Positions 1-64,000 of a stretch of 64,000 nt of DNA are shown here, piece by piece. Numbering within the stretch: the stretch's first letter is position 1; every line of letters starts with the position of its first letter. This DNA comes from Auanema rhodensis. Lineage: Eukaryota; Animalia; Nematoda. A model generated the notes under the pieces. That model saw only the letters and a program-made list of their open reading frames with translations, did no database searches and was not told the DNA's origin. The position numbers were made by a program, and so were the translations under genes. The stretch lies in the NCBI GenBank assembly GCA_964057225.1, contig OZ059896.1, positions 17,546,001 through 17,610,000 on the forward strand, given 5' to 3'.

Positions 1-3436
<3,436 letters not shown>

Positions 3437-3714
3437 GAACATTCTTCATTATGCATCTCTTGCGATTTTGTTTCAATGATATATTTCGCATTATGTACAG
3501 TCCATTTTAACATTTCGATCGATAATATAATTCGCACGTTCTTTATAATTTATTTTATTTATGATGCAAAAAGCAACGATTAGAAACAAAAGAGAACATA
3601 TCAATATTGACCTTTTAAATATGGAAAACACATTTTTCATTTTGTTCAACATATTATCTGCTAAATAGGCAATAATAGGAGAACATATAAATGATGCAAA
3701 CTGTATTCCTTGTA

Positions 3715-3785
3715 GCATCGGTGGTTCAGTGGTAGAATGCTCGCCTGCCACGCGGGCGACCCGGGTTCGATTCCCGGCCGATGCA
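3715..3785 (+). tRNA. tRNA-Gly(GCC) copy 1
   Basis: GCATCGGTGGTTCAGTGGTAGAATGCTCGCCTGCCACGCGGGCGACCCGGGTTCGATTCCCGGCCGATGCA; A and B boxes, GCC anticodon, downstream TTTCTTTT terminator. Confidence 0.96.
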
Positions 3786-4092
3786 ACTTTCTTTTGCTCT
3801 CAAGAACCTTGTGCTTTCTAAAAATGAATATTTTATTTTTTAAGCTTTTTTCTAGCAAACAATGCTTTGTGGGAACCCTGGGATACTGTTTCAGAAACTT
3901 TAACAAAGGAAGTTGCGTTTTGATATCGAAATGATGGATTTATATATATTTCATGGTGTTCAACATATCGTTTCCATAAAAGTTACAAATGAAAAAATCA
4001 AAAACATTCTTTTCTGGAAAATCCAAAATTCTATTGGCCGGGAAAAGATTAATTTCTCCAGCGTGATTCGAAAGTACTCTGAAAGGTTTGTA

Positions 4093-4163
4093 GCATCGGT
4101 GGTTCAGTGGTAGAATGCTCGCCTGCCACGCGGGCGACCCGGGTTCGATTCCCGGCCGATGCA
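4093..4163 (+). tRNA. tRNA-Gly(GCC) copy 2
   Basis: Same 71-mer, 378 bp after copy 1. Confidence 0.96.
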
Positions 4164-4468
4164 ACTTTCTTTTGCTCTCAAGAACCTTGTGCTTTCTAAA
4201 AATGACTATTTTATTTTTTAAGCTTTTTTCTAGCAAACAATGCTTTGTGGGAACCCTAGGATACCATTTCAGAAACTTGAAAGAAGAAAGTGGCGTTTTG
4301 ATATGGAAATGATGAATTTATACATTTCTTGGAGTTCAACATCTCGTTTCCAGAAAAGTTACAAATAAGAAAATCAAAAACATTCTTTTCTGGAAAATCC
4401 AAAATTCTATTGGCCGGGAAAAGATTGATTTCTCCAGCCTGAAACGAAAGTACTCTAAAAGTTTTGTA

Positions 4469-4539
4469 GCATCGGTGGTTCAGTGGTAGAATGCTCGCCT
4501 GCCACGCGGGCGACCCGGGTTCGATTCCCGGCCGATGCA
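4469..4539 (+). tRNA. tRNA-Gly(GCC) copy 3
   Basis: Same 71-mer, 376 bp after copy 2. Confidence 0.96.
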
Positions 4540-5004
4540 ACTTTGTTTTGCTCTCAAGAACCTTGTGCTTTCTAAAAATGACTATTTTATTTTTTAAGCT
4601 TTTTTCTAGCAAACAATGCTCTGTGGGAACCCTAGGATACCATTTCAGAAACTTGAAAAAAGAAAGTGGCGTTTTGATATGGAAATGATGAATTTATACA
4701 TTTCATGGTGTTCAACATATCGTTTCCATAAAAGTTACAAATGAAAAAAAAAAACATTCTTTTCTGACGTTATACCACAAGTGTAGAGTATGGTTAGGAG
4801 TAAAACACAAACGAATATGTAGAAAAGGGTTTATTGATGGTTTAACAAGACAAGCGCGGAATAAAATCACTGGCTGCGAACATTGAAATTGTAAGACTGG
4901 CTATATTTGGGGGCGGTTCTTGGCCTGAAATAAAGTGTTACTTACGCCACATGTGAACACGTATGGTGTGCATATGTGTTTTATGCAGTTTAAAGGAAGA
5001 GGAT

Positions 5005-5052
<48 letters not shown>

Positions 5053-5101
5053 ACAAAAACTTACTCGTTTATTGCGACACTTCCCGCAAGAGTGGAAATA
5101 C

Positions 5102-5563
5102 CTACATTGGTCTTTTACGCTTGGTCTTCCCACATACAACTCCATGGTGGGTCTTTGTTTTGCATCTATAACAAGATACCTCACATATATCCGGATGTTT
5201 TGGATTTTGGCATCTGATGCACAGTCCCAATTCATGTAGACGTAAAGTGCGCTCTGGAGAAGAGGGGTATATAAGGCAAGCTGCAGTGTGGTGACCATCA
5301 GCGGTTGGCTCGCTGCAAAAGATGCAGGAGGACTTTGGCGTTGTCTGAACGGCTAGGTTGTCCAGTTTCAAATTTAGAGAGTGGTTAATATTGTCCAGTC
5401 TCTCGGAGAGGTGGTTCACAGCGCTGGCCAGGTTGTCGTAGAACCTCTTTTCGAGGACCATTAGCTGTCTCAGGTTTGCAGTAGTATTGGCTACATGTAA
5501 ATACTTTTTGAGATCTTCCTCGAAGGAAGTGTTCTCAATCAAGTTGGACGTTATATCTTCCAT
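5102..5563 (-). CDS. 153-aa 3' accessory ORF of element 2 (helical N-terminus, three Cys/His knuckles, KRKRP tail)
   Basis: Open frame MEDIT...CIFC..H....C..CIRC..H..C..CYRC..HH..C..KRKRPM; about 80% identical to 39383-39844. Confidence 0.8.
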   Translation of the reverse strand: MEDITSNLIENTSFEEDLKKYLHVANTTANLRQLMVLEKRFYDNLASAVNHLSERLDNINHSLNLKLDNLAVQTTPKSSCIFCSEPTADGHHTAACLIYPSSPERTLRLHELGLCIRCQNPKHPDICEVSCYRCKTKTHHGVVCGKTKRKRPM

Positions 5564-6106
5564 TGCTCTGAGTTGAGGCAAACTTTTTTCGCCACTTTAT
5601 ATACTGGTTGGCGTCTGGTCTCTAATATGGATCTATCACGTCATTCAGGGATTAAAATAGTATTCTCCTGTTATTGATATTCACAATTAAACGTCTGTTG
5701 GACGAGTTGTTATGTAACTCGATACTATCACAGGTTAGAAATCCTAAACAGAACTAGCCGAATTGTGTTACATTATTATTTCAAAAAAATAATTTTTTTC
5801 TCTTCTCTCTTTGGTTTATTTTATTCTGTAAGAATTTTAGTTTAAACATTTTTTTATTTTTTCTTCAATCTTATACCCTTAAAATATTCGATCTCGAAGT
5901 GAGGCTGTGAAACTTAAAAAACTTGGTATATTGTGAACATCCCTTTGGCCATCCATTGTATGGCTAACACTGTATTTAACAATACAGTATACAGTCCTGT
6001 GCAAAATAGTTGGGACACCCCTATGTTAGAGGCCCCAGAAAACTCCTTCAAACTACAAAAAAAATTTTTTTTTAATTTCAAAAATTTTGCGAGTTTATAT
6101 AGTATA

Positions 6107-7417
6107 CAGGGTGGGTGAGAAGTATGTGTCGTTTTTTACAATCGCTTGATTGAGTGACATAAATAGTGTCAAAAATTATGAACTCCTGGGGAGTGTTAGC
6201 TATAAAAGTCATTAACATAATTAGACATAACAGTCGTTTCAATTCAATCGTTTTGAAAAATGCCAAGAATTTCTCCACACCGTAGTGCTATTGCTCGTCT
6301 AGTTGATGAAGGTCTCTCTGCTGCAGAGATATCAAGAAGGCTCAACATTCCATCATCAACGTGTCGTAAGATTTCAAGACTTTATAGGGATACAGGTAGC
6401 ATTGAGGAGAAGCCAAAGACAGGAAGAATCCGTTCGGTCAACGTTCCACGTACGAGGAATATCATTAATCGTAGGATACAACGCGACTCAACGGTTAGTA
6501 TGAGAAAAATGGCCAACGATCTTGGTATTTCAACGGAACGAGTCCGTTTCATCGTCAAAAAGGAACTCAAGATGCGGAGTTATCATCTCGGAAGAGGGCA
6601 GCAACTGACGGATACACAGAAAAAAATAGACTGGAAAAAGCAAAAAAATTACTAGTTTTCTTAAGCAAGGCCGCGTTTCAGACGTACTTTTTACAGATGA
6701 AAAAATTTGAAAAAATTTTTACTCTTCAGCCTCTCCCGAACAGACAGAACTATCGACAACTGATGAAAATAGATGGAAGAAGAAATCAGAACAGAATCAT
6801 TGCTGAGAGATCTCTCTTCACCAAATCTTTGATGGTTTGGGGAGGAATCACAGCAAAATTGAAGACACCGCTTGTTTTCATTGAAAGGAACGTCAAAATC
6901 AATGCGGCCGTGTATCAAAAAACCATATTGGAGGACGTTTTAGGACCATGGATGAGGAGCAACTTCGAAAATCAGGAAATGATTCTTCAACAGGATTGGG
7001 CACCAGCTCATAGTGCCAAAACGACGATGGACTACTGTAAAACCCATTTTCCAGGGTTCTGGGGCAAAGATGTATGGCCTTCCTGTTCACCTGACCTCAA
7101 CCCAATGGACTATTCAGTATGGGGACTACTTCAATCCAAAATAGAGAAGCAACATTTCACTAGTTTGGATTCGCTGAAGCTAGCTTTGATCAAAGCATGG
7201 GACGAAATAGATGAGGATTACCTATGGTCAACTGTGAACAATTTCAAAAATAGGATAGCAGCGGTAACTAAAGCAAAAGGAGCCCATTTTGAACACAATT
7301 TGTAAAAATTCTAAGTTAATAATAACTCTTTATAATAAAAACTTTTGATGCTAAAATATTGTTTTGTTTTTGAAATATTGAGATTTAAAGAGCGACACAT
7401 ACTTCTCACCCACCCTG
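6107..7417 (+). mobile_element. Full-length maT (DD37D) Tc1/mariner element; transposase 6260-7305 frameshifted
   Basis: Perfect 25-bp TIR CAGGGTGGGTGAGAAGTATGTGTCG, TA TSD; HTH N-terminus; VLFTDEK, then QQD followed by 37 residues to the D of SPDLNPMD; frameshifts in A-runs near 6620-6715. Confidence 0.93.
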
Positions 7418-7599
7418 TATAGTCAGTAAAAATAAATGTCAATATAATAAAAACTGATTTCAATATTTTTTTCTAAATTTATAACGAAAATTAGTGTTTT
7501 TGACTATTTTGAGTAATCCTTCTTGATATAACAAAATTTGAGATTAGGAAGAAGTTAATTCATTAAAAATATTTTTAAATGATTCTGTGTACAAAGCTC

Positions 7600-8739
7600 G
7601 GCTCTAGTGCAGTTCCCCCCTCAGAACGGGGGGTTTGGGGGGTTTACCCCCCATTTCCGGTGTTTAGTTAATTTGTTTTTGATTTTCTTTTGATTTTCTT
7701 TTGATTAAATTTAATTATAATATTTTTATTATTCACGATTATTCATATCATTCATAAATTCACTAATTTCACATAAGATAGTTTCAAAAAGGTCTGAATT
7801 AATGTGTCTACGGCGCCACATAAATTCACACAAATAACCATCTAACATGTGAGTCTGTACTCCCCATAAACGCTTGAATTTGGCTTTCGCAATGTTCCAA
7901 ACTCTCTCTATATCATTAGTATGCGCTACGGTTTGTCAACAAAATTATATGTATGATTAACGGTCAGTGTATAACGGTGGGTGTATTGCTTGTTTAAAGA
8001 TTCTAACCCTCCCCCCCATAAGCGCGCCAGTAGTCTGATATAATAGTACTTCCAGGATTTATTGAGAACTTAATACATTCCTGGAGAGTAGCTCTACTTC
8101 GATCAGGCACTGTATACAAAAAACATTCCTTTGTCTCACGACATATTCCCCAAACACCCATTGTTCTGGTTAACCCTACCAACATTATTTAATATTTACG
8201 CTTAGATACTAGGATCACATCTATCTCTACAGTCATATTACGGCCCCTATTATAATTGGATTTTTTAAAAGGGAATGAGCACAGACTTCACGTAAAAATT
8301 ATTATAGTCAACTACGGTATGGTTGGATCCTGTTCCGAGCTCATCTTTTCAAAATTAGACTGTTGTATACTCCTTTGTCTAACAGTAAATGAAGAGAATG
8401 AAGTTTGTATACGATAAATGAGAGCCTATTTAATTTAAAGTAGTTACATCTTAAAAGTGAAGCTATACCTTCTAAAAATGTTCTTTTTTTTTAATTTCTG
8501 TTCTTTCCTACAGCTTTTTTTGAGACATCTCCACCGTTCACGCTCTATTGAGAGCTTCATTTCAGATTGGCAGATGCTACAGATCATAGTATCTTGTACA
8601 ATCCCGTTTTCTTGCAAAAATCGAATGGCACTTTCTTTGGTTGCAACTTTATCTCTCAGGGCGAACATGATTCCAGATTTTTTTCGATTGTTTTTTTGAA
8701 AAGAAATTACAGCGGGGAGGGGGGGGACTGCACTTGAGC
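7600..8739 (-). mobile_element. Merlin (ISXO2/IS1595-like) transposon, degenerate
   Basis: TIRs GCTCTAGTGCAGTTCCCCC / GGGGGACTGCACTTGAGC; Zn ribbon CSIC..WRC, GICRETKECF, TIISDYWRAY, YLCEFMWRRR; intron, stops and frameshifts. Confidence 0.85.
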
Positions 8740-9553
8740 TTGATCAATAACCTATGGCATAGCTTCAAACAAGTAAGCTTCAGCATCTGAATCTTACTGA
8801 ATTTCTATGAAGATAACTTGGATAACATACAACCAAATTCTCCCGTTTAAAATAAAAATAGACGTTTAGTGTAGTCCTAACATTCTACTCAAAATATATT
8901 TTTTCTGATTTTTTGTAGTTTGTCTGAGAAGGTATAAGGGATTTTAGTGAGTTTCCCAACTATTCCGCACAGGGCTGTATATTGGCGTACATGCTAAATA
9001 TTTTATAGTAGCGGTAATTAAGCCTATCAGTATAATTCCCAAGTTTGAAATGGTTAATTTAAGAATTACAGTGAAATCGCTAGATTCGGATGTTTTTCTT
9101 TTTTTTGGAGCTGTTTTCGTCAAATTCGTCTAAACTCGCTATGTGATGGAGTGTTCCTTTCATGATAATTTTAAATTTCTTACTGTCGCATGTAGTATAG
9201 CATATCTCATCAATTTGAGAATTTTCTCTTTTTATTGTTATTTCGGTTGTTGCTATCTTCGGGGAGCATTTTATCATAAATACTTCTCTCTGACATTTAA
9301 TTGAAATCCATGTAACTTCTGCCGCGAGGCATTGAAATTCTGCAAATGCACCCTGCTCCCAAGAGTAGCAGCCTGATAGTTTTGTGTGAGTGGGTGCACA
9401 AGGCAAATTATTAGAGAAAATCACAGAGTTTAGAAAGAGGGAAGAGTATGCTGAAACTAGACTTTCATCTATTTTTGTAGAAAAGGATAGTGTGTTAGTT
9501 TTTGTTGTGAATTTTCGGCAAACCTATTGAATGTGCAGAGACAGAATGAGGAT

Positions 9554-11940
9554 AAATTTTTTAAATGGAATAAAAAAGTGGTACAGTTGTTTCATTTCTG
9601 CAACCGCCCATGATGGTATATGTTTACTCCATATCCAAAGGTTGGTATTTGATACAACCGTTGTTTTTTCTATATTTAATGGGTCCGATACAGTCTAGCC
9701 CCTTCAATGGCATAGCTTTGGTAATTCAGAGGTGCCAGAAAATCTGTGGTGAATGGGAGACTGCGTATCTGAAGAAAAAGAAGAATTTTTTAAGAAATGG
9801 GCTGATCAGGTGAGTAACTCCCAGGTGTGATGATCAGAAGAAACGGGAGAAGTAAGTATCCCGGACATTGATATTAGCTCAGTTTGAAAAAAGAACAAGC
9901 CCAGCAGCCGACCATGCCATTGTTTGATTTCAATGGATTGCTTCTCTGCTTGAGTCAAACCCAGTTGAAGGAACCGTCTGTTCAAGCTCTGAGCATAATC
10001 GAATAAACATCCTTGAACAGAATGAAGAATAGTTTCAACTTCCCTTAATACAGCGATTTCAAAATCACAGATAAAAATAAGGTTTTCAACTATGCAGCCA
10101 ACGTTGGAGAGAGCAAGAGAAACATGTTGAAGGAGCCTTCTATAAGTGAACCTAGTTTTATTTTTTTAATGGAATAAAAAAGTGGTACAGTGGTTTCATT
10201 TCACTGCAACCACCCATGATAGTATATGTTTGCTTCATATTGAAAGGCTGGTAATTGAAACAACCGTCCCCAAGCAGTTGAGTTAAACCATTTTAAACAG
10301 CTAGTTCCAAACAAAATGTATCAAAATACAAATGAAACTTACTGTCATGAAAATGCAAGAATGTACGACCATTGATAGTTTTAGTCAAGTCTTTTGCTAC
10401 CATTGTGCGAACAAATAACGTCCGGTAATTCTCGGCGAGCAACAAATCTTATGAATGCATTGAGGATTGTGTTCGAGCTCATGTCATTGATTGGTTCGAG
10501 GTGAACTGCTCTAATGGTTAGACATGTAAAGATTACGATATAGATCTCTAAAAGACTATCAATACCCTCCATCTCCAACAATCACTGACTATGGTGCTTT
10601 CGCGCTCGATACAGTTATAGATACAGCTGTTTAAAGTTTCTGTACTTCTATTAGAAACGGCAAATAAAAAGCAATCCCTTGTTTCATTACATACCCCTGC
10701 GAACAATCATTGCGCTGGCTTTATCCTACCTATATTAAATTTTCTACGAGAAACTAACGTTTCATCGATTTCAACATTCAAATTAGGACCTCCAATCATT
10801 AGAGGATGCTTTAAAATATTAAATGCGCAAACTTCTCTCATGAAGTTATTATTATCCACAGCTGTTTTGCAAGGGCCTATTCCTAACTCATCTAAACAGA
10901 ACTTAACAGTAGTGTATTCCTTGCTCCAGCAGTATACGAAAAGAATGAACTTGGTATTTCCAATTTTTGAGGTTAAAATATTGGTGTTGATAATATATAG
11001 ATTTTAACTTTATACCTTGAAGAAATGTTCCATTTTTTATTAAAATTTCCCTTCTACAGTTTCTTGAACGCTTGAACAGACGCTTCTTTCAACTGGGTTT
11101 GACACATGCAGAGAAGCTATCCATTGAAATCAAACAATGGCATGGTCGGCTGCTGGGCTTGCTCTTCTTTCAAACTGATCTCATCTCAATGTCTGGGTTA
11201 TTTAATTCTCCCGTTTCTTCTGATCTTCCATCATATTCTTCTTGTCTTCAAATGATCAGTTATGTGAATGAAACATGGATTTGAAGGACCTTTGCGACAT
11301 TATTGGAGCAAATGGGACATAAAACAATTTTGTACATCTAATAATGTTGAATCTTTTCACCGTAAAATGAAAACTATTTTATCTAGCTCTCATCCTCCTC
11401 TTTCTGAATTAATTATTTTTTTCATCGTGAAAATTTGATGGCTAATCATGTCCTGATCGCTCGTCATCAATTGTTGAGCCTGCTAGGAAAAAAGAAAAAA
11501 CGTAATTGAAAGGCAACAACGGATTGAGGTCCAGTTTGAAAACTTCAGGAACATCTCTAATAACCGAGGAGATGGCGAAGTTTAACACTAGAAAATCTTA
11601 TTTTTAAAGCATTTAAATTGAAAAATTAAACTCTAATAAATTTTTTGAACCATATCTTTTTTTAACACAAAAACCTCCTTGCTGTTTATATTAAAAACCT
11701 TAATTTTTTGTGAACTGTTTAAGTTTTGGGTAATTTTTAGAAGTCTAAACAACTAAAAACTGATAGTACAACACGTGTGGTATAATTTACGACCGTTATG
11801 CTTGCTAGGGAGAGGTTGTAAAAATAGGAGACGACGAAACGTCTCAAACCCTTTCAGAGTACTTTCGAATAACGCTGGAGAAATCAATCTTTCCCCGGCC
11901 AATAGAATTTTGGATTATCCAGAAAAGAATGTTTTGATTT
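9554..11940. mobile_element. Mosaic of fragments: BEL integrase (about 9660-9830 and 10385-10547, -), MULE (9841-10384 -, 11071-11845 +), Merlin (10548-11066 -), tRNA-unit flank (11846-11940)
   Basis: GLDCIGPIKYRKN and IFTCLTIRAVHLEP integrase motifs; direct match of 11071-11940 to about 14825-15713. Confidence 0.8.
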
Positions 11941-12023
11941 TCTCTAGTTTCATTAGTGATGTATATCTAGTTTTATTACACTCACTCTAGTCTTCTATGT
12001 ACTTTATCTAGTCTTATTATATA

Positions 12024-13210
12024 CACTCTGGTGCAAAATAATGTAACATTTTTTCGATTACTTTTTTTTCGAGATTTTATTTTTATGAATTGTTTCCTTG
12101 CTCATGATTTTGAAGTTTATTTTAATAAGAAGTATTTATTTCAAAAAAAGGCTAAAAAGAAATGAGTATAATTGAGAAAATTGAGAAAAAATATTTTTGT
12201 GATATTAGAGTAGATAACATGATGAATTTAAAACAAATTTTTTTATATTCAAAAGGAAGTGGGTCCTCCAAGTTTTAGACGAACTTTGGACATACGTCTT
12301 GCCATGCTGTCTATCAAGTTAGAACAAATTTCTAACGAGACATTTTCCCATGCTTCGAGTATAGCCGCTCTGAGGGTTCTTGTATTTTCACTGTTTTCCC
12401 TCAGAATAAATTCGCTTTACTAAGTCTGGTCCGTCTAAGTTGAACCTTTTCTCATCAGAGAATATAATCTATAACAATAAAAAACAGCTCAATTTATTTT
12501 TCACGCGTCTTACTTTGGACCAATCACGGCCAAGATTTAAATCAGCAAAAGGTAGCCTCTTAATTTTGTGTGCGGGTGTCAGGAACGGAGCTTTTAACAT
12601 TCTAGAACGTCTGATATTTTCAGCTTCCTCTAACACTTTCCGGATGGTCCATCGTGAAACGGTGAGATTCAGAATTCGTCCAATTTCTGTACAGCTTCGC
12701 TCACTATTAGACGCAAGACGGATTATACTGCGTCTGTCAAGTGAGGATTTGTTTCCTACCAGATTCGCTTCTCTTACTTTCAGTTGTACCACGTAACAGA
12801 TATCTAGTTATCGTGGATCGAGATCTTCCGAGTTCTTGAGCGATTTGTTCATGACTCATACCAAATCGGCGAAAAGAGTCAATTTGGGTTTTTCCCCAAC
12901 TGATAAATCTACCTTAGGGGACATTCTGTAGTCAAAACATGAGGCTTTCAAAAAATTGAGAAAAAAAAATCTAACCTTGATTCACAGCAAAAGTTATGAA
13001 GTTATGTTTTAGAAACAATAATCAAGGATTTTTTCAAAAAAACATCATTTAGCCAAAAAAATTTTACAAGCATGTTTTACAATTGGTTTTTATTATTATT
13101 ATGTGTATATTTTATGATACTATTTATGGTTATTATATGAAAAAATTTGCTTTAAAAATAACAAAATTATTATGACATTTTTCAATGTTACATTATTTTG
13201 CACCAGAGTG
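12024..13210 (-). mobile_element. Tc3-like element with internally deleted transposase
   Basis: TIR CACTCTGGTGCAAAATAATGTAACATT, TA flanks; IIFSDEKKFNLDGPD motif; catalytic middle missing. Confidence 0.88.
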
Positions 13211-13216
13211 TATATA

Positions 13217-13916
13217 CAGTCATGTGCAAAAAAACCTCGGACAACTTTTAGAATCCCTTATACCTTCTCAGACAAACTACAAAAAATCAGAAAAAATACA
13301 TTTTGAGTGTTAAAAATTGATAACGAATTCAGAAAAAATCTTTAAAGTTTTAAAAATCATGTTCAAAAGTATTTTTTGGAGTCTCCGAAATTTTCATAAA
13401 CTGCTAGAAGTCTTCTTTCTTGAATTTCAGAAGTTTCATCAAGACTTCAGAAATAATCTTTTGATAGAATGTTAGGAATACACTAAACGTCTATTTTTCT
13501 TTTAAACGGGAGAATTTGGTTGTATGTTAACCAAGTTATCTTCATAGATATTCGGTAAGATTCAGATGCTGAAGCTTACTTGTTTGAAGCTATGCCATAG
13601 GAAAAACTTAGTTATTGATTGAGCTTTGTGCTTAGAATCATTTTAAAATATTTTTTAATGAATTAACATGTTCCTAATCTCAAATTTTGTTATATTAAGA
13701 TGAATTATTCAAAATAGTCAAAAAACACTATTTTTCCTTATAAATTTAGAAAAAAATATTGAAATCAATTTTCATTATATTAACATATATTTTGACTGAA
13801 TATATACTATGTGACATTACGAAACTTATGAAATTAAAAAAAAAATTTTTTTGTAGTTTGAAGGGGTTTCTGGGGCCTCTAAGATATTTTTGTCCGAGGT
13901 TTTTTGCACAGGACTG
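13217..13916. mobile_element. 700-bp Tc1-type MITE (empty form of 5992-8977)
   Basis: TIR CAGTC(A/C)TGTGCAAAAAA(A)CCTCGGACAA, TA flanks. Confidence 0.85.
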
Positions 13917-14006
13917 TATATTTTTTTATTTTTTTTTATTTTAGTCCTTATATTCTGTATTATGTATATCTGAATGACATATGAATGAATCTTTCTTCCT
14001 CTAACA

Positions 14007-15617
14007 GTCTTTTAAGTTACCAGGGCATAGAATAGAAAGTGTGAACCTGGGAGGCTATTTGAAGAGCCCTCTATCTTCAAAACTTCTATCAAAGTAGAAA
14101 ATAATGTATTTCTCGAAAATCCTGTTGCTCAAAACCATCATTGTGATATATTTTTGTTTTCTATTAACAAATGCAAAAATATCACATACTCTCTAACTCA
14201 GAATATCAAAAATTCAGACTCATGTTTTGAGATGAAAGCTTATTCCTTATTTGTCAATGAAATAAAAAAAATATTTCATGAATCTGAGTTAGAAGAGCAT
14301 GAAAAGCAAGAAGTTTCCTCTGCCTGGTTTCATGGGGGCTATGATAGTAGACGGAGAGCTATTACAAGGGCTTTAAGTTCTCGTAAAGACATAAGAACAT
14401 CCATGACCAATGTTCTCTGTCTTTGTCTAAAACTATCAATGGTTGTACGTTCTTGCATTTTCATGACAGCGAGTTTCATTTTTATTTTGTTTGGAACTAG
14501 CTAATCAGAATGGTTTAACTCAACTGCTTAACTCAACTTGGGGACGGTTGTTTCAAATACCAGCCTTTGAATATGAAGCAATTATATACCATCATGGGTG
14601 GTTGCAGTGAAATGAAACCACTGTACCACTTTTTTATTCCATTAAAAAAATAAAACTAGGTTCACATATAGAAGGCATCTTCAACATGTTGTTCTTGCTC
14701 TCTCCAACGTTGGCTGCATAGTTGAAAACCTTATTTTTATCTGTGATTTTGAAATCTCTGTAATAAGGGAAGTTGAAACTATTTTTCATTCTGTTCAAGG
14801 ATGTTTATTCCATTATGCTCAGAGCTTGAACAGACGGTTCCTTCAACTGGGTTTGACACAAGCAGAGAAGCTATCCATTGAAATCAAACAATGGCATGGT
14901 AGGCTGTCGGGCTCGCTCTTTCTTCAAACTGAGCTAATATCAATATCCGGGTTACTTAATTCTCCCGTTTTTTCTGATCTTCCATCATATTCTTCTTGTC
15001 TTCAAATGATCAGTTATGTGAATGAAACATGGATTGAAGGACCTTTGAGACATTATTGGAGCAAATAAGACATAAAACAGTTCAGTACATCTAATAATGT
15101 TGAATCTTTTCACCATAAAATGAACTTTAAAATGAGCTTTCTGAATTAATTATTTTTTTCATGGTGAAAATTTGATGGCTAATCATGTCCTGATCGCTCG
15201 TCATCGATTGTTGAGCCTGCTAGGAAAAAAGAAAAAACGTAATTGAAAGGCAACAACGGATTGAGGTCCAGTTTGAAAACTTCAGGAACATCTCTAATAA
15301 CCGACTGCCTAATCAGGAGGAAATAATAGCATATGTCGAGGAGATGGCGAAGTTTAACACTAGAAAATCTTATTTTTAAAGCATTTAAATTGAAAAATTA
15401 AACTCTAATAAATTTTTTGAACCATATCTTTTTTTAACACAAAAACCTCCTTGCTGTTTATATTAAAAACCTTAATTTTTTGTGAACTGTTTAAGTTTTG
15501 GGTAATTTTTAGAAGTCTAAACAACTAAAAACTGATAGTACAACACGTGTGGTATAATTTACGACCGTTATGCTTGCTAGGGAGAGGTTGTAAAAATAGG
15601 AGACGACGAAACGTCTC
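14007..15617 (+). mobile_element. Degenerate MULE (Mutator-like) transposon with one putative terminus ...GACGACGAAACGTCTC
   Basis: GDGCFKYQP, LYTIMG, FICDFE, QGCLFHYAQ, SNNVESFH motifs; stops and frameshifts. Confidence 0.8.
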
Positions 15618-15872
15618 AAACCCTTTCAGAGTACTTTCGAATAACGCTGGAGAAATCAATCTTTCCCCGGCCAATAGAATTTTGGATTATCCAGAAAAGA
15701 ATGTTTTGATTTTCTTACTTGTAACTTTTATGGAAACGAGTTGTTGAACAATATGAAATGTCATTTCGATATCAAAACTCAACTTTCTTCTTTCATGTTT
15801 CTGAAATGGTATCCTATGGTTCCCACAAATCAATGTTTGCTAGAAAAGAGCTTGAAAAATAAAATATTCATT

Positions 15873-16796
15873 TGCGCAAGTTTGAATTTCTTCCTGGGTA
15901 AATTCAACAATATCATTAAAAATACATTCAAAAAGGTCTTTGTTAGCATTTCTTCTACGCCACATAAACTCACAGAGGTAACCATTTAACATATTTTGAT
16001 GAACCCCATGCATGCGATTGAATTTAGCTTTAGCTAAACCCCACAGGCCTTTAATTATATTGGTATTAGCTCCGGTCTCGGGATCTGTGAAGTTATACCT
16101 ATGATTAACTGTTAAATGCCTATAATCTTGTAAAAGACTATCAATACCCCCAATCTCCAGCAATCACTGACTATGGTGCTTTCGCGCTCGATACAGTTAA
16201 TGACACAGCTGTTTAAAGTTTCTGTACTTCTATTAGAAACGGCAAATAAAAAGCAATCCCTTGTTTCCTTACATACCCCTGCGACCAATCATTGCGCTGG
16301 CCTTATCCTACCTATATTAAACTTTCTACGAGAAACTAACGTTTCATCGATTTCAACATTCAAATTAGGACCTCCAATCATTAGAGGATGCTTTAAAATA
16401 TTAAATGCGCAAACTTCTATCATGAAGTTATTATTATCCATGGCTGTTTTGCAAGAGCCTATTCTTAACTCATCTAGACAGAACTTAACAGTAGTGTATT
16501 CCTTGCTCCAGCAGTATACGAAAAGAATGAACTTGGTATTTCCAATTTTTGAACCTAAAATATTATTGTTGATAATATATAGATTTCAACTTTATACCTT
16601 GAAGAAATGTTCCATTTTTTATTAAAATTTCCCTTCTACAGTTTCTTCTGGTACATCTCCGCTTATTTCGAGCAGTAGAAAGAGTCATTTGTCGTGTACA
16701 TCGGTCATATTCTTTAGTTTGAGGGATTACACCCTTCTCTTGCAGAAATTGAATGGCATCAGCTTCAGTACAAAGTCTTTCTTTTAGAACGAACAT
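15873..16796 (-). pseudogene. Merlin/ISXO2-like transposase pseudogene
   Basis: VEIDET, IVSDCWR, TVNHRYNFTDPETGANTN, YLCEFMWRRR; intron, stop and frameshift. Confidence 0.88.
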
Positions 16797-17096
16797 TTAG
16801 ACGAAGTATGGTTGATAATGCAGATGCAATGACCAATAATGATTCAGTTTTTGTATCATAATATATTCGAATTTTATTGTTATTATGATATGATGATCAG
16901 AAGAAACGGAAAATTAAGTAACCCGGACATTGATATTAGCTCAGTTTCTCTCAGAGCCCAGAGGGATATCAGTCCCAAACCGCAGATCTCATTCTCACAC
17001 AAGAGGCCCAGAAAAAATTAAAACATTCGGAAATAAAACAATTCCGCACCACCAAGGACCACAACGGATTTCGTGTAATTCAAACACGTTTATTAA

Positions 17097-18632
17097 CACA
17101 TTCCGGACGGCGTGACCCAGCATTGGGTCACGGTCGGTAAATTACGTACAAAAAATTAAAAAATTAAAAAAATAGATTTTATTTGTTAATTTCAATATTA
17201 CGTTAATAAACAACACGGAAATGATCGAAAAAAGTGAAATGATACAAAACTAAGATAAAATGATTAAAAAAAACTGTCAATTTTTCTATCAATTTTTGTT
17301 CATTTTTCAACGTACGGTATACTTTAAACTTGATCTATTTATGCTTAAAAAATTTACTGTGATTAGATATCTAGTTGAATGAAAGATGAAATATCACTCT
17401 TCACATACCTAAAATTTTGATTCATAGATCCGTTTATTTTTGAAGTTATGCCCCCACCATTTTGCTTATATCATCTATAAAATAATAACATTTATAAAAA
17501 AAATTATTTTTCAATACACGAATGTGAACAAGACGTAAAAGAATTTAGAGAATAAGGTTTCAAATATTCACTACACATGTTCCTTGTTTTCTTGGTTGAT
17601 GCCGATGCTTCTTTTCTGTTCTTTCCTTCTCGCTCTTGTGCATAACATCCAAAACAGCGCTTTCTATCATCCGGCCTTTTTTCCATGTTCACAAGAAGGG
17701 GTCGCGGTCCATCTTCTCTAGCGTCTTTCATCGAGTCAAAATGAAGAAGATCTTCTATAATTTTGATTTTGAAAGCCGTTATAAAGATTTTGGCATCAGG
17801 AGACATTTGGTTAAAGAGAACCCATGCGTTAACCATACTAGTTTGAATTATAATATGGTAAAACAATCTGATGTACCATTTCTTCGTCTTTCTTATGAAA
17901 ACACTGTGAGTGGCCATTTGATCACTAGTATCTACGAATAATTTTGCATTATTATAGTCGTCGACAACTGTTGGTTTCCTCCTTCCGAGTTGGAAAGAAC
18001 TATCGTGATGAGTAGATAGCATGTAGATTTCCCGTTTATCCTGCCACTTGAAAATTGAAACAATTCCATTTTTTTTGCTGTGAAATCATTCCTCCTCTTT
18101 GAAGCTTGGTGTTTTTGATCTTAGCGGGAATACCAATCCGATTTTTACTTATAGTTCCTATCAGATATGTTCCTTCGCTGAACAGTTTTTCAGCTAGAGA
18201 GATGGTGGTATACCAGTTGTCCGTGAAAAGATGCCTGCCAGCATGCAGAAGGTTTTCAGTCAATCTCATTACGACGGTATCGGCAATTGTTCCTGTTCTC
18301 TCAACCTCTTTTCCTGTGTATACAATTGTTTTGTATGTGTATCCTTGAGGACAACACAGTTTAAACAATTTCAGTCCAAAACGATGATGTTTCTGAGGTA
18401 TGTATTGCTTGAAAACGATCCGTCCTCGGAATGGAACAATCGACTCATCTATGCAGATCTGTTTTCCTGGCATGCATGCATTAGCAGCACTATCGTTGAA
18501 CATCTTCAGAATTGGCTCAATCTTGAACAACCTGTTGTTCTTGTTTTTTTCTGTATCAGCATTGTTCACAAAATGTAATGACCGGAAAATTTGTTCAAAT
18601 TTTTCACGACTCATTACTTTAGAACCGATCGC
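17097..18632 (-). mobile_element. 5'-truncated piggyBac-like element filling the spacer of inverted repeat 1
   Basis: MSREKFEQIFRSLHF, CIDESIVPFRGR, LFTDNWYT, DYNNAKLFVDTSDQ, decayed C-terminal Cys domain; TTAA followed by CACATTCCGG and a subterminal palindrome CGTGACCCA-gcat-TGGGTCACG (17111-17132). Confidence 0.88.
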
Positions 18633-18765
18633 TGTCCGGGTTACTTAATTTTCCGTTTCTTCTGATCATCATATCATAATAACAATAAAATTCTAATATA
18701 TTATGATACAAAAACTGAATCATTATTGGTCATTGCATCTGCATTATCAACCATACTTCGTCTAA

Positions 18766-19689
18766 ATGTTCGTTCTAAAAGAAAGACTTTGTACTGAAGC
18801 TGATGCCATTCAATTTCTGCAAGAGAAGGGTGTAATCCCTCAAACTAAAGAATATGACCGATGTACACGACAAATGACTCTTTCTACTGCTCGAAATAAG
18901 CGGAGATGTACCAGAAGAAACTGTAGAAGGGAAATTTTAATAAAAAATGGAACATTTCTTCAAGGTATAAAGTTGAAATCTATATATTATCAACAATAAT
19001 ATTTTAGGTTCAAAAATTGGAAATACCAAGTTCATTCTTTTCGTATACTGCTGGAGCAAGGAATACACTACTGTTAAGTTCTGTCTAGATGAGTTAAGAA
19101 TAGGCTCTTGCAAAACAGCCATGGATAATAATAACTTCATGAGAGAAGTTTGCGCATTTAATATTTTAAAGCATCCTCTAATGATTGGAGGTCCTAATTT
19201 GAATGTTGAAATCGATGAAACGTTAGTTTCTCGTAGAAAGTTTAATATAGGTAGGATAAGGCCAGCGCAATGATTGGTCGCAGGGGTATGTAAGGAAACA
19301 AGGGATTGCTTTTTATTTGCCGTTTCTAATAGAAGTACAGAAACTTTAAACAGCTGTGTCATTAACTGTATCGAGCGCGAAAGCACCATAGTCAGTGATT
19401 GCTGGAGATTGGGGGTATTGATAGTCTTTTACAAGATTATAGGCATTTAACAGTTAATCATAGGTATAACTTCACAGATCCCGAGACCGGAGCTAATACC
19501 AATATAATTAAAGGCCTGTGGGGTTTAGCTAAAGCTAAATTCAATCGCATGCATGGGGTTCATCAAAATATGTTAAATGGTTACCTCTGTGAGTTTATGT
19601 GGCGTAGAAGAAATGCTAACAAAGACCTTTTTGAATGTATTTTTAATGATATTGTTGAATTTACCCAGGAAGAAATTCAAACTTGCGCA
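18766..19689 (+). pseudogene. Merlin/ISXO2-like transposase pseudogene, mirror copy
   Basis: Inverted duplicate of 15873-16796. Confidence 0.88.
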
Positions 19690-19944
19690 AATGAATATTT
19701 TATTTTTCAAGCTCTTTTCTAGCAAACATTGATTTGTGGGAACCATAGGATACCATTTCAGAAACATGAAAGAAGAAAGTTGAGTTTTGATATCGAAATG
19801 ACATTTCATATTGTTCAACAACTCGTTTCCATAAAAGTTACAAGTAAGAAAATCAAAACATTCTTTTCTGGATAATCCAAAATTCTATTGGCCGGGGAAA
19901 GATTGATTTCTCCAGCGTTATTCGAAAGTACTCTGAAAGGGTTT

Positions 19945-21555
19945 GAGACGTTTCGTCGTCTCCTATTTTTACAACCTCTCCCTAGCAAGCATAACGGTCG
20001 TAAATTATACCACACGTGTTGTACTATCAGTTTTTAGTTGTTTAGACTTCTAAAAATTACCCAAAACTTAAACAGTTCACAAAAAATTAAGGTTTTTAAT
20101 ATAAACAGCAAGGAGGTTTTTGTGTTAAAAAAAGATATGGTTCAAAAAATTTATTAGAGTTTAATTTTTCAATTTAAATGCTTTAAAAATAAGATTTTCT
20201 AGTGTTAAACTTCGCCATCTCCTCGACATATGCTATTATTTCCTCCTGATTAGGCAGTCGGTTATTAGAGATGTTCCTGAAGTTTTCAAACTGGACCTCA
20301 ATCCGTTGTTGCCTTTCAATTACGTTTTTTCTTTTTTCCTAGCAGGCTCAACAATCGATGACGAGCGATCAGGACATGATTAGCCATCAAATTTTCACCA
20401 TGAAAAAAATAATTAATTCAGAAAGCTCATTTTAAAGTTCATTTTACGGTGAAAAGATTCAACATTATTAGATGTACTGAACTGTTTTATGTCTTATTTG
20501 CTCCAATAATGTCTCAAAGGTCCTTCAATCCATGTTTCATTCACATAACTGATCATTTGAAGACAAGAAGAATATGATGGAAGATCAGAAAAAACGGGAG
20601 AATTAAGTAACCCGGATATTGATATTAGCTCAGTTTGAAGAAAGAGCGAGCCCGACAGCCTACCATGCCATTGTTTGATTTCAATGGATAGCTTCTCTGC
20701 TTGTGTCAAACCCAGTTGAAGGAACCGTCTGTTCAAGCTCTGAGCATAATGGAATAAACATCCTTGAACAGAATGAAAAATAGTTTCAACTTCCCTTATT
20801 ACAGAGATTTCAAAATCACAGATAAAAATAAGGTTTTCAACTATGCAGCCAACGTTGGAGAGAGCAAGAACAACATGTTGAAGATGCCTTCTATATGTGA
20901 ACCTAGTTTTATTTTTTTAATGGAATAAAAAAGTGGTACAGTGGTTTCATTTCACTGCAACCACCCATGATGGTATATAATTGCTTCATATTCAAAGGCT
21001 GGTATTTGAAACAACCGTCCCCAAGTTGAGTTAAGCAGTTGAGTTAAACCATTCTGATTAGCTAGTTCCAAACAAAATAAAAATGAAACTCGCTGTCATG
21101 AAAATGCAAGAACGTACAACCATTGATAGTTTTAGACAAAGACAGAGAACATTGGTCATGGATGTTCTTATGTCTTTACGAGAACTTAATGCCCTTGTAA
21201 TAGCTCTCCGTCTACTATCATAGCCACCATGAAACCAGGCAGAGGAAACTTCTTGCTTTTCATGCTCTTCTAACTCAGATTCATGAAATATTTTTTTTAT
21301 TTCATTGACAAATAAGGAATAAGCTTTCATCTCAAAACATGAGTCTGAATTTTTGATATTCTGAGTTAGAGAGTATGTGATATTTTTGCATTTGTTAATA
21401 GAAAACAAAAATATATCACAATGATGGTTTTGAGCAACAGGATTTTCGAGAAATACATTATTTTCTACTTTGATAGAAGTTTTGAAGATAGAGGGCTCTT
21501 CAAATAGCCTCCCAGGTTCACACTTTCTATTCTATGCCCTGGTAACTTAAAAGAC
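19945..21555 (-). mobile_element. Degenerate MULE, mirror copy
   Basis: Inverted duplicate of 14007-15617. Confidence 0.8.
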
Positions 21556-21645
21556 TGTTAGAGGAAGAAAGATTCATTCATATGTCATTCAGATATACAT
21601 AATACAGAATATAAGGACTAAAATAAAAAAAAATAAAAAAATATA

Positions 21646-22345
21646 CAGTCCTGTGCAAAAAACCTCGGACAAAAATATCTTAGAGGCCCCAGAAACCCCT
21701 TCAAACTACAAAAAAATTTTTTTTTTAATTTCATAAGTTTCGTAATGTCACATAGTATATATTCAGTCAAAATATATGTTAATATAATGAAAATTGATTT
21801 CAATATTTTTTTCTAAATTTATAAGGAAAAATAGTGTTTTTTGACTATTTTGAATAATTCATCTTAATATAACAAAATTTGAGATTAGGAACATGTTAAT
21901 TCATTAAAAAATATTTTAAAATGATTCTAAGCACAAAGCTCAATCAATAACTAAGTTTTTCCTATGGCATAGCTTCAAACAAGTAAGCTTCAGCATCTGA
22001 ATCTTACCGAATATCTATGAAGATAACTTGGTTAACATACAACCAAATTCTCCCGTTTAAAAGAAAAATAGACGTTTAGTGTATTCCTAACATTCTATCA
22101 AAAGATTATTTCTGAAGTCTTGATGAAACTTCTGAAATTCAAGAAAGAAGACTTCTAGCAGTTTATGAAAATTTCGGAGACTCCAAAAAATACTTTTGAA
22201 CATGATTTTTAAAACTTTAAAGATTTTTTCTGAATTCGTTATCAATTTTTAACACTCAAAATGTATTTTTTCTGATTTTTTGTAGTTTGTCTGAGAAGGT
22301 ATAAGGGATTCTAAAAGTTGTCCGAGGTTTTTTTGCACATGACTG
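21646..22345. mobile_element. Tc1-type MITE, mirror copy
   Basis: Inverted duplicate of 13217-13916. Confidence 0.85.
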
Positions 22346-22351
22346 TATATA

Positions 22352-23539
22352 CACTCTGGTGCAAAATAATGTAACATTGAAAAATGTCATAATAATTTTG
22401 TTATTTTTAAAGCAAATTTTTTCATATAATAACCATAAATAGTATCATAAAATATACACATAATAATAATAAAAACCAATTGTAAAACATGCTTGTAAAA
22501 TTTTTTTGGCTAAATGATGTTTTTTTGAAAAAATCCTTGATTATTGTTTCTAAAACATAACTTCATAACTTTTGCTGTGAATCAAGGTTAGATTTTTTTT
22601 TCTCAATTTTTTGAAAGCCTCATGTTTTGACTACAGAATGTCCCCTAAGGTAGATTTATCAGTTGGGGAAAAACCCAAATTGACTCTTTTCGCCGATTTG
22701 GTATGAGTCATGAACAAATCGCTCAAGAACTCGGAAGATCTCGATCCACGATAACTAGATATCTGTTACGTGGTACAACTGAAAGTAAGAGAAGCGAATC
22801 TGGTAGGAAACAAATCCTCACTTGACAGACGCAGTATAATCCGTCTTGCGTCTAATAGTGAGCGAAGCTGTACAGAAATTGGACGAATTCTGAATCTCAC
22901 CGTTTCACGATGGACCATCCGGAAAGTGTTAGAGGAAGCTGAAAATATCAGACGTTCTAGAATGTTAAAAGCTCCGTTCCTGACACCCGCACACAAAATT
23001 AAGAGGCTAACTTTTGCTGATTTAAATCTTGGCCGTGATTGGTCCAAAGTAAGACGCGTGAAAAATAAATTGAGCTGTTTTTTATTGTTATAGATTATAT
23101 TCTCTGATGAGAAAAAGTTCAACTTAGACGGACCAGACTTAGTAAAGCGAATTTATTCTGAGGGAAAACAGTGAAAATACAAGAACCCTCAGAGCGGCTA
23201 TACTCGAATCATGGGAAAATGTCTCGTTAGAAATTTGTTCTAACTTGATAGACAGCATGGCAAGACGTATGTCCGAAGTTCGTCTAAAACTTGGAGGACC
23301 CACTTCCTTTTGAATATAAAAAAATTTTGTTTTAAATTCATCATGTTATCTACTCTAATATCACAAAAATATTTTTTCTCAATTTTCTCAATTATACTCA
23401 TTTCTTTTTAGCCTTTTTTTGAAATAAATACTTCTTATTAAAATAAACTTCAAAATCATGAACAAAGAAACAATTCATAAAAATAAAATCTCGAAAAAAA
23501 AGTAATCGAAAAAATGTTACATTATTTTGCACCAGAGTG
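22352..23539 (+). mobile_element. Tc3-like deleted element, mirror copy
   Basis: Inverted duplicate of 12024-13210. Confidence 0.88.
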
Positions 23540-23622
23540 TATATAATAAGACTAGATAAAGTACATAGAAGACTAGAGTGAGTGTAATAAGACTAGATAT
23601 ACATCACTAATGAAACTAGAGA

Positions 23623-26612
23623 TAGTCTTACTAAAGGACAAGGATAAAACGGTGGTTCAGACCAGATGAGTCATACGATAAAGACAGCAACGAGGAGAGA
23701 GAAAAGCGACCGTCGGTGATGGTGATATAAAACAGAGTGCCCCGTGGATCTCAGATCAAAGCGAGATGGTATCCCATTGCTTGAGAGATGAATAATCGCA
23801 TTCGCGATATTCCGGGCCAGAGGAGAAATCAGCTGTGATTTCATTCCGCTGGTTCCTCCGCAAACTGCAGCTTGCATAATACGCCGGGATGGTCATGGTC
23901 CAGTCCACTTCCTTTGCACACATGTCAGATCTTCTTCAACTTCTCCAAGCACGGTTTTCCAAAGGGGTTCCGTAAACACTTAACACACAAGTTAATCAAC
24001 TTGCAACGCTTGACGCGTTGGGTCGCAGTCTTGTAGACTGTGCATTTTCCCATGGTGTGGCCCTTCTTCCAACAAAGTTGGGATTTCATGTCTTCGTCCA
24101 TTTTCTGTACTTAGTCTTGATGTTTTTCCGCTTCTTGGGAACAGAAGATTGTTTAGGCATGGCAGGTGCCTCTGTTATACCATTATCTTGAAGTTGGTCG
24201 AGCGAATCGCTCAGATCTTTGATCTTGTCAAGACTGAAATTATTATGTATTTCTTATACGAAGTATACCTCCCCCGGGCAAGATAAAAAAAATTGTTAAA
24301 CTATATGTTGATTGTAAAATTATAATTGAATAATCTGTTGCTATGGTATGGAAACAAAAAATCTAAGAATCATGTGACATTGAACTGTTGACTGGTCAGT
24401 CAGAGTGCGTGTCCTTAGTCACTGTGTAACGCGTGGCTCGAACTACAACTTTCAGAAGCATTTGAATCATGAAAAAGATGATTCGAAATGGAACTGCGCA
24501 AATAATGAGTATTTGAAATGATATGAATGCTAAAAGAGCAGATGTACTTGACAAATGAAAGATGCGGTCAAGCATGGCTGTTACAAAGCCGAGTACCATG
24601 ACTAATATACCTATTAGTATCAGAACCCTTTTTAGGTAACCGGAATAAAACAAAACGAGTGAACTGATCAAGTGACTGGGTAAAGAGATCTGCGGTATGT
24701 TGAACTTGGCGTTCATGAGATTGAATGTGTTATTCGGTGAGACGATTGTTGGATACCGCTGTTTTCTTCTACGTACAAGTGACCCTTGAGATGTAGTGTT
24801 GCTGAGTTGCACAGATGAGTACAAGCTATTAAAGGTGTAGATGAGTTGCTATGTATGCGAACGGAGTTGTTGTACCCGTGAGAAGAGCATGTGATCAGAA
24901 ATTCTTCATTATCGCACGAGAGTCGAATGCGTGAGAAAACACTTCGGCAGTTAATGACTGTTGTTGCTCCAAGGACACAGTCAAAGCAACCAGTTAGGTC
25001 AGTGGAGTAGAGTTTGCAGGATGAAGAAGTGTTCTCATATTCATAAGTGATTTCGGAGATGTTGGTCCACATTTTAATGACTGCACTGACGGGATAAGCG
25101 AAAATTGAGTTTTTCTTGTAACTCATAGTGAAAGATAGAAGAGATAGCGGTAGCGTATAGTTATTATCATAGAATTCGCGAACATTGTTGTTTATGCAAT
25201 AGCAAGTTTCGACTGTTTCGGCTGGTCTGCATGAATAGGTATCTGTTTCAGTACACTCGGAGAATGGGTCAGCGGTTTTACCTTTTCCGCACGAATATGA
25301 AAATGTAGCAGAGTGAGGTAAAATTGCAATTCTTGAGTTGGAAGTAATGAATCGTCTATGGAGGATTTCATTATCAGAATATGTTACTCCAACAAGAGTA
25401 ATATGGTATCCTTTAATAATTTTTGTATAATGTGGTAAGAATGAGATGTGTGAGATTGTTTCAGTTTTGTTCTCTATAGTTGAATGGATACTAATTTGGA
25501 GAAAAACCTTAGGTGTCCATCGTGAGCAGTAGAAAACTTTGTGTGTGATATTGTGATTGGTAACATGAAAGTTGCGATAAAAGAGACAACCAGAAGTCGG
25601 CAACGCACAACCGCATGATAGAAATCCACAAATTTCTGAACAATAGCTGGTACCCGGATATTGGTTAGCTGATGAGAGTTCGGAGATCGATGTATTGGGC
25701 CGAACGTTCGCACAAAATGATCCTACACAAGAGCCCATATGGGGACACCGTTTGGCGGATTCAGTTTTAACGATGGTGTGACTTCTAAAAAATTTTGGCG
25801 TATGATCGGTTTGAATGTAAAGTTGTAAAACATACCACATTGTCGTAAGTAAGGAGGGTGGTGGAGGTGCTGACTTGGTGGACTTGGTGGGTAGGTGATA
25901 AGTTCGAGACGGAGTTGCCTGGAACATGTGATATACTCGGAGGAAATAGTACATGAATTAACTACGAGAGATTCAATTTAAAAAATGACGATAATTGCAA
26001 CCAAAAGATACCCGACTCAGTGAACTAATCGGTCACGTTGTCGTGAGTGTTTCGAGGGCGTAAATTTCTGCCATCGAGGTAGCTTCTGAGAGCTGAGTGG
26101 AACGTACTCGAGTACCGATCGTTCTTCCTGAATAGAGATATGATGTTTTATATGAGAGGGGATACGATTGAGTGATCATACGCCAAACGAAAAAAAAAGT
26201 GTATTGCATAATCTGAACAAATTTTTCAGAACAAATTCGGATGAGTACGATGCTCAAAAGAATGCCAAAGAGAATGAGCCATATAATGAGGGCGGTCGCC
26301 GAGAGTGCTGCGTATGGGAAACAAGAGGGGTTGTGGATTAGTTCAAGACAGAACAGACATTGAATCATTTCTCAAAACGGAGTTGCTGAACAGTCAAGTT
26401 GATGCAAGCGAATGTGTCATTTTTATCGATAATATGTCGTGAGATAAATGTGTGATCATGCAGCACAACGTGAGCTGGAAATACTATGGTGAAGTTGGGA
26501 GTACTGGGGTTGTAGTCTACACATGTTTCTCGGGCACAAACTCGGATGGGATGTCCCGTACCGCAGTTGGATATACCTACTCCTCCTTTGATGCAAGAGA
26601 ACTGGCAGATGG
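23623..26612 (-). mobile_element. Truncated, divergent BEL/Pao element 3: Gn-Gc env pseudogene (about 24400-26612), decayed 3' knuckle ORF (about 23840-24230), PPT and LTR start at 23809
   Basis: Gc motifs KRCPHMGSC, YPGTSYCSEICGFLSCGC..SGCLFYR, LTGCFDCVLGA; Gn motifs CIKGGV, IQCLFC..IHNPSC plus TM; GGCCCGGAA followed by TATCGCG. The LTR may extend to 21556 across the nested Tc3 and MITE (inference). Confidence 0.85.
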
Positions 26613-27003
26613 GATTGCTATCGGATTGCTGGAGAAGCTATAATAATATCTCTAACTTAGGCTATAAGCAGTTGACTGTTAACCATAGTCACAATTTTGT
26701 AGATCCTTCGACCGGGGCAAACACTAACATGGTTGAAGGTATGTGGACTCAAGGGAAAAAAATTCAAAAAAATGAATGGGGTACCCAAACATTTTATTTA
26801 TATTTGATTGTATTTTAAAAGACATTGCTTTTTTCTCGAAAAAAATACATTTCATGGAGTTCAACATCTCGTTTCCAGAAAAGATACAAATAAGAAAATC
26901 AAAAACATTCTTTTCTGGATAATGCAAGATAATCTAGAACAAAGCTTAAAAAATAGAATATTCATTTTCAGAAAGCACAGGGTTCTTGAGAGCAAAAGAA
27001 AGT

Positions 27004-27074
27004 TGCATCGGCCGGGAATCGAACCCGGGTCGCCCGCGTGGCAGGCGAGCATTCTACCACTGAACCACCGATGC
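27004..27074 (-). tRNA. tRNA-Gly(GCC) copy 4
   Basis: Exact reverse complement of the 71-mer. Confidence 0.95.
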
Positions 27075-27258
27075 TACAAACCTTTCAGAGTACTTTCGAA
27101 TCACGCTGGAGAAATCAATCGTTCGGCCAATAGAATATTGGATTATCCAGAAAAGAATGTTTTTGATTTTCTCACTTGTAACTTTTATGGAAACGAGATT
27201 TTCAATACGGCGAAATGTATAAATTCATCATTTCGACCATTATCTGATGATAGTTACT

Positions 27259-27618
27259 TTAATACTTTCTGTTATCTATTGCCACTAAATTGTGATAACA
27301 ATAGAACTCAGAACTGTTGTTGTTGATTGATACAGTTCCACCCGTAAACTATACGGCGCGCAATCATCAATGGTCGGATAAAAAACAAGACCTTTCCGAG
27401 GCAGTGATGACTTTTTCTTTCCAACGCTTGAAATGAGAATAATCTTGATTACTTCCATAAAGAAGCTGAGCCAAAATATTTTGAAATTTGTATGCTTGTT
27501 TTGGTCTTAGAAATAAGTTCTGTGTAACTCAGAGGAAAATGTAACTCATAACTTTTTTGGAAACGAGATGTTGAACACGATGAAATGTATAAATTCATCA
27601 TTTCGATATCAAAACGCA
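27259..27618 (-). repeat. Older inverted copy of about 30126-30468 plus 40228-40251; contains the empty target site of element 1
   Basis: Reverse complement reads ...CACAATTTAGTGGCAATAGATAACAGAAAGTATTAA without interruption. Confidence 0.9.
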
Positions 27619-27627
27619 AAAGAAAGT

Positions 27628-27675
27628 TGCATCGGGCGGGAATCAAACCAGGGTCGCCCGCGTGGCAGGCGAGCA
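27628..27675 (-). pseudogene. Truncated, mutated tRNA-Gly remnant
   Basis: TGCATCGGGCGGGAATCAAACCAGGGTCGCCCGCGTGGCAGGCGAGCA; 5' third missing. Confidence 0.85.
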
Positions 27676-28400
27676 GGAAGTTTTTGTGTTAAAAAAATAT
27701 ATGTTTCAAAAAATTTATTAGAGTTTAATTTTTCAATTTAAATGATTTAAAATTAATATTTTTAGGTGTTAAACTTTGCTGCGTTAGAGAGAGGAAGAGC
27801 AACATGTTGAAGAAGCCTTCTATAAGTGAACCTAGTTTTATTTTTTTTAATGGAATAAAAAAATGGTACAGTTGTTTCATTTCACTGCAACCGCCCATGA
27901 TGGTATATGTTTGCTCCATATTCAAAGGCTGGTATTTGAGACAACAGTTGAGTTAAACCATCCTGATTAGCTAGTTCCAAACAAAATGTATCAAAATACA
28001 AATGAAGCTCACTGTCATGAAAATGCAAGAATATACGACCATTGATAGTTTTAGACAAGGTTCTTAAGTCTTTTGCTCCCATTGTGCAAACGAATAACGT
28101 CCGGTAATTCTCTGCGAGCTACAAATCTTATGAACGCATTGAGAAATGTGTTGGAGCTCATGTCATTGATTGGTTCGAGGTGAACTGCTCTAATCGTTAG
28201 ACATGTAAAGATTACGATATAGATCTGTTTGTTTTTTCTATATCCTGAATATGTTAATAAACGTGTTTGAATTACACGAAATCCGTTGTGGTCCTTGGTG
28301 GTGCAGAATTGTTTTATTTCAGAATGTTTTAATTTTTTCTGGGCCTCTTGTGTGAGAATCAGATCTGCGGTTTGGGACTGCTGCTTTTCCCTCTGGGCTC
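27676..28400 (-). mobile_element. MULE fragment joined to BEL/Pao pol/integrase fragments
   Basis: Same MULE-integrase junction as about 10385; YRKNKQIYIVIFTCLTIRAVHLEP; 28245-28400 matches about 16955-17107 inverted. Confidence 0.75.
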
Positions 28401-28409
28401 GTTCTAGTA

Positions 28410-29463
28410 TGGTTGAAGCTCCTCAAACTAAGGGATGTGATAGCGCAAGACAAATGAACATTTCTGTTGCTCTAAATAAGTGGAGATGCACCAGAAAGGA
28501 CTGTAGAAAAGAAGTTTTGATTAAGAAAGGAACATATCTTCAAGGTTATAAAGTTAAAAACTAAATATTAATAGCATTAACATTTTAGGCTCAAAATTGT
28601 CGTACACAAAGTTCATTCTTTTCGTGTGTTGTTGGAGTAAAGAATACACCACCATTGAGTTTTGCCAAGATGAATTAGATATGAAATCTTGCCAGACCGC
28701 TGTTGATTACAACAATTATATGAGGGAAATTTGTGCATTCAGCATCTTGAAGCATCCCATGAAGATTGGAGGTCCAAATATGACTGTGGAAATTGATGAA
28801 ACGTTAGTTTCACGTAGGAAGTTCAATGTAGGAAGGGTAAGACCAGCTCAATGGGTTTTCGGGGGAGTATGTAGGGAAACAGAAGAGTGTTTTTCATATG
28901 CTGTTCCTGATAGCACTACAGAAACCTTGAACAGCTGCATTACTAACTGTATAGAGCCACAAACTACCATAGTTAGTGATTGCTGGAGAGCATATGGGGG
29001 AATTGATGATCTTATCCAACAGTATAGACATCTGACAGTTAACCACAGATACAACTTCACGGATCCAGAGACAGGAGCTAACACTAATATGATTGAAGGA
29101 CTTTGGAGCTTGGCTAAAGCGAAATTCAAGCGCATGTATGGGGTACGTCAAACAATGTTAGACGGATACCTATGTGAGTTTATGTGGCGTAGAAGAAATA
29201 GGAACTGGGACCTTTTCCAAAGTATATTACAAGATATTGCTGAATTTACTCCAGAAGAAATTTGAAAAATGTTAAATTGTATTAATGAAAGCTGTTAATG
29301 AATTAATAATAATAACTTTTGTGCTTATATTTACGTTTTTTTAGTTGTTATATATTCTGGAAACCTCCGTATCTCATATAGTTATAACATTTAACAAAAG
29401 TATGCACCAAACGGCAAAAGGGGCAGGGCTAAAATCGGGGGGTATAGATATGGAACAAGCGCC
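28410..29463 (+). mobile_element. Merlin/ISXO2-like element; catalytic exon open (28597-29265), 5' end lost
   Basis: VEIDET..IVSDCWRAY..NTNMIEGLW DDE triad, YLCEFMWRRR; intron about 28544-28589; terminus ...CAAGCGCC. Confidence 0.88.
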
Positions 29464-29976
29464 CAAAAACTTCCTTGGCGTTTAGATTAAACACCTTGAT
29501 TTTTTAAGAACTGTTCAAGTTTTTGGGTAATTTTTAGAAGTCTAAACGACCAAAAACTGATAGTACGACACGTGTGGTATATATAATTTACGACCGTTAG
29601 GCTTGCTGGGGAGAGGTTGTAAAAATAGGGGACGACGAAACGTCTCAGATCTTCAATTCCCTGCTGATGCAACTTTCTTTTGCTTTCAAGAACTCTGTGC
29701 TTTCTAAAAATGACTTTTTTATTTTTCAAGCTTTTTTCTAGCAAACAATGCTTTGTGGGAACCCTAGGATACCATTTCAGAAACTTGAAAGAAGAAAGTG
29801 GCGTTTTGATATGGAAATGATGAATTTATACATTTCATGGTGTTCAACATATCGTTTCCATAAAAGTTACTAATGAAAAAATCAAAAACATTCTTTTCTG
29901 GAAAATCCAAAATTCTATTGGCCGGGAAAAGATTGATTTCTCCAGCCTGAAACGAAAGTACTCTAAAAGTTTTGTA

Positions 29977-30047
29977 GCATCGGTGGTTCAGTGGTAGAAT
30001 GCTCGCCTGCCACGCGGGCGACCCGGGTTCGATTCCCGGCCGATGCA
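29977..30047 (+). tRNA. tRNA-Gly(GCC) copy 5
   Basis: Exact 71-mer, preceded by a full unit spacer and a 3' tRNA remnant at 29652-29671. Confidence 0.95.
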
Positions 30048-30533
30048 ACTTTATTTTGCTCTCAAGAACTCTGTGCTTGCTGCTGAACTACAGGAAACCT
30101 TTTCAGAAACTTCAACAAAGAAAGTTGCGTTTTGATATCCAATGATAATGAATTTATACATTTCATTGTGTTCAACATCTCGTTTTCAAAAAAGTTATTA
30201 GTTATATTTTCCTCAGAGTTACACAGAAAATCTTTCTAAGTCGAAAACAAGCATACAAATTTCAAAATATTTAGGCTCAGCTTCTTTATGGAAGTAATCA
30301 AGATTATTCTCATTTCAAGCGTTGGAAAGAAAAAGTCATCACTGCCTCGGAGAGCTCTTGTTTTTTATCCGACCATTGATGATTGCGCGCCGTATAGTTT
30401 ACGGGTGGAACTGTATCAATCAACAACAACAGTTCTGAGTTCTATTGTTATCACAATTTAGTGGCAATTGTCGCGATAAGCGAGTGAGTTTGTATAAATT
30501 TTATCTTCAACAATTGTTTTATTTGTCTTTCCT

Positions 30534-30577
<44 letters not shown>

Positions 30578-30828
30578 CTTCTTTCTTGTAACTTCCTAAG
30601 TAATTTTTATCCATACCACATGTTGTGTTATACATGTGGCATGACTAACTCTTTGTTTCAGGCTGACGACCGCCCACGAGAAGAGATCAGACTTACATTT
30701 TCAACGTTCGCAGTCAGTGATTTTATTCCGTGCTTGTCTTGTTAATTCATCAATAAACCCTTTTCTACATATTCAATTTGTGTTTTACTTCCAACCATAC
30801 TATACACTTGTGGTAGATCGCCACAAAT

Positions 30829-30883
30829 TGGTGCATCGGCTAGTTCAGATCTTAGCCGCTTCAAGTCCCGCGTGGCAGGTGAG
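30829..30883 (+). promoter_or_regulatory. Primer-binding site for tRNA-Gly(GCC) plus a second block complementary to the anticodon arm
   Basis: TGGTGCATCGGC complements GCCGAUGCA-CCA; CCCGCGTGGCAGGTGAG matches 16/17 of the complement of CUCGCCUGCCACGCGGG. Confidence 0.9.
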
Positions 30884-31103
30884 ATACAGCTCAAACCAAG
30901 CGTGTTTGAGCAAAAAACATACTTAATAGAAATCGTGGCAACCATTAGTCCACGTCAAGTCACACCAAAAAGACTTGAACCATAAGCAAACTCTGCAGAC
31001 AGAAACAGAGATTCACTATCACATATACTGTGATCACCAAACAAACAAAAAAAAAAGAGAAAGTAAAAGGAATATAAGCGTTATTCCTACATCTACGACA
31101 AAA

Positions 31104-34100
31104 ATGTCACTCCTTTTTGTCAATCATATCAAACAGTCTAACCAGTTTCTCGGAGAATTACTTACACGATACGAGATGGAAGTGAAGGACCTTCCTGGTA
31201 TTCTGGTAGATTGCGACTTCCACACTGAGGAAGAAGAGGAAACCCTCTCTTGCCTTATCATTCGCTGGACAAAAGTCCAACACCAATTCAAAGAATCGTT
31301 GAAAAATCATCAAGATAACGAGAAAAAATTCCAAAAATTTTACGAAGCATCAGACAAAACGCTTCGTAAAGCATTAGACGAACAGTACATCGCCTTCACA
31401 TCCGATGAAGACTTTGAACCCAACATTAAAAAGGTTCAAAACGCCATTATTGAGCTTGACGAACACATCATGAAAGCCGAACGCATACTTAGAAAGCTGA
31501 GAAAAACGCTTCATAAGAATGAATCTGAGCACAACAGCAATCGCTCAACAGAAAACAATGAAACAGAAAACAAATCGAATGATCAATTTCTGGAAATTAT
31601 CAAGTCATTCCTACACATCCAACAAACTAGTATCCAAAAACCAGCGATGTCGCTACCTACATTTGATGGCAAACCAGAGAACTTCAAATCATTCTGGGGC
31701 CGTTTTGATAGACTTGTTCATGATAATGAACAGTTTACAACCTTAGAAAAGGTAAACCTACTCTGTGAAAGCCTCAAAGGCGATTCACAAATAGCAATCA
31801 GAGGAATAGAACCCTCTGCTCAAAATTATGAGCTTATGCGTGAAGCATTAGTTTCTGAATTTGGAGACTATTCGTCGGATATCAACTCTCTTTTGACACA
31901 ACTACGTAATTTGAAATTTGCAAGCAATAATGCAAAAGCATGCAAAGAAACATTTGGAGAAACCAAGGCACTTATCAGGCAAATTGAAGCAGCCGGAGCT
32001 ACAGTATCCCGCGAAATGTGTACCGCGATGATTCTCAACAAATTCCCATACCACATCGTGGAAGACATTCTAATTCATCCAAACAACTACCATTCTACTA
32101 AAGAAATGCTGACAGCTGTAGACCACAAAATCTATTCCTTTTTTCTAAAAGAACAAACAAGAAATAGTCATGAACAAAAGTTTCGAAATCACAAAGACAA
32201 TGTCACATCTGTTTCACATAAAGACAGCACTGCAGAACAACGGAAAACCCAAACTTGGCCATGTGTCTTTTGCGACTCATCCGAGCATCGTTTTTATCAA
32301 TGCACCACATTTGAAACACCAGAGAAAAGAAGGTACCGCATTCGCGGAAAGGCCATCTGTTGGATTTGCTTTTCCGATAAACACAAAAGTTCGGAATGCA
32401 GAAAACAAAAATGTCGCAATTGCCAAGGAGATCATAATTCCGCCTTGTGCTCACAAGGAAGAAAAAGTGTACAAAATATCCAAAAAGATAAAGAAACTCC
32501 CACAATTAAAAAAGATCAGGCTTTACTGATCACCACAGAAGAATTATTGAATAAAAAAACAACAGAATATAAACAAGAATCTGACACTAATAATCGAATC
32601 CCTACTGAGGCACTTAATGCACCAGTATCGCTTAATCACATTGCTGACACACATAATATTGAAGAAAGTCAAGTAATATTACGAACAGCAATGGCGAACA
32701 TATACAACCACAATAGTAAAAAATATGAGCAAGTACGCATGCTCATAGATGAAGGATCCATGAGATCTTTTATATCCAAGGACCTATCTACAAGATTAGG
32801 ACTGCCCATTCTTGGTTCTCAGAAGAGAACCTTTTACGGCATTGGAGCATTATCAGAAACACATGAAGTTGAAGATGTTAAGGTAATTATTGGAACCTCA
32901 ACTGGATCCCTTATCGTAACAAAACTGTTCACAAAACCCATGTTAACCACACCTATACGGTGTCCTAAACTATCTAATGAAGACTTAAAATTCATACAAA
33001 GAAGAAAAATTAAATTAGCCAATCCAAAAACAAACGGAGAATCATTTACTCCGGATATACTGATAGGTATGGATAGATACAAACTATTCATGCACTTAAA
33101 CGAAGAAACCGAACTCCCCTCACGTATGAGATTGAAAAACTCGGTATTCGGCCACATGATACATGGGGAAGCTCCTCTTCCCGATGATAATACACAACAA
33201 GAAGTAATATTATGCTCTACATTAGAAGAGATAACAAAAGAAACCTCTCATAAAGAACTCCTCACTAATCTGTTTGAACTGGATTCTATCGGCATCAATA
33301 CAGAAAATGCCAACGCAGACCGCACTATTGATTACTATGAAGAATACTCAAAAGATATAAAAATTGAGAACAACCGTATTATTGCACCGTTCCCGTTAAA
33401 AAATAACTTCAAAAATCTCAAAAACAACAAAATGCCCGCGTACCATAGATTCGTATCCCTATGGCGAAAGTTACTGCACAATCCAGAAATGCTCTCACAC
33501 TATACTACAACCATTGAAAGTTACCTCAAAGATAACATTGTTGAACAAATTCCCAACAATCACCAGGAGCCTTTAGAGTTTTATATGCCCCACCATGGGG
33601 TTTGGAAGCCCAGCAAGGCTAACCCTCTCAGAATCGTTTTTGACGCCTCCGCTAAACAGAAGGATAGCCCATCGTTGAATGAGATAATACACACAGGACG
33701 ATCATTTATCACATATATACACGACATCATGATCTCCTGCAGAACAAGACCAATAATAATAACATGCGATATTAAAGCCGCATTTCTACAAGTACAATTG
33801 ACAGAAAATCACAAGAATTTATGCAAATTCTTTTGGATAAAAAACAAAGAATACCCAATATCACACAATAATATCATAACCCTTCGATTCAACAGATTAC
33901 CATTCGGTATCACTGCATCCCCCAGCGTATTGAACATGGGCATAAAATGGTTCTTAGAATCAAAAGTAGACAACCCATTAGCTATGGAAATCCTGCACAA
34001 CTTATACGTCGACAATATCATTCTTACAGCAAATACAACCGAAGAAGCTATAAAAAAATGTAAAGAAACCCAAACACTATTCTCAGAAATAAACATGCAT

Positions 34101-37100
34101 GTTCGCGAATTCTTGTCAAACGATGAACAAGTAATACAGAACCTTCCTGAAGAAGACAGATATCCGAACATGACAACCAAAATACTTGGCATATCTTTTA
34201 ATAAAGAACACGACTCCTTCATTATCCCAATAAAAATAACAACGACTCACACAAGTTACACCAAGAGAATTCTACTCAGTCAGTTACATTCAATATTTGA
34301 TCCCATTGGATTATCAGCACCAATACTGTTACTCCTCAAACTTATCTTGCGAGAAATCATTAGCACAAAATTATCATGGGACCAACCCATTGACTCAAAC
34401 AGTATCAAGCAATGGGAACAACATATTACTCAGATTAACAATAAGCAATTAACCATGAACAGATATTTTAAGTTTTCTGAACATGAAACACAGTTATGGG
34501 TCTTCGCTGACGCAAGCAACCAAGCAATGGCCGCTTGTTCATATTTCCAAACAAATGGGAAGATTAGTTCTCTGCTAAACGGGAAATCACGCATAGCACC
34601 CAAAAATAAAACTACAATTCCACGATTAGAGTTACTAGCCATTCGTTTAGCTGTACGAATGGCATTATCTATCGTCACCATATGTCCGAAAATAGCGAAA
34701 GTTAACATTGTGAGCGATAGCAACATCGCACTATCATGGATTGTCTCACAAAAATCTCTCCCACTGTTCATTAATAATCAAACAAATACTATAAAGAAAC
34801 AGCTCAAGCAAATCGAACAAATATGTTGCAATATAGAACTATATCACGTACAAACCTCGTTCAACACAGCAGACATCGGATCTCGAGGTGCAGACATGGA
34901 AAAACTACAAGTTTCCGACTGGATTGAAGGCCCACATTGGTTAACTAAACTTTCCGTGCATAACCCTCTGACATCACTCGGCTCACCTAACAACTCGAGC
35001 AGGAATAACGCAGAATTAAAATCGGAGCATCACAATGTTGTCCACATAATCATAGACAATCCTCCAACCCATGATATTTGGAACATTCGTGAAAACTATG
35101 ATGACGTGATCAAAACAATGACAACCGTAGGGAAATTATTCAAGAAATGGTTTTTCACAGTCCATCCTAACGACGCCAACAAGTTGCAAAAAATAAAACA
35201 TCTCACATCAACAGACACGCACACTGTTGAAGACATCAACATTATTGAAAAAATTTTGATCAGTAACAGTCAATCTAATATGAGCCTTGATGACTTACAG
35301 CAAAGACATATAAATCTAAAATTCTTCAAAGATACATGGGATATTTATCGCGTAAGAAGCCGTTTACAAAATACTCTTCTTCCCGAAGAGACGAAAAACC
35401 CTATATTCCTTCTTAAAACAAACCCCATAGTTAAAAAACTGATCAACAAAATACACAAAGACAATAATCATCAAGGCAAACATTTCACGCTTATTCAACT
35501 CAGACAAAAGTTCTATATACCAAAAATAACCGGAGTCATTAAGCAAACATTGAAAAACTGTGTGACATGTAAAAGATTTCAATCACACCCTTATGAATTA
35601 CCAGATATGCCATCGCTACCAAAAGATAGAACGATTCTTACAAGAGCATTCTTTTCAACAGGGTGTGATCTTATGGGCCCCTTCACCCTTCGAAATGGGT
35701 CTAAAGTCCATATCTGTCTGTTTACATGCATGACAACTAGAGCAATTCACTTAGAGGTAGTCACCAATCAATCCACAGTTGCTTTTATGAATGCATTCAC
35801 TAGATTTATATCACGCAGAGGTACTCCAGAAATTATGCGTAGTGACTGCGCAGGAAACTTTATATTGAGCTCAAAAATATTAGAAACCCTTGAAAAAACA
35901 TCGGATTACAACGAAAGAAGCTTACTAAACACACTAGCACAACAAAAAATTAAATGGATATACAACACTCCATTATCACCCTGGAAAGGTGGATGTTGGG
36001 AACGTTTAGTAGGTGTAACCAAAGCTTCACTCAAAAAATGTTTCATCCCTAGTCGAATGTCCCTGGATGACTTACACACAGCCATTGTAAAAATAGAAGC
36101 TATAATTAATACACGCCCACTCACCCATCCACACCCAGATAATTTAGATACTCTACCCATAAGGCCAATTGACTTTTTAACATCAGCCATAAAGTTTTCA
36201 TTACCTGAAAACAACGCGGATACTCATATATTTGATATCCATAGCGATATTCAAACGATTCAATCAACAGAGCAAGCGCTAGAAGCGCTTCAATTATCAG
36301 AAGACTCAGCATCTAAATTTTGGAAACGATTTCAAGAAGAATATCTAACAAGCTTAAAAGATATATTTAAGCATAAACACCATAGAAAGAATCACACAAA
36401 CAACTTCCCCCAACCAGATGAAATAGTATTGATACAAAACGACATGTTGCCACGAGGAACATGGAAACTAGGTCGCATCATTGAAACAATCACTAGTTCA
36501 GATGGCAACATACGTTCAGCAAAAGTTGCAACAAGCAACGGAAACATAATTATTCGATCCATCAATCAGCTCTATCCACTAGAGATAAGATGCAACACTA
36601 ACAGCAACAAAATCATAGAAGACAACTCACACATAGTTCAAGAAAATAATAGCTCAACAGATAGAACCCCACATACTGATATTGTATTAGACAATATACT
36701 TTTCGATCATCCTATAGAACATACAGATCAAACAATACATGAGAATAAAGACATAAATGATGTTAGCCATAATTACGATATTGCATATGACTCAGATAAC
36801 TCTCAACATGATAATACATACACTCCAGAAACAGAGAATAATGAGGATGCAACAAATGATCGACCTCAAAATAAGACAAAACAATCATCAGTAAAAACAG
36901 CAAAACATACAGAACAAGATGATGTCACTGAGAAGGAAATTATAAAAGCCTTCCCACTAAAAATGTCCTATGCTACACACCAAAGAAAAAATAAAATAAA
37001 CCCAAAAGTAGCAGCTGACATAATGAAAGCGCTTTCCTTACCGATTATAATTACTTCGACATATGCCGAAGAAATCAATAGTTGCAAGGACTCTAACATG

Positions 37101-39035
37101 TTCACCACAAAACTTATAGCGAATCCTCATTGCTCCCCAGAAATGGCAACATGGACAGTGCTAATAACCATTATGGCAGTTACCCTCATAGTCTCTTGTC
37201 TATGCCGCATGGGCTACAGCCAATATAGATATAAGACATGGTCCAAAAACACTCAAACCATGCTCAACATCATGAAATTAAAACATAAAACAATCTCCGA
37301 ACAAGAAGATCATGAAACTGATCAAAAAATAACAGAAGACCACAATGATACGTTGCAATTAAAACAAACGAACACACAAGACGCTAATATTGTGGATCAT
37401 GAAACCTTTCAAAAGCATATTTACCCTATTTTAAACCATACGAGAAAGCCACCAAAATTCTCTCTCTTTACTAGAGGGTCGCAAACATCTTTACCATCGT
37501 TACTGGCAATCATCTTGGCTTTATGTATTGGAAGCTGCAGTTCATGTTCCGATGTTCATGTTCAACACTTCGTTAACATACGATGCGATGACAACTTAGC
37601 TTGTTATCACGAATACAGTCAAGATATCATATTTTCTCCCGGAACAAAACAATTATGCATTACCATAACGCATTCTAATCATGAAATTGGTCAATTTAAA
37701 ATAACTAAACTATATACTGAACATGTCTGCCAAAAGAATACTAGATACTTCACTAGACAGACAACCGTCAACATATTGAGCATATTACGATGCCGTCACC
37801 GGGGCTCGTGTGACGGAACATGTGAAACTAACTCGCTCCATAATAAAATCGAGGAACTACAACCATATACGTTCCCTTCACAATCAGGTTGCTTCACATC
37901 GTCAGCGAGATTTTACACATGTCCTATGATTTGGACAGATCCTTGTCTTTTCTACAAAATAGAGCATATACCCGTCACTGAGGAAGTATACGAAGTCTAT
38001 ACTTGTGATAGTTGGTCCACCCAAACCGTATTTAATATAGAAACAACATTACTCCAGCAGAAAAATAATTACAATATCACTCTACAACCTCACACGAAAA
38101 ATCGTGAACAACTTTTCAATATAACAACGTTATCACAATCACAACCTCCTCCAGAAATGTACACAAAATTATTTTTTTCCTCCAAAGAAAACACGTACAT
38201 TACGGATATACACACAAAGGGAATAATTCAATGTGCAACAGAGGAAGCCGCATTAAAACATTTTAATAACTGTACAGTATCCTCATTCTGCCCTTGCACA
38301 TTCAATAGATTTGATGAAATAAAATGTAGGTGTGATACCCCTACTTTTGAAAAAATGTCCAATACATCAGACATAAAATCTCCTAACCAAAACTTTAAAA
38401 CTAAAGATAACACGTTATCATTCTCTACGAATTTAGACGAAAATTTAGTTACGGTCGATTCATCCCTATTCTTAAACTCAGTGATTTTCTCCAACAATTT
38501 GCCTTGCGCACCTGCCCTGACAAAACTATCAGGTTGCTACTCCTGCGGGCAGGGTGCATTCGCAGAATTCCAATGCCTTACGGCAGAAGAAACATGGATT
38601 TCTATCGAATGTCAAAAAGAAGTATTCATGATAAAATGCTCTCCAAAAGTAGCAATCACAAAAGTAACAATGAAAAGAGAAAATTCTCAGATTGATGAAT
38701 TATGCTATACCACATGCGACAATAAAAAAATTAAGATCATTATTAAAGGAATATTACATCACATAGCAAGCATAGATGAAATAAACGAAAGTGACTCAAG
38801 TAAGGGTACAGAATCCAAATCCATTGACTTCGCTCCAATCTTCAAGTTAATTTTATCAAAGTTGGGAATCATATTGATAGGCGTTGCAATAACCGCCACC
38901 ATAGGATATGTGGCATGTACACCCATCATGTACTGTGTAGTTTTGAATACAGTCTTAACCACACAATGGATAGCTACCAGGATATTCACACTGTGGATAA
39001 AATCAAAAGCCTTATTTCGGGATCAAAGATTTTAA
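31104..39035 (+). CDS. 2643-aa Gag-PR-RT-RNaseH-IN-Env polyprotein
   Basis: LPTFDG (Pao Gag), three CCHC knuckles, LIDEGS protease, DIKAAF/LPFG/YVDN RT, FADAS/RLELLA RNase H, HHCC plus DLMGP/SDCA/WERLV integrase, Cys-rich Gc-like env (LRCRHRGSC, CLFYK, LSGCYSCGQGA) with TM; first ATG at 31104. Confidence 0.95.
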   Translation: MSLLFVNHIKQSNQFLGELLTRYEMEVKDLPGILVDCDFHTEEEEETLSCLIIRWTKVQHQFKESLKNHQDNEKKFQKFYEASDKTLRKALDEQYIAFTSDEDFEPNIKKVQNAIIELDEHIMKAERILRKLRKTLHKNESEHNSNRSTENNETENKSNDQFLEIIKSFLHIQQTSIQKPAMSLPTFDGKPENFKSFWGRFDRLVHDNEQFTTLEKVNLLCESLKGDSQIAIRGIEPSAQNYELMREALVSEFGDYSSDINSLLTQLRNLKFASNNAKACKETFGETKALIRQIEAAGATVSREMCTAMILNKFPYHIVEDILIHPNNYHSTKEMLTAVDHKIYSFFLKEQTRNSHEQKFRNHKDNVTSVSHKDSTAEQRKTQTWPCVFCDSSEHRFYQCTTFETPEKRRYRIRGKAICWICFSDKHKSSECRKQKCRNCQGDHNSALCSQGRKSVQNIQKDKETPTIKKDQALLITTEELLNKKTTEYKQESDTNNRIPTEALNAPVSLNHIADTHNIEESQVILRTAMANIYNHNSKKYEQVRMLIDEGSMRSFISKDLSTRLGLPILGSQKRTFYGIGALSETHEVEDVKVIIGTSTGSLIVTKLFTKPMLTTPIRCPKLSNEDLKFIQRRKIKLANPKTNGESFTPDILIGMDRYKLFMHLNEETELPSRMRLKNSVFGHMIHGEAPLPDDNTQQEVILCSTLEEITKETSHKELLTNLFELDSIGINTENANADRTIDYYEEYSKDIKIENNRIIAPFPLKNNFKNLKNNKMPAYHRFVSLWRKLLHNPEMLSHYTTTIESYLKDNIVEQIPNNHQEPLEFYMPHHGVWKPSKANPLRIVFDASAKQKDSPSLNEIIHTGRSFITYIHDIMISCRTRPIIITCDIKAAFLQVQLTENHKNLCKFFWIKNKEYPISHNNIITLRFNRLPFGITASPSVLNMGIKWFLESKVDNPLAMEILHNLYVDNIILTANTTEEAIKKCKETQTLFSEINMHVREFLSNDEQVIQNLPEEDRYPNMTTKILGISFNKEHDSFIIPIKITTTHTSYTKRILLSQLHSIFDPIGLSAPILLLLKLILREIISTKLSWDQPIDSNSIKQWEQHITQINNKQLTMNRYFKFSEHETQLWVFADASNQAMAACSYFQTNGKISSLLNGKSRIAPKNKTTIPRLELLAIRLAVRMALSIVTICPKIAKVNIVSDSNIALSWIVSQKSLPLFINNQTNTIKKQLKQIEQICCNIELYHVQTSFNTADIGSRGADMEKLQVSDWIEGPHWLTKLSVHNPLTSLGSPNNSSRNNAELKSEHHNVVHIIIDNPPTHDIWNIRENYDDVIKTMTTVGKLFKKWFFTVHPNDANKLQKIKHLTSTDTHTVEDINIIEKILISNSQSNMSLDDLQQRHINLKFFKDTWDIYRVRSRLQNTLLPEETKNPIFLLKTNPIVKKLINKIHKDNNHQGKHFTLIQLRQKFYIPKITGVIKQTLKNCVTCKRFQSHPYELPDMPSLPKDRTILTRAFFSTGCDLMGPFTLRNGSKVHICLFTCMTTRAIHLEVVTNQSTVAFMNAFTRFISRRGTPEIMRSDCAGNFILSSKILETLEKTSDYNERSLLNTLAQQKIKWIYNTPLSPWKGGCWERLVGVTKASLKKCFIPSRMSLDDLHTAIVKIEAIINTRPLTHPHPDNLDTLPIRPIDFLTSAIKFSLPENNADTHIFDIHSDIQTIQSTEQALEALQLSEDSASKFWKRFQEEYLTSLKDIFKHKHHRKNHTNNFPQPDEIVLIQNDMLPRGTWKLGRIIETITSSDGNIRSAKVATSNGNIIIRSINQLYPLEIRCNTNSNKIIEDNSHIVQENNSSTDRTPHTDIVLDNILFDHPIEHTDQTIHENKDINDVSHNYDIAYDSDNSQHDNTYTPETENNEDATNDRPQNKTKQSSVKTAKHTEQDDVTEKEIIKAFPLKMSYATHQRKNKINPKVAADIMKALSLPIIITSTYAEEINSCKDSNMFTTKLIANPHCSPEMATWTVLITIMAVTLIVSCLCRMGYSQYRYKTWSKNTQTMLNIMKLKHKTISEQEDHETDQKITEDHNDTLQLKQTNTQDANIVDHETFQKHIYPILNHTRKPPKFSLFTRGSQTSLPSLLAIILALCIGSCSSCSDVHVQHFVNIRCDDNLACYHEYSQDIIFSPGTKQLCITITHSNHEIGQFKITKLYTEHVCQKNTRYFTRQTTVNILSILRCRHRGSCDGTCETNSLHNKIEELQPYTFPSQSGCFTSSARFYTCPMIWTDPCLFYKIEHIPVTEEVYEVYTCDSWSTQTVFNIETTLLQQKNNYNITLQPHTKNREQLFNITTLSQSQPPPEMYTKLFFSSKENTYITDIHTKGIIQCATEEAALKHFNNCTVSSFCPCTFNRFDEIKCRCDTPTFEKMSNTSDIKSPNQNFKTKDNTLSFSTNLDENLVTVDSSLFLNSVIFSNNLPCAPALTKLSGCYSCGQGAFAEFQCLTAEETWISIECQKEVFMIKCSPKVAITKVTMKRENSQIDELCYTTCDNKKIKIIIKGILHHIASIDEINESDSSKGTESKSIDFAPIFKLILSKLGIILIGVAITATIGYVACTPIMYCVVLNTVLTTQWIATRIFTLWIKSKALFRDQRF

Positions 39036-39382
39036 AAGCATAAGAGAAGAATTTCTTGTGGAGATTAAATTTAAAATTAAAAATTGAAATAATAATGAAA
39101 CAAAAGAAAAAGAAAGCATTATGTACGAATATAACCATTGTAATAAAACAATATCATTGTTTTTCTTTCTTTTCAATTTATGGTAGTATCAAGTTTCTTT
39201 TATCCAACTCAGTTACATAACACATAACCTTTTGTACAGGCTCTAAAATTCATTGTATCTGTAACAAGATAACCTAAACACACCATTGTACAATAAACTA
39301 ATAGATGTTAATCAGCGTTTAAAGTCCAGATGTGAACATGTATATAAGGATGCAGCTCATGTTTCTCCTATATTCCATGAAA

Positions 39383-39844
39383 ATGGAAGATATTGTCTCG
39401 AATATAATTGAGAATGCTTCCTTTGAGGAAGAGCTCAAAAAATATTCCCATCTACCTAACACTGCTGCCAATCTGAGGCAACTAATTGTGCTTGAAAAGA
39501 GGCTCTACGAGCACCTAGCTAGCGCGGTGAACCATCTATCCGAACGACTGGACAATATTCAACATTCGTTAAATCTGAAACTAGACAATTTGACCATTCA
39601 GACTGCTCCTAAAGCTTCATGTGTATTCTGCAATAAACCGACAGCTGATGGGCACCGTACTGCGGCCTGTCCGATTTATCCTTCCTCACCGGAACGCACT
39701 CTCCGTCTTCATGAACTGGGGTTATGCATCAGATGTTTGAATCAAAAACATCCAGCGATTTGCGAGGTATCCTGCTATAGATGTAAGGCGGATACGCATC
39801 ATGGAGTGGTTTGTGGTGATATAAAACGTAAAAGACCTTTGTAG
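39383..39844 (+). CDS. 153-aa 3' accessory ORF of element 1 (helical N-terminus, three Cys/His knuckles, KRKRP tail)
   Basis: Open frame between env and PPT; same length as, and about 80% identical to, the element-2 ORF. Confidence 0.82.
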   Translation: MEDIVSNIIENASFEEELKKYSHLPNTAANLRQLIVLEKRLYEHLASAVNHLSERLDNIQHSLNLKLDNLTIQTAPKASCVFCNKPTADGHRTAACPIYPSSPERTLRLHELGLCIRCLNQKHPAICEVSCYRCKADTHHGVVCGDIKRKRPL

Positions 39845-39939
39845 GCCTTCTTCTCATTCCCGCATTGCCGGGAGTGTCGCGATAAGCGAGTGAGTTTGTA
39901 TAAATTTTATCTTCAACAATTGTTTTATTTGTCTTTCCT

Positions 39940-39979
<40 letters not shown>

Positions 39980-40294
39980 CTTCTTTCTTGTAACTTCCTA
40001 AGTAATTTTTATCCATACCACATGTTGTGTTATACATGTGGCATGACTAACTCTTTGTTTCAGGCTGACGACCGCCCACGAGAAGAGATCAGACTTACAT
40101 TTTCAACGTTCGCAGTCAGTGATTTTATTCCGTGCTTGTCTTGTTAATTCATCAATAAACCCTTTTCTACATATTCAATTTGTGTTTTACTTCCAACCAT
40201 ACTATACACTTGTGGTAGATCGCCACAGCAATAGATAACAGAAAGTATTAACGATTTCTCCAGCGTGATTCGAAAGTACTCTGAAAGGTTTGTA

Positions 40295-40365
40295 GCATCG
40301 GTGGTTCAGTGGTAGAATGCTCGCCTGCCACGCGGGCGACCCGGGTTCGATTCCCGGCCGATGCA
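40295..40365 (+). tRNA. tRNA-Gly(GCC) copy 6
   Basis: Exact 71-mer. Confidence 0.95.
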
Positions 40366-40675
40366 ACTTTCTTTTGCTCTCAAGAACTCTGTGCTTTCTA
40401 AAAATGACTATTTTATTTTTTAAGCTTTTTTCTAGCAAACAATGCTTTGTGGGAACCCTAGGATACCATTTCAGAAATTTGAAAGAAGAAAGTGGCGTTT
40501 TGGATATTTTGTGCGTTCCTTCTGTATCGAAATGATGAATTTATGCATTTCATAGTGTTCAACAACTCGTTTCCATAAAAGTTACAACATTCTTTTCTGG
40601 ATAATCCAATATTCTATTGGCCGGGGAACGATTGATTTCTCCAGCGTGATTCGAAAGTACTCTGAAAGGTTTGTA

Positions 40676-40746
40676 GCATCGGTGGTTCAGTGGTAGAATG
40701 CTCGCCTGCCACGCGGGCGACCCGGGTTCGATTCCCGGCCGATGCA
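40676..40746 (+). tRNA. tRNA-Gly(GCC) copy 7
   Basis: Exact 71-mer, 381-bp period. Confidence 0.95.
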
Positions 40747-41056
40747 ACTTTCTTTTGCTCTCAAGAACTCTGTGCTTTCTAAAAATGACTATTTTATTTT
40801 TTAAGCTTTTTTCTAGCAAACAATGCTTTGTGGGAACCCTAGGATACCATTTCAGAAATTTGAAAGAAGAAAGTGGCGTTTTGGATATTTCGTGCGTTCC
40901 TTCTGTATCGAAATGATGAATTTATGCATTTCATAGTGTTCAACAACTCGTTTCCATAAAAGTTACAACATTCTTTTCTGGATAATCCAATATTCTATTG
41001 GCCGGGGAACGATTGATTTCTCCAGCGTGATTCGAAAGTACTCTGAAAGGTTTGTA

Positions 41057-41127
41057 GCATCGGTGGTTCAGTGGTAGAATGCTCGCCTGCCACGCGGGCG
41101 ACCCGGGTTCGATTCCCGGCCGATGCA
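41057..41127 (+). tRNA. tRNA-Gly(GCC) copy 8
   Basis: Exact 71-mer, 381-bp period. Confidence 0.95.
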
Positions 41128-41347
41128 ACTTTCTTTTGCTCTCAAGAACCCTGTGTTGTCTGAAAATGAATATTCTATTTTTTAAGCTTTGTTCTACATT
41201 TTCTTGCATTATCCAGAAAAGAATGTTTTTGATTTTCTTATTTGTAACTTTTCTGGAAACGAGATGTTGAACTCCATGAAATGTATAAATTCATCATTTC
41301 CATATCAAAACACAACTTTCTTCTTTCAAGTTTCTGAAATGGTATCC

Positions 41348-42563
41348 GGCGCTGGTATTGTTACGCCAACTGCCAGAAGTTTTACTATTTATTCACAATA
41401 CAAAGTTATTTTTCGAGAAAAAAGCAATTTCTTTTAAAATACAATCAATATATCACAATTCTTATTTCTTTGGCGATACAAAAACTCGCAGAAGTGAGAC
41501 TTAATAAAATGTTTGGGTACCCCTTAACCATGTTAGTGTTAGCCCCGGTCGTAGGATCTACAAAATTGTGACTATGGTTAAGAGTCAAGTGCTTATGCCC
41601 TAAGTTAGAGATATTATTATAGCTTCTCCAGCAATCCGATATAATGGTACTACCCTCTTCAATCAAATGTTTTATGCAGTTTTCAAGCATTTGAGCCCCC
41701 TTTTTTCTACAGTATGAAGAAAACATGCTTTTGTTTCTCTACATATCCCCCCGAATACCCAAATAGGACCTACTACTCTACTAACGTTGTACTTTCTTCT
41801 TGCAACAACGGTTTTTTCTACTTCAACGGTCAATCCTTGTCCTCCTATCTTCTCCGAACACTTCAGAAGCTTGAAGGTGCAGGCTTTTCTCATAAAATTA
41901 GTCCAGTCTGTGAATGTTGTCATGCTTCCAATTTTGAGTTCTTCCTGGCAACTTTTCCAAAATAACAATTCGTTTCCATAGAGATAGATAAACATAATCA
42001 TTTTAGAATATGTTAAATGAGAACCTAAAAGTAGTTTACAAGTTTTTTTGCTTTTATTTTCAACTACCTTCTAGGAAAGTCCCTTTTTTCAAGCTGATAT
42101 CTTTCATACTCTTATAACATCGGAATCTGTGTCCTTTAGAAGAAGCCATCAACTTCATAAAACGCAGCATTCCTTTTCAGTTGGTAAGATTTCATACGAT
42201 TGTAAGAAAGCTACTGCTGAACTCTCATCTTTTACATGTTCTGCTACAGTAAGGAAATTTATTGTTAATTTCATAATTATATCCATTAAACACTATTTTT
42301 ATCTTACTTACTTATTTCAAAAATATTTATTACTTTTTTGTTTCTCTACATATCCCCCCGAATACCCAAATAGGACCTACTACTCTACTAACGTTGTACT
42401 TCCTTCTAGCAACAACGGTTTCGTCTATTTCAACGGTCAATCCTGGTCCTCCTATCTTCTTCGAACATTTGAGAAGCTTGAAGATGCAGGCTTCTTTCAT
42501 GAAATTGGTCCAGTCTTTGAATGTTGTCTTGCTTCCAATTTTGAGTTCTTCCTGGCAACTTTT
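41348..42563 (-). mobile_element. Second Merlin/ISXO2-like family, degenerate, with partial internal duplication
   Basis: IGGQGLTVEVEKT, WVFGGICRETK, IISDCWRSY, NHSHNFVDPTTGANTN; terminus GGCGC at 41348. Confidence 0.82.
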
Positions 42564-42605
42564 CTAAGATTTTTTTTCCATTTTGTTTGAAACTAGCTGT
42601 TCAAA

Positions 42606-43322
42606 ATGGTTTTACTCAACTGCTTGGGGACGGATCTTTCAAATACCAGCCACCAAACATATACCATCATGGGCAGTTGCAGAAATGAAACAACTGTACC
42701 AGTTTGTTATTCCATTAAAAAAAATAAAACTAGGTTCACTTATAGAAGGCTTCTTCAACATGTTGCTCTTGCTCTCTCCAACGTTGGCTGCATAGTTGAA
42801 AACCTTATTTTTATCTGTGATTTTGAAATAGCTGTAATAAGGAAAGCTGAAACTATTTTTCACTCTGTTCAAGGATGTGCATTCCATTATGCTCAGAGCT
42901 TGAACAGACGGTTCCTCCAACTGGGTTTGACTCAAGCAGAGAAGCAATCCATTGAAATCAAACAATGGCATGGTAAGCTGTCGGGCTCGCTCTTTCAAAC
43001 CGAGCTAATATCAATATCCGGGTTACTTAATTCTCCCGTTTTTTCTGATTTTCCATCATATTCTTCTTGTCTTCAAATGATCAGTTATGTGAATGAAACA
43101 TGGATTGAAGGACCTTCGCGACATTATTGGAGTAAATGGAACATAAAACAATTTCGTGCATCTAATAATGTTGAATCTTTTCACCGTAATATGAAAAGTG
43201 TTTTATCTTACTTAGGAGAAAAAGAAAAAACGTCATTTAGAGACTACAACGGATTGAGGGGCAGTTTGAAAACTTCAAGAACATCTCCAATAACCGACTG
43301 CCTAATCAGGAGGAAGTGCTAG
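42606..43322 (+). pseudogene. MULE transposase catalytic core (longest open piece)
   Basis: TYTIMG, FICDFEIA, QGCAFHYAQ, RASNNVESFH; the first catalytic GDG lies in another frame. Confidence 0.85.
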
Positions 43323-43667
43323 CATATGTCGGGAGATGGCGGAGTTTGACACCTATAAATATTATTTTTGAGTCATTCAAATTGAAAAATTAAACTCTAA
43401 TAAATTTTTGGAATCATATCTTTTTTTAACACAAAAACTTCCTTGCCGTTTAGATTAAACACCTTGATTTTTCATGAATTTGTTTTTTATGGTCGGCTGC
43501 TCGGCTTGCTCTTTCTTCAAACTGAGCTAATATCAATGTCCGGGTTACTTAATTCTCCCGTCTTCTGATCATCATATCATAATAACAATAAAATTAGAAT
43601 ATATTATGGTACAAAACTGAATTATTATTGGTCATTGCATCTTCATCATCAATCATACTTCATCTAA

Positions 43668-44737
43668 ATGTTCGCTCTAAAAGAAAGACTTCGTACTGAA
43701 GCTGATGCCATTCAATTTCTGCAAGAGAACGGTGTAATCCTTCAAACTAAATAATGTGACCGATGTACACGACAAATGACTTTTTCTACTGCTCGAAATA
43801 AGTGGAGATGTAACAGAAGGGGCTGTAGAAGGGAAATTTTAATAAAAAATGGAACATTTCTTCAAGGTATAAAGTTAAAATCTATATATTATCAACACCA
43901 ATATTTTAGGTTCAAAAATTGGAAATACCAAGTTCATTCTTTTCGTATACTGCTGGAGCAAGAAATACACTACTGTTAAGTTCTGTCTAGATGAGTTAGG
44001 AATAGGCTTTTGCAAAACAGCCGTGGATAATAATAACTTCATGAGAGAAGTTTGCGCATTTAATATTTTAAAGCATCCTCTAATGATTGGAGGTCCTAAT
44101 TTGAATGTTGAAATCGATGAAACGTTAGTTTCTCGTGGGAAGTTTAATATAAGTAGGATAAGGCCAGCGCAATGATTGTTCGCAGGGGTATGTAAGGAAA
44201 CAAGAGATTGCTTTTTATTTGCCGTTTCTAATAGAAGTACAGAAACTTTAAACAGCTGTATTTTTAACTGTATCGAGCGCGAAAGCACCATAGTCAGTGA
44301 TTGCTGGAGATTGGGGGTATCGATAGTCTTTTACAAGATTATAGGCATTTAACAGTTAATCATAGGTATAACTTCACAGATCCCGAGACCTGAGCTAATA
44401 CCAATATAATTAAAGGTCTGTGGGGTTTAGCTGAAGCTAAATTCAATCGCATGCATGGGGTTCATCAAAATATGTTAAATGGTTACCTCTGTGAGTTTAT
44501 GTGGTGTACAAGAAATGCTAACAAAGACCTTTTTGAATGTATTTTTAATGATATTGTTGAATTTACCCAGGAAAAAATTCAAACTTGTTAATGTGTATAT
44601 AATAATATTAATAATGAATGTATATAAAATTTCTTCGTATCTCATATTATTTCACATTTTAGGAAAAGTATGCGCCAAACGGAAAAAGGGGCGGGGCTAA
44701 AACAGGGATGGCGGGATATAGAAACGGAAAAAGCGCC
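43668..44737 (+). mobile_element. Merlin/ISXO2-like element (same family as 18766-19689) with 3' terminus
   Basis: Close nucleotide match to 18766-19689; stops; ends ...AAAAGCGCC like 29463. Confidence 0.86.
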
Positions 44738-45065
44738 AATGAATATTTTATTTTTTAAGCTTTTTTCTAGCAAACAATTTCAGCTTTCCTTATTACAGCG
44801 ATTTCAGAATCACAGATAAAAATAAGGTTTTCAACTATGCAGCCAACGTTGGAGAGAGCAAGAGCAACATGTTGAAGAAGCCTTCTATAAGTGAACCTAG
44901 TTTTATTTTTTTAATGGAATAACAAACTGGTACAGTTGTTTCATTTCTGCAACTGCCCATGATGGTATATGTTTGCTGGCTGGTATTTGAAAGATCCGTC
45001 CCCAAGCAGTTGAGTGAAACCATTTTGAACAGCTAGTTTCAAACAAAATGGAAAAAAAATCTTAG

Positions 45066-46285
45066 AAAAGTTGCCAGGAAGAACTCAAAATTGGAAGCAA
45101 GACAACATTCAAAGACTGGACCAATTTCATGAAAGAAGCCTGCATCTTCAAGCTTCTCAAATGTTCGAAGAAGATAGGAGGACCAGGATTGACCGTTGAA
45201 ATAGACGAAACCGTTGTTGCTAGAAGGAAGTACAACGTTAGTAGAGTAGTAGGTCCTATTTGGGTATTCGGGGGGATATGTAGAGAAACAAAAAAGTAAT
45301 AAATATTTTTGAAATAAGTAAGTAAGATAAAAATAGTGTTTAATGGATATAATTATGAAATTAACAATAAATTTCCTTACTGTAGCAGAACATGTAAAAG
45401 ATGAGAGTTCAGCAGTAGCTTTCTTACAATCGTATGAAATCTTACCAACTGAAAAGGAATGCTGTGAACGTTTCATGAAGTTGATGGCTTCTTCTAAAAG
45501 ACACAGATTCCGATGTTATAAGAGTATGAAAGATATCAGCTTGAAAAAAGGGACTTTCCTAGAAGGTAGTTGAAAATAAAAGCAAAAAAACTTGTAAACT
45601 ACTTTTAGGTTCTCATTTAACATATTCTAAAATGATTATGTTTATCTATCTCTATGGAAACGAATTGTTATTTTGGAAAAGTTGCCAGGAAGAACTCAAA
45701 ATTGGAAGCATGACAACATTCACAGACTGGACTAATTTTATGAGAAAAGCCTGCACCTTCAAGCTTCTGAAGTGTTCGGAGAAGATAGGAGGACAAGGAT
45801 TGACCGTTGAAGTAGAAAAAACCGTTGTTGCAAGAAGAAAGTACAACGTTAGTAGAGTAGTAGGTCCTATTTGGGTATTCGGGGGGATATGTAGAGAAAC
45901 AAAAGCATGTTTTCTTCATACTGTAGAAAAAAGGGGGCTCAAATGCTTGAAAACTGCATAAAACATTTGATTGAAGAGGGTAGTACCATTATATCGGATT
46001 GCTGGAGAAGCTATAATAATATCTCTAACTTAGGGCATAAGCACTTGACTCTTAACCATAGTCACAATTTTGTAGATCCTACGACCGGGGCTAACACTAA
46101 CATGGTTAAGGGGTACCCAAACATTTTATTAAGTCTCACTTCTGCGAGTTTTTGTATCACCAAAGAAATAAGAATTGTGATATATTGATTGTATTTTAAA
46201 AGAAATTGCTTTTTTCTCGAAAAATAACTTTGTATTGTGAATAAATAGTAAAACTTCTGGCAGTTGGCGTAACAATACCAGCGCC
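45066..46285 (+). mobile_element. Second Merlin family, mirror copy
   Basis: Inverted duplicate of 41348-42563. Confidence 0.82.
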
Positions 46286-46505
46286 GGATACCATTTCAGA
46301 AACTTGAAAGAAGAAAGTTGTGTTTTGATATGGTAATGATGAATTTATACATTTCATGGAGTTCAACATCTCGTTTCCAGAAAAGTTACAAATAAGAAAA
46401 TCAAAAACATTCTTTTCTGGATAATGCAAGAAAATGTAGAACAAAGCTTAAAAAATAGAATATTCATTTTCAGATAACACAGGGTTCTTGAGAGCAAAAG
46501 AAAGT

Positions 46506-46576
46506 TGCATCGGCCGGGAATCGAACCCGGGTCGCCCGCGTGGCAGGCGAGCATTCTACCACTGAACCACCGATGC
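46506..46576 (-). tRNA. tRNA-Gly(GCC) copy 9
   Basis: Exact reverse complement of the 71-mer. Confidence 0.95.
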
Positions 46577-46886
46577 TACATACCTTTCAGAGTACTTTCG
46601 AATCACGCTGGAGAAATCAATCGTTCCCCGGCCAATAGAATATTGGATTATCCAGAAAAGAATGTTGTAACTTTTATGGAAACGAGTTGTTGAACACTAT
46701 GAAATGCATAAATTCATCATTTCGATACAGAAGGAACGCACGAAATATCCAAAACGCCACTTTCTTCTTTCAAATTTCTGAAATGGTATCCTAGGGTTCC
46801 CACAAAGCATTGTTTGCTAGAAAAAAGCTTAAAAAATAAAATAGTCATTTTTAGAAAGCACAGAGTTCTTGAGAGCAAAAGAAAGT

Positions 46887-46957
46887 TGCATCGGCCGGGA
46901 ATCGAACCCGGGTCGCCCGCGTGGCAGGCGAGCATTCTACCACTGAACCACCGATGC
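46887..46957 (-). tRNA. tRNA-Gly(GCC) copy 10
   Basis: Exact reverse complement of the 71-mer. Confidence 0.95.
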
Positions 46958-47231
46958 TACAAACCTTTCAGAGTACTTTCGAATCACGCTGGAGAAATCA
47001 ATCGTTCCCCGGCCAATAGAATATTGGATTATCCAGAAAAGAATGCGTTTTATTTTCTCAACTTTCATGGTAAACGAGATTTTGAACACCATGAAATGTA
47101 TAAATTCATCATTTCGATACAGAAGGAACGCACGAAATATCCAAAACGCAACTTCCTTTGTTAAAGTTTCTGAAACAGTATCCTATGGTTCCCACAAAGC
47201 ATGGTTTGCTGGAAAAAAGCTTGAAAAATAA

Positions 47232-47362
47232 AAGAAAGTTTCATCGAAAGTTGCATGCTCGCCATCTTTCCAGGCGACCCGGGTTCGATTCCCGGTTTTT
47301 CTTCTGGCCGATAAAAGATCGATTTCTCTACCGTGATTTGAACGTATCCTAAGAGTTTTGTA
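47232..47362. pseudogene. Scrambled tRNA-Gly/unit remnant at the right island border
   Basis: AAAGTTGCAT (minus 3' end) fused to plus-strand ATGCTCGCC...GGCGACCCGGGTTCGATTCCCGG and a decayed upstream flank ending GTTTTGTA. Confidence 0.75.
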
Positions 47363-47518
47363 AAGAAAACAATTATTCTATTAATCTCTTTTTCTCTTTC
47401 ATATTTTAAATGAACAAAAAAAAATAAAACTCGTTTATTATTCAGAAAACTTTACAGAAAAACCAAATTTTAAAAATCTGTAGTAAAAAAACATTTTTTG
47501 AAATCTAATTTAAGAAGC

Positions 47519-48876
47519 TTAAGGATTTACTTGTCTTATAGTCATGTTTATTCGACTACAATTAATGTAATCCTCTAAGACCTTGTCATCTTCAACAACA
47601 TAAGTTTTTTGCTTAACTATGCAAGGAATTGCATGATAAACAAGTCTTTGATCTCCGTACATTATCAATACATCTCCAGACCGTAGCCATATAGGAATCA
47701 CATCGTCATTTAAATCCAAACCTCCAGAAAGGTAAACTGCAGACTGGCCAAAAGATAGTGAAATTAATGGAGCATTAGAGCGCTCGGATCTACAGAAAAC
47801 ATTAAGTAAACTTATACATTTTAAAACAATTTACTTGTCTACATGAGGGGATAGTGCTGTTTTCGGGGGGTAATAATTAATGATAGTTGCATCAGGAACC
47901 ATCTTTTTCAGACCCATGGCCGTAGATATCACCTGAATGCTTTAATCATCAGCAATTTGAAATTCTTGTGACAAGAATTGATAGATGTTAATTTTAAAGT
48001 TGGACTCACTTCACCCATATCCTTCAATTCAGGAGGTAAAGAACGACCATCCGCAGGATATTCTTTAGTATTCCAATCGTATTCAATTCCCAATATAGTC
48101 CAGCGTAGTTTATTCCCAGCAGTTTTCAAAGCGTCTCTAAACATGATTGATTGGCTACTAACAACTCCTTTAAGTAATACGTCTGTGGACTAGTTCCATG
48201 TATTGTCATATTAGTTGTATGTGGAGGCTCAGCATATTTAAAAACTTTCTTTGTCCATTTCACTTGAGCTTCCTCTCTGCAAATGATACGTAACAACCTT
48301 CATCAAATCTAAGAAATATGTAAATAATGGAGACTGAACTCACTTCAGAATTCCAGGTAGGATAAAAAGTCCGTCTCTTCCTTTGAACGTTGCGACTTTC
48401 CATTCGTTGAATGGCTTTAAACCAAGAGCATCAGCTTTACTCTCTAAGTGTTCTAAACCACATGTAGCAAGAGGTGTATGATATAAATCCACATAACTTC
48501 CCGGAATATGGGGATCTGCATTTAAATTTAAGAAATTGTCTACTATTAAATAAATACCTATAACTTCAGATAAATTCGGCAGAGGTCGCTTTTTTTTATA
48601 CTTTTTGAAAATTTTCTTGAAGGTTGTCATAACAGAAGTAATATCCGAATCATCATAATGATCTCCACCATAAAATAGATAAAAATAATGTAAACATTTT
48701 GATAATATAAAGTTATATTAAAGGGTTCGGAAAAGGTCCCTTCTTGACAATAAGCTTACTTCATCACTGTTTTCAGCTTCACTGTCTGAGGCTTTCTTCT
48801 GAACGTTGGCGCTGTCGCTCATCATTAATCGCTTTGTATTTTCGCAATAGCTCGATTTTACCTCGTTCAAGTTCAT
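47519..48876 (-). CDS. ALKBH1: AlkB homolog 1 (2OG-Fe(II) dioxygenase), multi-exon
   Basis: KLRWTILGIEYDWNTKEY, IINYYPP..SPHVD, PLISLSFGQSAVYL, LRSGDVLIM..RLVYHAIP, RINMTIRQV; start after TTTTCAG is approximate. Confidence 0.9.
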
Positions 48877-49436
48877 TTTCGTATTCCTGAAAAACTTTCA
48901 TAATAGTTGAGAAAAAAATTATAATTGATTAATACAATTTCTTTTTTCAATAAGCTTACATACTTGCATAGGCTTCCAATAGTGCGAGACAACATTCGCT
49001 CCGATAATAACTCCAACAATTACGACAACACTTTTTTTTGCTGCTTCTTCAATAGGAATACGATAAGGCCACCAGCGAGGGTTAGACGACATTCAATTTT
49101 GACAATCTATGTAATTCCAAATGTAGAATGAGATAGAATGTCTCGAACAAACCAATAGTTCCTAATGAAATGCTGGCTTAATATCCGCAAGGAAAGTCTG
49201 AATATTCCAAAAATATATAAATGTTCCTTTCTGATGTAAATATAAGATAGAGATAACTAAGTGAGACTTTAAATAATTCAACAAACAAATTTATTCCTGA
49301 GTATGATTAATACAAGCAATGATTATGATATATTATTGGAGTTAAAAAGAAAAAAAGAAAAAGTCTTCAGTCTATATGAAAAGCATCAAACAATATTCAT
49401 CTGAAATGTACATTGAAATTATATATACAATAAAAG

Positions 49437-52400
49437 TTATTTAGTCAAACGATCCAGTGTAAATTCGATAGTAGACGCCTGCTTAGTTCTATCGATAACT
49501 GTGGATTCTCTAGGGTCACCAGAAGAACTGGCTTCACATTTTTGCTGCGCTTCGTCTTTAGTACTAGGCTATAAAGAAAAAAATTAAAGATTATGAAAAA
49601 AGATGGAACCTTTGATTGTCCCACAGGTCCGAAACGAGATTTCACGTATTGTAAACGGAGAATACCTTTGATAAGCTTCTTCCAGTTCTCGTAAGCGTGC
49701 TCTTGTCGTTTCTAAATAAGAATAGAACAAGAAATAAAAAATACAGTATCATTTATTACTGTTGATTCTTTTTTAATACGATGAGCTTCATGTTTGTTCC
49801 ATTCTCGAACAAAAAGATCAGCATCTTCCTCAAGAACACAAGCCCCTTCAATACTGAACAAAGTTATTGAAATACATAAAAATCAAAAACATTATTGTTA
49901 CATTGGATAATTGCTGCAACTATGAAAATCCCATCCTACTACAGCCGGAGCACATTCTTTATCGAGCTTTCTAGCAATATTGGGCAAACCCGTAAGCTTT
50001 AGATGAACGGTTCCAATTGGAATCATTGAAGGTTGGTAGATATAAACATTTCCAAACTCATTCCTAGGAATTTTTCCCTGAAAAAAACAAGATCATTTTG
50101 GGACCAAAATTATATTCACATTTTTGACAGATGGTGGTTTGAATGGAACTGTTTGCCAAAATCCATAAATACCAACAAAAGTTGGCTCTCGCTCTTCGAT
50201 AGGAATACGTGGATCAGTCAAAGCTTTCACAATTTTGTAGGGTTTTTCACCTTTCTGCAAGACGAAAACTAATAAAATTGAAAAATAACTAAAAACCTTA
50301 ATGCTTCGAGCCATTTTTTCCCAACGTTTTTCGTTTTGCAATAGATAGACGGTATCTCGTGGATAAACATTGTGGCCTTTAACAGTTCCAATAGGTTTTT
50401 GCTTTTCTATTGGCGGGTATAATGCTTGAAACTTCAGAAGATCTTTCTCCAACACATATCTTAAGGAAAATAACAATAATTAATATTAGAAGAAAGAGTT
50501 ACAGAGGATGATTTTTGAATTCTGCCAATGAGGTAGGTAATGGCCTCATCACTAATTCTGTTTTGAAATGTACATCTTCAAGCTGAGATCTTTCAGTATT
50601 AGCGATAAGAGTCTGACAAAAAATATGTTCTAATGAGTCAAAACGAATGAAAAACCTTTTTCCTAAATGTTCTAATTAACCATGGTTTGTCAGTTCGGCG
50701 TCGGCGGAAAAGCGGCTTAACATAGTCACTAGCGTATCTTGGTGTAACTTCCCTGACACCCTTTTCTGAATATGGATAGTTTATAAAAAGTTCACTAGTA
50801 TAAAACAAACTATTATCGATAGCAAATATATAGGAGATCGGATCTCCAATCAATTTTTCTATTCCATTAGGTTCATCGATAACTGATGTAGAGGGGTTCA
50901 CACCTGAAATAAAAATGTATTTTGGACAGGTACAAATAACGAATAATTACAAATCCAACGCTTCAGTTTATGCTCCCAAACTTCAACCCAATAATCTTGA
51001 ACTTCTGACATTTTTTTCTTATTTTTATCCTTTTGCTCCACATAAGAGTTGATAGTTTCCTAGAAAAATATAAGAGTTAAGACGAAGATCTTAATATGAT
51101 TATTACCTCATTCCATGATCGAGTGATTGGTCTCACATTTACGCAAATTCGACAAACATATTCAAAAGCATGAAACAAGGCGAACAACAACTGAATGAAA
51201 AAAATATTCAGCTATTTTTAATAGAAACTTACGGCTGATCGATCTAGATCTGTTTCATATTTCTTCTGATTAACTAATGTAGAATAACGAGCAGTTTCAC
51301 GATAACAAACATCTTTAATCACATTGGCATCTATCTCAACATCTCGAAGAGAAGACTGAATGTATGTAATACTCAATTATATTCATAGACTATCTTGCCT
51401 GATAAGTACTTGTGTACCAATTTGTAATTTTCTTGATACTTTTCAAAGAACAAGGTTCGCCCACTAAGGACATCAATCCCTCTGGAGTCTGTAAAACGAA
51501 CTTTACTTAATGTAAGTTACAATGTGCTACTTGAGTTAATATGAGAGACGGTATAAGAGATTCGGCTGTTACAGTTTTATGTATAAATTGTAAATGAGCA
51601 ATGTAACACAATAAATGAGCCTGGAAAATTATAATTCGAAGTAGAACCAAGCAACCTATTTACCTTATGGGTATTTTCCCAAGTTTCGCGGATGCATTTG
51701 TTCACCTCTTGACGTAAATAAAATGCCCACCAATCAGGCTCTACCTTCTTCTTTTCTACAGTGATTTGTACCTTGGAGGAGAACGAAATTTCATCAAAAT
51801 AATTGAATACTTACCCTTTGAGAAATATCGGCACAATCGAAGGTTTCCATTTCCTCCCAATCGTCTTCATCATCAGATGAGTCTTAAACATACAAAACAA
51901 TAAATGGTTAAGGAGTTAAACGTACTGGCTTCAGCTTCAGGCTTTTCGCTGTTTCCTTCAATCAAAAGAGTAGTCTTCGCCTTTTTGGCTTGCTCTCTGA
52001 ACTGAAATACAATCTCTGCAGCTTCTTCTATTGGCATCTCATAAATTTTTCCTACTGCTAACTTAGCAGCAAACAATCTAGAAAATAATTAGAACATTTA
52101 ATTGTCCAGATCATCAATTCTTCACCTAAATTCGAGCATCTTTCGCTCTCCAGATGACAATTTCCTCATAGACCGCGGATCCTAGAAAAAATTATTGAAC
52201 CAAGATTTCTCGAAAAGTGTACCCAACATCAAATGATATATTTTTTTGCCAAGGTTGAGCAACTTTTTTCTTGATGTGAGTGCGACCGCCAGTAGCTTTC
52301 GAATTTTTGTTGGTACCATTGCTACATCTCGAAGACGTTTTGCTTGATCGAGAAGAAGCTTTCCCGCGACTATTCAAAGCTCAAAAGGATTGTTTTATAA

Positions 52401-53884
52401 ACTTATTTAAACTGTGGCTTACTTGATTTGCTCTTGCTGTTGGCACCCCTACTCGCACGTCCATTGGAAGAGCGACTATTAACAGATTTACGAGGAACGA
52501 AATCTTCATCAGAATTGATACCTATATCATCTTCATCCACTTCATTTCCGAATGAAATTTCTTCAGCAGATTCCTGAAATATTAAATAGAGTATCCACAT
52601 ATATAATTAAATACCATTTCTGCTTTCTTGATTTCATCGTCTTCGGCATCAGGCTCAAAAACACTCATATCACTATCTGATGATGACGATGAGGATGACA
52701 TAGAGCTTTGACTATCATTAAACTTTGCAACAAGTGAGTTGCGAGCTTTTAAAGCAGAGGCTCGTTTAGCTTAAAATATGAAACAACTTAATAAATGTAA
52801 TAATAACTAACAACGCATTGCGGTCCTACGAGGTGTCTTCATTTTCTTCTGGAAGATATGAAGATATAAAGAATTCATTACTTCATTTACAAACTTTTTG
52901 GAAATCGTCATCATTATCATCCTCATTGCTAGAATTTCCGAAATTAATAGAATCATCTTCCATCCTATCAGGTTGTTCTTCTTCAACTTCTGATTTTGCT
53001 TTTTTTGAAGATTCAGACAACTCTTCTTCATTCTTAGTTTCTTCCGATTCAATTTTCTTTGAAATTTCAGGCATATGTTCTTTATTTTGAGCAACTTCAG
53101 ATTTTCTTTTCTTTGAAAGTTCAGGCAAATGTTCTTTACTCATAACTTCCTTTGTCATCTCATCTTTCTCCTGAATATGTAATCATACATAGTCAAAACG
53201 CAACCCATCGTACTTCACTATCTAATGTTCTTTTATTAGCTGCCTTAGAAGATGCAGGAGGTTTATCATATAATTGAGACCTTCTACGAGGTCTCAGTGT
53301 AGTTAAAACAAAATCATCAGCATCGGGAGAAGATAGTGATTCAGACTTTGCTTCTTCCTTGCAATGTTAGCTTTATTTCAACGACTGTAATCAAAAAATA
53401 ATACCTTCATCTGTAATCTTTTGGAATTCATTCTGGGTAGAGGAGGTTTCTTTTTAAGAACACCTTCTCGCGATGTCTAAATAACAAATACCCTGCAGCT
53501 GTTAGAGTATAGATTTAAAAATAGCCCACCTTAGTAGGTAAATTAGTGGTATTAGTTTTAGCAACAACGGGAGAATTAGTAGCGCTATTATTACTTCCAC
53601 TTTCGATGCCATCGTCAGCAGAGACCAGAGCTTCGTTCTAAAATAAAGTCAATATTCATCCCTCATATTCGATTGATAAGAACATTTATAAGTGGCTGAA
53701 CAATGAGAGTAGATCTTCTTCCTTTCCGAAATTTGGGAGAAACAGTTGTTTTTGCTACTTCGTTCTGAAAAAGCAAATGTATCTACAATCAAAAATTTTG
53801 AAGTAGTACATTATCCGTTTCAAGCTTAGATCGAGCTTCTTCAACAGCTTTAAGCCGAGCCGATCGTCGGCGTAAGCCACTCAT
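49437..53884 (-). CDS. xpc-1: XPC/Rad4 nucleotide-excision-repair damage sensor, multi-exon, long acidic N-terminus
   Basis: THKAHLLCYIAH, DYWVEVW, YIFAID, VREVTPRYA, EFKNHPLYVLEKDLLKFQALYP, YGFWQT, IPRNEFGNVY, PAVVGWDF; assignment of the 5' exons is less certain. Confidence 0.9.
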
Positions 53885-54317
53885 TATTTATATATAAAAA
53901 ACAATTTGTAATCTGAAAACATTGAGCAAAATATTGCTAATAGTAAAAAGATAAAAAAGCACAATGTTTCTTTTATGCTCACTTTTGTCTGACCAACGGA
54001 TCACCAATGGGACAATTCGATTTTAAATAAGTCCAAAAAACCGCAAAATTTCAAAACATTCGCCGGGAGGATAAAAATGTTGGTTAAAAACAGTGCACAA
54101 AGTGCAAGTAAACAAGCATAGAAGAAGAAAAAACAATTGATATCGTGTGAAAATTGAAAATGAGTTTCGTTGGCATACTTCATTGAACGTATGTAGCATT
54201 ATTTTGAAGAAATTAATCAAGAGTAGGTAGGTTGTGTCTGTTAAAGTGTTGTAAAACTTTTTGTTGATGTACAAGACAACAATAAGTTGTGAGACTTTGC
54301 GGATGTATTGTATCGAA

Positions 54318-55672
54318 TTAATCTTGAGGATCCCAGTCCCATTTGCCGTACTCCTGTATTCCTGCTTCATTTTTCGCCTGAAGTAAAGGGATTTTTTTAT
54401 TAGTTTATGGTGTTTGAGAAAACTTCTTTTAGTAAGCTACTGATCAAATTGTAATCAGGCGCATTCCCGAAACTATACCCATCTATGATAGTTAAAATCA
54501 TATCGTATTGTCGTGGGCAATTTGAGAGTGATGCTTTACGATTTTTATGGCGGAAAGCTTGTTTTGATTTGTGAACTTCTTTTCGTTCTGTACCGGATAT
54601 GCATATGTTATAAGCCAACTGACGGAAGGTATTGTAAGAAAATTTACCAGGTAGGGATCGCCAAGGTAAACATCCCTGTGTAACCTCTACTAACATATAA
54701 AACCAACTTTCGAGATCATCTCGTCTTGATAAATCCTACGCGCGGAGATGATAATTTAATAAATTTTATATATAATATACCTGTGACATGTGGGCAACTA
54801 AACTTCCGTATCTCGCTGTTCCTCGCCATCCAGTATCGCATCTCGGGGGGATCAGAGTATTATTCTGATATGAGTAATTGATTATTTCTTTATAAATACG
54901 GCAAGAAACTTCATCAACATATCTTCTAGCCAAGCCAAAGTCATACATGTATATGACATGTTTCTGATTATTTGATGGATGTCCGGGAGCAAAGTTGCCA
55001 GGCTTAACGTCCCGTGATATTACACCTAAACTGTGCAATTCTTTAATGGCCTAAAAGAAATTAATTTATAAACGAAAATCAATAATTTGTCATATATTCA
55101 TTCATATACGAAATAAACTAAACTCTAGAGTTTGTTCAGCTATGTTGAGTGATGTTTCTAGAGAAAACTGTTTGTTCGGTGTTGCATATCTTTGCTTGTG
55201 GATATCAGGACCGAGTAGAGTCATTATCATAAATGTAACAGAGTTTGATACAATACCCTATAAAACTGTTCTAAAATGTTGAAAAAGATTAATTTGATCA
55301 TACGGATTTGGAAATGTTTAAAAAGTAATATACACTAATTAAAATGAATCTTACTTGGCCAAGAAATTCACAAAAATGTTTGCATTTATATTTGTTTGCA
55401 AGTCTCAAAACATGCACCTCGATATGCATCATAGAACGATCCAAGGATTCAAGCTTTATTGCAACTTTTCTTTAGAAATAGCATAGTAAATTATCGAAAC
55501 ATTAAAAATCGTTTTTTTAGCACTTATTAACTTACTTTGTTTTATTTAATGTTGCTAAGTAAACTTTGCCAAATCCACCATCACCAAGTAATTGTTCAAA
55601 ACAGTAACGATCTGCATTATATATGAAATTAATTCTTTTATTCATATTCAGATTCAGATCAATATCTCTCAT
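54318..55672 (-). CDS. Tau-tubulin kinase / CK1-group Ser/Thr kinase of the nematode-expanded type
   Basis: GDGGFGKVY, VAIKLE, MTLLGPD, ISRDVKPGNF, DFGLAR, WRGTARYGS, SRRDDLESW, LPW, PDY, WDWD; start uncertain. Confidence 0.88.
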
Positions 55673-56099
55673 TGTACTGTAAAGGCTTAACTATTTATTT
55701 TATTTTTAAGAAACACAAATATCACTTACAGATTATGTCAGATAGAACAGAACTAAATTCAAATAAATACAACCAGTTATATCAAAAATAATTCATAAAT
55801 GATGTGACGGCTAAAAGTTAAAATGACAAAAAGGATAATCCATGGGACGATAAAAAATTTTATATTATTTAAATAGTAATGAAACAAATATTTAGTTTAT
55901 ATATTATATTTTTTTAAGATTGGTTTTTTTTCACAGTGGGATGTTTACCAGAATTGAAGAATATCATCCTGTGATAAATCATGCATGTATATTTAAGAAT
56001 AAGATAAATTGTCTTCGATATAAACAGTATTCCAAAGAAGCATGCTATAGAAAATATCAATCACAATATTAATTAAATTATACTGATTAATACCTATAA

Positions 56100-57668
56100 A
56101 CATATAGAGCAAACGATTGTCATTTTCTGGAACTCTTATTGGCAAGAATGCAGTATAAGGATGAGCACTTGTTCTTCAAACTTAACAATTAGCGAAATGA
56201 ATATCATAAACTAACTTGAAGAAATTGTATATGTTAAAATATCTGCTTAGATCAAAAAATTCCCTTTTGAAAAGAGTTCTGTCATTCAATGTTGTTCTCC
56301 ATTTGTACGCTCTAATTCTAGCAATTTCAGTTTCATAACATAGAATCTGATGTGAGACATCGACAGCTGGCCTAATAATAAGTTTAATCCTAGAAATTAT
56401 AATAATATTCTTACCAAAAAAGCAATTCGGGAATTCCAAGTATAAGGCTATTAAAATTGAAAACTGCTGCCTTATAAGTAATATTATTTATGAAAGGAGT
56501 GTGCGAAATAGCTAAGCCAATTCTGTAATTTAAAAATATATACACAATATATATTATGACCTAACCGTTCAAAATCAAAATTGGTGGTATCCTCTACATA
56601 TATTGTCTCAAACTTATATGGTTTCTACAATATTTGTTTTTATTTTTGTACCAATATCATTAAATTAACTAATGTGTTATCTATATGTACGGTCTCAATA
56701 TGCAAATCATCCGTTAGGGCTACTAAATGCCGAGGTATTGTGGAGACTAAAAAAGAGCAATAGTAAAAATTAAATATTATTTCATTTAATAATAAGTTAG
56801 CATCCTCTTACGTGGTGTGGACCAATAAACTCTAAACGTATAATCATTTTTTCTTTCAAATATTAACTGCTGAACACTGAAATTTTATTTCAGATTCATT
56901 TCATATTAAAAAAAATATACCGGAAATCAAAACGACTTCGAGTAACAACAAAGATTTGAAACTTAACATTTAGAATTTTAACGATCGTGTAACCTATATC
57001 GAATAGCGCTTATGAATATTACGACACATCAATGCAATTACCTGGCTTTATTGCGGGAGTTGTGAACGTAAACCTATAGTTAGGGACAAATTCGTAGAAC
57101 GCAGAATCTTCTACAGAATGTTTAAGCTTGCTGCTAAAAATAAAAACATAAAAAAATGAATGATCGAACTGGCCTGAAAGCACTTTGAACAACGATTCTT
57201 GGCCCTTCAATTCGCATAACAACTGGCATTTTTATATTTCCACGACGATTTAGATATTGTTCCTAAGACACCAAAGTTATCAGAATGATTGAGAAGTAAA
57301 ACAAAACCTTTTTGACATATACTATAAAAATTTCATTATTTGAACACGACCGAGTATTATTAGCAGGAATCTTCAATGGGAGAGTAATATTTGAAAGCCA
57401 ATCAAACACATAACAATTTTTCGTTATTCCAATAACTGTATAATTTTTGAAGAATAGTATGAAATTCAAACTGAAATAATACCATAATTTCTTTCAGTTG
57501 CATTCTCTTCGTTTTTGAAGTAATGCTTATGGCAATTTAGTTCATCAGCAAATGATTTTTGCGAATAAACCTAAAATAGAATAATTTCCATCGTCTTCAA
57601 CAATATAATTTTATCGAAACAACCTTTAAAAAGCATAATGAGATGAAAAACAACTGTGATAATCTCAT
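56100..57668 (-). CDS. Possible uncharacterised secreted or membrane protein, multi-exon
   Basis: Signal-like MRLSQLFFISLCFLK at about 57668 followed by short exons with GT..AG boundaries; no recognised domain; 3' end uncertain. Confidence 0.4.
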
Positions 57669-58574
57669 ATTAATTTCAAAACTAAATCGACATATCCATT
57701 AAAACGTGAAAACTCCGTGGATGTGTATGCAAATCACAATCTATAAACGCCAAGTGTTATCAAGCTAGTTGAAAGCTCAATAATTGTTAATATGCTTAAG
57801 TTGTCACGTTTTTTTAAGCAATAACTTTTATTGTTCAATATTCTTGCTTCTTTTTTTTTCTGTGTACGAGAAATTGCAAACGATACGGAAGAAACCGGAA
57901 AGCTATGGTGTTCCATAATTCAGAACAGGTAGACGCGGAATCAAAATTTGGCGTTCAAAACAAAGCATATAATCTGTTGAGAAAAGGCGACGGATATGAG
58001 AAATGGAAACCACGGAGATATTCAGCTACAGTGACCTCTATATGAAATTAACCGATATGAAAGTGCATCATCAGATTCCATACGTATGGAATATCATGGA
58101 AAACCGGCTCTCTGAACAATTCTACTTACATGAAGAATGAGATTGCTTTGCATCTCGACACTAATTCAAACAAAATTAATAAAAAACTAGTAGTAGAAAC
58201 ATTTATAAATTATGCCATGAAATTTACATAAATGACAATAAAACACATCCATAAACCGAAAGGCACAAATACACAAACAGAAAAAACGGTATATAGAAAC
58301 TTTCGAATCACAATATCATTGTATCACAGTCTTTTATATATTACAGAGAGTGAAGAATGAAGAAACTACGATGAGAAAAAGAAAGCCGTAGTATCTTTTC
58401 TTAAGGTTGTTACCGGGCAAAATGAAAACTGGTAATGTTATAAATATAAAAATATGTATATGTATATATAGATAAAAATGAAAGAAAAGGCATTAATATA
58501 GAAGCTTTGCTTTACCTATTGCATACATGCATATTACATTCTCACTCTGAAAAATCAAAAAGATCTTTCAAAAT

Positions 58575-60837
58575 CTAAGGACTATTAGAAGTTGGCAAAT
58601 GCCGCCGAGCTCCGTCAAAAACACTCATTAATGAAAACGCATCGGCAGTCAATTCACAAATTTCTCGATCACCCCAAGATTGGGTTGGCAAATTTTGCAA
58701 CAAGATCATGATACCCTGAATGAATAAAACTTATAATATTTTTTTACGTTCCTTGTAAACAAACCTGAAAATCTTTCTCATTCTGTAACTGACGAGACCA
58801 GGTACGTAAAAATGCTGCACACACATAGTTATGGAACTGTGAAAAGCCATCCGGTTCACTCTGTGAAAAATATTTGTAAACAACAAATTTGATCAAAAAA
58901 ATTGTTGAAAAAAGAAAGCAAAAAACAATGCACATACCAAATATGTATCCCATAATCGAATCGTTGCTCTCAGTGGAATTTCTCTCATCAGTAGATTGTT
59001 CATCCAACGAAATGCGAATTGGAGATATTCAACACCATTACTTTCAAGATGCTTATGTAACGGCTCTGAAAAAAAACTTAACAACGAGACAACATTGATA
59101 GCATACTGTCAACACGACTTAAGAGATGTTTCAATTGTAACACTTTTCTTTGAATACCAGGCTGAGCAAAAGTATAATTATCCTTAAAAGCATATATATA
59201 TATAATTAAAGAAGCTCAAATAACAAAACCTGAATGGAATCCAAAAGTGCACTAACACACCAGAAAGAATCAGCTTCAACTAATTTACATTGCTCTAAAG
59301 GCAACTGCGAAACATCAAAAGACCCGACCTGAATAATAAATAAGTGAAGATAAAAAGTTTATTGAAATTTCAGTATACCTCTACATCTTGAGGAATGAAT
59401 TCCGAAAGGAATACAACAAAGAAAGGCGTAACCAAGTCATTAATACCTTGTACATATCCACTTGCAGGATGGCGAATAGCCCAAATGTACAAAATATGTT
59501 CGAACATCTAAAAAGTTTATCAAAAAAAATTTTCAACTAGAATCCAACCTCTTGTACAAGTTTCTGTTGAAATAGTGGTATTAATGGGCACATACGAGGA
59601 ATATCAATATGAATTTGCCGGAATGTTTCAGCATTTTGGTCTTCAAATCTTTGATGAAAATATTGTTCAACATAATGCCAATATTCTTCTCGTTTCCTTT
59701 CCATAGTTATTTCTCTCCTATCAGCGTTAGTAGGGAGATAGCCCTGGGAACAAAACAATTTAAACTCTCAACAATGCAAGTTCCATACCGAGAGAATCCT
59801 CCAAGCTTGAGGTCGTAACTTGTGAGGAATACCCATCCAGCAGTCTTCTCTTCAAGAAATATTGTTAGATTCGAAACAGAATTTAAAAAATAAATCTACC
59901 TCAACTTATCCATATCAATGTCGACAGGAGGCGAAGCTCTGCCAGAACTTTTGCCATTTGAAAACAATCGTCTTAAACGATCGAATCTAGTCTGATCATG
60001 TGAACCTCCTGAATATGATATTTTGATAAACATATAGACATTTTTTTAAACCTGTCGAGGGAACACTTGATGGCATTCCAGCTGATCGATTCTGATCTCC
60101 GGATATTTCGGGAAGCTTAGGGTATATAGGATTGACATTTTGAGCAGGACTAGTAATTGATGAAGGTAATGGCTCTGAAAATTTGTTTATCCAACTTGAA
60201 TATTAGATTGAACATTAGATAATTTTACCTTTTTGAATGGCTAGTCGTTGTAATGCCTGTACTCTGCTGTTTTTAGAATGTGGAGTGCTTACTGGGGGCA
60301 TTATAACCTGAAAAACACAACGTTCAATTAAATATACAGTGCACATTAACTACCTCATCTCTGCTTTTTCTTGCAGCATGTGCTGCTAAAACATGAGCAG
60401 CAGAAGCAGAAGCTAGATCATCATCTAATTTCACTCTTGTATCCCATGCATCTGATACACTGAAAGCGGATATGATCATTTTTTAACTTGAATAAAACGA
60501 AGCTTAGCCACCCAGATTATTTACATAATAAACATATATTGCATTATAAACTGTTTTTACTAGTACCATTCACTTATTCGTAGTATATTTGGAGTGTTTC
60601 TTGGGGTTAAGTTACATTACTAACCTATTCTCATAATCTTGAAACTTATCAATTCGAGAATCATTCTTTGTTGGACTGCCCGAACCTGAAGATTGATGCA
60701 AGGGGGGATAACGAGCACCATAAACTGGCTTCACACTGAAAGTTAATTTCACAAAATATTCCAAAAAAGGTGCACAAAGGAGAATTCAGACTTAATATTT
60801 ACCTCCCAGGAGTGGAACCAGCAGACCAGCGACTCAT
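58575..60837 (-). CDS. tbc-3: TBC1D22-family Rab-GAP (Gyp1-like), multi-exon
   Basis: PGSVKPVYGARYPP, CWMGIP..LRPQAWRILS, QIHIDIPR, HPASGYVQGINDLVTPFF, EADSFWC, LQFAFRWMNNLLMRE..IRLWDTY, LQNLPTQSW. Confidence 0.92.
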
Positions 60838-63800
60838 CTCATCTGATCTGTGCTTAGTTAGTGCTAGAACAAAAAAAATCCCTACTACTAAATCAAGAAA
60901 GCCCAATAAATAACGAATATTGAGAAATATTAAATTTAATGACATATAACTGTTTAAAAACATGAAAAAATCGCTGAACGATGATACGACAATTTTCAAA
61001 CAACGTGTCAAATTTCTTACAAACAGTCAATTTTGACTGATTACGACATATAAAACATTAGAGACATGCTGTTGGAACACTTATATACTTCTCAATTCAT
61101 ATCAAAAATAGAAATATTGATTAATAAACAAGAATCATTTTGTTTAAATCGATAGACGAGAATCAGCTTTGCTGGCTGATTGCTGTTTGTTGTGCGCTCA
61201 CTGCAAAATGGGCGTGTCAACAAACTGCGTTTGAAATGTGTAGCCGTAGAGATGTGGAGTATAAATAAGAAAGTTCTGATTGGAAAGCCTGTTTTCATTA
61301 TCACGTATTGTTTAATCTGATTAAAAATTGTCAACTGAGCAGTGTTAAAGAATAATTATCTTGTTCGTTTGATTCCTTTAATTTATACAAATTTATTATT
61401 ATAGCCACTTTACGTTATACCTTCACGTTATACCTTCCGAGTTAATGAGAAATTTTAAAAATTTAAACTTTATCTCTATGAATAAGTTTTTCATTAACGT
61501 TTCCCTCCGTATTTTTGAAAACCGAGAAAGGGAAAACTGAATTGGGATGGTCAGAATACCCGAACAAAGCTTTTTATGGGTGGCTATGCTTACAAAAACA
61601 TTAGAAAATGTTGTATATAACTTACTCGTTGTTATTAATTTCTGTAACTTTTTCAGTTATTTGATCAAGTTTCGGAAAACATAGATTTGTACACATCAAC
61701 ATGCTCATCCTCCTTTTATCTGAAAATTAAGTGCTCGTTTTATGACGTTTTAACATTTCTATTTAATCAGTTCAAAATAACGATGAATAAGAATTGAGAG
61801 AATTGAAATAATAAATGAAGCAAAAGGTAATATAAAGTCATAACGGAATTCAACTATTATCAACATATAAAGGCAAATGTAAAGTAAACCTTTAAAAAAT
61901 GAGAAAAAAGTTTTATTGTGAGTTGATGAGAAATAGGAAAATTGAATATGTAAGCTTACAAGTTTGTAAAAGAATAATATAATACAATAAATGCAATAGA
62001 TATCAAATGAATACAACTCGTTTCAATGATGGTAAAGATGCCCAGGTAAACAAATAGTTACATCATAATCGTCATCATCACCATCATCGCCATCATGTTC
62101 CCTGAGGCTAAATTCCGGAACTGCATACTCAGTTTATAGAGTATGTTGTTTTATATTATTAAATAAAGATATAATATACTAAAACTTAATCCAAATGTGA
62201 TTTGAACAAAAACTAGTAGTTTTGGTACATGTTACTTAAAAAAACTATCAACAGAGATAGAACCGTTGATCAACATATTTGCGGAAAACAAACTGAACGC
62301 AACTATGGTTTAATTGAGAATGAAATTTTGAAGAAATTGATTGAGAAGTAGAATAAACTTAAGATGCTCCAAAAATTAAAAAGTTAAGGCCTTTTTGGTA
62401 CGGATCAAATAAGAAAATTGTGACGAATCAGTCCCTATTAAAGAAATGCTGGGAAAAGGAATAAGAAATACGAGAGAGAAAGGGAGAGAGAGAAGGAAGT
62501 TGAGAGAGAAGAAGGGAGAAAAAGAGAAAGAAAGAGATGGACAGAGATACTAAAATGGAAACATTTTTCGAGAGAACCATGAGAAACAATAATGTGAGGG
62601 ATATGCAAAAAAAATGAAGAGATAGGGAGTCAAATAGAGTAAGAGAGAACGAGAGAATCATCTGGTTATAGAAAGGTGAGGTAGAATAAAGAGATGAGAC
62701 GAAGATGAATCAAAAAAGAATTCAGAAAAAGGAGCGGGATCAGTTGTGCAAATAGAACGGACACTATTTCTCGTGGACAATAAACTTCACATAAAGTGAA
62801 AAAGAAACAGAAGCAATATGGTATGAAATAGAGAGAAAAAGATGAAGCATAAAGTGAAAGATTATATATATGTACATACATGTATAGAGGGCCAGAGAGT
62901 TTAAAATTTGTAGTTCTGGAAGCTTGTAAAATCACCAAAAAAATGTGTCTATATTTGGACATGGCAATTGAATAATGATGGATATTCGTGTAAATAGCTT
63001 CCAATTAATATAATTTGTACATCCTTGTATATGAAATATTTCTTTTGTGGAGCAATATGCTCGAAATAGAAATCTTCAAAATGTTGTTGTTCTTTCAAAT
63101 GTGCGGACTTGTTTTTTGAATCACATAACTGTATTGATGTAACACAATAAAGATATTGTTCGAGCATTCTGTTATTAAGTTCAGCTGTTTTGTACTTTGG
63201 GATGGCATTTAACATCATTATTTCTGACATAAAGCTGATAAGTTGTAAGACAGAATTCTTACAATTTTGTTCATAAAACATTACTAAAGGATGTGGTTGA
63301 CTTTAGAAGAGTGAACTAAGTTTATTTACATGATTTACTAACTAAAAGTAAACATATGGACATTAGAGGTATGTATATAGAAAACGAGAATCGTCATCAA
63401 TTGTTGAAAAAAAATGGAAATAGGCAATATAATAGTTTTCTGAATATCAAACAACGCCAACTGTTATTGTAAATTGAAAAATTAAAATTTCACTTAATTT
63501 TTTTAAATAAAACAGTTTATTTACTCAGAAAGTATGGTATATGCGGTCGGCATCACTTGCCTGTCAGAGCGAGAGTAGGCAAATCAAAGATTTTTTGAAT
63601 TCAAACCTTCAATTTGTTTCTTTCTCTCGATTCTCCGTCCTTTGGTTGTTCTCTTATTTTCTGGTTTATGACCGATTTTTTTGGAAAATAAAGTCTTAAG
63701 CCCGAACAAGCTATTCGACCGTCTTTGCTCTCTTACGTCCAATGACAAATTTTTTGGAACATGAGAACTGATTTAACATAAAGAAAAGAGGAAAGGTTTG

Positions 63801-64000
63801 AGAGAACAAAGCTAAGATGGAGTGATGGCCGAACAAAACAAAATAAAGAGATAGAGTTGAAAATGCACAGAGAAAAGAAAAATAGAATAAGAGAAAGAGC
63901 TTGGGATAGTGTCACCATTTTCGGAATCCGGAGATGACAACTGGATAGCTGTGGTTAAACCGGATTCGAAGATTGGGTAAACGGCTTGAGAGCATCGGAG

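What the first reader, a model, noticed from the sequence alone, without database searches (positions are those of the whole stretch)
30829..30883. Bipartite tRNA-Gly primer site: acceptor-end block, hairpin, then anticodon-arm block
Seen: TGGTGCATCGGC (30829-30840) pairs with the tRNA 3' end including CCA. After a 26-nt linker, CCCGCGTGGCAGGTGAG (30867-30883) is complementary at 16/17 positions to the whole anticodon stem-loop, with 13 contiguous matches. A 6-bp hairpin CGGCTA/TAGCCG (30837-30858) overlaps the PBS and replaces the T-arm complement. Known: Ty1 and Ty3 use extended or bipartite tRNA contacts on the T and D arms, and HIV-1 contacts the anticodon loop via a short A-rich loop. Inference: a two-point primer capture that unfolds the anticodon arm, possibly a priming switch, a tRNA-half primer site, or evasion of 3'-tRF silencing through the shortened PBS.
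Basis: partly seen in the sequence, partly recalled or inferred. Interest (0 to 1): 0.85.

Follow-up and report, generated by a model that had tools for sequence, protein, structure and literature searches.

The report
Two-site tRNA-Gly primer dock in a nematode retroelement
An intact retrovirus-like element of a nematode has, besides its short primer-binding site, a second stretch that pairs with the anticodon arm of the same glycine tRNA; similar second stretches occur in distant relatives, so it is probably a real, previously undescribed extra contact with the primer.

Summary
TGGTGCATCGGC (30829-30840) pairs 12/12 with the 3' end plus CCA of tRNA-Gly-GCC, which has ten identical genes in the window. 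CCCGCGTGGCAGGTGAG (30867-30883) pairs with the whole anticodon arm, 16 Watson-Crick pairs plus one G.U. Both lie in the leader of an intact 9.76-kb BEL/Pao (belpaovirus) element of the Cer13/Atlas type, 30469-40227.

It is not a one-off. Six of eight relatives' leaders with a tRNA-Gly-type PBS carry a second exact antisense block of 12-15 nt. Four target the anticodon arm and two the D arm. About 0.01 such blocks are expected by chance, none is in the sense orientation, and 235 chance PBS look-alikes have none. The block type follows the gag tree, while its distance from the PBS varies from 26 to about 535 nt. A distant BEL/Pao lineage has a degenerate antisense image of the whole tRNA after its LTR.

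Best reading: an extended, multi-site primer contact analogous to Ty1, Ty3 and the HIV-1 A-loop, probably descended from a read-through copy of the primer. Pairing and function are inferred, not shown. This is a new variant of a known kind.

The parts
30464..30468 (+). Target-site duplication GCAAT, left copy; the right copy is 40228-40232
   Evidence: Read
30469..30825 (+). 5' LTR (TG...CA, 357 bp) with a (CT)n microsatellite in U3
   Evidence: Identical to the 3' LTR except for 4 nt of (CT)n
30826..30828 (+). AAT spacer between the LTR and the PBS
   Evidence: Relatives have AAT or TTT at the same place
30829..30840 (+). Primer-binding site, 12 nt, complementary to tRNA-Gly-GCC canonical positions 65-76 (one T-stem base, the acceptor 3' strand, the discriminator and CCA)
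   Evidence: Duplex energy -23.2 kcal/mol
30837..30858 (+). It is present but weak, and its function is doubtful
   Evidence: -7.9 kcal/mol. It forms in the 404-nt fold but not in the 90-nt MFE fold. It is not conserved in relatives
30841..30866 (+). 26-nt linker with no significant similarity to the T-arm complement
   Evidence: Alignment against shuffles gives p = 0.65
30867..30883 (+). Block 2, complementary to the whole anticodon stem-loop (canonical positions 27-43) of tRNA-Gly-GCC, 16 Watson-Crick pairs plus 1 G.U. The core CCGCGTGGCAG is shared with relatives
   Evidence: Duplex energy -38.0 kcal/mol, against -10.7 for the tRNA's own anticodon hairpin
30889..30911 (+). 8-bp hairpin GCTCAAAC/GTTTGAGC just after block 2
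   Evidence: Present in both folds. Role unknown
31104..39035 (+). Single gag-pol-env ORF of 2643 aa: DUF1759 gag, protease, RT with YVDN, Peptidase_A17, integrase, DUF5641, and the phlebovirus G2 fusion and C-terminal domains
39332..39844 (+). Small Cys/His-rich ORF of 170 aa after env, conserved in the L003 relative
   Evidence: BLASTP E = 4e-11. No Pfam hit
39867..39874 (+). Short purine-rich stretch (ends GGGAG) abutting the 3' LTR, a candidate polypurine tract
   Evidence: L003 has CCGGAG directly before its TGTCGCG, which looks like the same junction. Inferred
39875..40227 (+). 3' LTR (353 bp)
29977..30047 (+). tRNA-Gly-GCC gene, one of ten identical copies and the presumed primer species. 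Another copy at 40295-40365 starts 67 nt after the 3' LTR end

Best explanation
The element is an intact belpaovirus (BEL/Pao) of the Cer13/Atlas type in a nematode genome. Reverse transcription is primed from the 3' end of host tRNA-Gly-GCC on a short 12-nt PBS. Block 2 is a second docking site on the genomic RNA for the same tRNA. It pairs with the anticodon loop and stem (11-17 bp), which would open that arm and add more binding energy than the PBS itself. The likely roles are to select the GCC isoacceptor, to hold the primer on a PBS too short to be stable or specific by itself, and to shape the initiation complex. This is what the boxes of Ty1, the distal half of the Ty3 PBS and the HIV-1 A-rich loop do. 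The block probably began as part of a read-through copy of the whole primer, with the useful parts kept by selection. Sister lineages keep the D-arm complement instead, and one distant lineage keeps a degenerate image of the whole tRNA. Shown: the complementarity, its recurrence, its orientation bias, its agreement with the phylogeny, and the priming position given by the LTR end. Inferred: actual pairing in particles, the functional role, and the read-through origin.
For: The complementarity is exact and non-random. The element is intact and young: LTRs identical apart from (CT)n length, a TSD, and one 2643-aa ORF. Eight leaders with a tRNA-Gly-type PBS (4,286 nt) hold six antisense exact matches of 12-15 nt to the tRNA body and none in the sense orientation. 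The other 133 kb of the same loci hold one 11-nt antisense match. Anticodon-arm blocks are in the window, L008/L007, L011 (Ancylostoma duodenale) and L012b (Heligmosomoides polygyrus). D-arm blocks are in L003 and L013 (Haemonchus contortus). As an empirical null, 235 chance PBS look-alikes in IMG/VR (150 kb of equivalent zones) have none of 12 nt or more. The gag tree puts the Gly-PBS elements in one clade (98/96). The anticodon-block elements L008, L011 and L012b form a 100/100 subclade, and the D-block elements fall in the other subclade (97/96). Gag branches are 0.5-1.8 changes per site, yet the blocks stay perfect. The flanks of the block differ between lineages, while the 5' edge sits at tRNA position 43 in three of the four and at 42 in L008. 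The PBS is only 12-13 nt in every relative. Predicted energies are -23.2 kcal/mol for the PBS and -38.0 for block 2, and the dimer is about 25 kcal/mol better than the separate folds. L250, L251 and L252 have a colinear degenerate antisense image of the whole tRNA after the LTR (score 19 against shuffles of 3.6 +/- 1.9). Precedents for extended primer contacts are reviewed in PMC5371799 and PMC11181671. PMC8742986 confirms that belpaoviruses use tRNA-Gly.
Against: There is no experimental evidence of pairing. Two Gly-primed relatives (L006, L012a) have no second block, so it is not indispensable. The distance from the PBS ranges from 26 to about 535 nt, and in L013 the block lies upstream of the PBS, so no fixed geometry is conserved. 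The blocks are not predicted to be more accessible than the rest of the leader (percentiles 15-99). The four anticodon blocks may descend from one ancestral event and the two D blocks from another, so there are only two or three independent origins. The host tRNA sequences of the relatives were not available and are assumed to be conserved. The PBS of L008 (TGGTGCGTCG...) does not match the window's tRNA-Gly-GCC acceptor stem although its block does match the GCC anticodon arm. tRNA modifications are ignored in the energy estimates.
Confidence: 0.6

Rival explanations
1. Block 2 is a functionless fossil. Plus-strand synthesis once read through the whole primer tRNA and the copy was fixed after the PBS. 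Block 2 is whatever has not yet decayed.
For: The order PBS then anticodon block, and the 26-nt spacing against 21 nt in the tRNA, are colinear with an antisense tRNA. L012b keeps a recognisable T-arm complement right after its PBS (p = 0.016). L250 and L252 keep a whole-length image.
Against: Neutral decay should be even. Here the linker and the D-arm region are indistinguishable from random (p = 0.65 and 0.64), while block 2 is 17/17 paired. The same core stays perfect in four lineages whose gag proteins differ by more than one change per site. In three of them it lies far from the PBS, separated by unrelated sequence.
Confidence: 0.14
2. The block does pair with tRNA-Gly-GCC, but for a purpose other than priming. 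One tRNA could bridge two genomic RNAs for dimerisation or packaging, or tRNA binding near the gag start could switch the RNA from translation to packaging.
For: The variable distance from the PBS (26 to about 535 nt) fits a contact made in trans or over long range better than a fixed initiation complex. D-arm blocks lie 20-40 nt before the gag ATG in L003, L254 and L250. Reviews cover Ty1/Ty3 dimerisation and packaging (PMC4974528, listed but not read here).
Against: No palindromic or kissing-loop partner was found. In the window the block is 220 nt from the ATG. There is no direct evidence.
Confidence: 0.17
3. Block 2 is an internal primer site for a cleaved tRNA, as in copia and Ty5, or a target or decoy for tRNA-Gly-derived small RNAs.
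For: Ty5 and copia do prime from the anticodon stem-loop (PMC5371799). The 5' edge of the block is sharp, at tRNA position 43 in three lineages.
Against: The LTR ends 3 nt before the CCA-end PBS in the window and in the relatives. Productive priming therefore starts there; priming from block 2 would have carried the intervening leader into the LTR. The anticodon and D-arm blocks are not covered by any single known tRNA fragment class. A host silencing target would be selected against, not kept.
Confidence: 0.05
4. Chance resemblance.
For: None beyond the G+C-rich composition of the block.
Against: About 0.01 blocks of 12 nt or more are expected in all eight leaders together and six are observed. 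There are zero in 150 kb of control zones and 0.00 in shuffles.
Confidence: 0.005

Closest known systems
Ty1 (Pseudoviridae) extended PBS: a 10-nt PBS plus boxes 0, 1 and 2.1 that pair with tRNAiMet
   Same: A short PBS at the tRNA 3' end is supplemented by further blocks in the 5' region of the genomic RNA. These pair with other arms of the same primer (PMC5371799; titles).
   Different: The boxes are about 6-7 nt and contact the T and D arms. Here the block is 13-17 nt and covers the anticodon arm. The virus family and the tRNA also differ, and the distance to the PBS is not fixed among relatives.
Ty3 (Metaviridae) 5'-3' bipartite PBS
   Same: An 8-nt PBS plus a distant second segment. The D arm also contacts genomic RNA.
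   Different: The second segment of Ty3 lies in U3 at the other end of the genome and pairs with the T arm. No match of 10 nt or more was found in the rest of this element, and only one 9-mer against about 2.5 expected by chance.
HIV-1 A-rich loop to anticodon loop contact of tRNA-Lys3 (with the PAS to T-arm contact)
   Same: A contact outside the PBS with the primer's anticodon that helps primer selection.
   Different: The HIV contact is a few nucleotides, involves the loop only, and lies upstream of the PBS. Here the whole loop plus stem strands are complemented, downstream of the PBS.
Ty5 and copia priming from a tRNA cleaved in the anticodon stem-loop
   Same: Genomic complementarity to the anticodon stem-loop region of a tRNA.
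   Different: In Ty5 and copia that site is the only PBS and abuts the LTR. Here the LTR-adjacent site matches the CCA end, and the anticodon block starts 41 nt after the LTR end.
Cer13 (C. elegans) and Atlas virus (Ancylostoma ceylanicum), belpaoviruses with a phlebovirus-like Env
   Same: The same kind of element: a single gag-pol-env polyprotein, identical LTRs, a YVDN RT motif, G2-like Env and a nematode host (PMC9094657).
   Different: Only 38% or less pol identity to any relative found. The Atlas paper does not mention a tRNA or a primer-binding site.

Membership tests
Belpaoviridae (BEL/Pao LTR retroelements) | LTRs with TG...CA ends and a target-site duplication | tested here: met
   357- and 353-bp LTRs and the 5-bp TSD GCAAT
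Belpaoviridae (BEL/Pao LTR retroelements) | Gag (DUF1759), Pao-type peptidase A17, RT, integrase and DUF5641, in that order | tested here: met
   Pfam hits along the 2643-aa ORF
Belpaoviridae (BEL/Pao LTR retroelements) | PBS complementary to the 3' end of tRNA-Arg or tRNA-Gly | tested here: met
   12/12 match to tRNA-Gly-GCC plus CCA. The ICTV profile PMC8742986 states 18 nt; here and in relatives it is 12-13 nt
Nematode belpaoviruses with phlebovirus-like Env (Cer13/Atlas type) | G2 (Gc)-like class II fusion domain fused after pol, and a YVDN RT motif | tested here: met
   PF07245 at E = 7e-42 and PF19019. LYVDN is invariant in alignment A2. The nearest gag relatives are from rhabditine nematodes
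Extended or bipartite primer-binding sites (Ty1/Ty3 type) | A second genomic segment complementary to another part of the same primer tRNA | tested here: met
   Block 2 pairs 17/17 with the anticodon arm
Extended or bipartite primer-binding sites (Ty1/Ty3 type) | The second segment is conserved among related elements | tested here: met
   Six of eight Gly-type leaders have one, and the block type follows the gag clades. Two leaders lack it
Extended or bipartite primer-binding sites (Ty1/Ty3 type) | Physical pairing with the tRNA in the initiation complex, and a requirement for efficient priming or tRNA packaging | not testable with these tools
   Only predicted energies are available
Half-tRNA primer sites (copia/Ty5 type) | The LTR-adjacent PBS is complementary to an internal tRNA segment that ends in the anticodon stem-loop | tested here: not met
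   The LTR-adjacent site matches the CCA end. Block 2 starts 41 nt after the LTR end
Inverted tRNA gene or pseudogene next to the element | A foldable tRNA on the opposite strand | tested here: not met
   No ARAGORN call in the leader. No Rfam tRNA match on either strand even at E = 10

The most novel reading that the evidence does not exclude
Belpaovirus leaders carry a modular antisense image of their primer tRNA. Different lineages keep different arms (acceptor always, then the anticodon arm or the D arm, rarely the T arm) as separate docking sites that can drift hundreds of nucleotides apart. The anticodon-arm site, at 13-17 bp, would bind more strongly than the PBS itself. It would act as the isoacceptor-specific selector or tether of the primer, and possibly as a tRNA bridge between genomic RNAs. 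That would make it the most extensive primer-genome contact described for any reverse-transcribing element.
Probability: 0.4. Interest if true: 0.75.

Novelty: new variant of a known kind. Interest (0 to 1): 0.64.

Why it matters
Replication of belpaoviruses is described as poorly understood and is inferred by analogy (PMC8742986). A conserved second tRNA contact would be the first cis-acting replication signal beyond the PBS proposed for this family. It would extend the extended-PBS principle from Pseudoviridae, Metaviridae and Retroviridae to a fourth family. It would also show a contact with a whole anticodon arm rather than a few loop bases. The idea can be tested directly with short RNA fragments. 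It also gives annotators a simple marker, a PBS plus an antisense anticodon or D-arm block, for assigning primers and spotting active elements in nematode genomes, including those of parasites.

Tried and rejected
1. I scanned JGI metagenome contigs for the PBS, a gap and block 2. The only hit was a chance match inside a high-GC bacterial gene.

2. A word-based homologue search with gag found only relatives of 25% identity or less. L001, L009 and L249 use other tRNAs, L004 has no recognisable PBS, and L010 is truncated in its leader. None of these could be tested, because their tRNA sequences are not at hand.

3. I considered that the whole of 30829-30905 is a decayed antisense tRNA. The global score is significant only because of block 2. 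The linker and the D-arm region alone are not significant (p = 0.65 and 0.64), and there is no Rfam tRNA hit. It remains a possible origin, but is not demonstrated for the window.

4. RNAduplex energies of whole leaders against the tRNA were too noisy because of long interior loops. Only the window stands out, so I used exact-match counts instead.

5. Predicted accessibility of the blocks gave no consistent signal.

6. I asked whether insertion is targeted to tRNA genes. The window copy sits in a tRNA-Gly array, but no relative has a tRNA in its fetched flanks.

7. Two 14-mer PBS scans of IMG/VR returned only chance hits, which I reused as a null set. A protein-pattern scan of IMG/VR found no relatives.

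8. One look-up gave no record (P0058) and one gave no DNA (P0180).

The consensus lines that the aligners print automatically were not used.

Full report
**What is at the site**

The window is AT-rich eukaryotic DNA (GC 0.30-0.40). It has ten identical tRNA-Gly-GCC genes in short tandem arrays.

The finding lies in the leader of an LTR retroelement spanning 30469-40227 on the + strand.
- The LTRs are 30469-30825 and 39875-40227. They have TG...CA ends and are identical except for 4 nt of a (CT)n run.
- A 5-bp target-site duplication, GCAAT, flanks the element.
- One uninterrupted ORF, 31104-39035, encodes 2643 aa.
- Pfam places DUF1759 (gag), Pao peptidase A17, RT, integrase zinc domain, DUF5641 and the phlebovirus G2 fusion and C-terminal domains along it. 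The RT motif is YVDN.

This is the architecture of Cer13 and of Atlas virus, the belpaoviruses with a phlebovirus-like Env (PMC9094657). The nearest gag relatives come from Auanema, Haemonchus, Necator, Oesophagostomum, Ancylostoma and Heligmosomoides. The host is therefore most likely a rhabditine nematode, but the species was not determined. The contig is not human. The closest pol found is only 38% identical, so this family is not represented closely in the databases I could reach.

**Checking the observation**

- The PBS pairs 12/12 with the tRNA 3' end plus CCA and is unique in the window.
- Block 2 matches the antisense of the anticodon arm at 16/17, with 13 contiguous matches.
- The one difference puts U opposite G30, so all 17 positions pair at RNA level.
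- Shuffles of the window give no matches to block 2.
- The predicted duplex energy is -38.0 kcal/mol for block 2 and -23.2 for the PBS. The tRNA's own anticodon hairpin is worth -10.7.
- The hairpin 30837-30858 exists (-7.9 kcal/mol) but is marginal. It is not used in the local MFE fold, which is itself no better than shuffles.

**Relatives**

I fetched every relative I could reach with a tRNA-Gly-type PBS.

| Leader | Source | PBS | Second block |
|---|---|---|---|
| window | this element | 12 nt | anticodon arm, 17 nt (13 contiguous), 26 nt after the PBS |
| L003 | Logan contig, pol 38% identical | 12 nt | D arm, CACTGAACCACC, about 300 nt after the PBS and 40 nt before the gag ATG |
| L006 | Haemonchus contortus | 13 nt | none |
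| L008/L007 | Logan contigs | TGGTGCGTCG..., does not match the window's acceptor stem | anticodon arm, CCGCGTGGCAGGC, about 250 nt downstream |
| L011 | Ancylostoma duodenale | 13 nt | anticodon arm, CCCGCGTGGCAG, 66 nt after the PBS |
| L012a | Heligmosomoides polygyrus | 13 nt | none |
| L012b | Heligmosomoides polygyrus | 13 nt, 1 mismatch | anticodon arm, CCCGCGTGGCAGG, about 520 nt downstream; also a recognisable T-arm complement right after the PBS |
| L013 | Haemonchus contortus | 13 nt, 1 mismatch | D arm, TACCACTGAACCACC, 10 nt upstream of the PBS, in U5 |

**Statistics**

- The eight leader zones total 4,286 nt. They contain six antisense exact matches of 12-15 nt to the tRNA body and none in the sense orientation.
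- The remaining 133 kb of the same loci contain one 11-nt antisense match and two T-loop sense matches.
- The analytic expectation for matches of 12 nt or more in all eight leaders is about 0.01.
- As an empirical null I used 235 chance occurrences of the PBS 13-mer in viral contigs (150 kb of equivalent zones). None has a match of 12 nt or more and one has an 11-mer.

The hits are not phylogenetically independent. A gag tree groups the Gly-PBS elements together (98/96). Within them, (L008,(L011,L012b)) has 100/100 support and all three carry the anticodon block. (L003,(L006,L013)) has 97/96 support and carries the D-arm block in two of three. The window element is unresolved at the base.

So there may be only two or three origins. 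However, gag has diverged by 0.5-1.8 changes per site along these branches and the leaders cannot be aligned, yet the blocks remain perfect. The 5' edge of the anticodon block is at tRNA position 43 in three lineages and at 42 in L008. Its 3' edge varies, and each lineage extends along the tRNA sequence in its own way.

**A wider pattern**

A scan of prokaryotic assemblies picked up BEL/Pao elements on eukaryotic contigs mis-binned into MAGs. They are 25-31% identical to the window's pol.
- In L250 and L251 (two independent insertions) and in the related L252, the sequence just after the LTR is a colinear, degenerate antisense image of the whole tRNA-Gly-GCC. Acceptor, T arm, anticodon arm and D arm follow in order. 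The alignment score is 19 against 3.6 +/- 1.9 for shuffles.
- L254 has a D-arm complement 20 nt before its gag ATG.
- ARAGORN does not see a tRNA in any of these leaders.

This suggests the ancestral state was a copy of the whole primer, such as plus-strand read-through would create, from which lineages retained different arms. For the window itself this origin is only suggested by the order and spacing. The linker and the region after block 2 are not significantly tRNA-like, and there is no Rfam tRNA hit.

**Mechanism**

In the window and in the relatives whose LTR end could be read, the LTR ends 2-4 nt before the CCA-end PBS. Productive minus-strand priming therefore starts from the tRNA 3' end, not from block 2. 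That excludes the copia/Ty5-type reading.

The best-supported reading is an extended primer contact. A 12-13-nt PBS is supplemented by a second, stronger site on the anticodon arm, or on the D arm in the sister clade. This second site selects and holds tRNA-Gly-GCC. It is analogous to the Ty1 boxes, the Ty3 distal PBS and the HIV-1 A-loop.

Several points weigh against a simple picture:
- Two relatives lack any second block.
- The distance and even the side of the block relative to the PBS vary.
- Predicted accessibility of the blocks is unremarkable.
- The PBS of L008 does not match the window's tRNA acceptor stem, and its host tRNA is unknown.

The variable spacing leaves room for a related role, such as tRNA-bridged dimerisation or packaging, or a translation-to-packaging switch where the block sits next to the gag ATG. 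A purely neutral read-through fossil is unlikely, given the uneven decay and the deep conservation.

**Literature**

The ICTV profile states only that belpaoviruses have a PBS for tRNA-Arg or tRNA-Gly and that replication is poorly understood (PMC8742986). The Atlas paper does not mention a tRNA or a primer-binding site. Full-text searches for bipartite or extended PBS in BEL/Pao or nematode elements returned only the yeast and retroviral cases. Subscription papers on Cer and BEL elements could not be searched. "Not described" therefore means not found in the open library.

**Verdict**

The two-point primer-contact reading is supported by comparative evidence but is untested biochemically. The hairpin, tRNA-half and tRF ideas are not supported. 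This is a new variant of a known kind of system.

Noticed in passing
window 3715-4539, 27004-27074, 29977-30047, 40295-41127, 46506-46957; degenerate copy 27616-27675: Ten sequence-identical tRNA-Gly-GCC genes, mostly in tandem arrays with a 376-381 bp period on both strands, plus one decayed copy. The element that uses this tRNA as primer is inserted inside the array, with its 3' LTR end 67 nt upstream of a tRNA gene. Relatives show no tRNA within their fetched flanks, so targeting is not indicated.
   Followed up: partly
window 24716-25954 (-): A 413-aa ORF with a phlebovirus G2 fusion domain (E = 2e-54). It is only 23% identical to the env of the intact element, so it is a remnant of a second, different belpaovirus. 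No leader or PBS for it was found in the window.
   Followed up: partly
window 39332-39844 (+); L003 9461-9931: A small Cys/His-rich ORF between env and the 3' LTR is conserved between this element and the L003 relative (BLASTP E = 4e-11) and has no Pfam family. It may be an accessory gene of this belpaovirus clade.
   Followed up: partly
window 28597-29262 (+): An ORF with an ISXO2-like DDE transposase domain (E = 3e-16) between the tRNA genes, probably a DNA-transposon remnant. Similar sequence recurs at 43837-44579.
   Followed up: no
window 30538-30572 and 39944-39974: The (CT)n microsatellite in U3 differs by 4 nt between the two otherwise identical LTRs. It is the only difference between them.
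   Followed up: yes
L004 3001-11232 / L005: The gag-pol-env polyprotein of a related belpaovirus (P0011) carries a thymidine kinase Pfam hit (PF00265) and is named thymidine kinase by JGI. This may be a captured host or viral gene.
   Followed up: no
L249 (OZ246889.1, called an Acidobacteriota chromosome) and L250-L255 (MAG CBDDTI01): Complete BEL/Pao elements with LTRs sit in assemblies labelled as bacterial, which points to eukaryotic contamination or mis-binning in these MAGs.
   Followed up: no
L011 2653-3808; L012 3113-3734: The leaders of the Ancylostoma and Heligmosomoides elements are 0.6-1.15 kb long and are built of internal repeats. The repeats separate the PBS from the anticodon block.
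   Followed up: no
window 30780-30796 with 30874-30887: In the 404-nt fold, the 3' half of block 2 pairs with a U5 segment (GUGUUUUACUUCC). This would form a U5-leader stem enclosing the PBS, so tRNA binding at block 2 would compete with it. Conservation was not tested.
   Followed up: no
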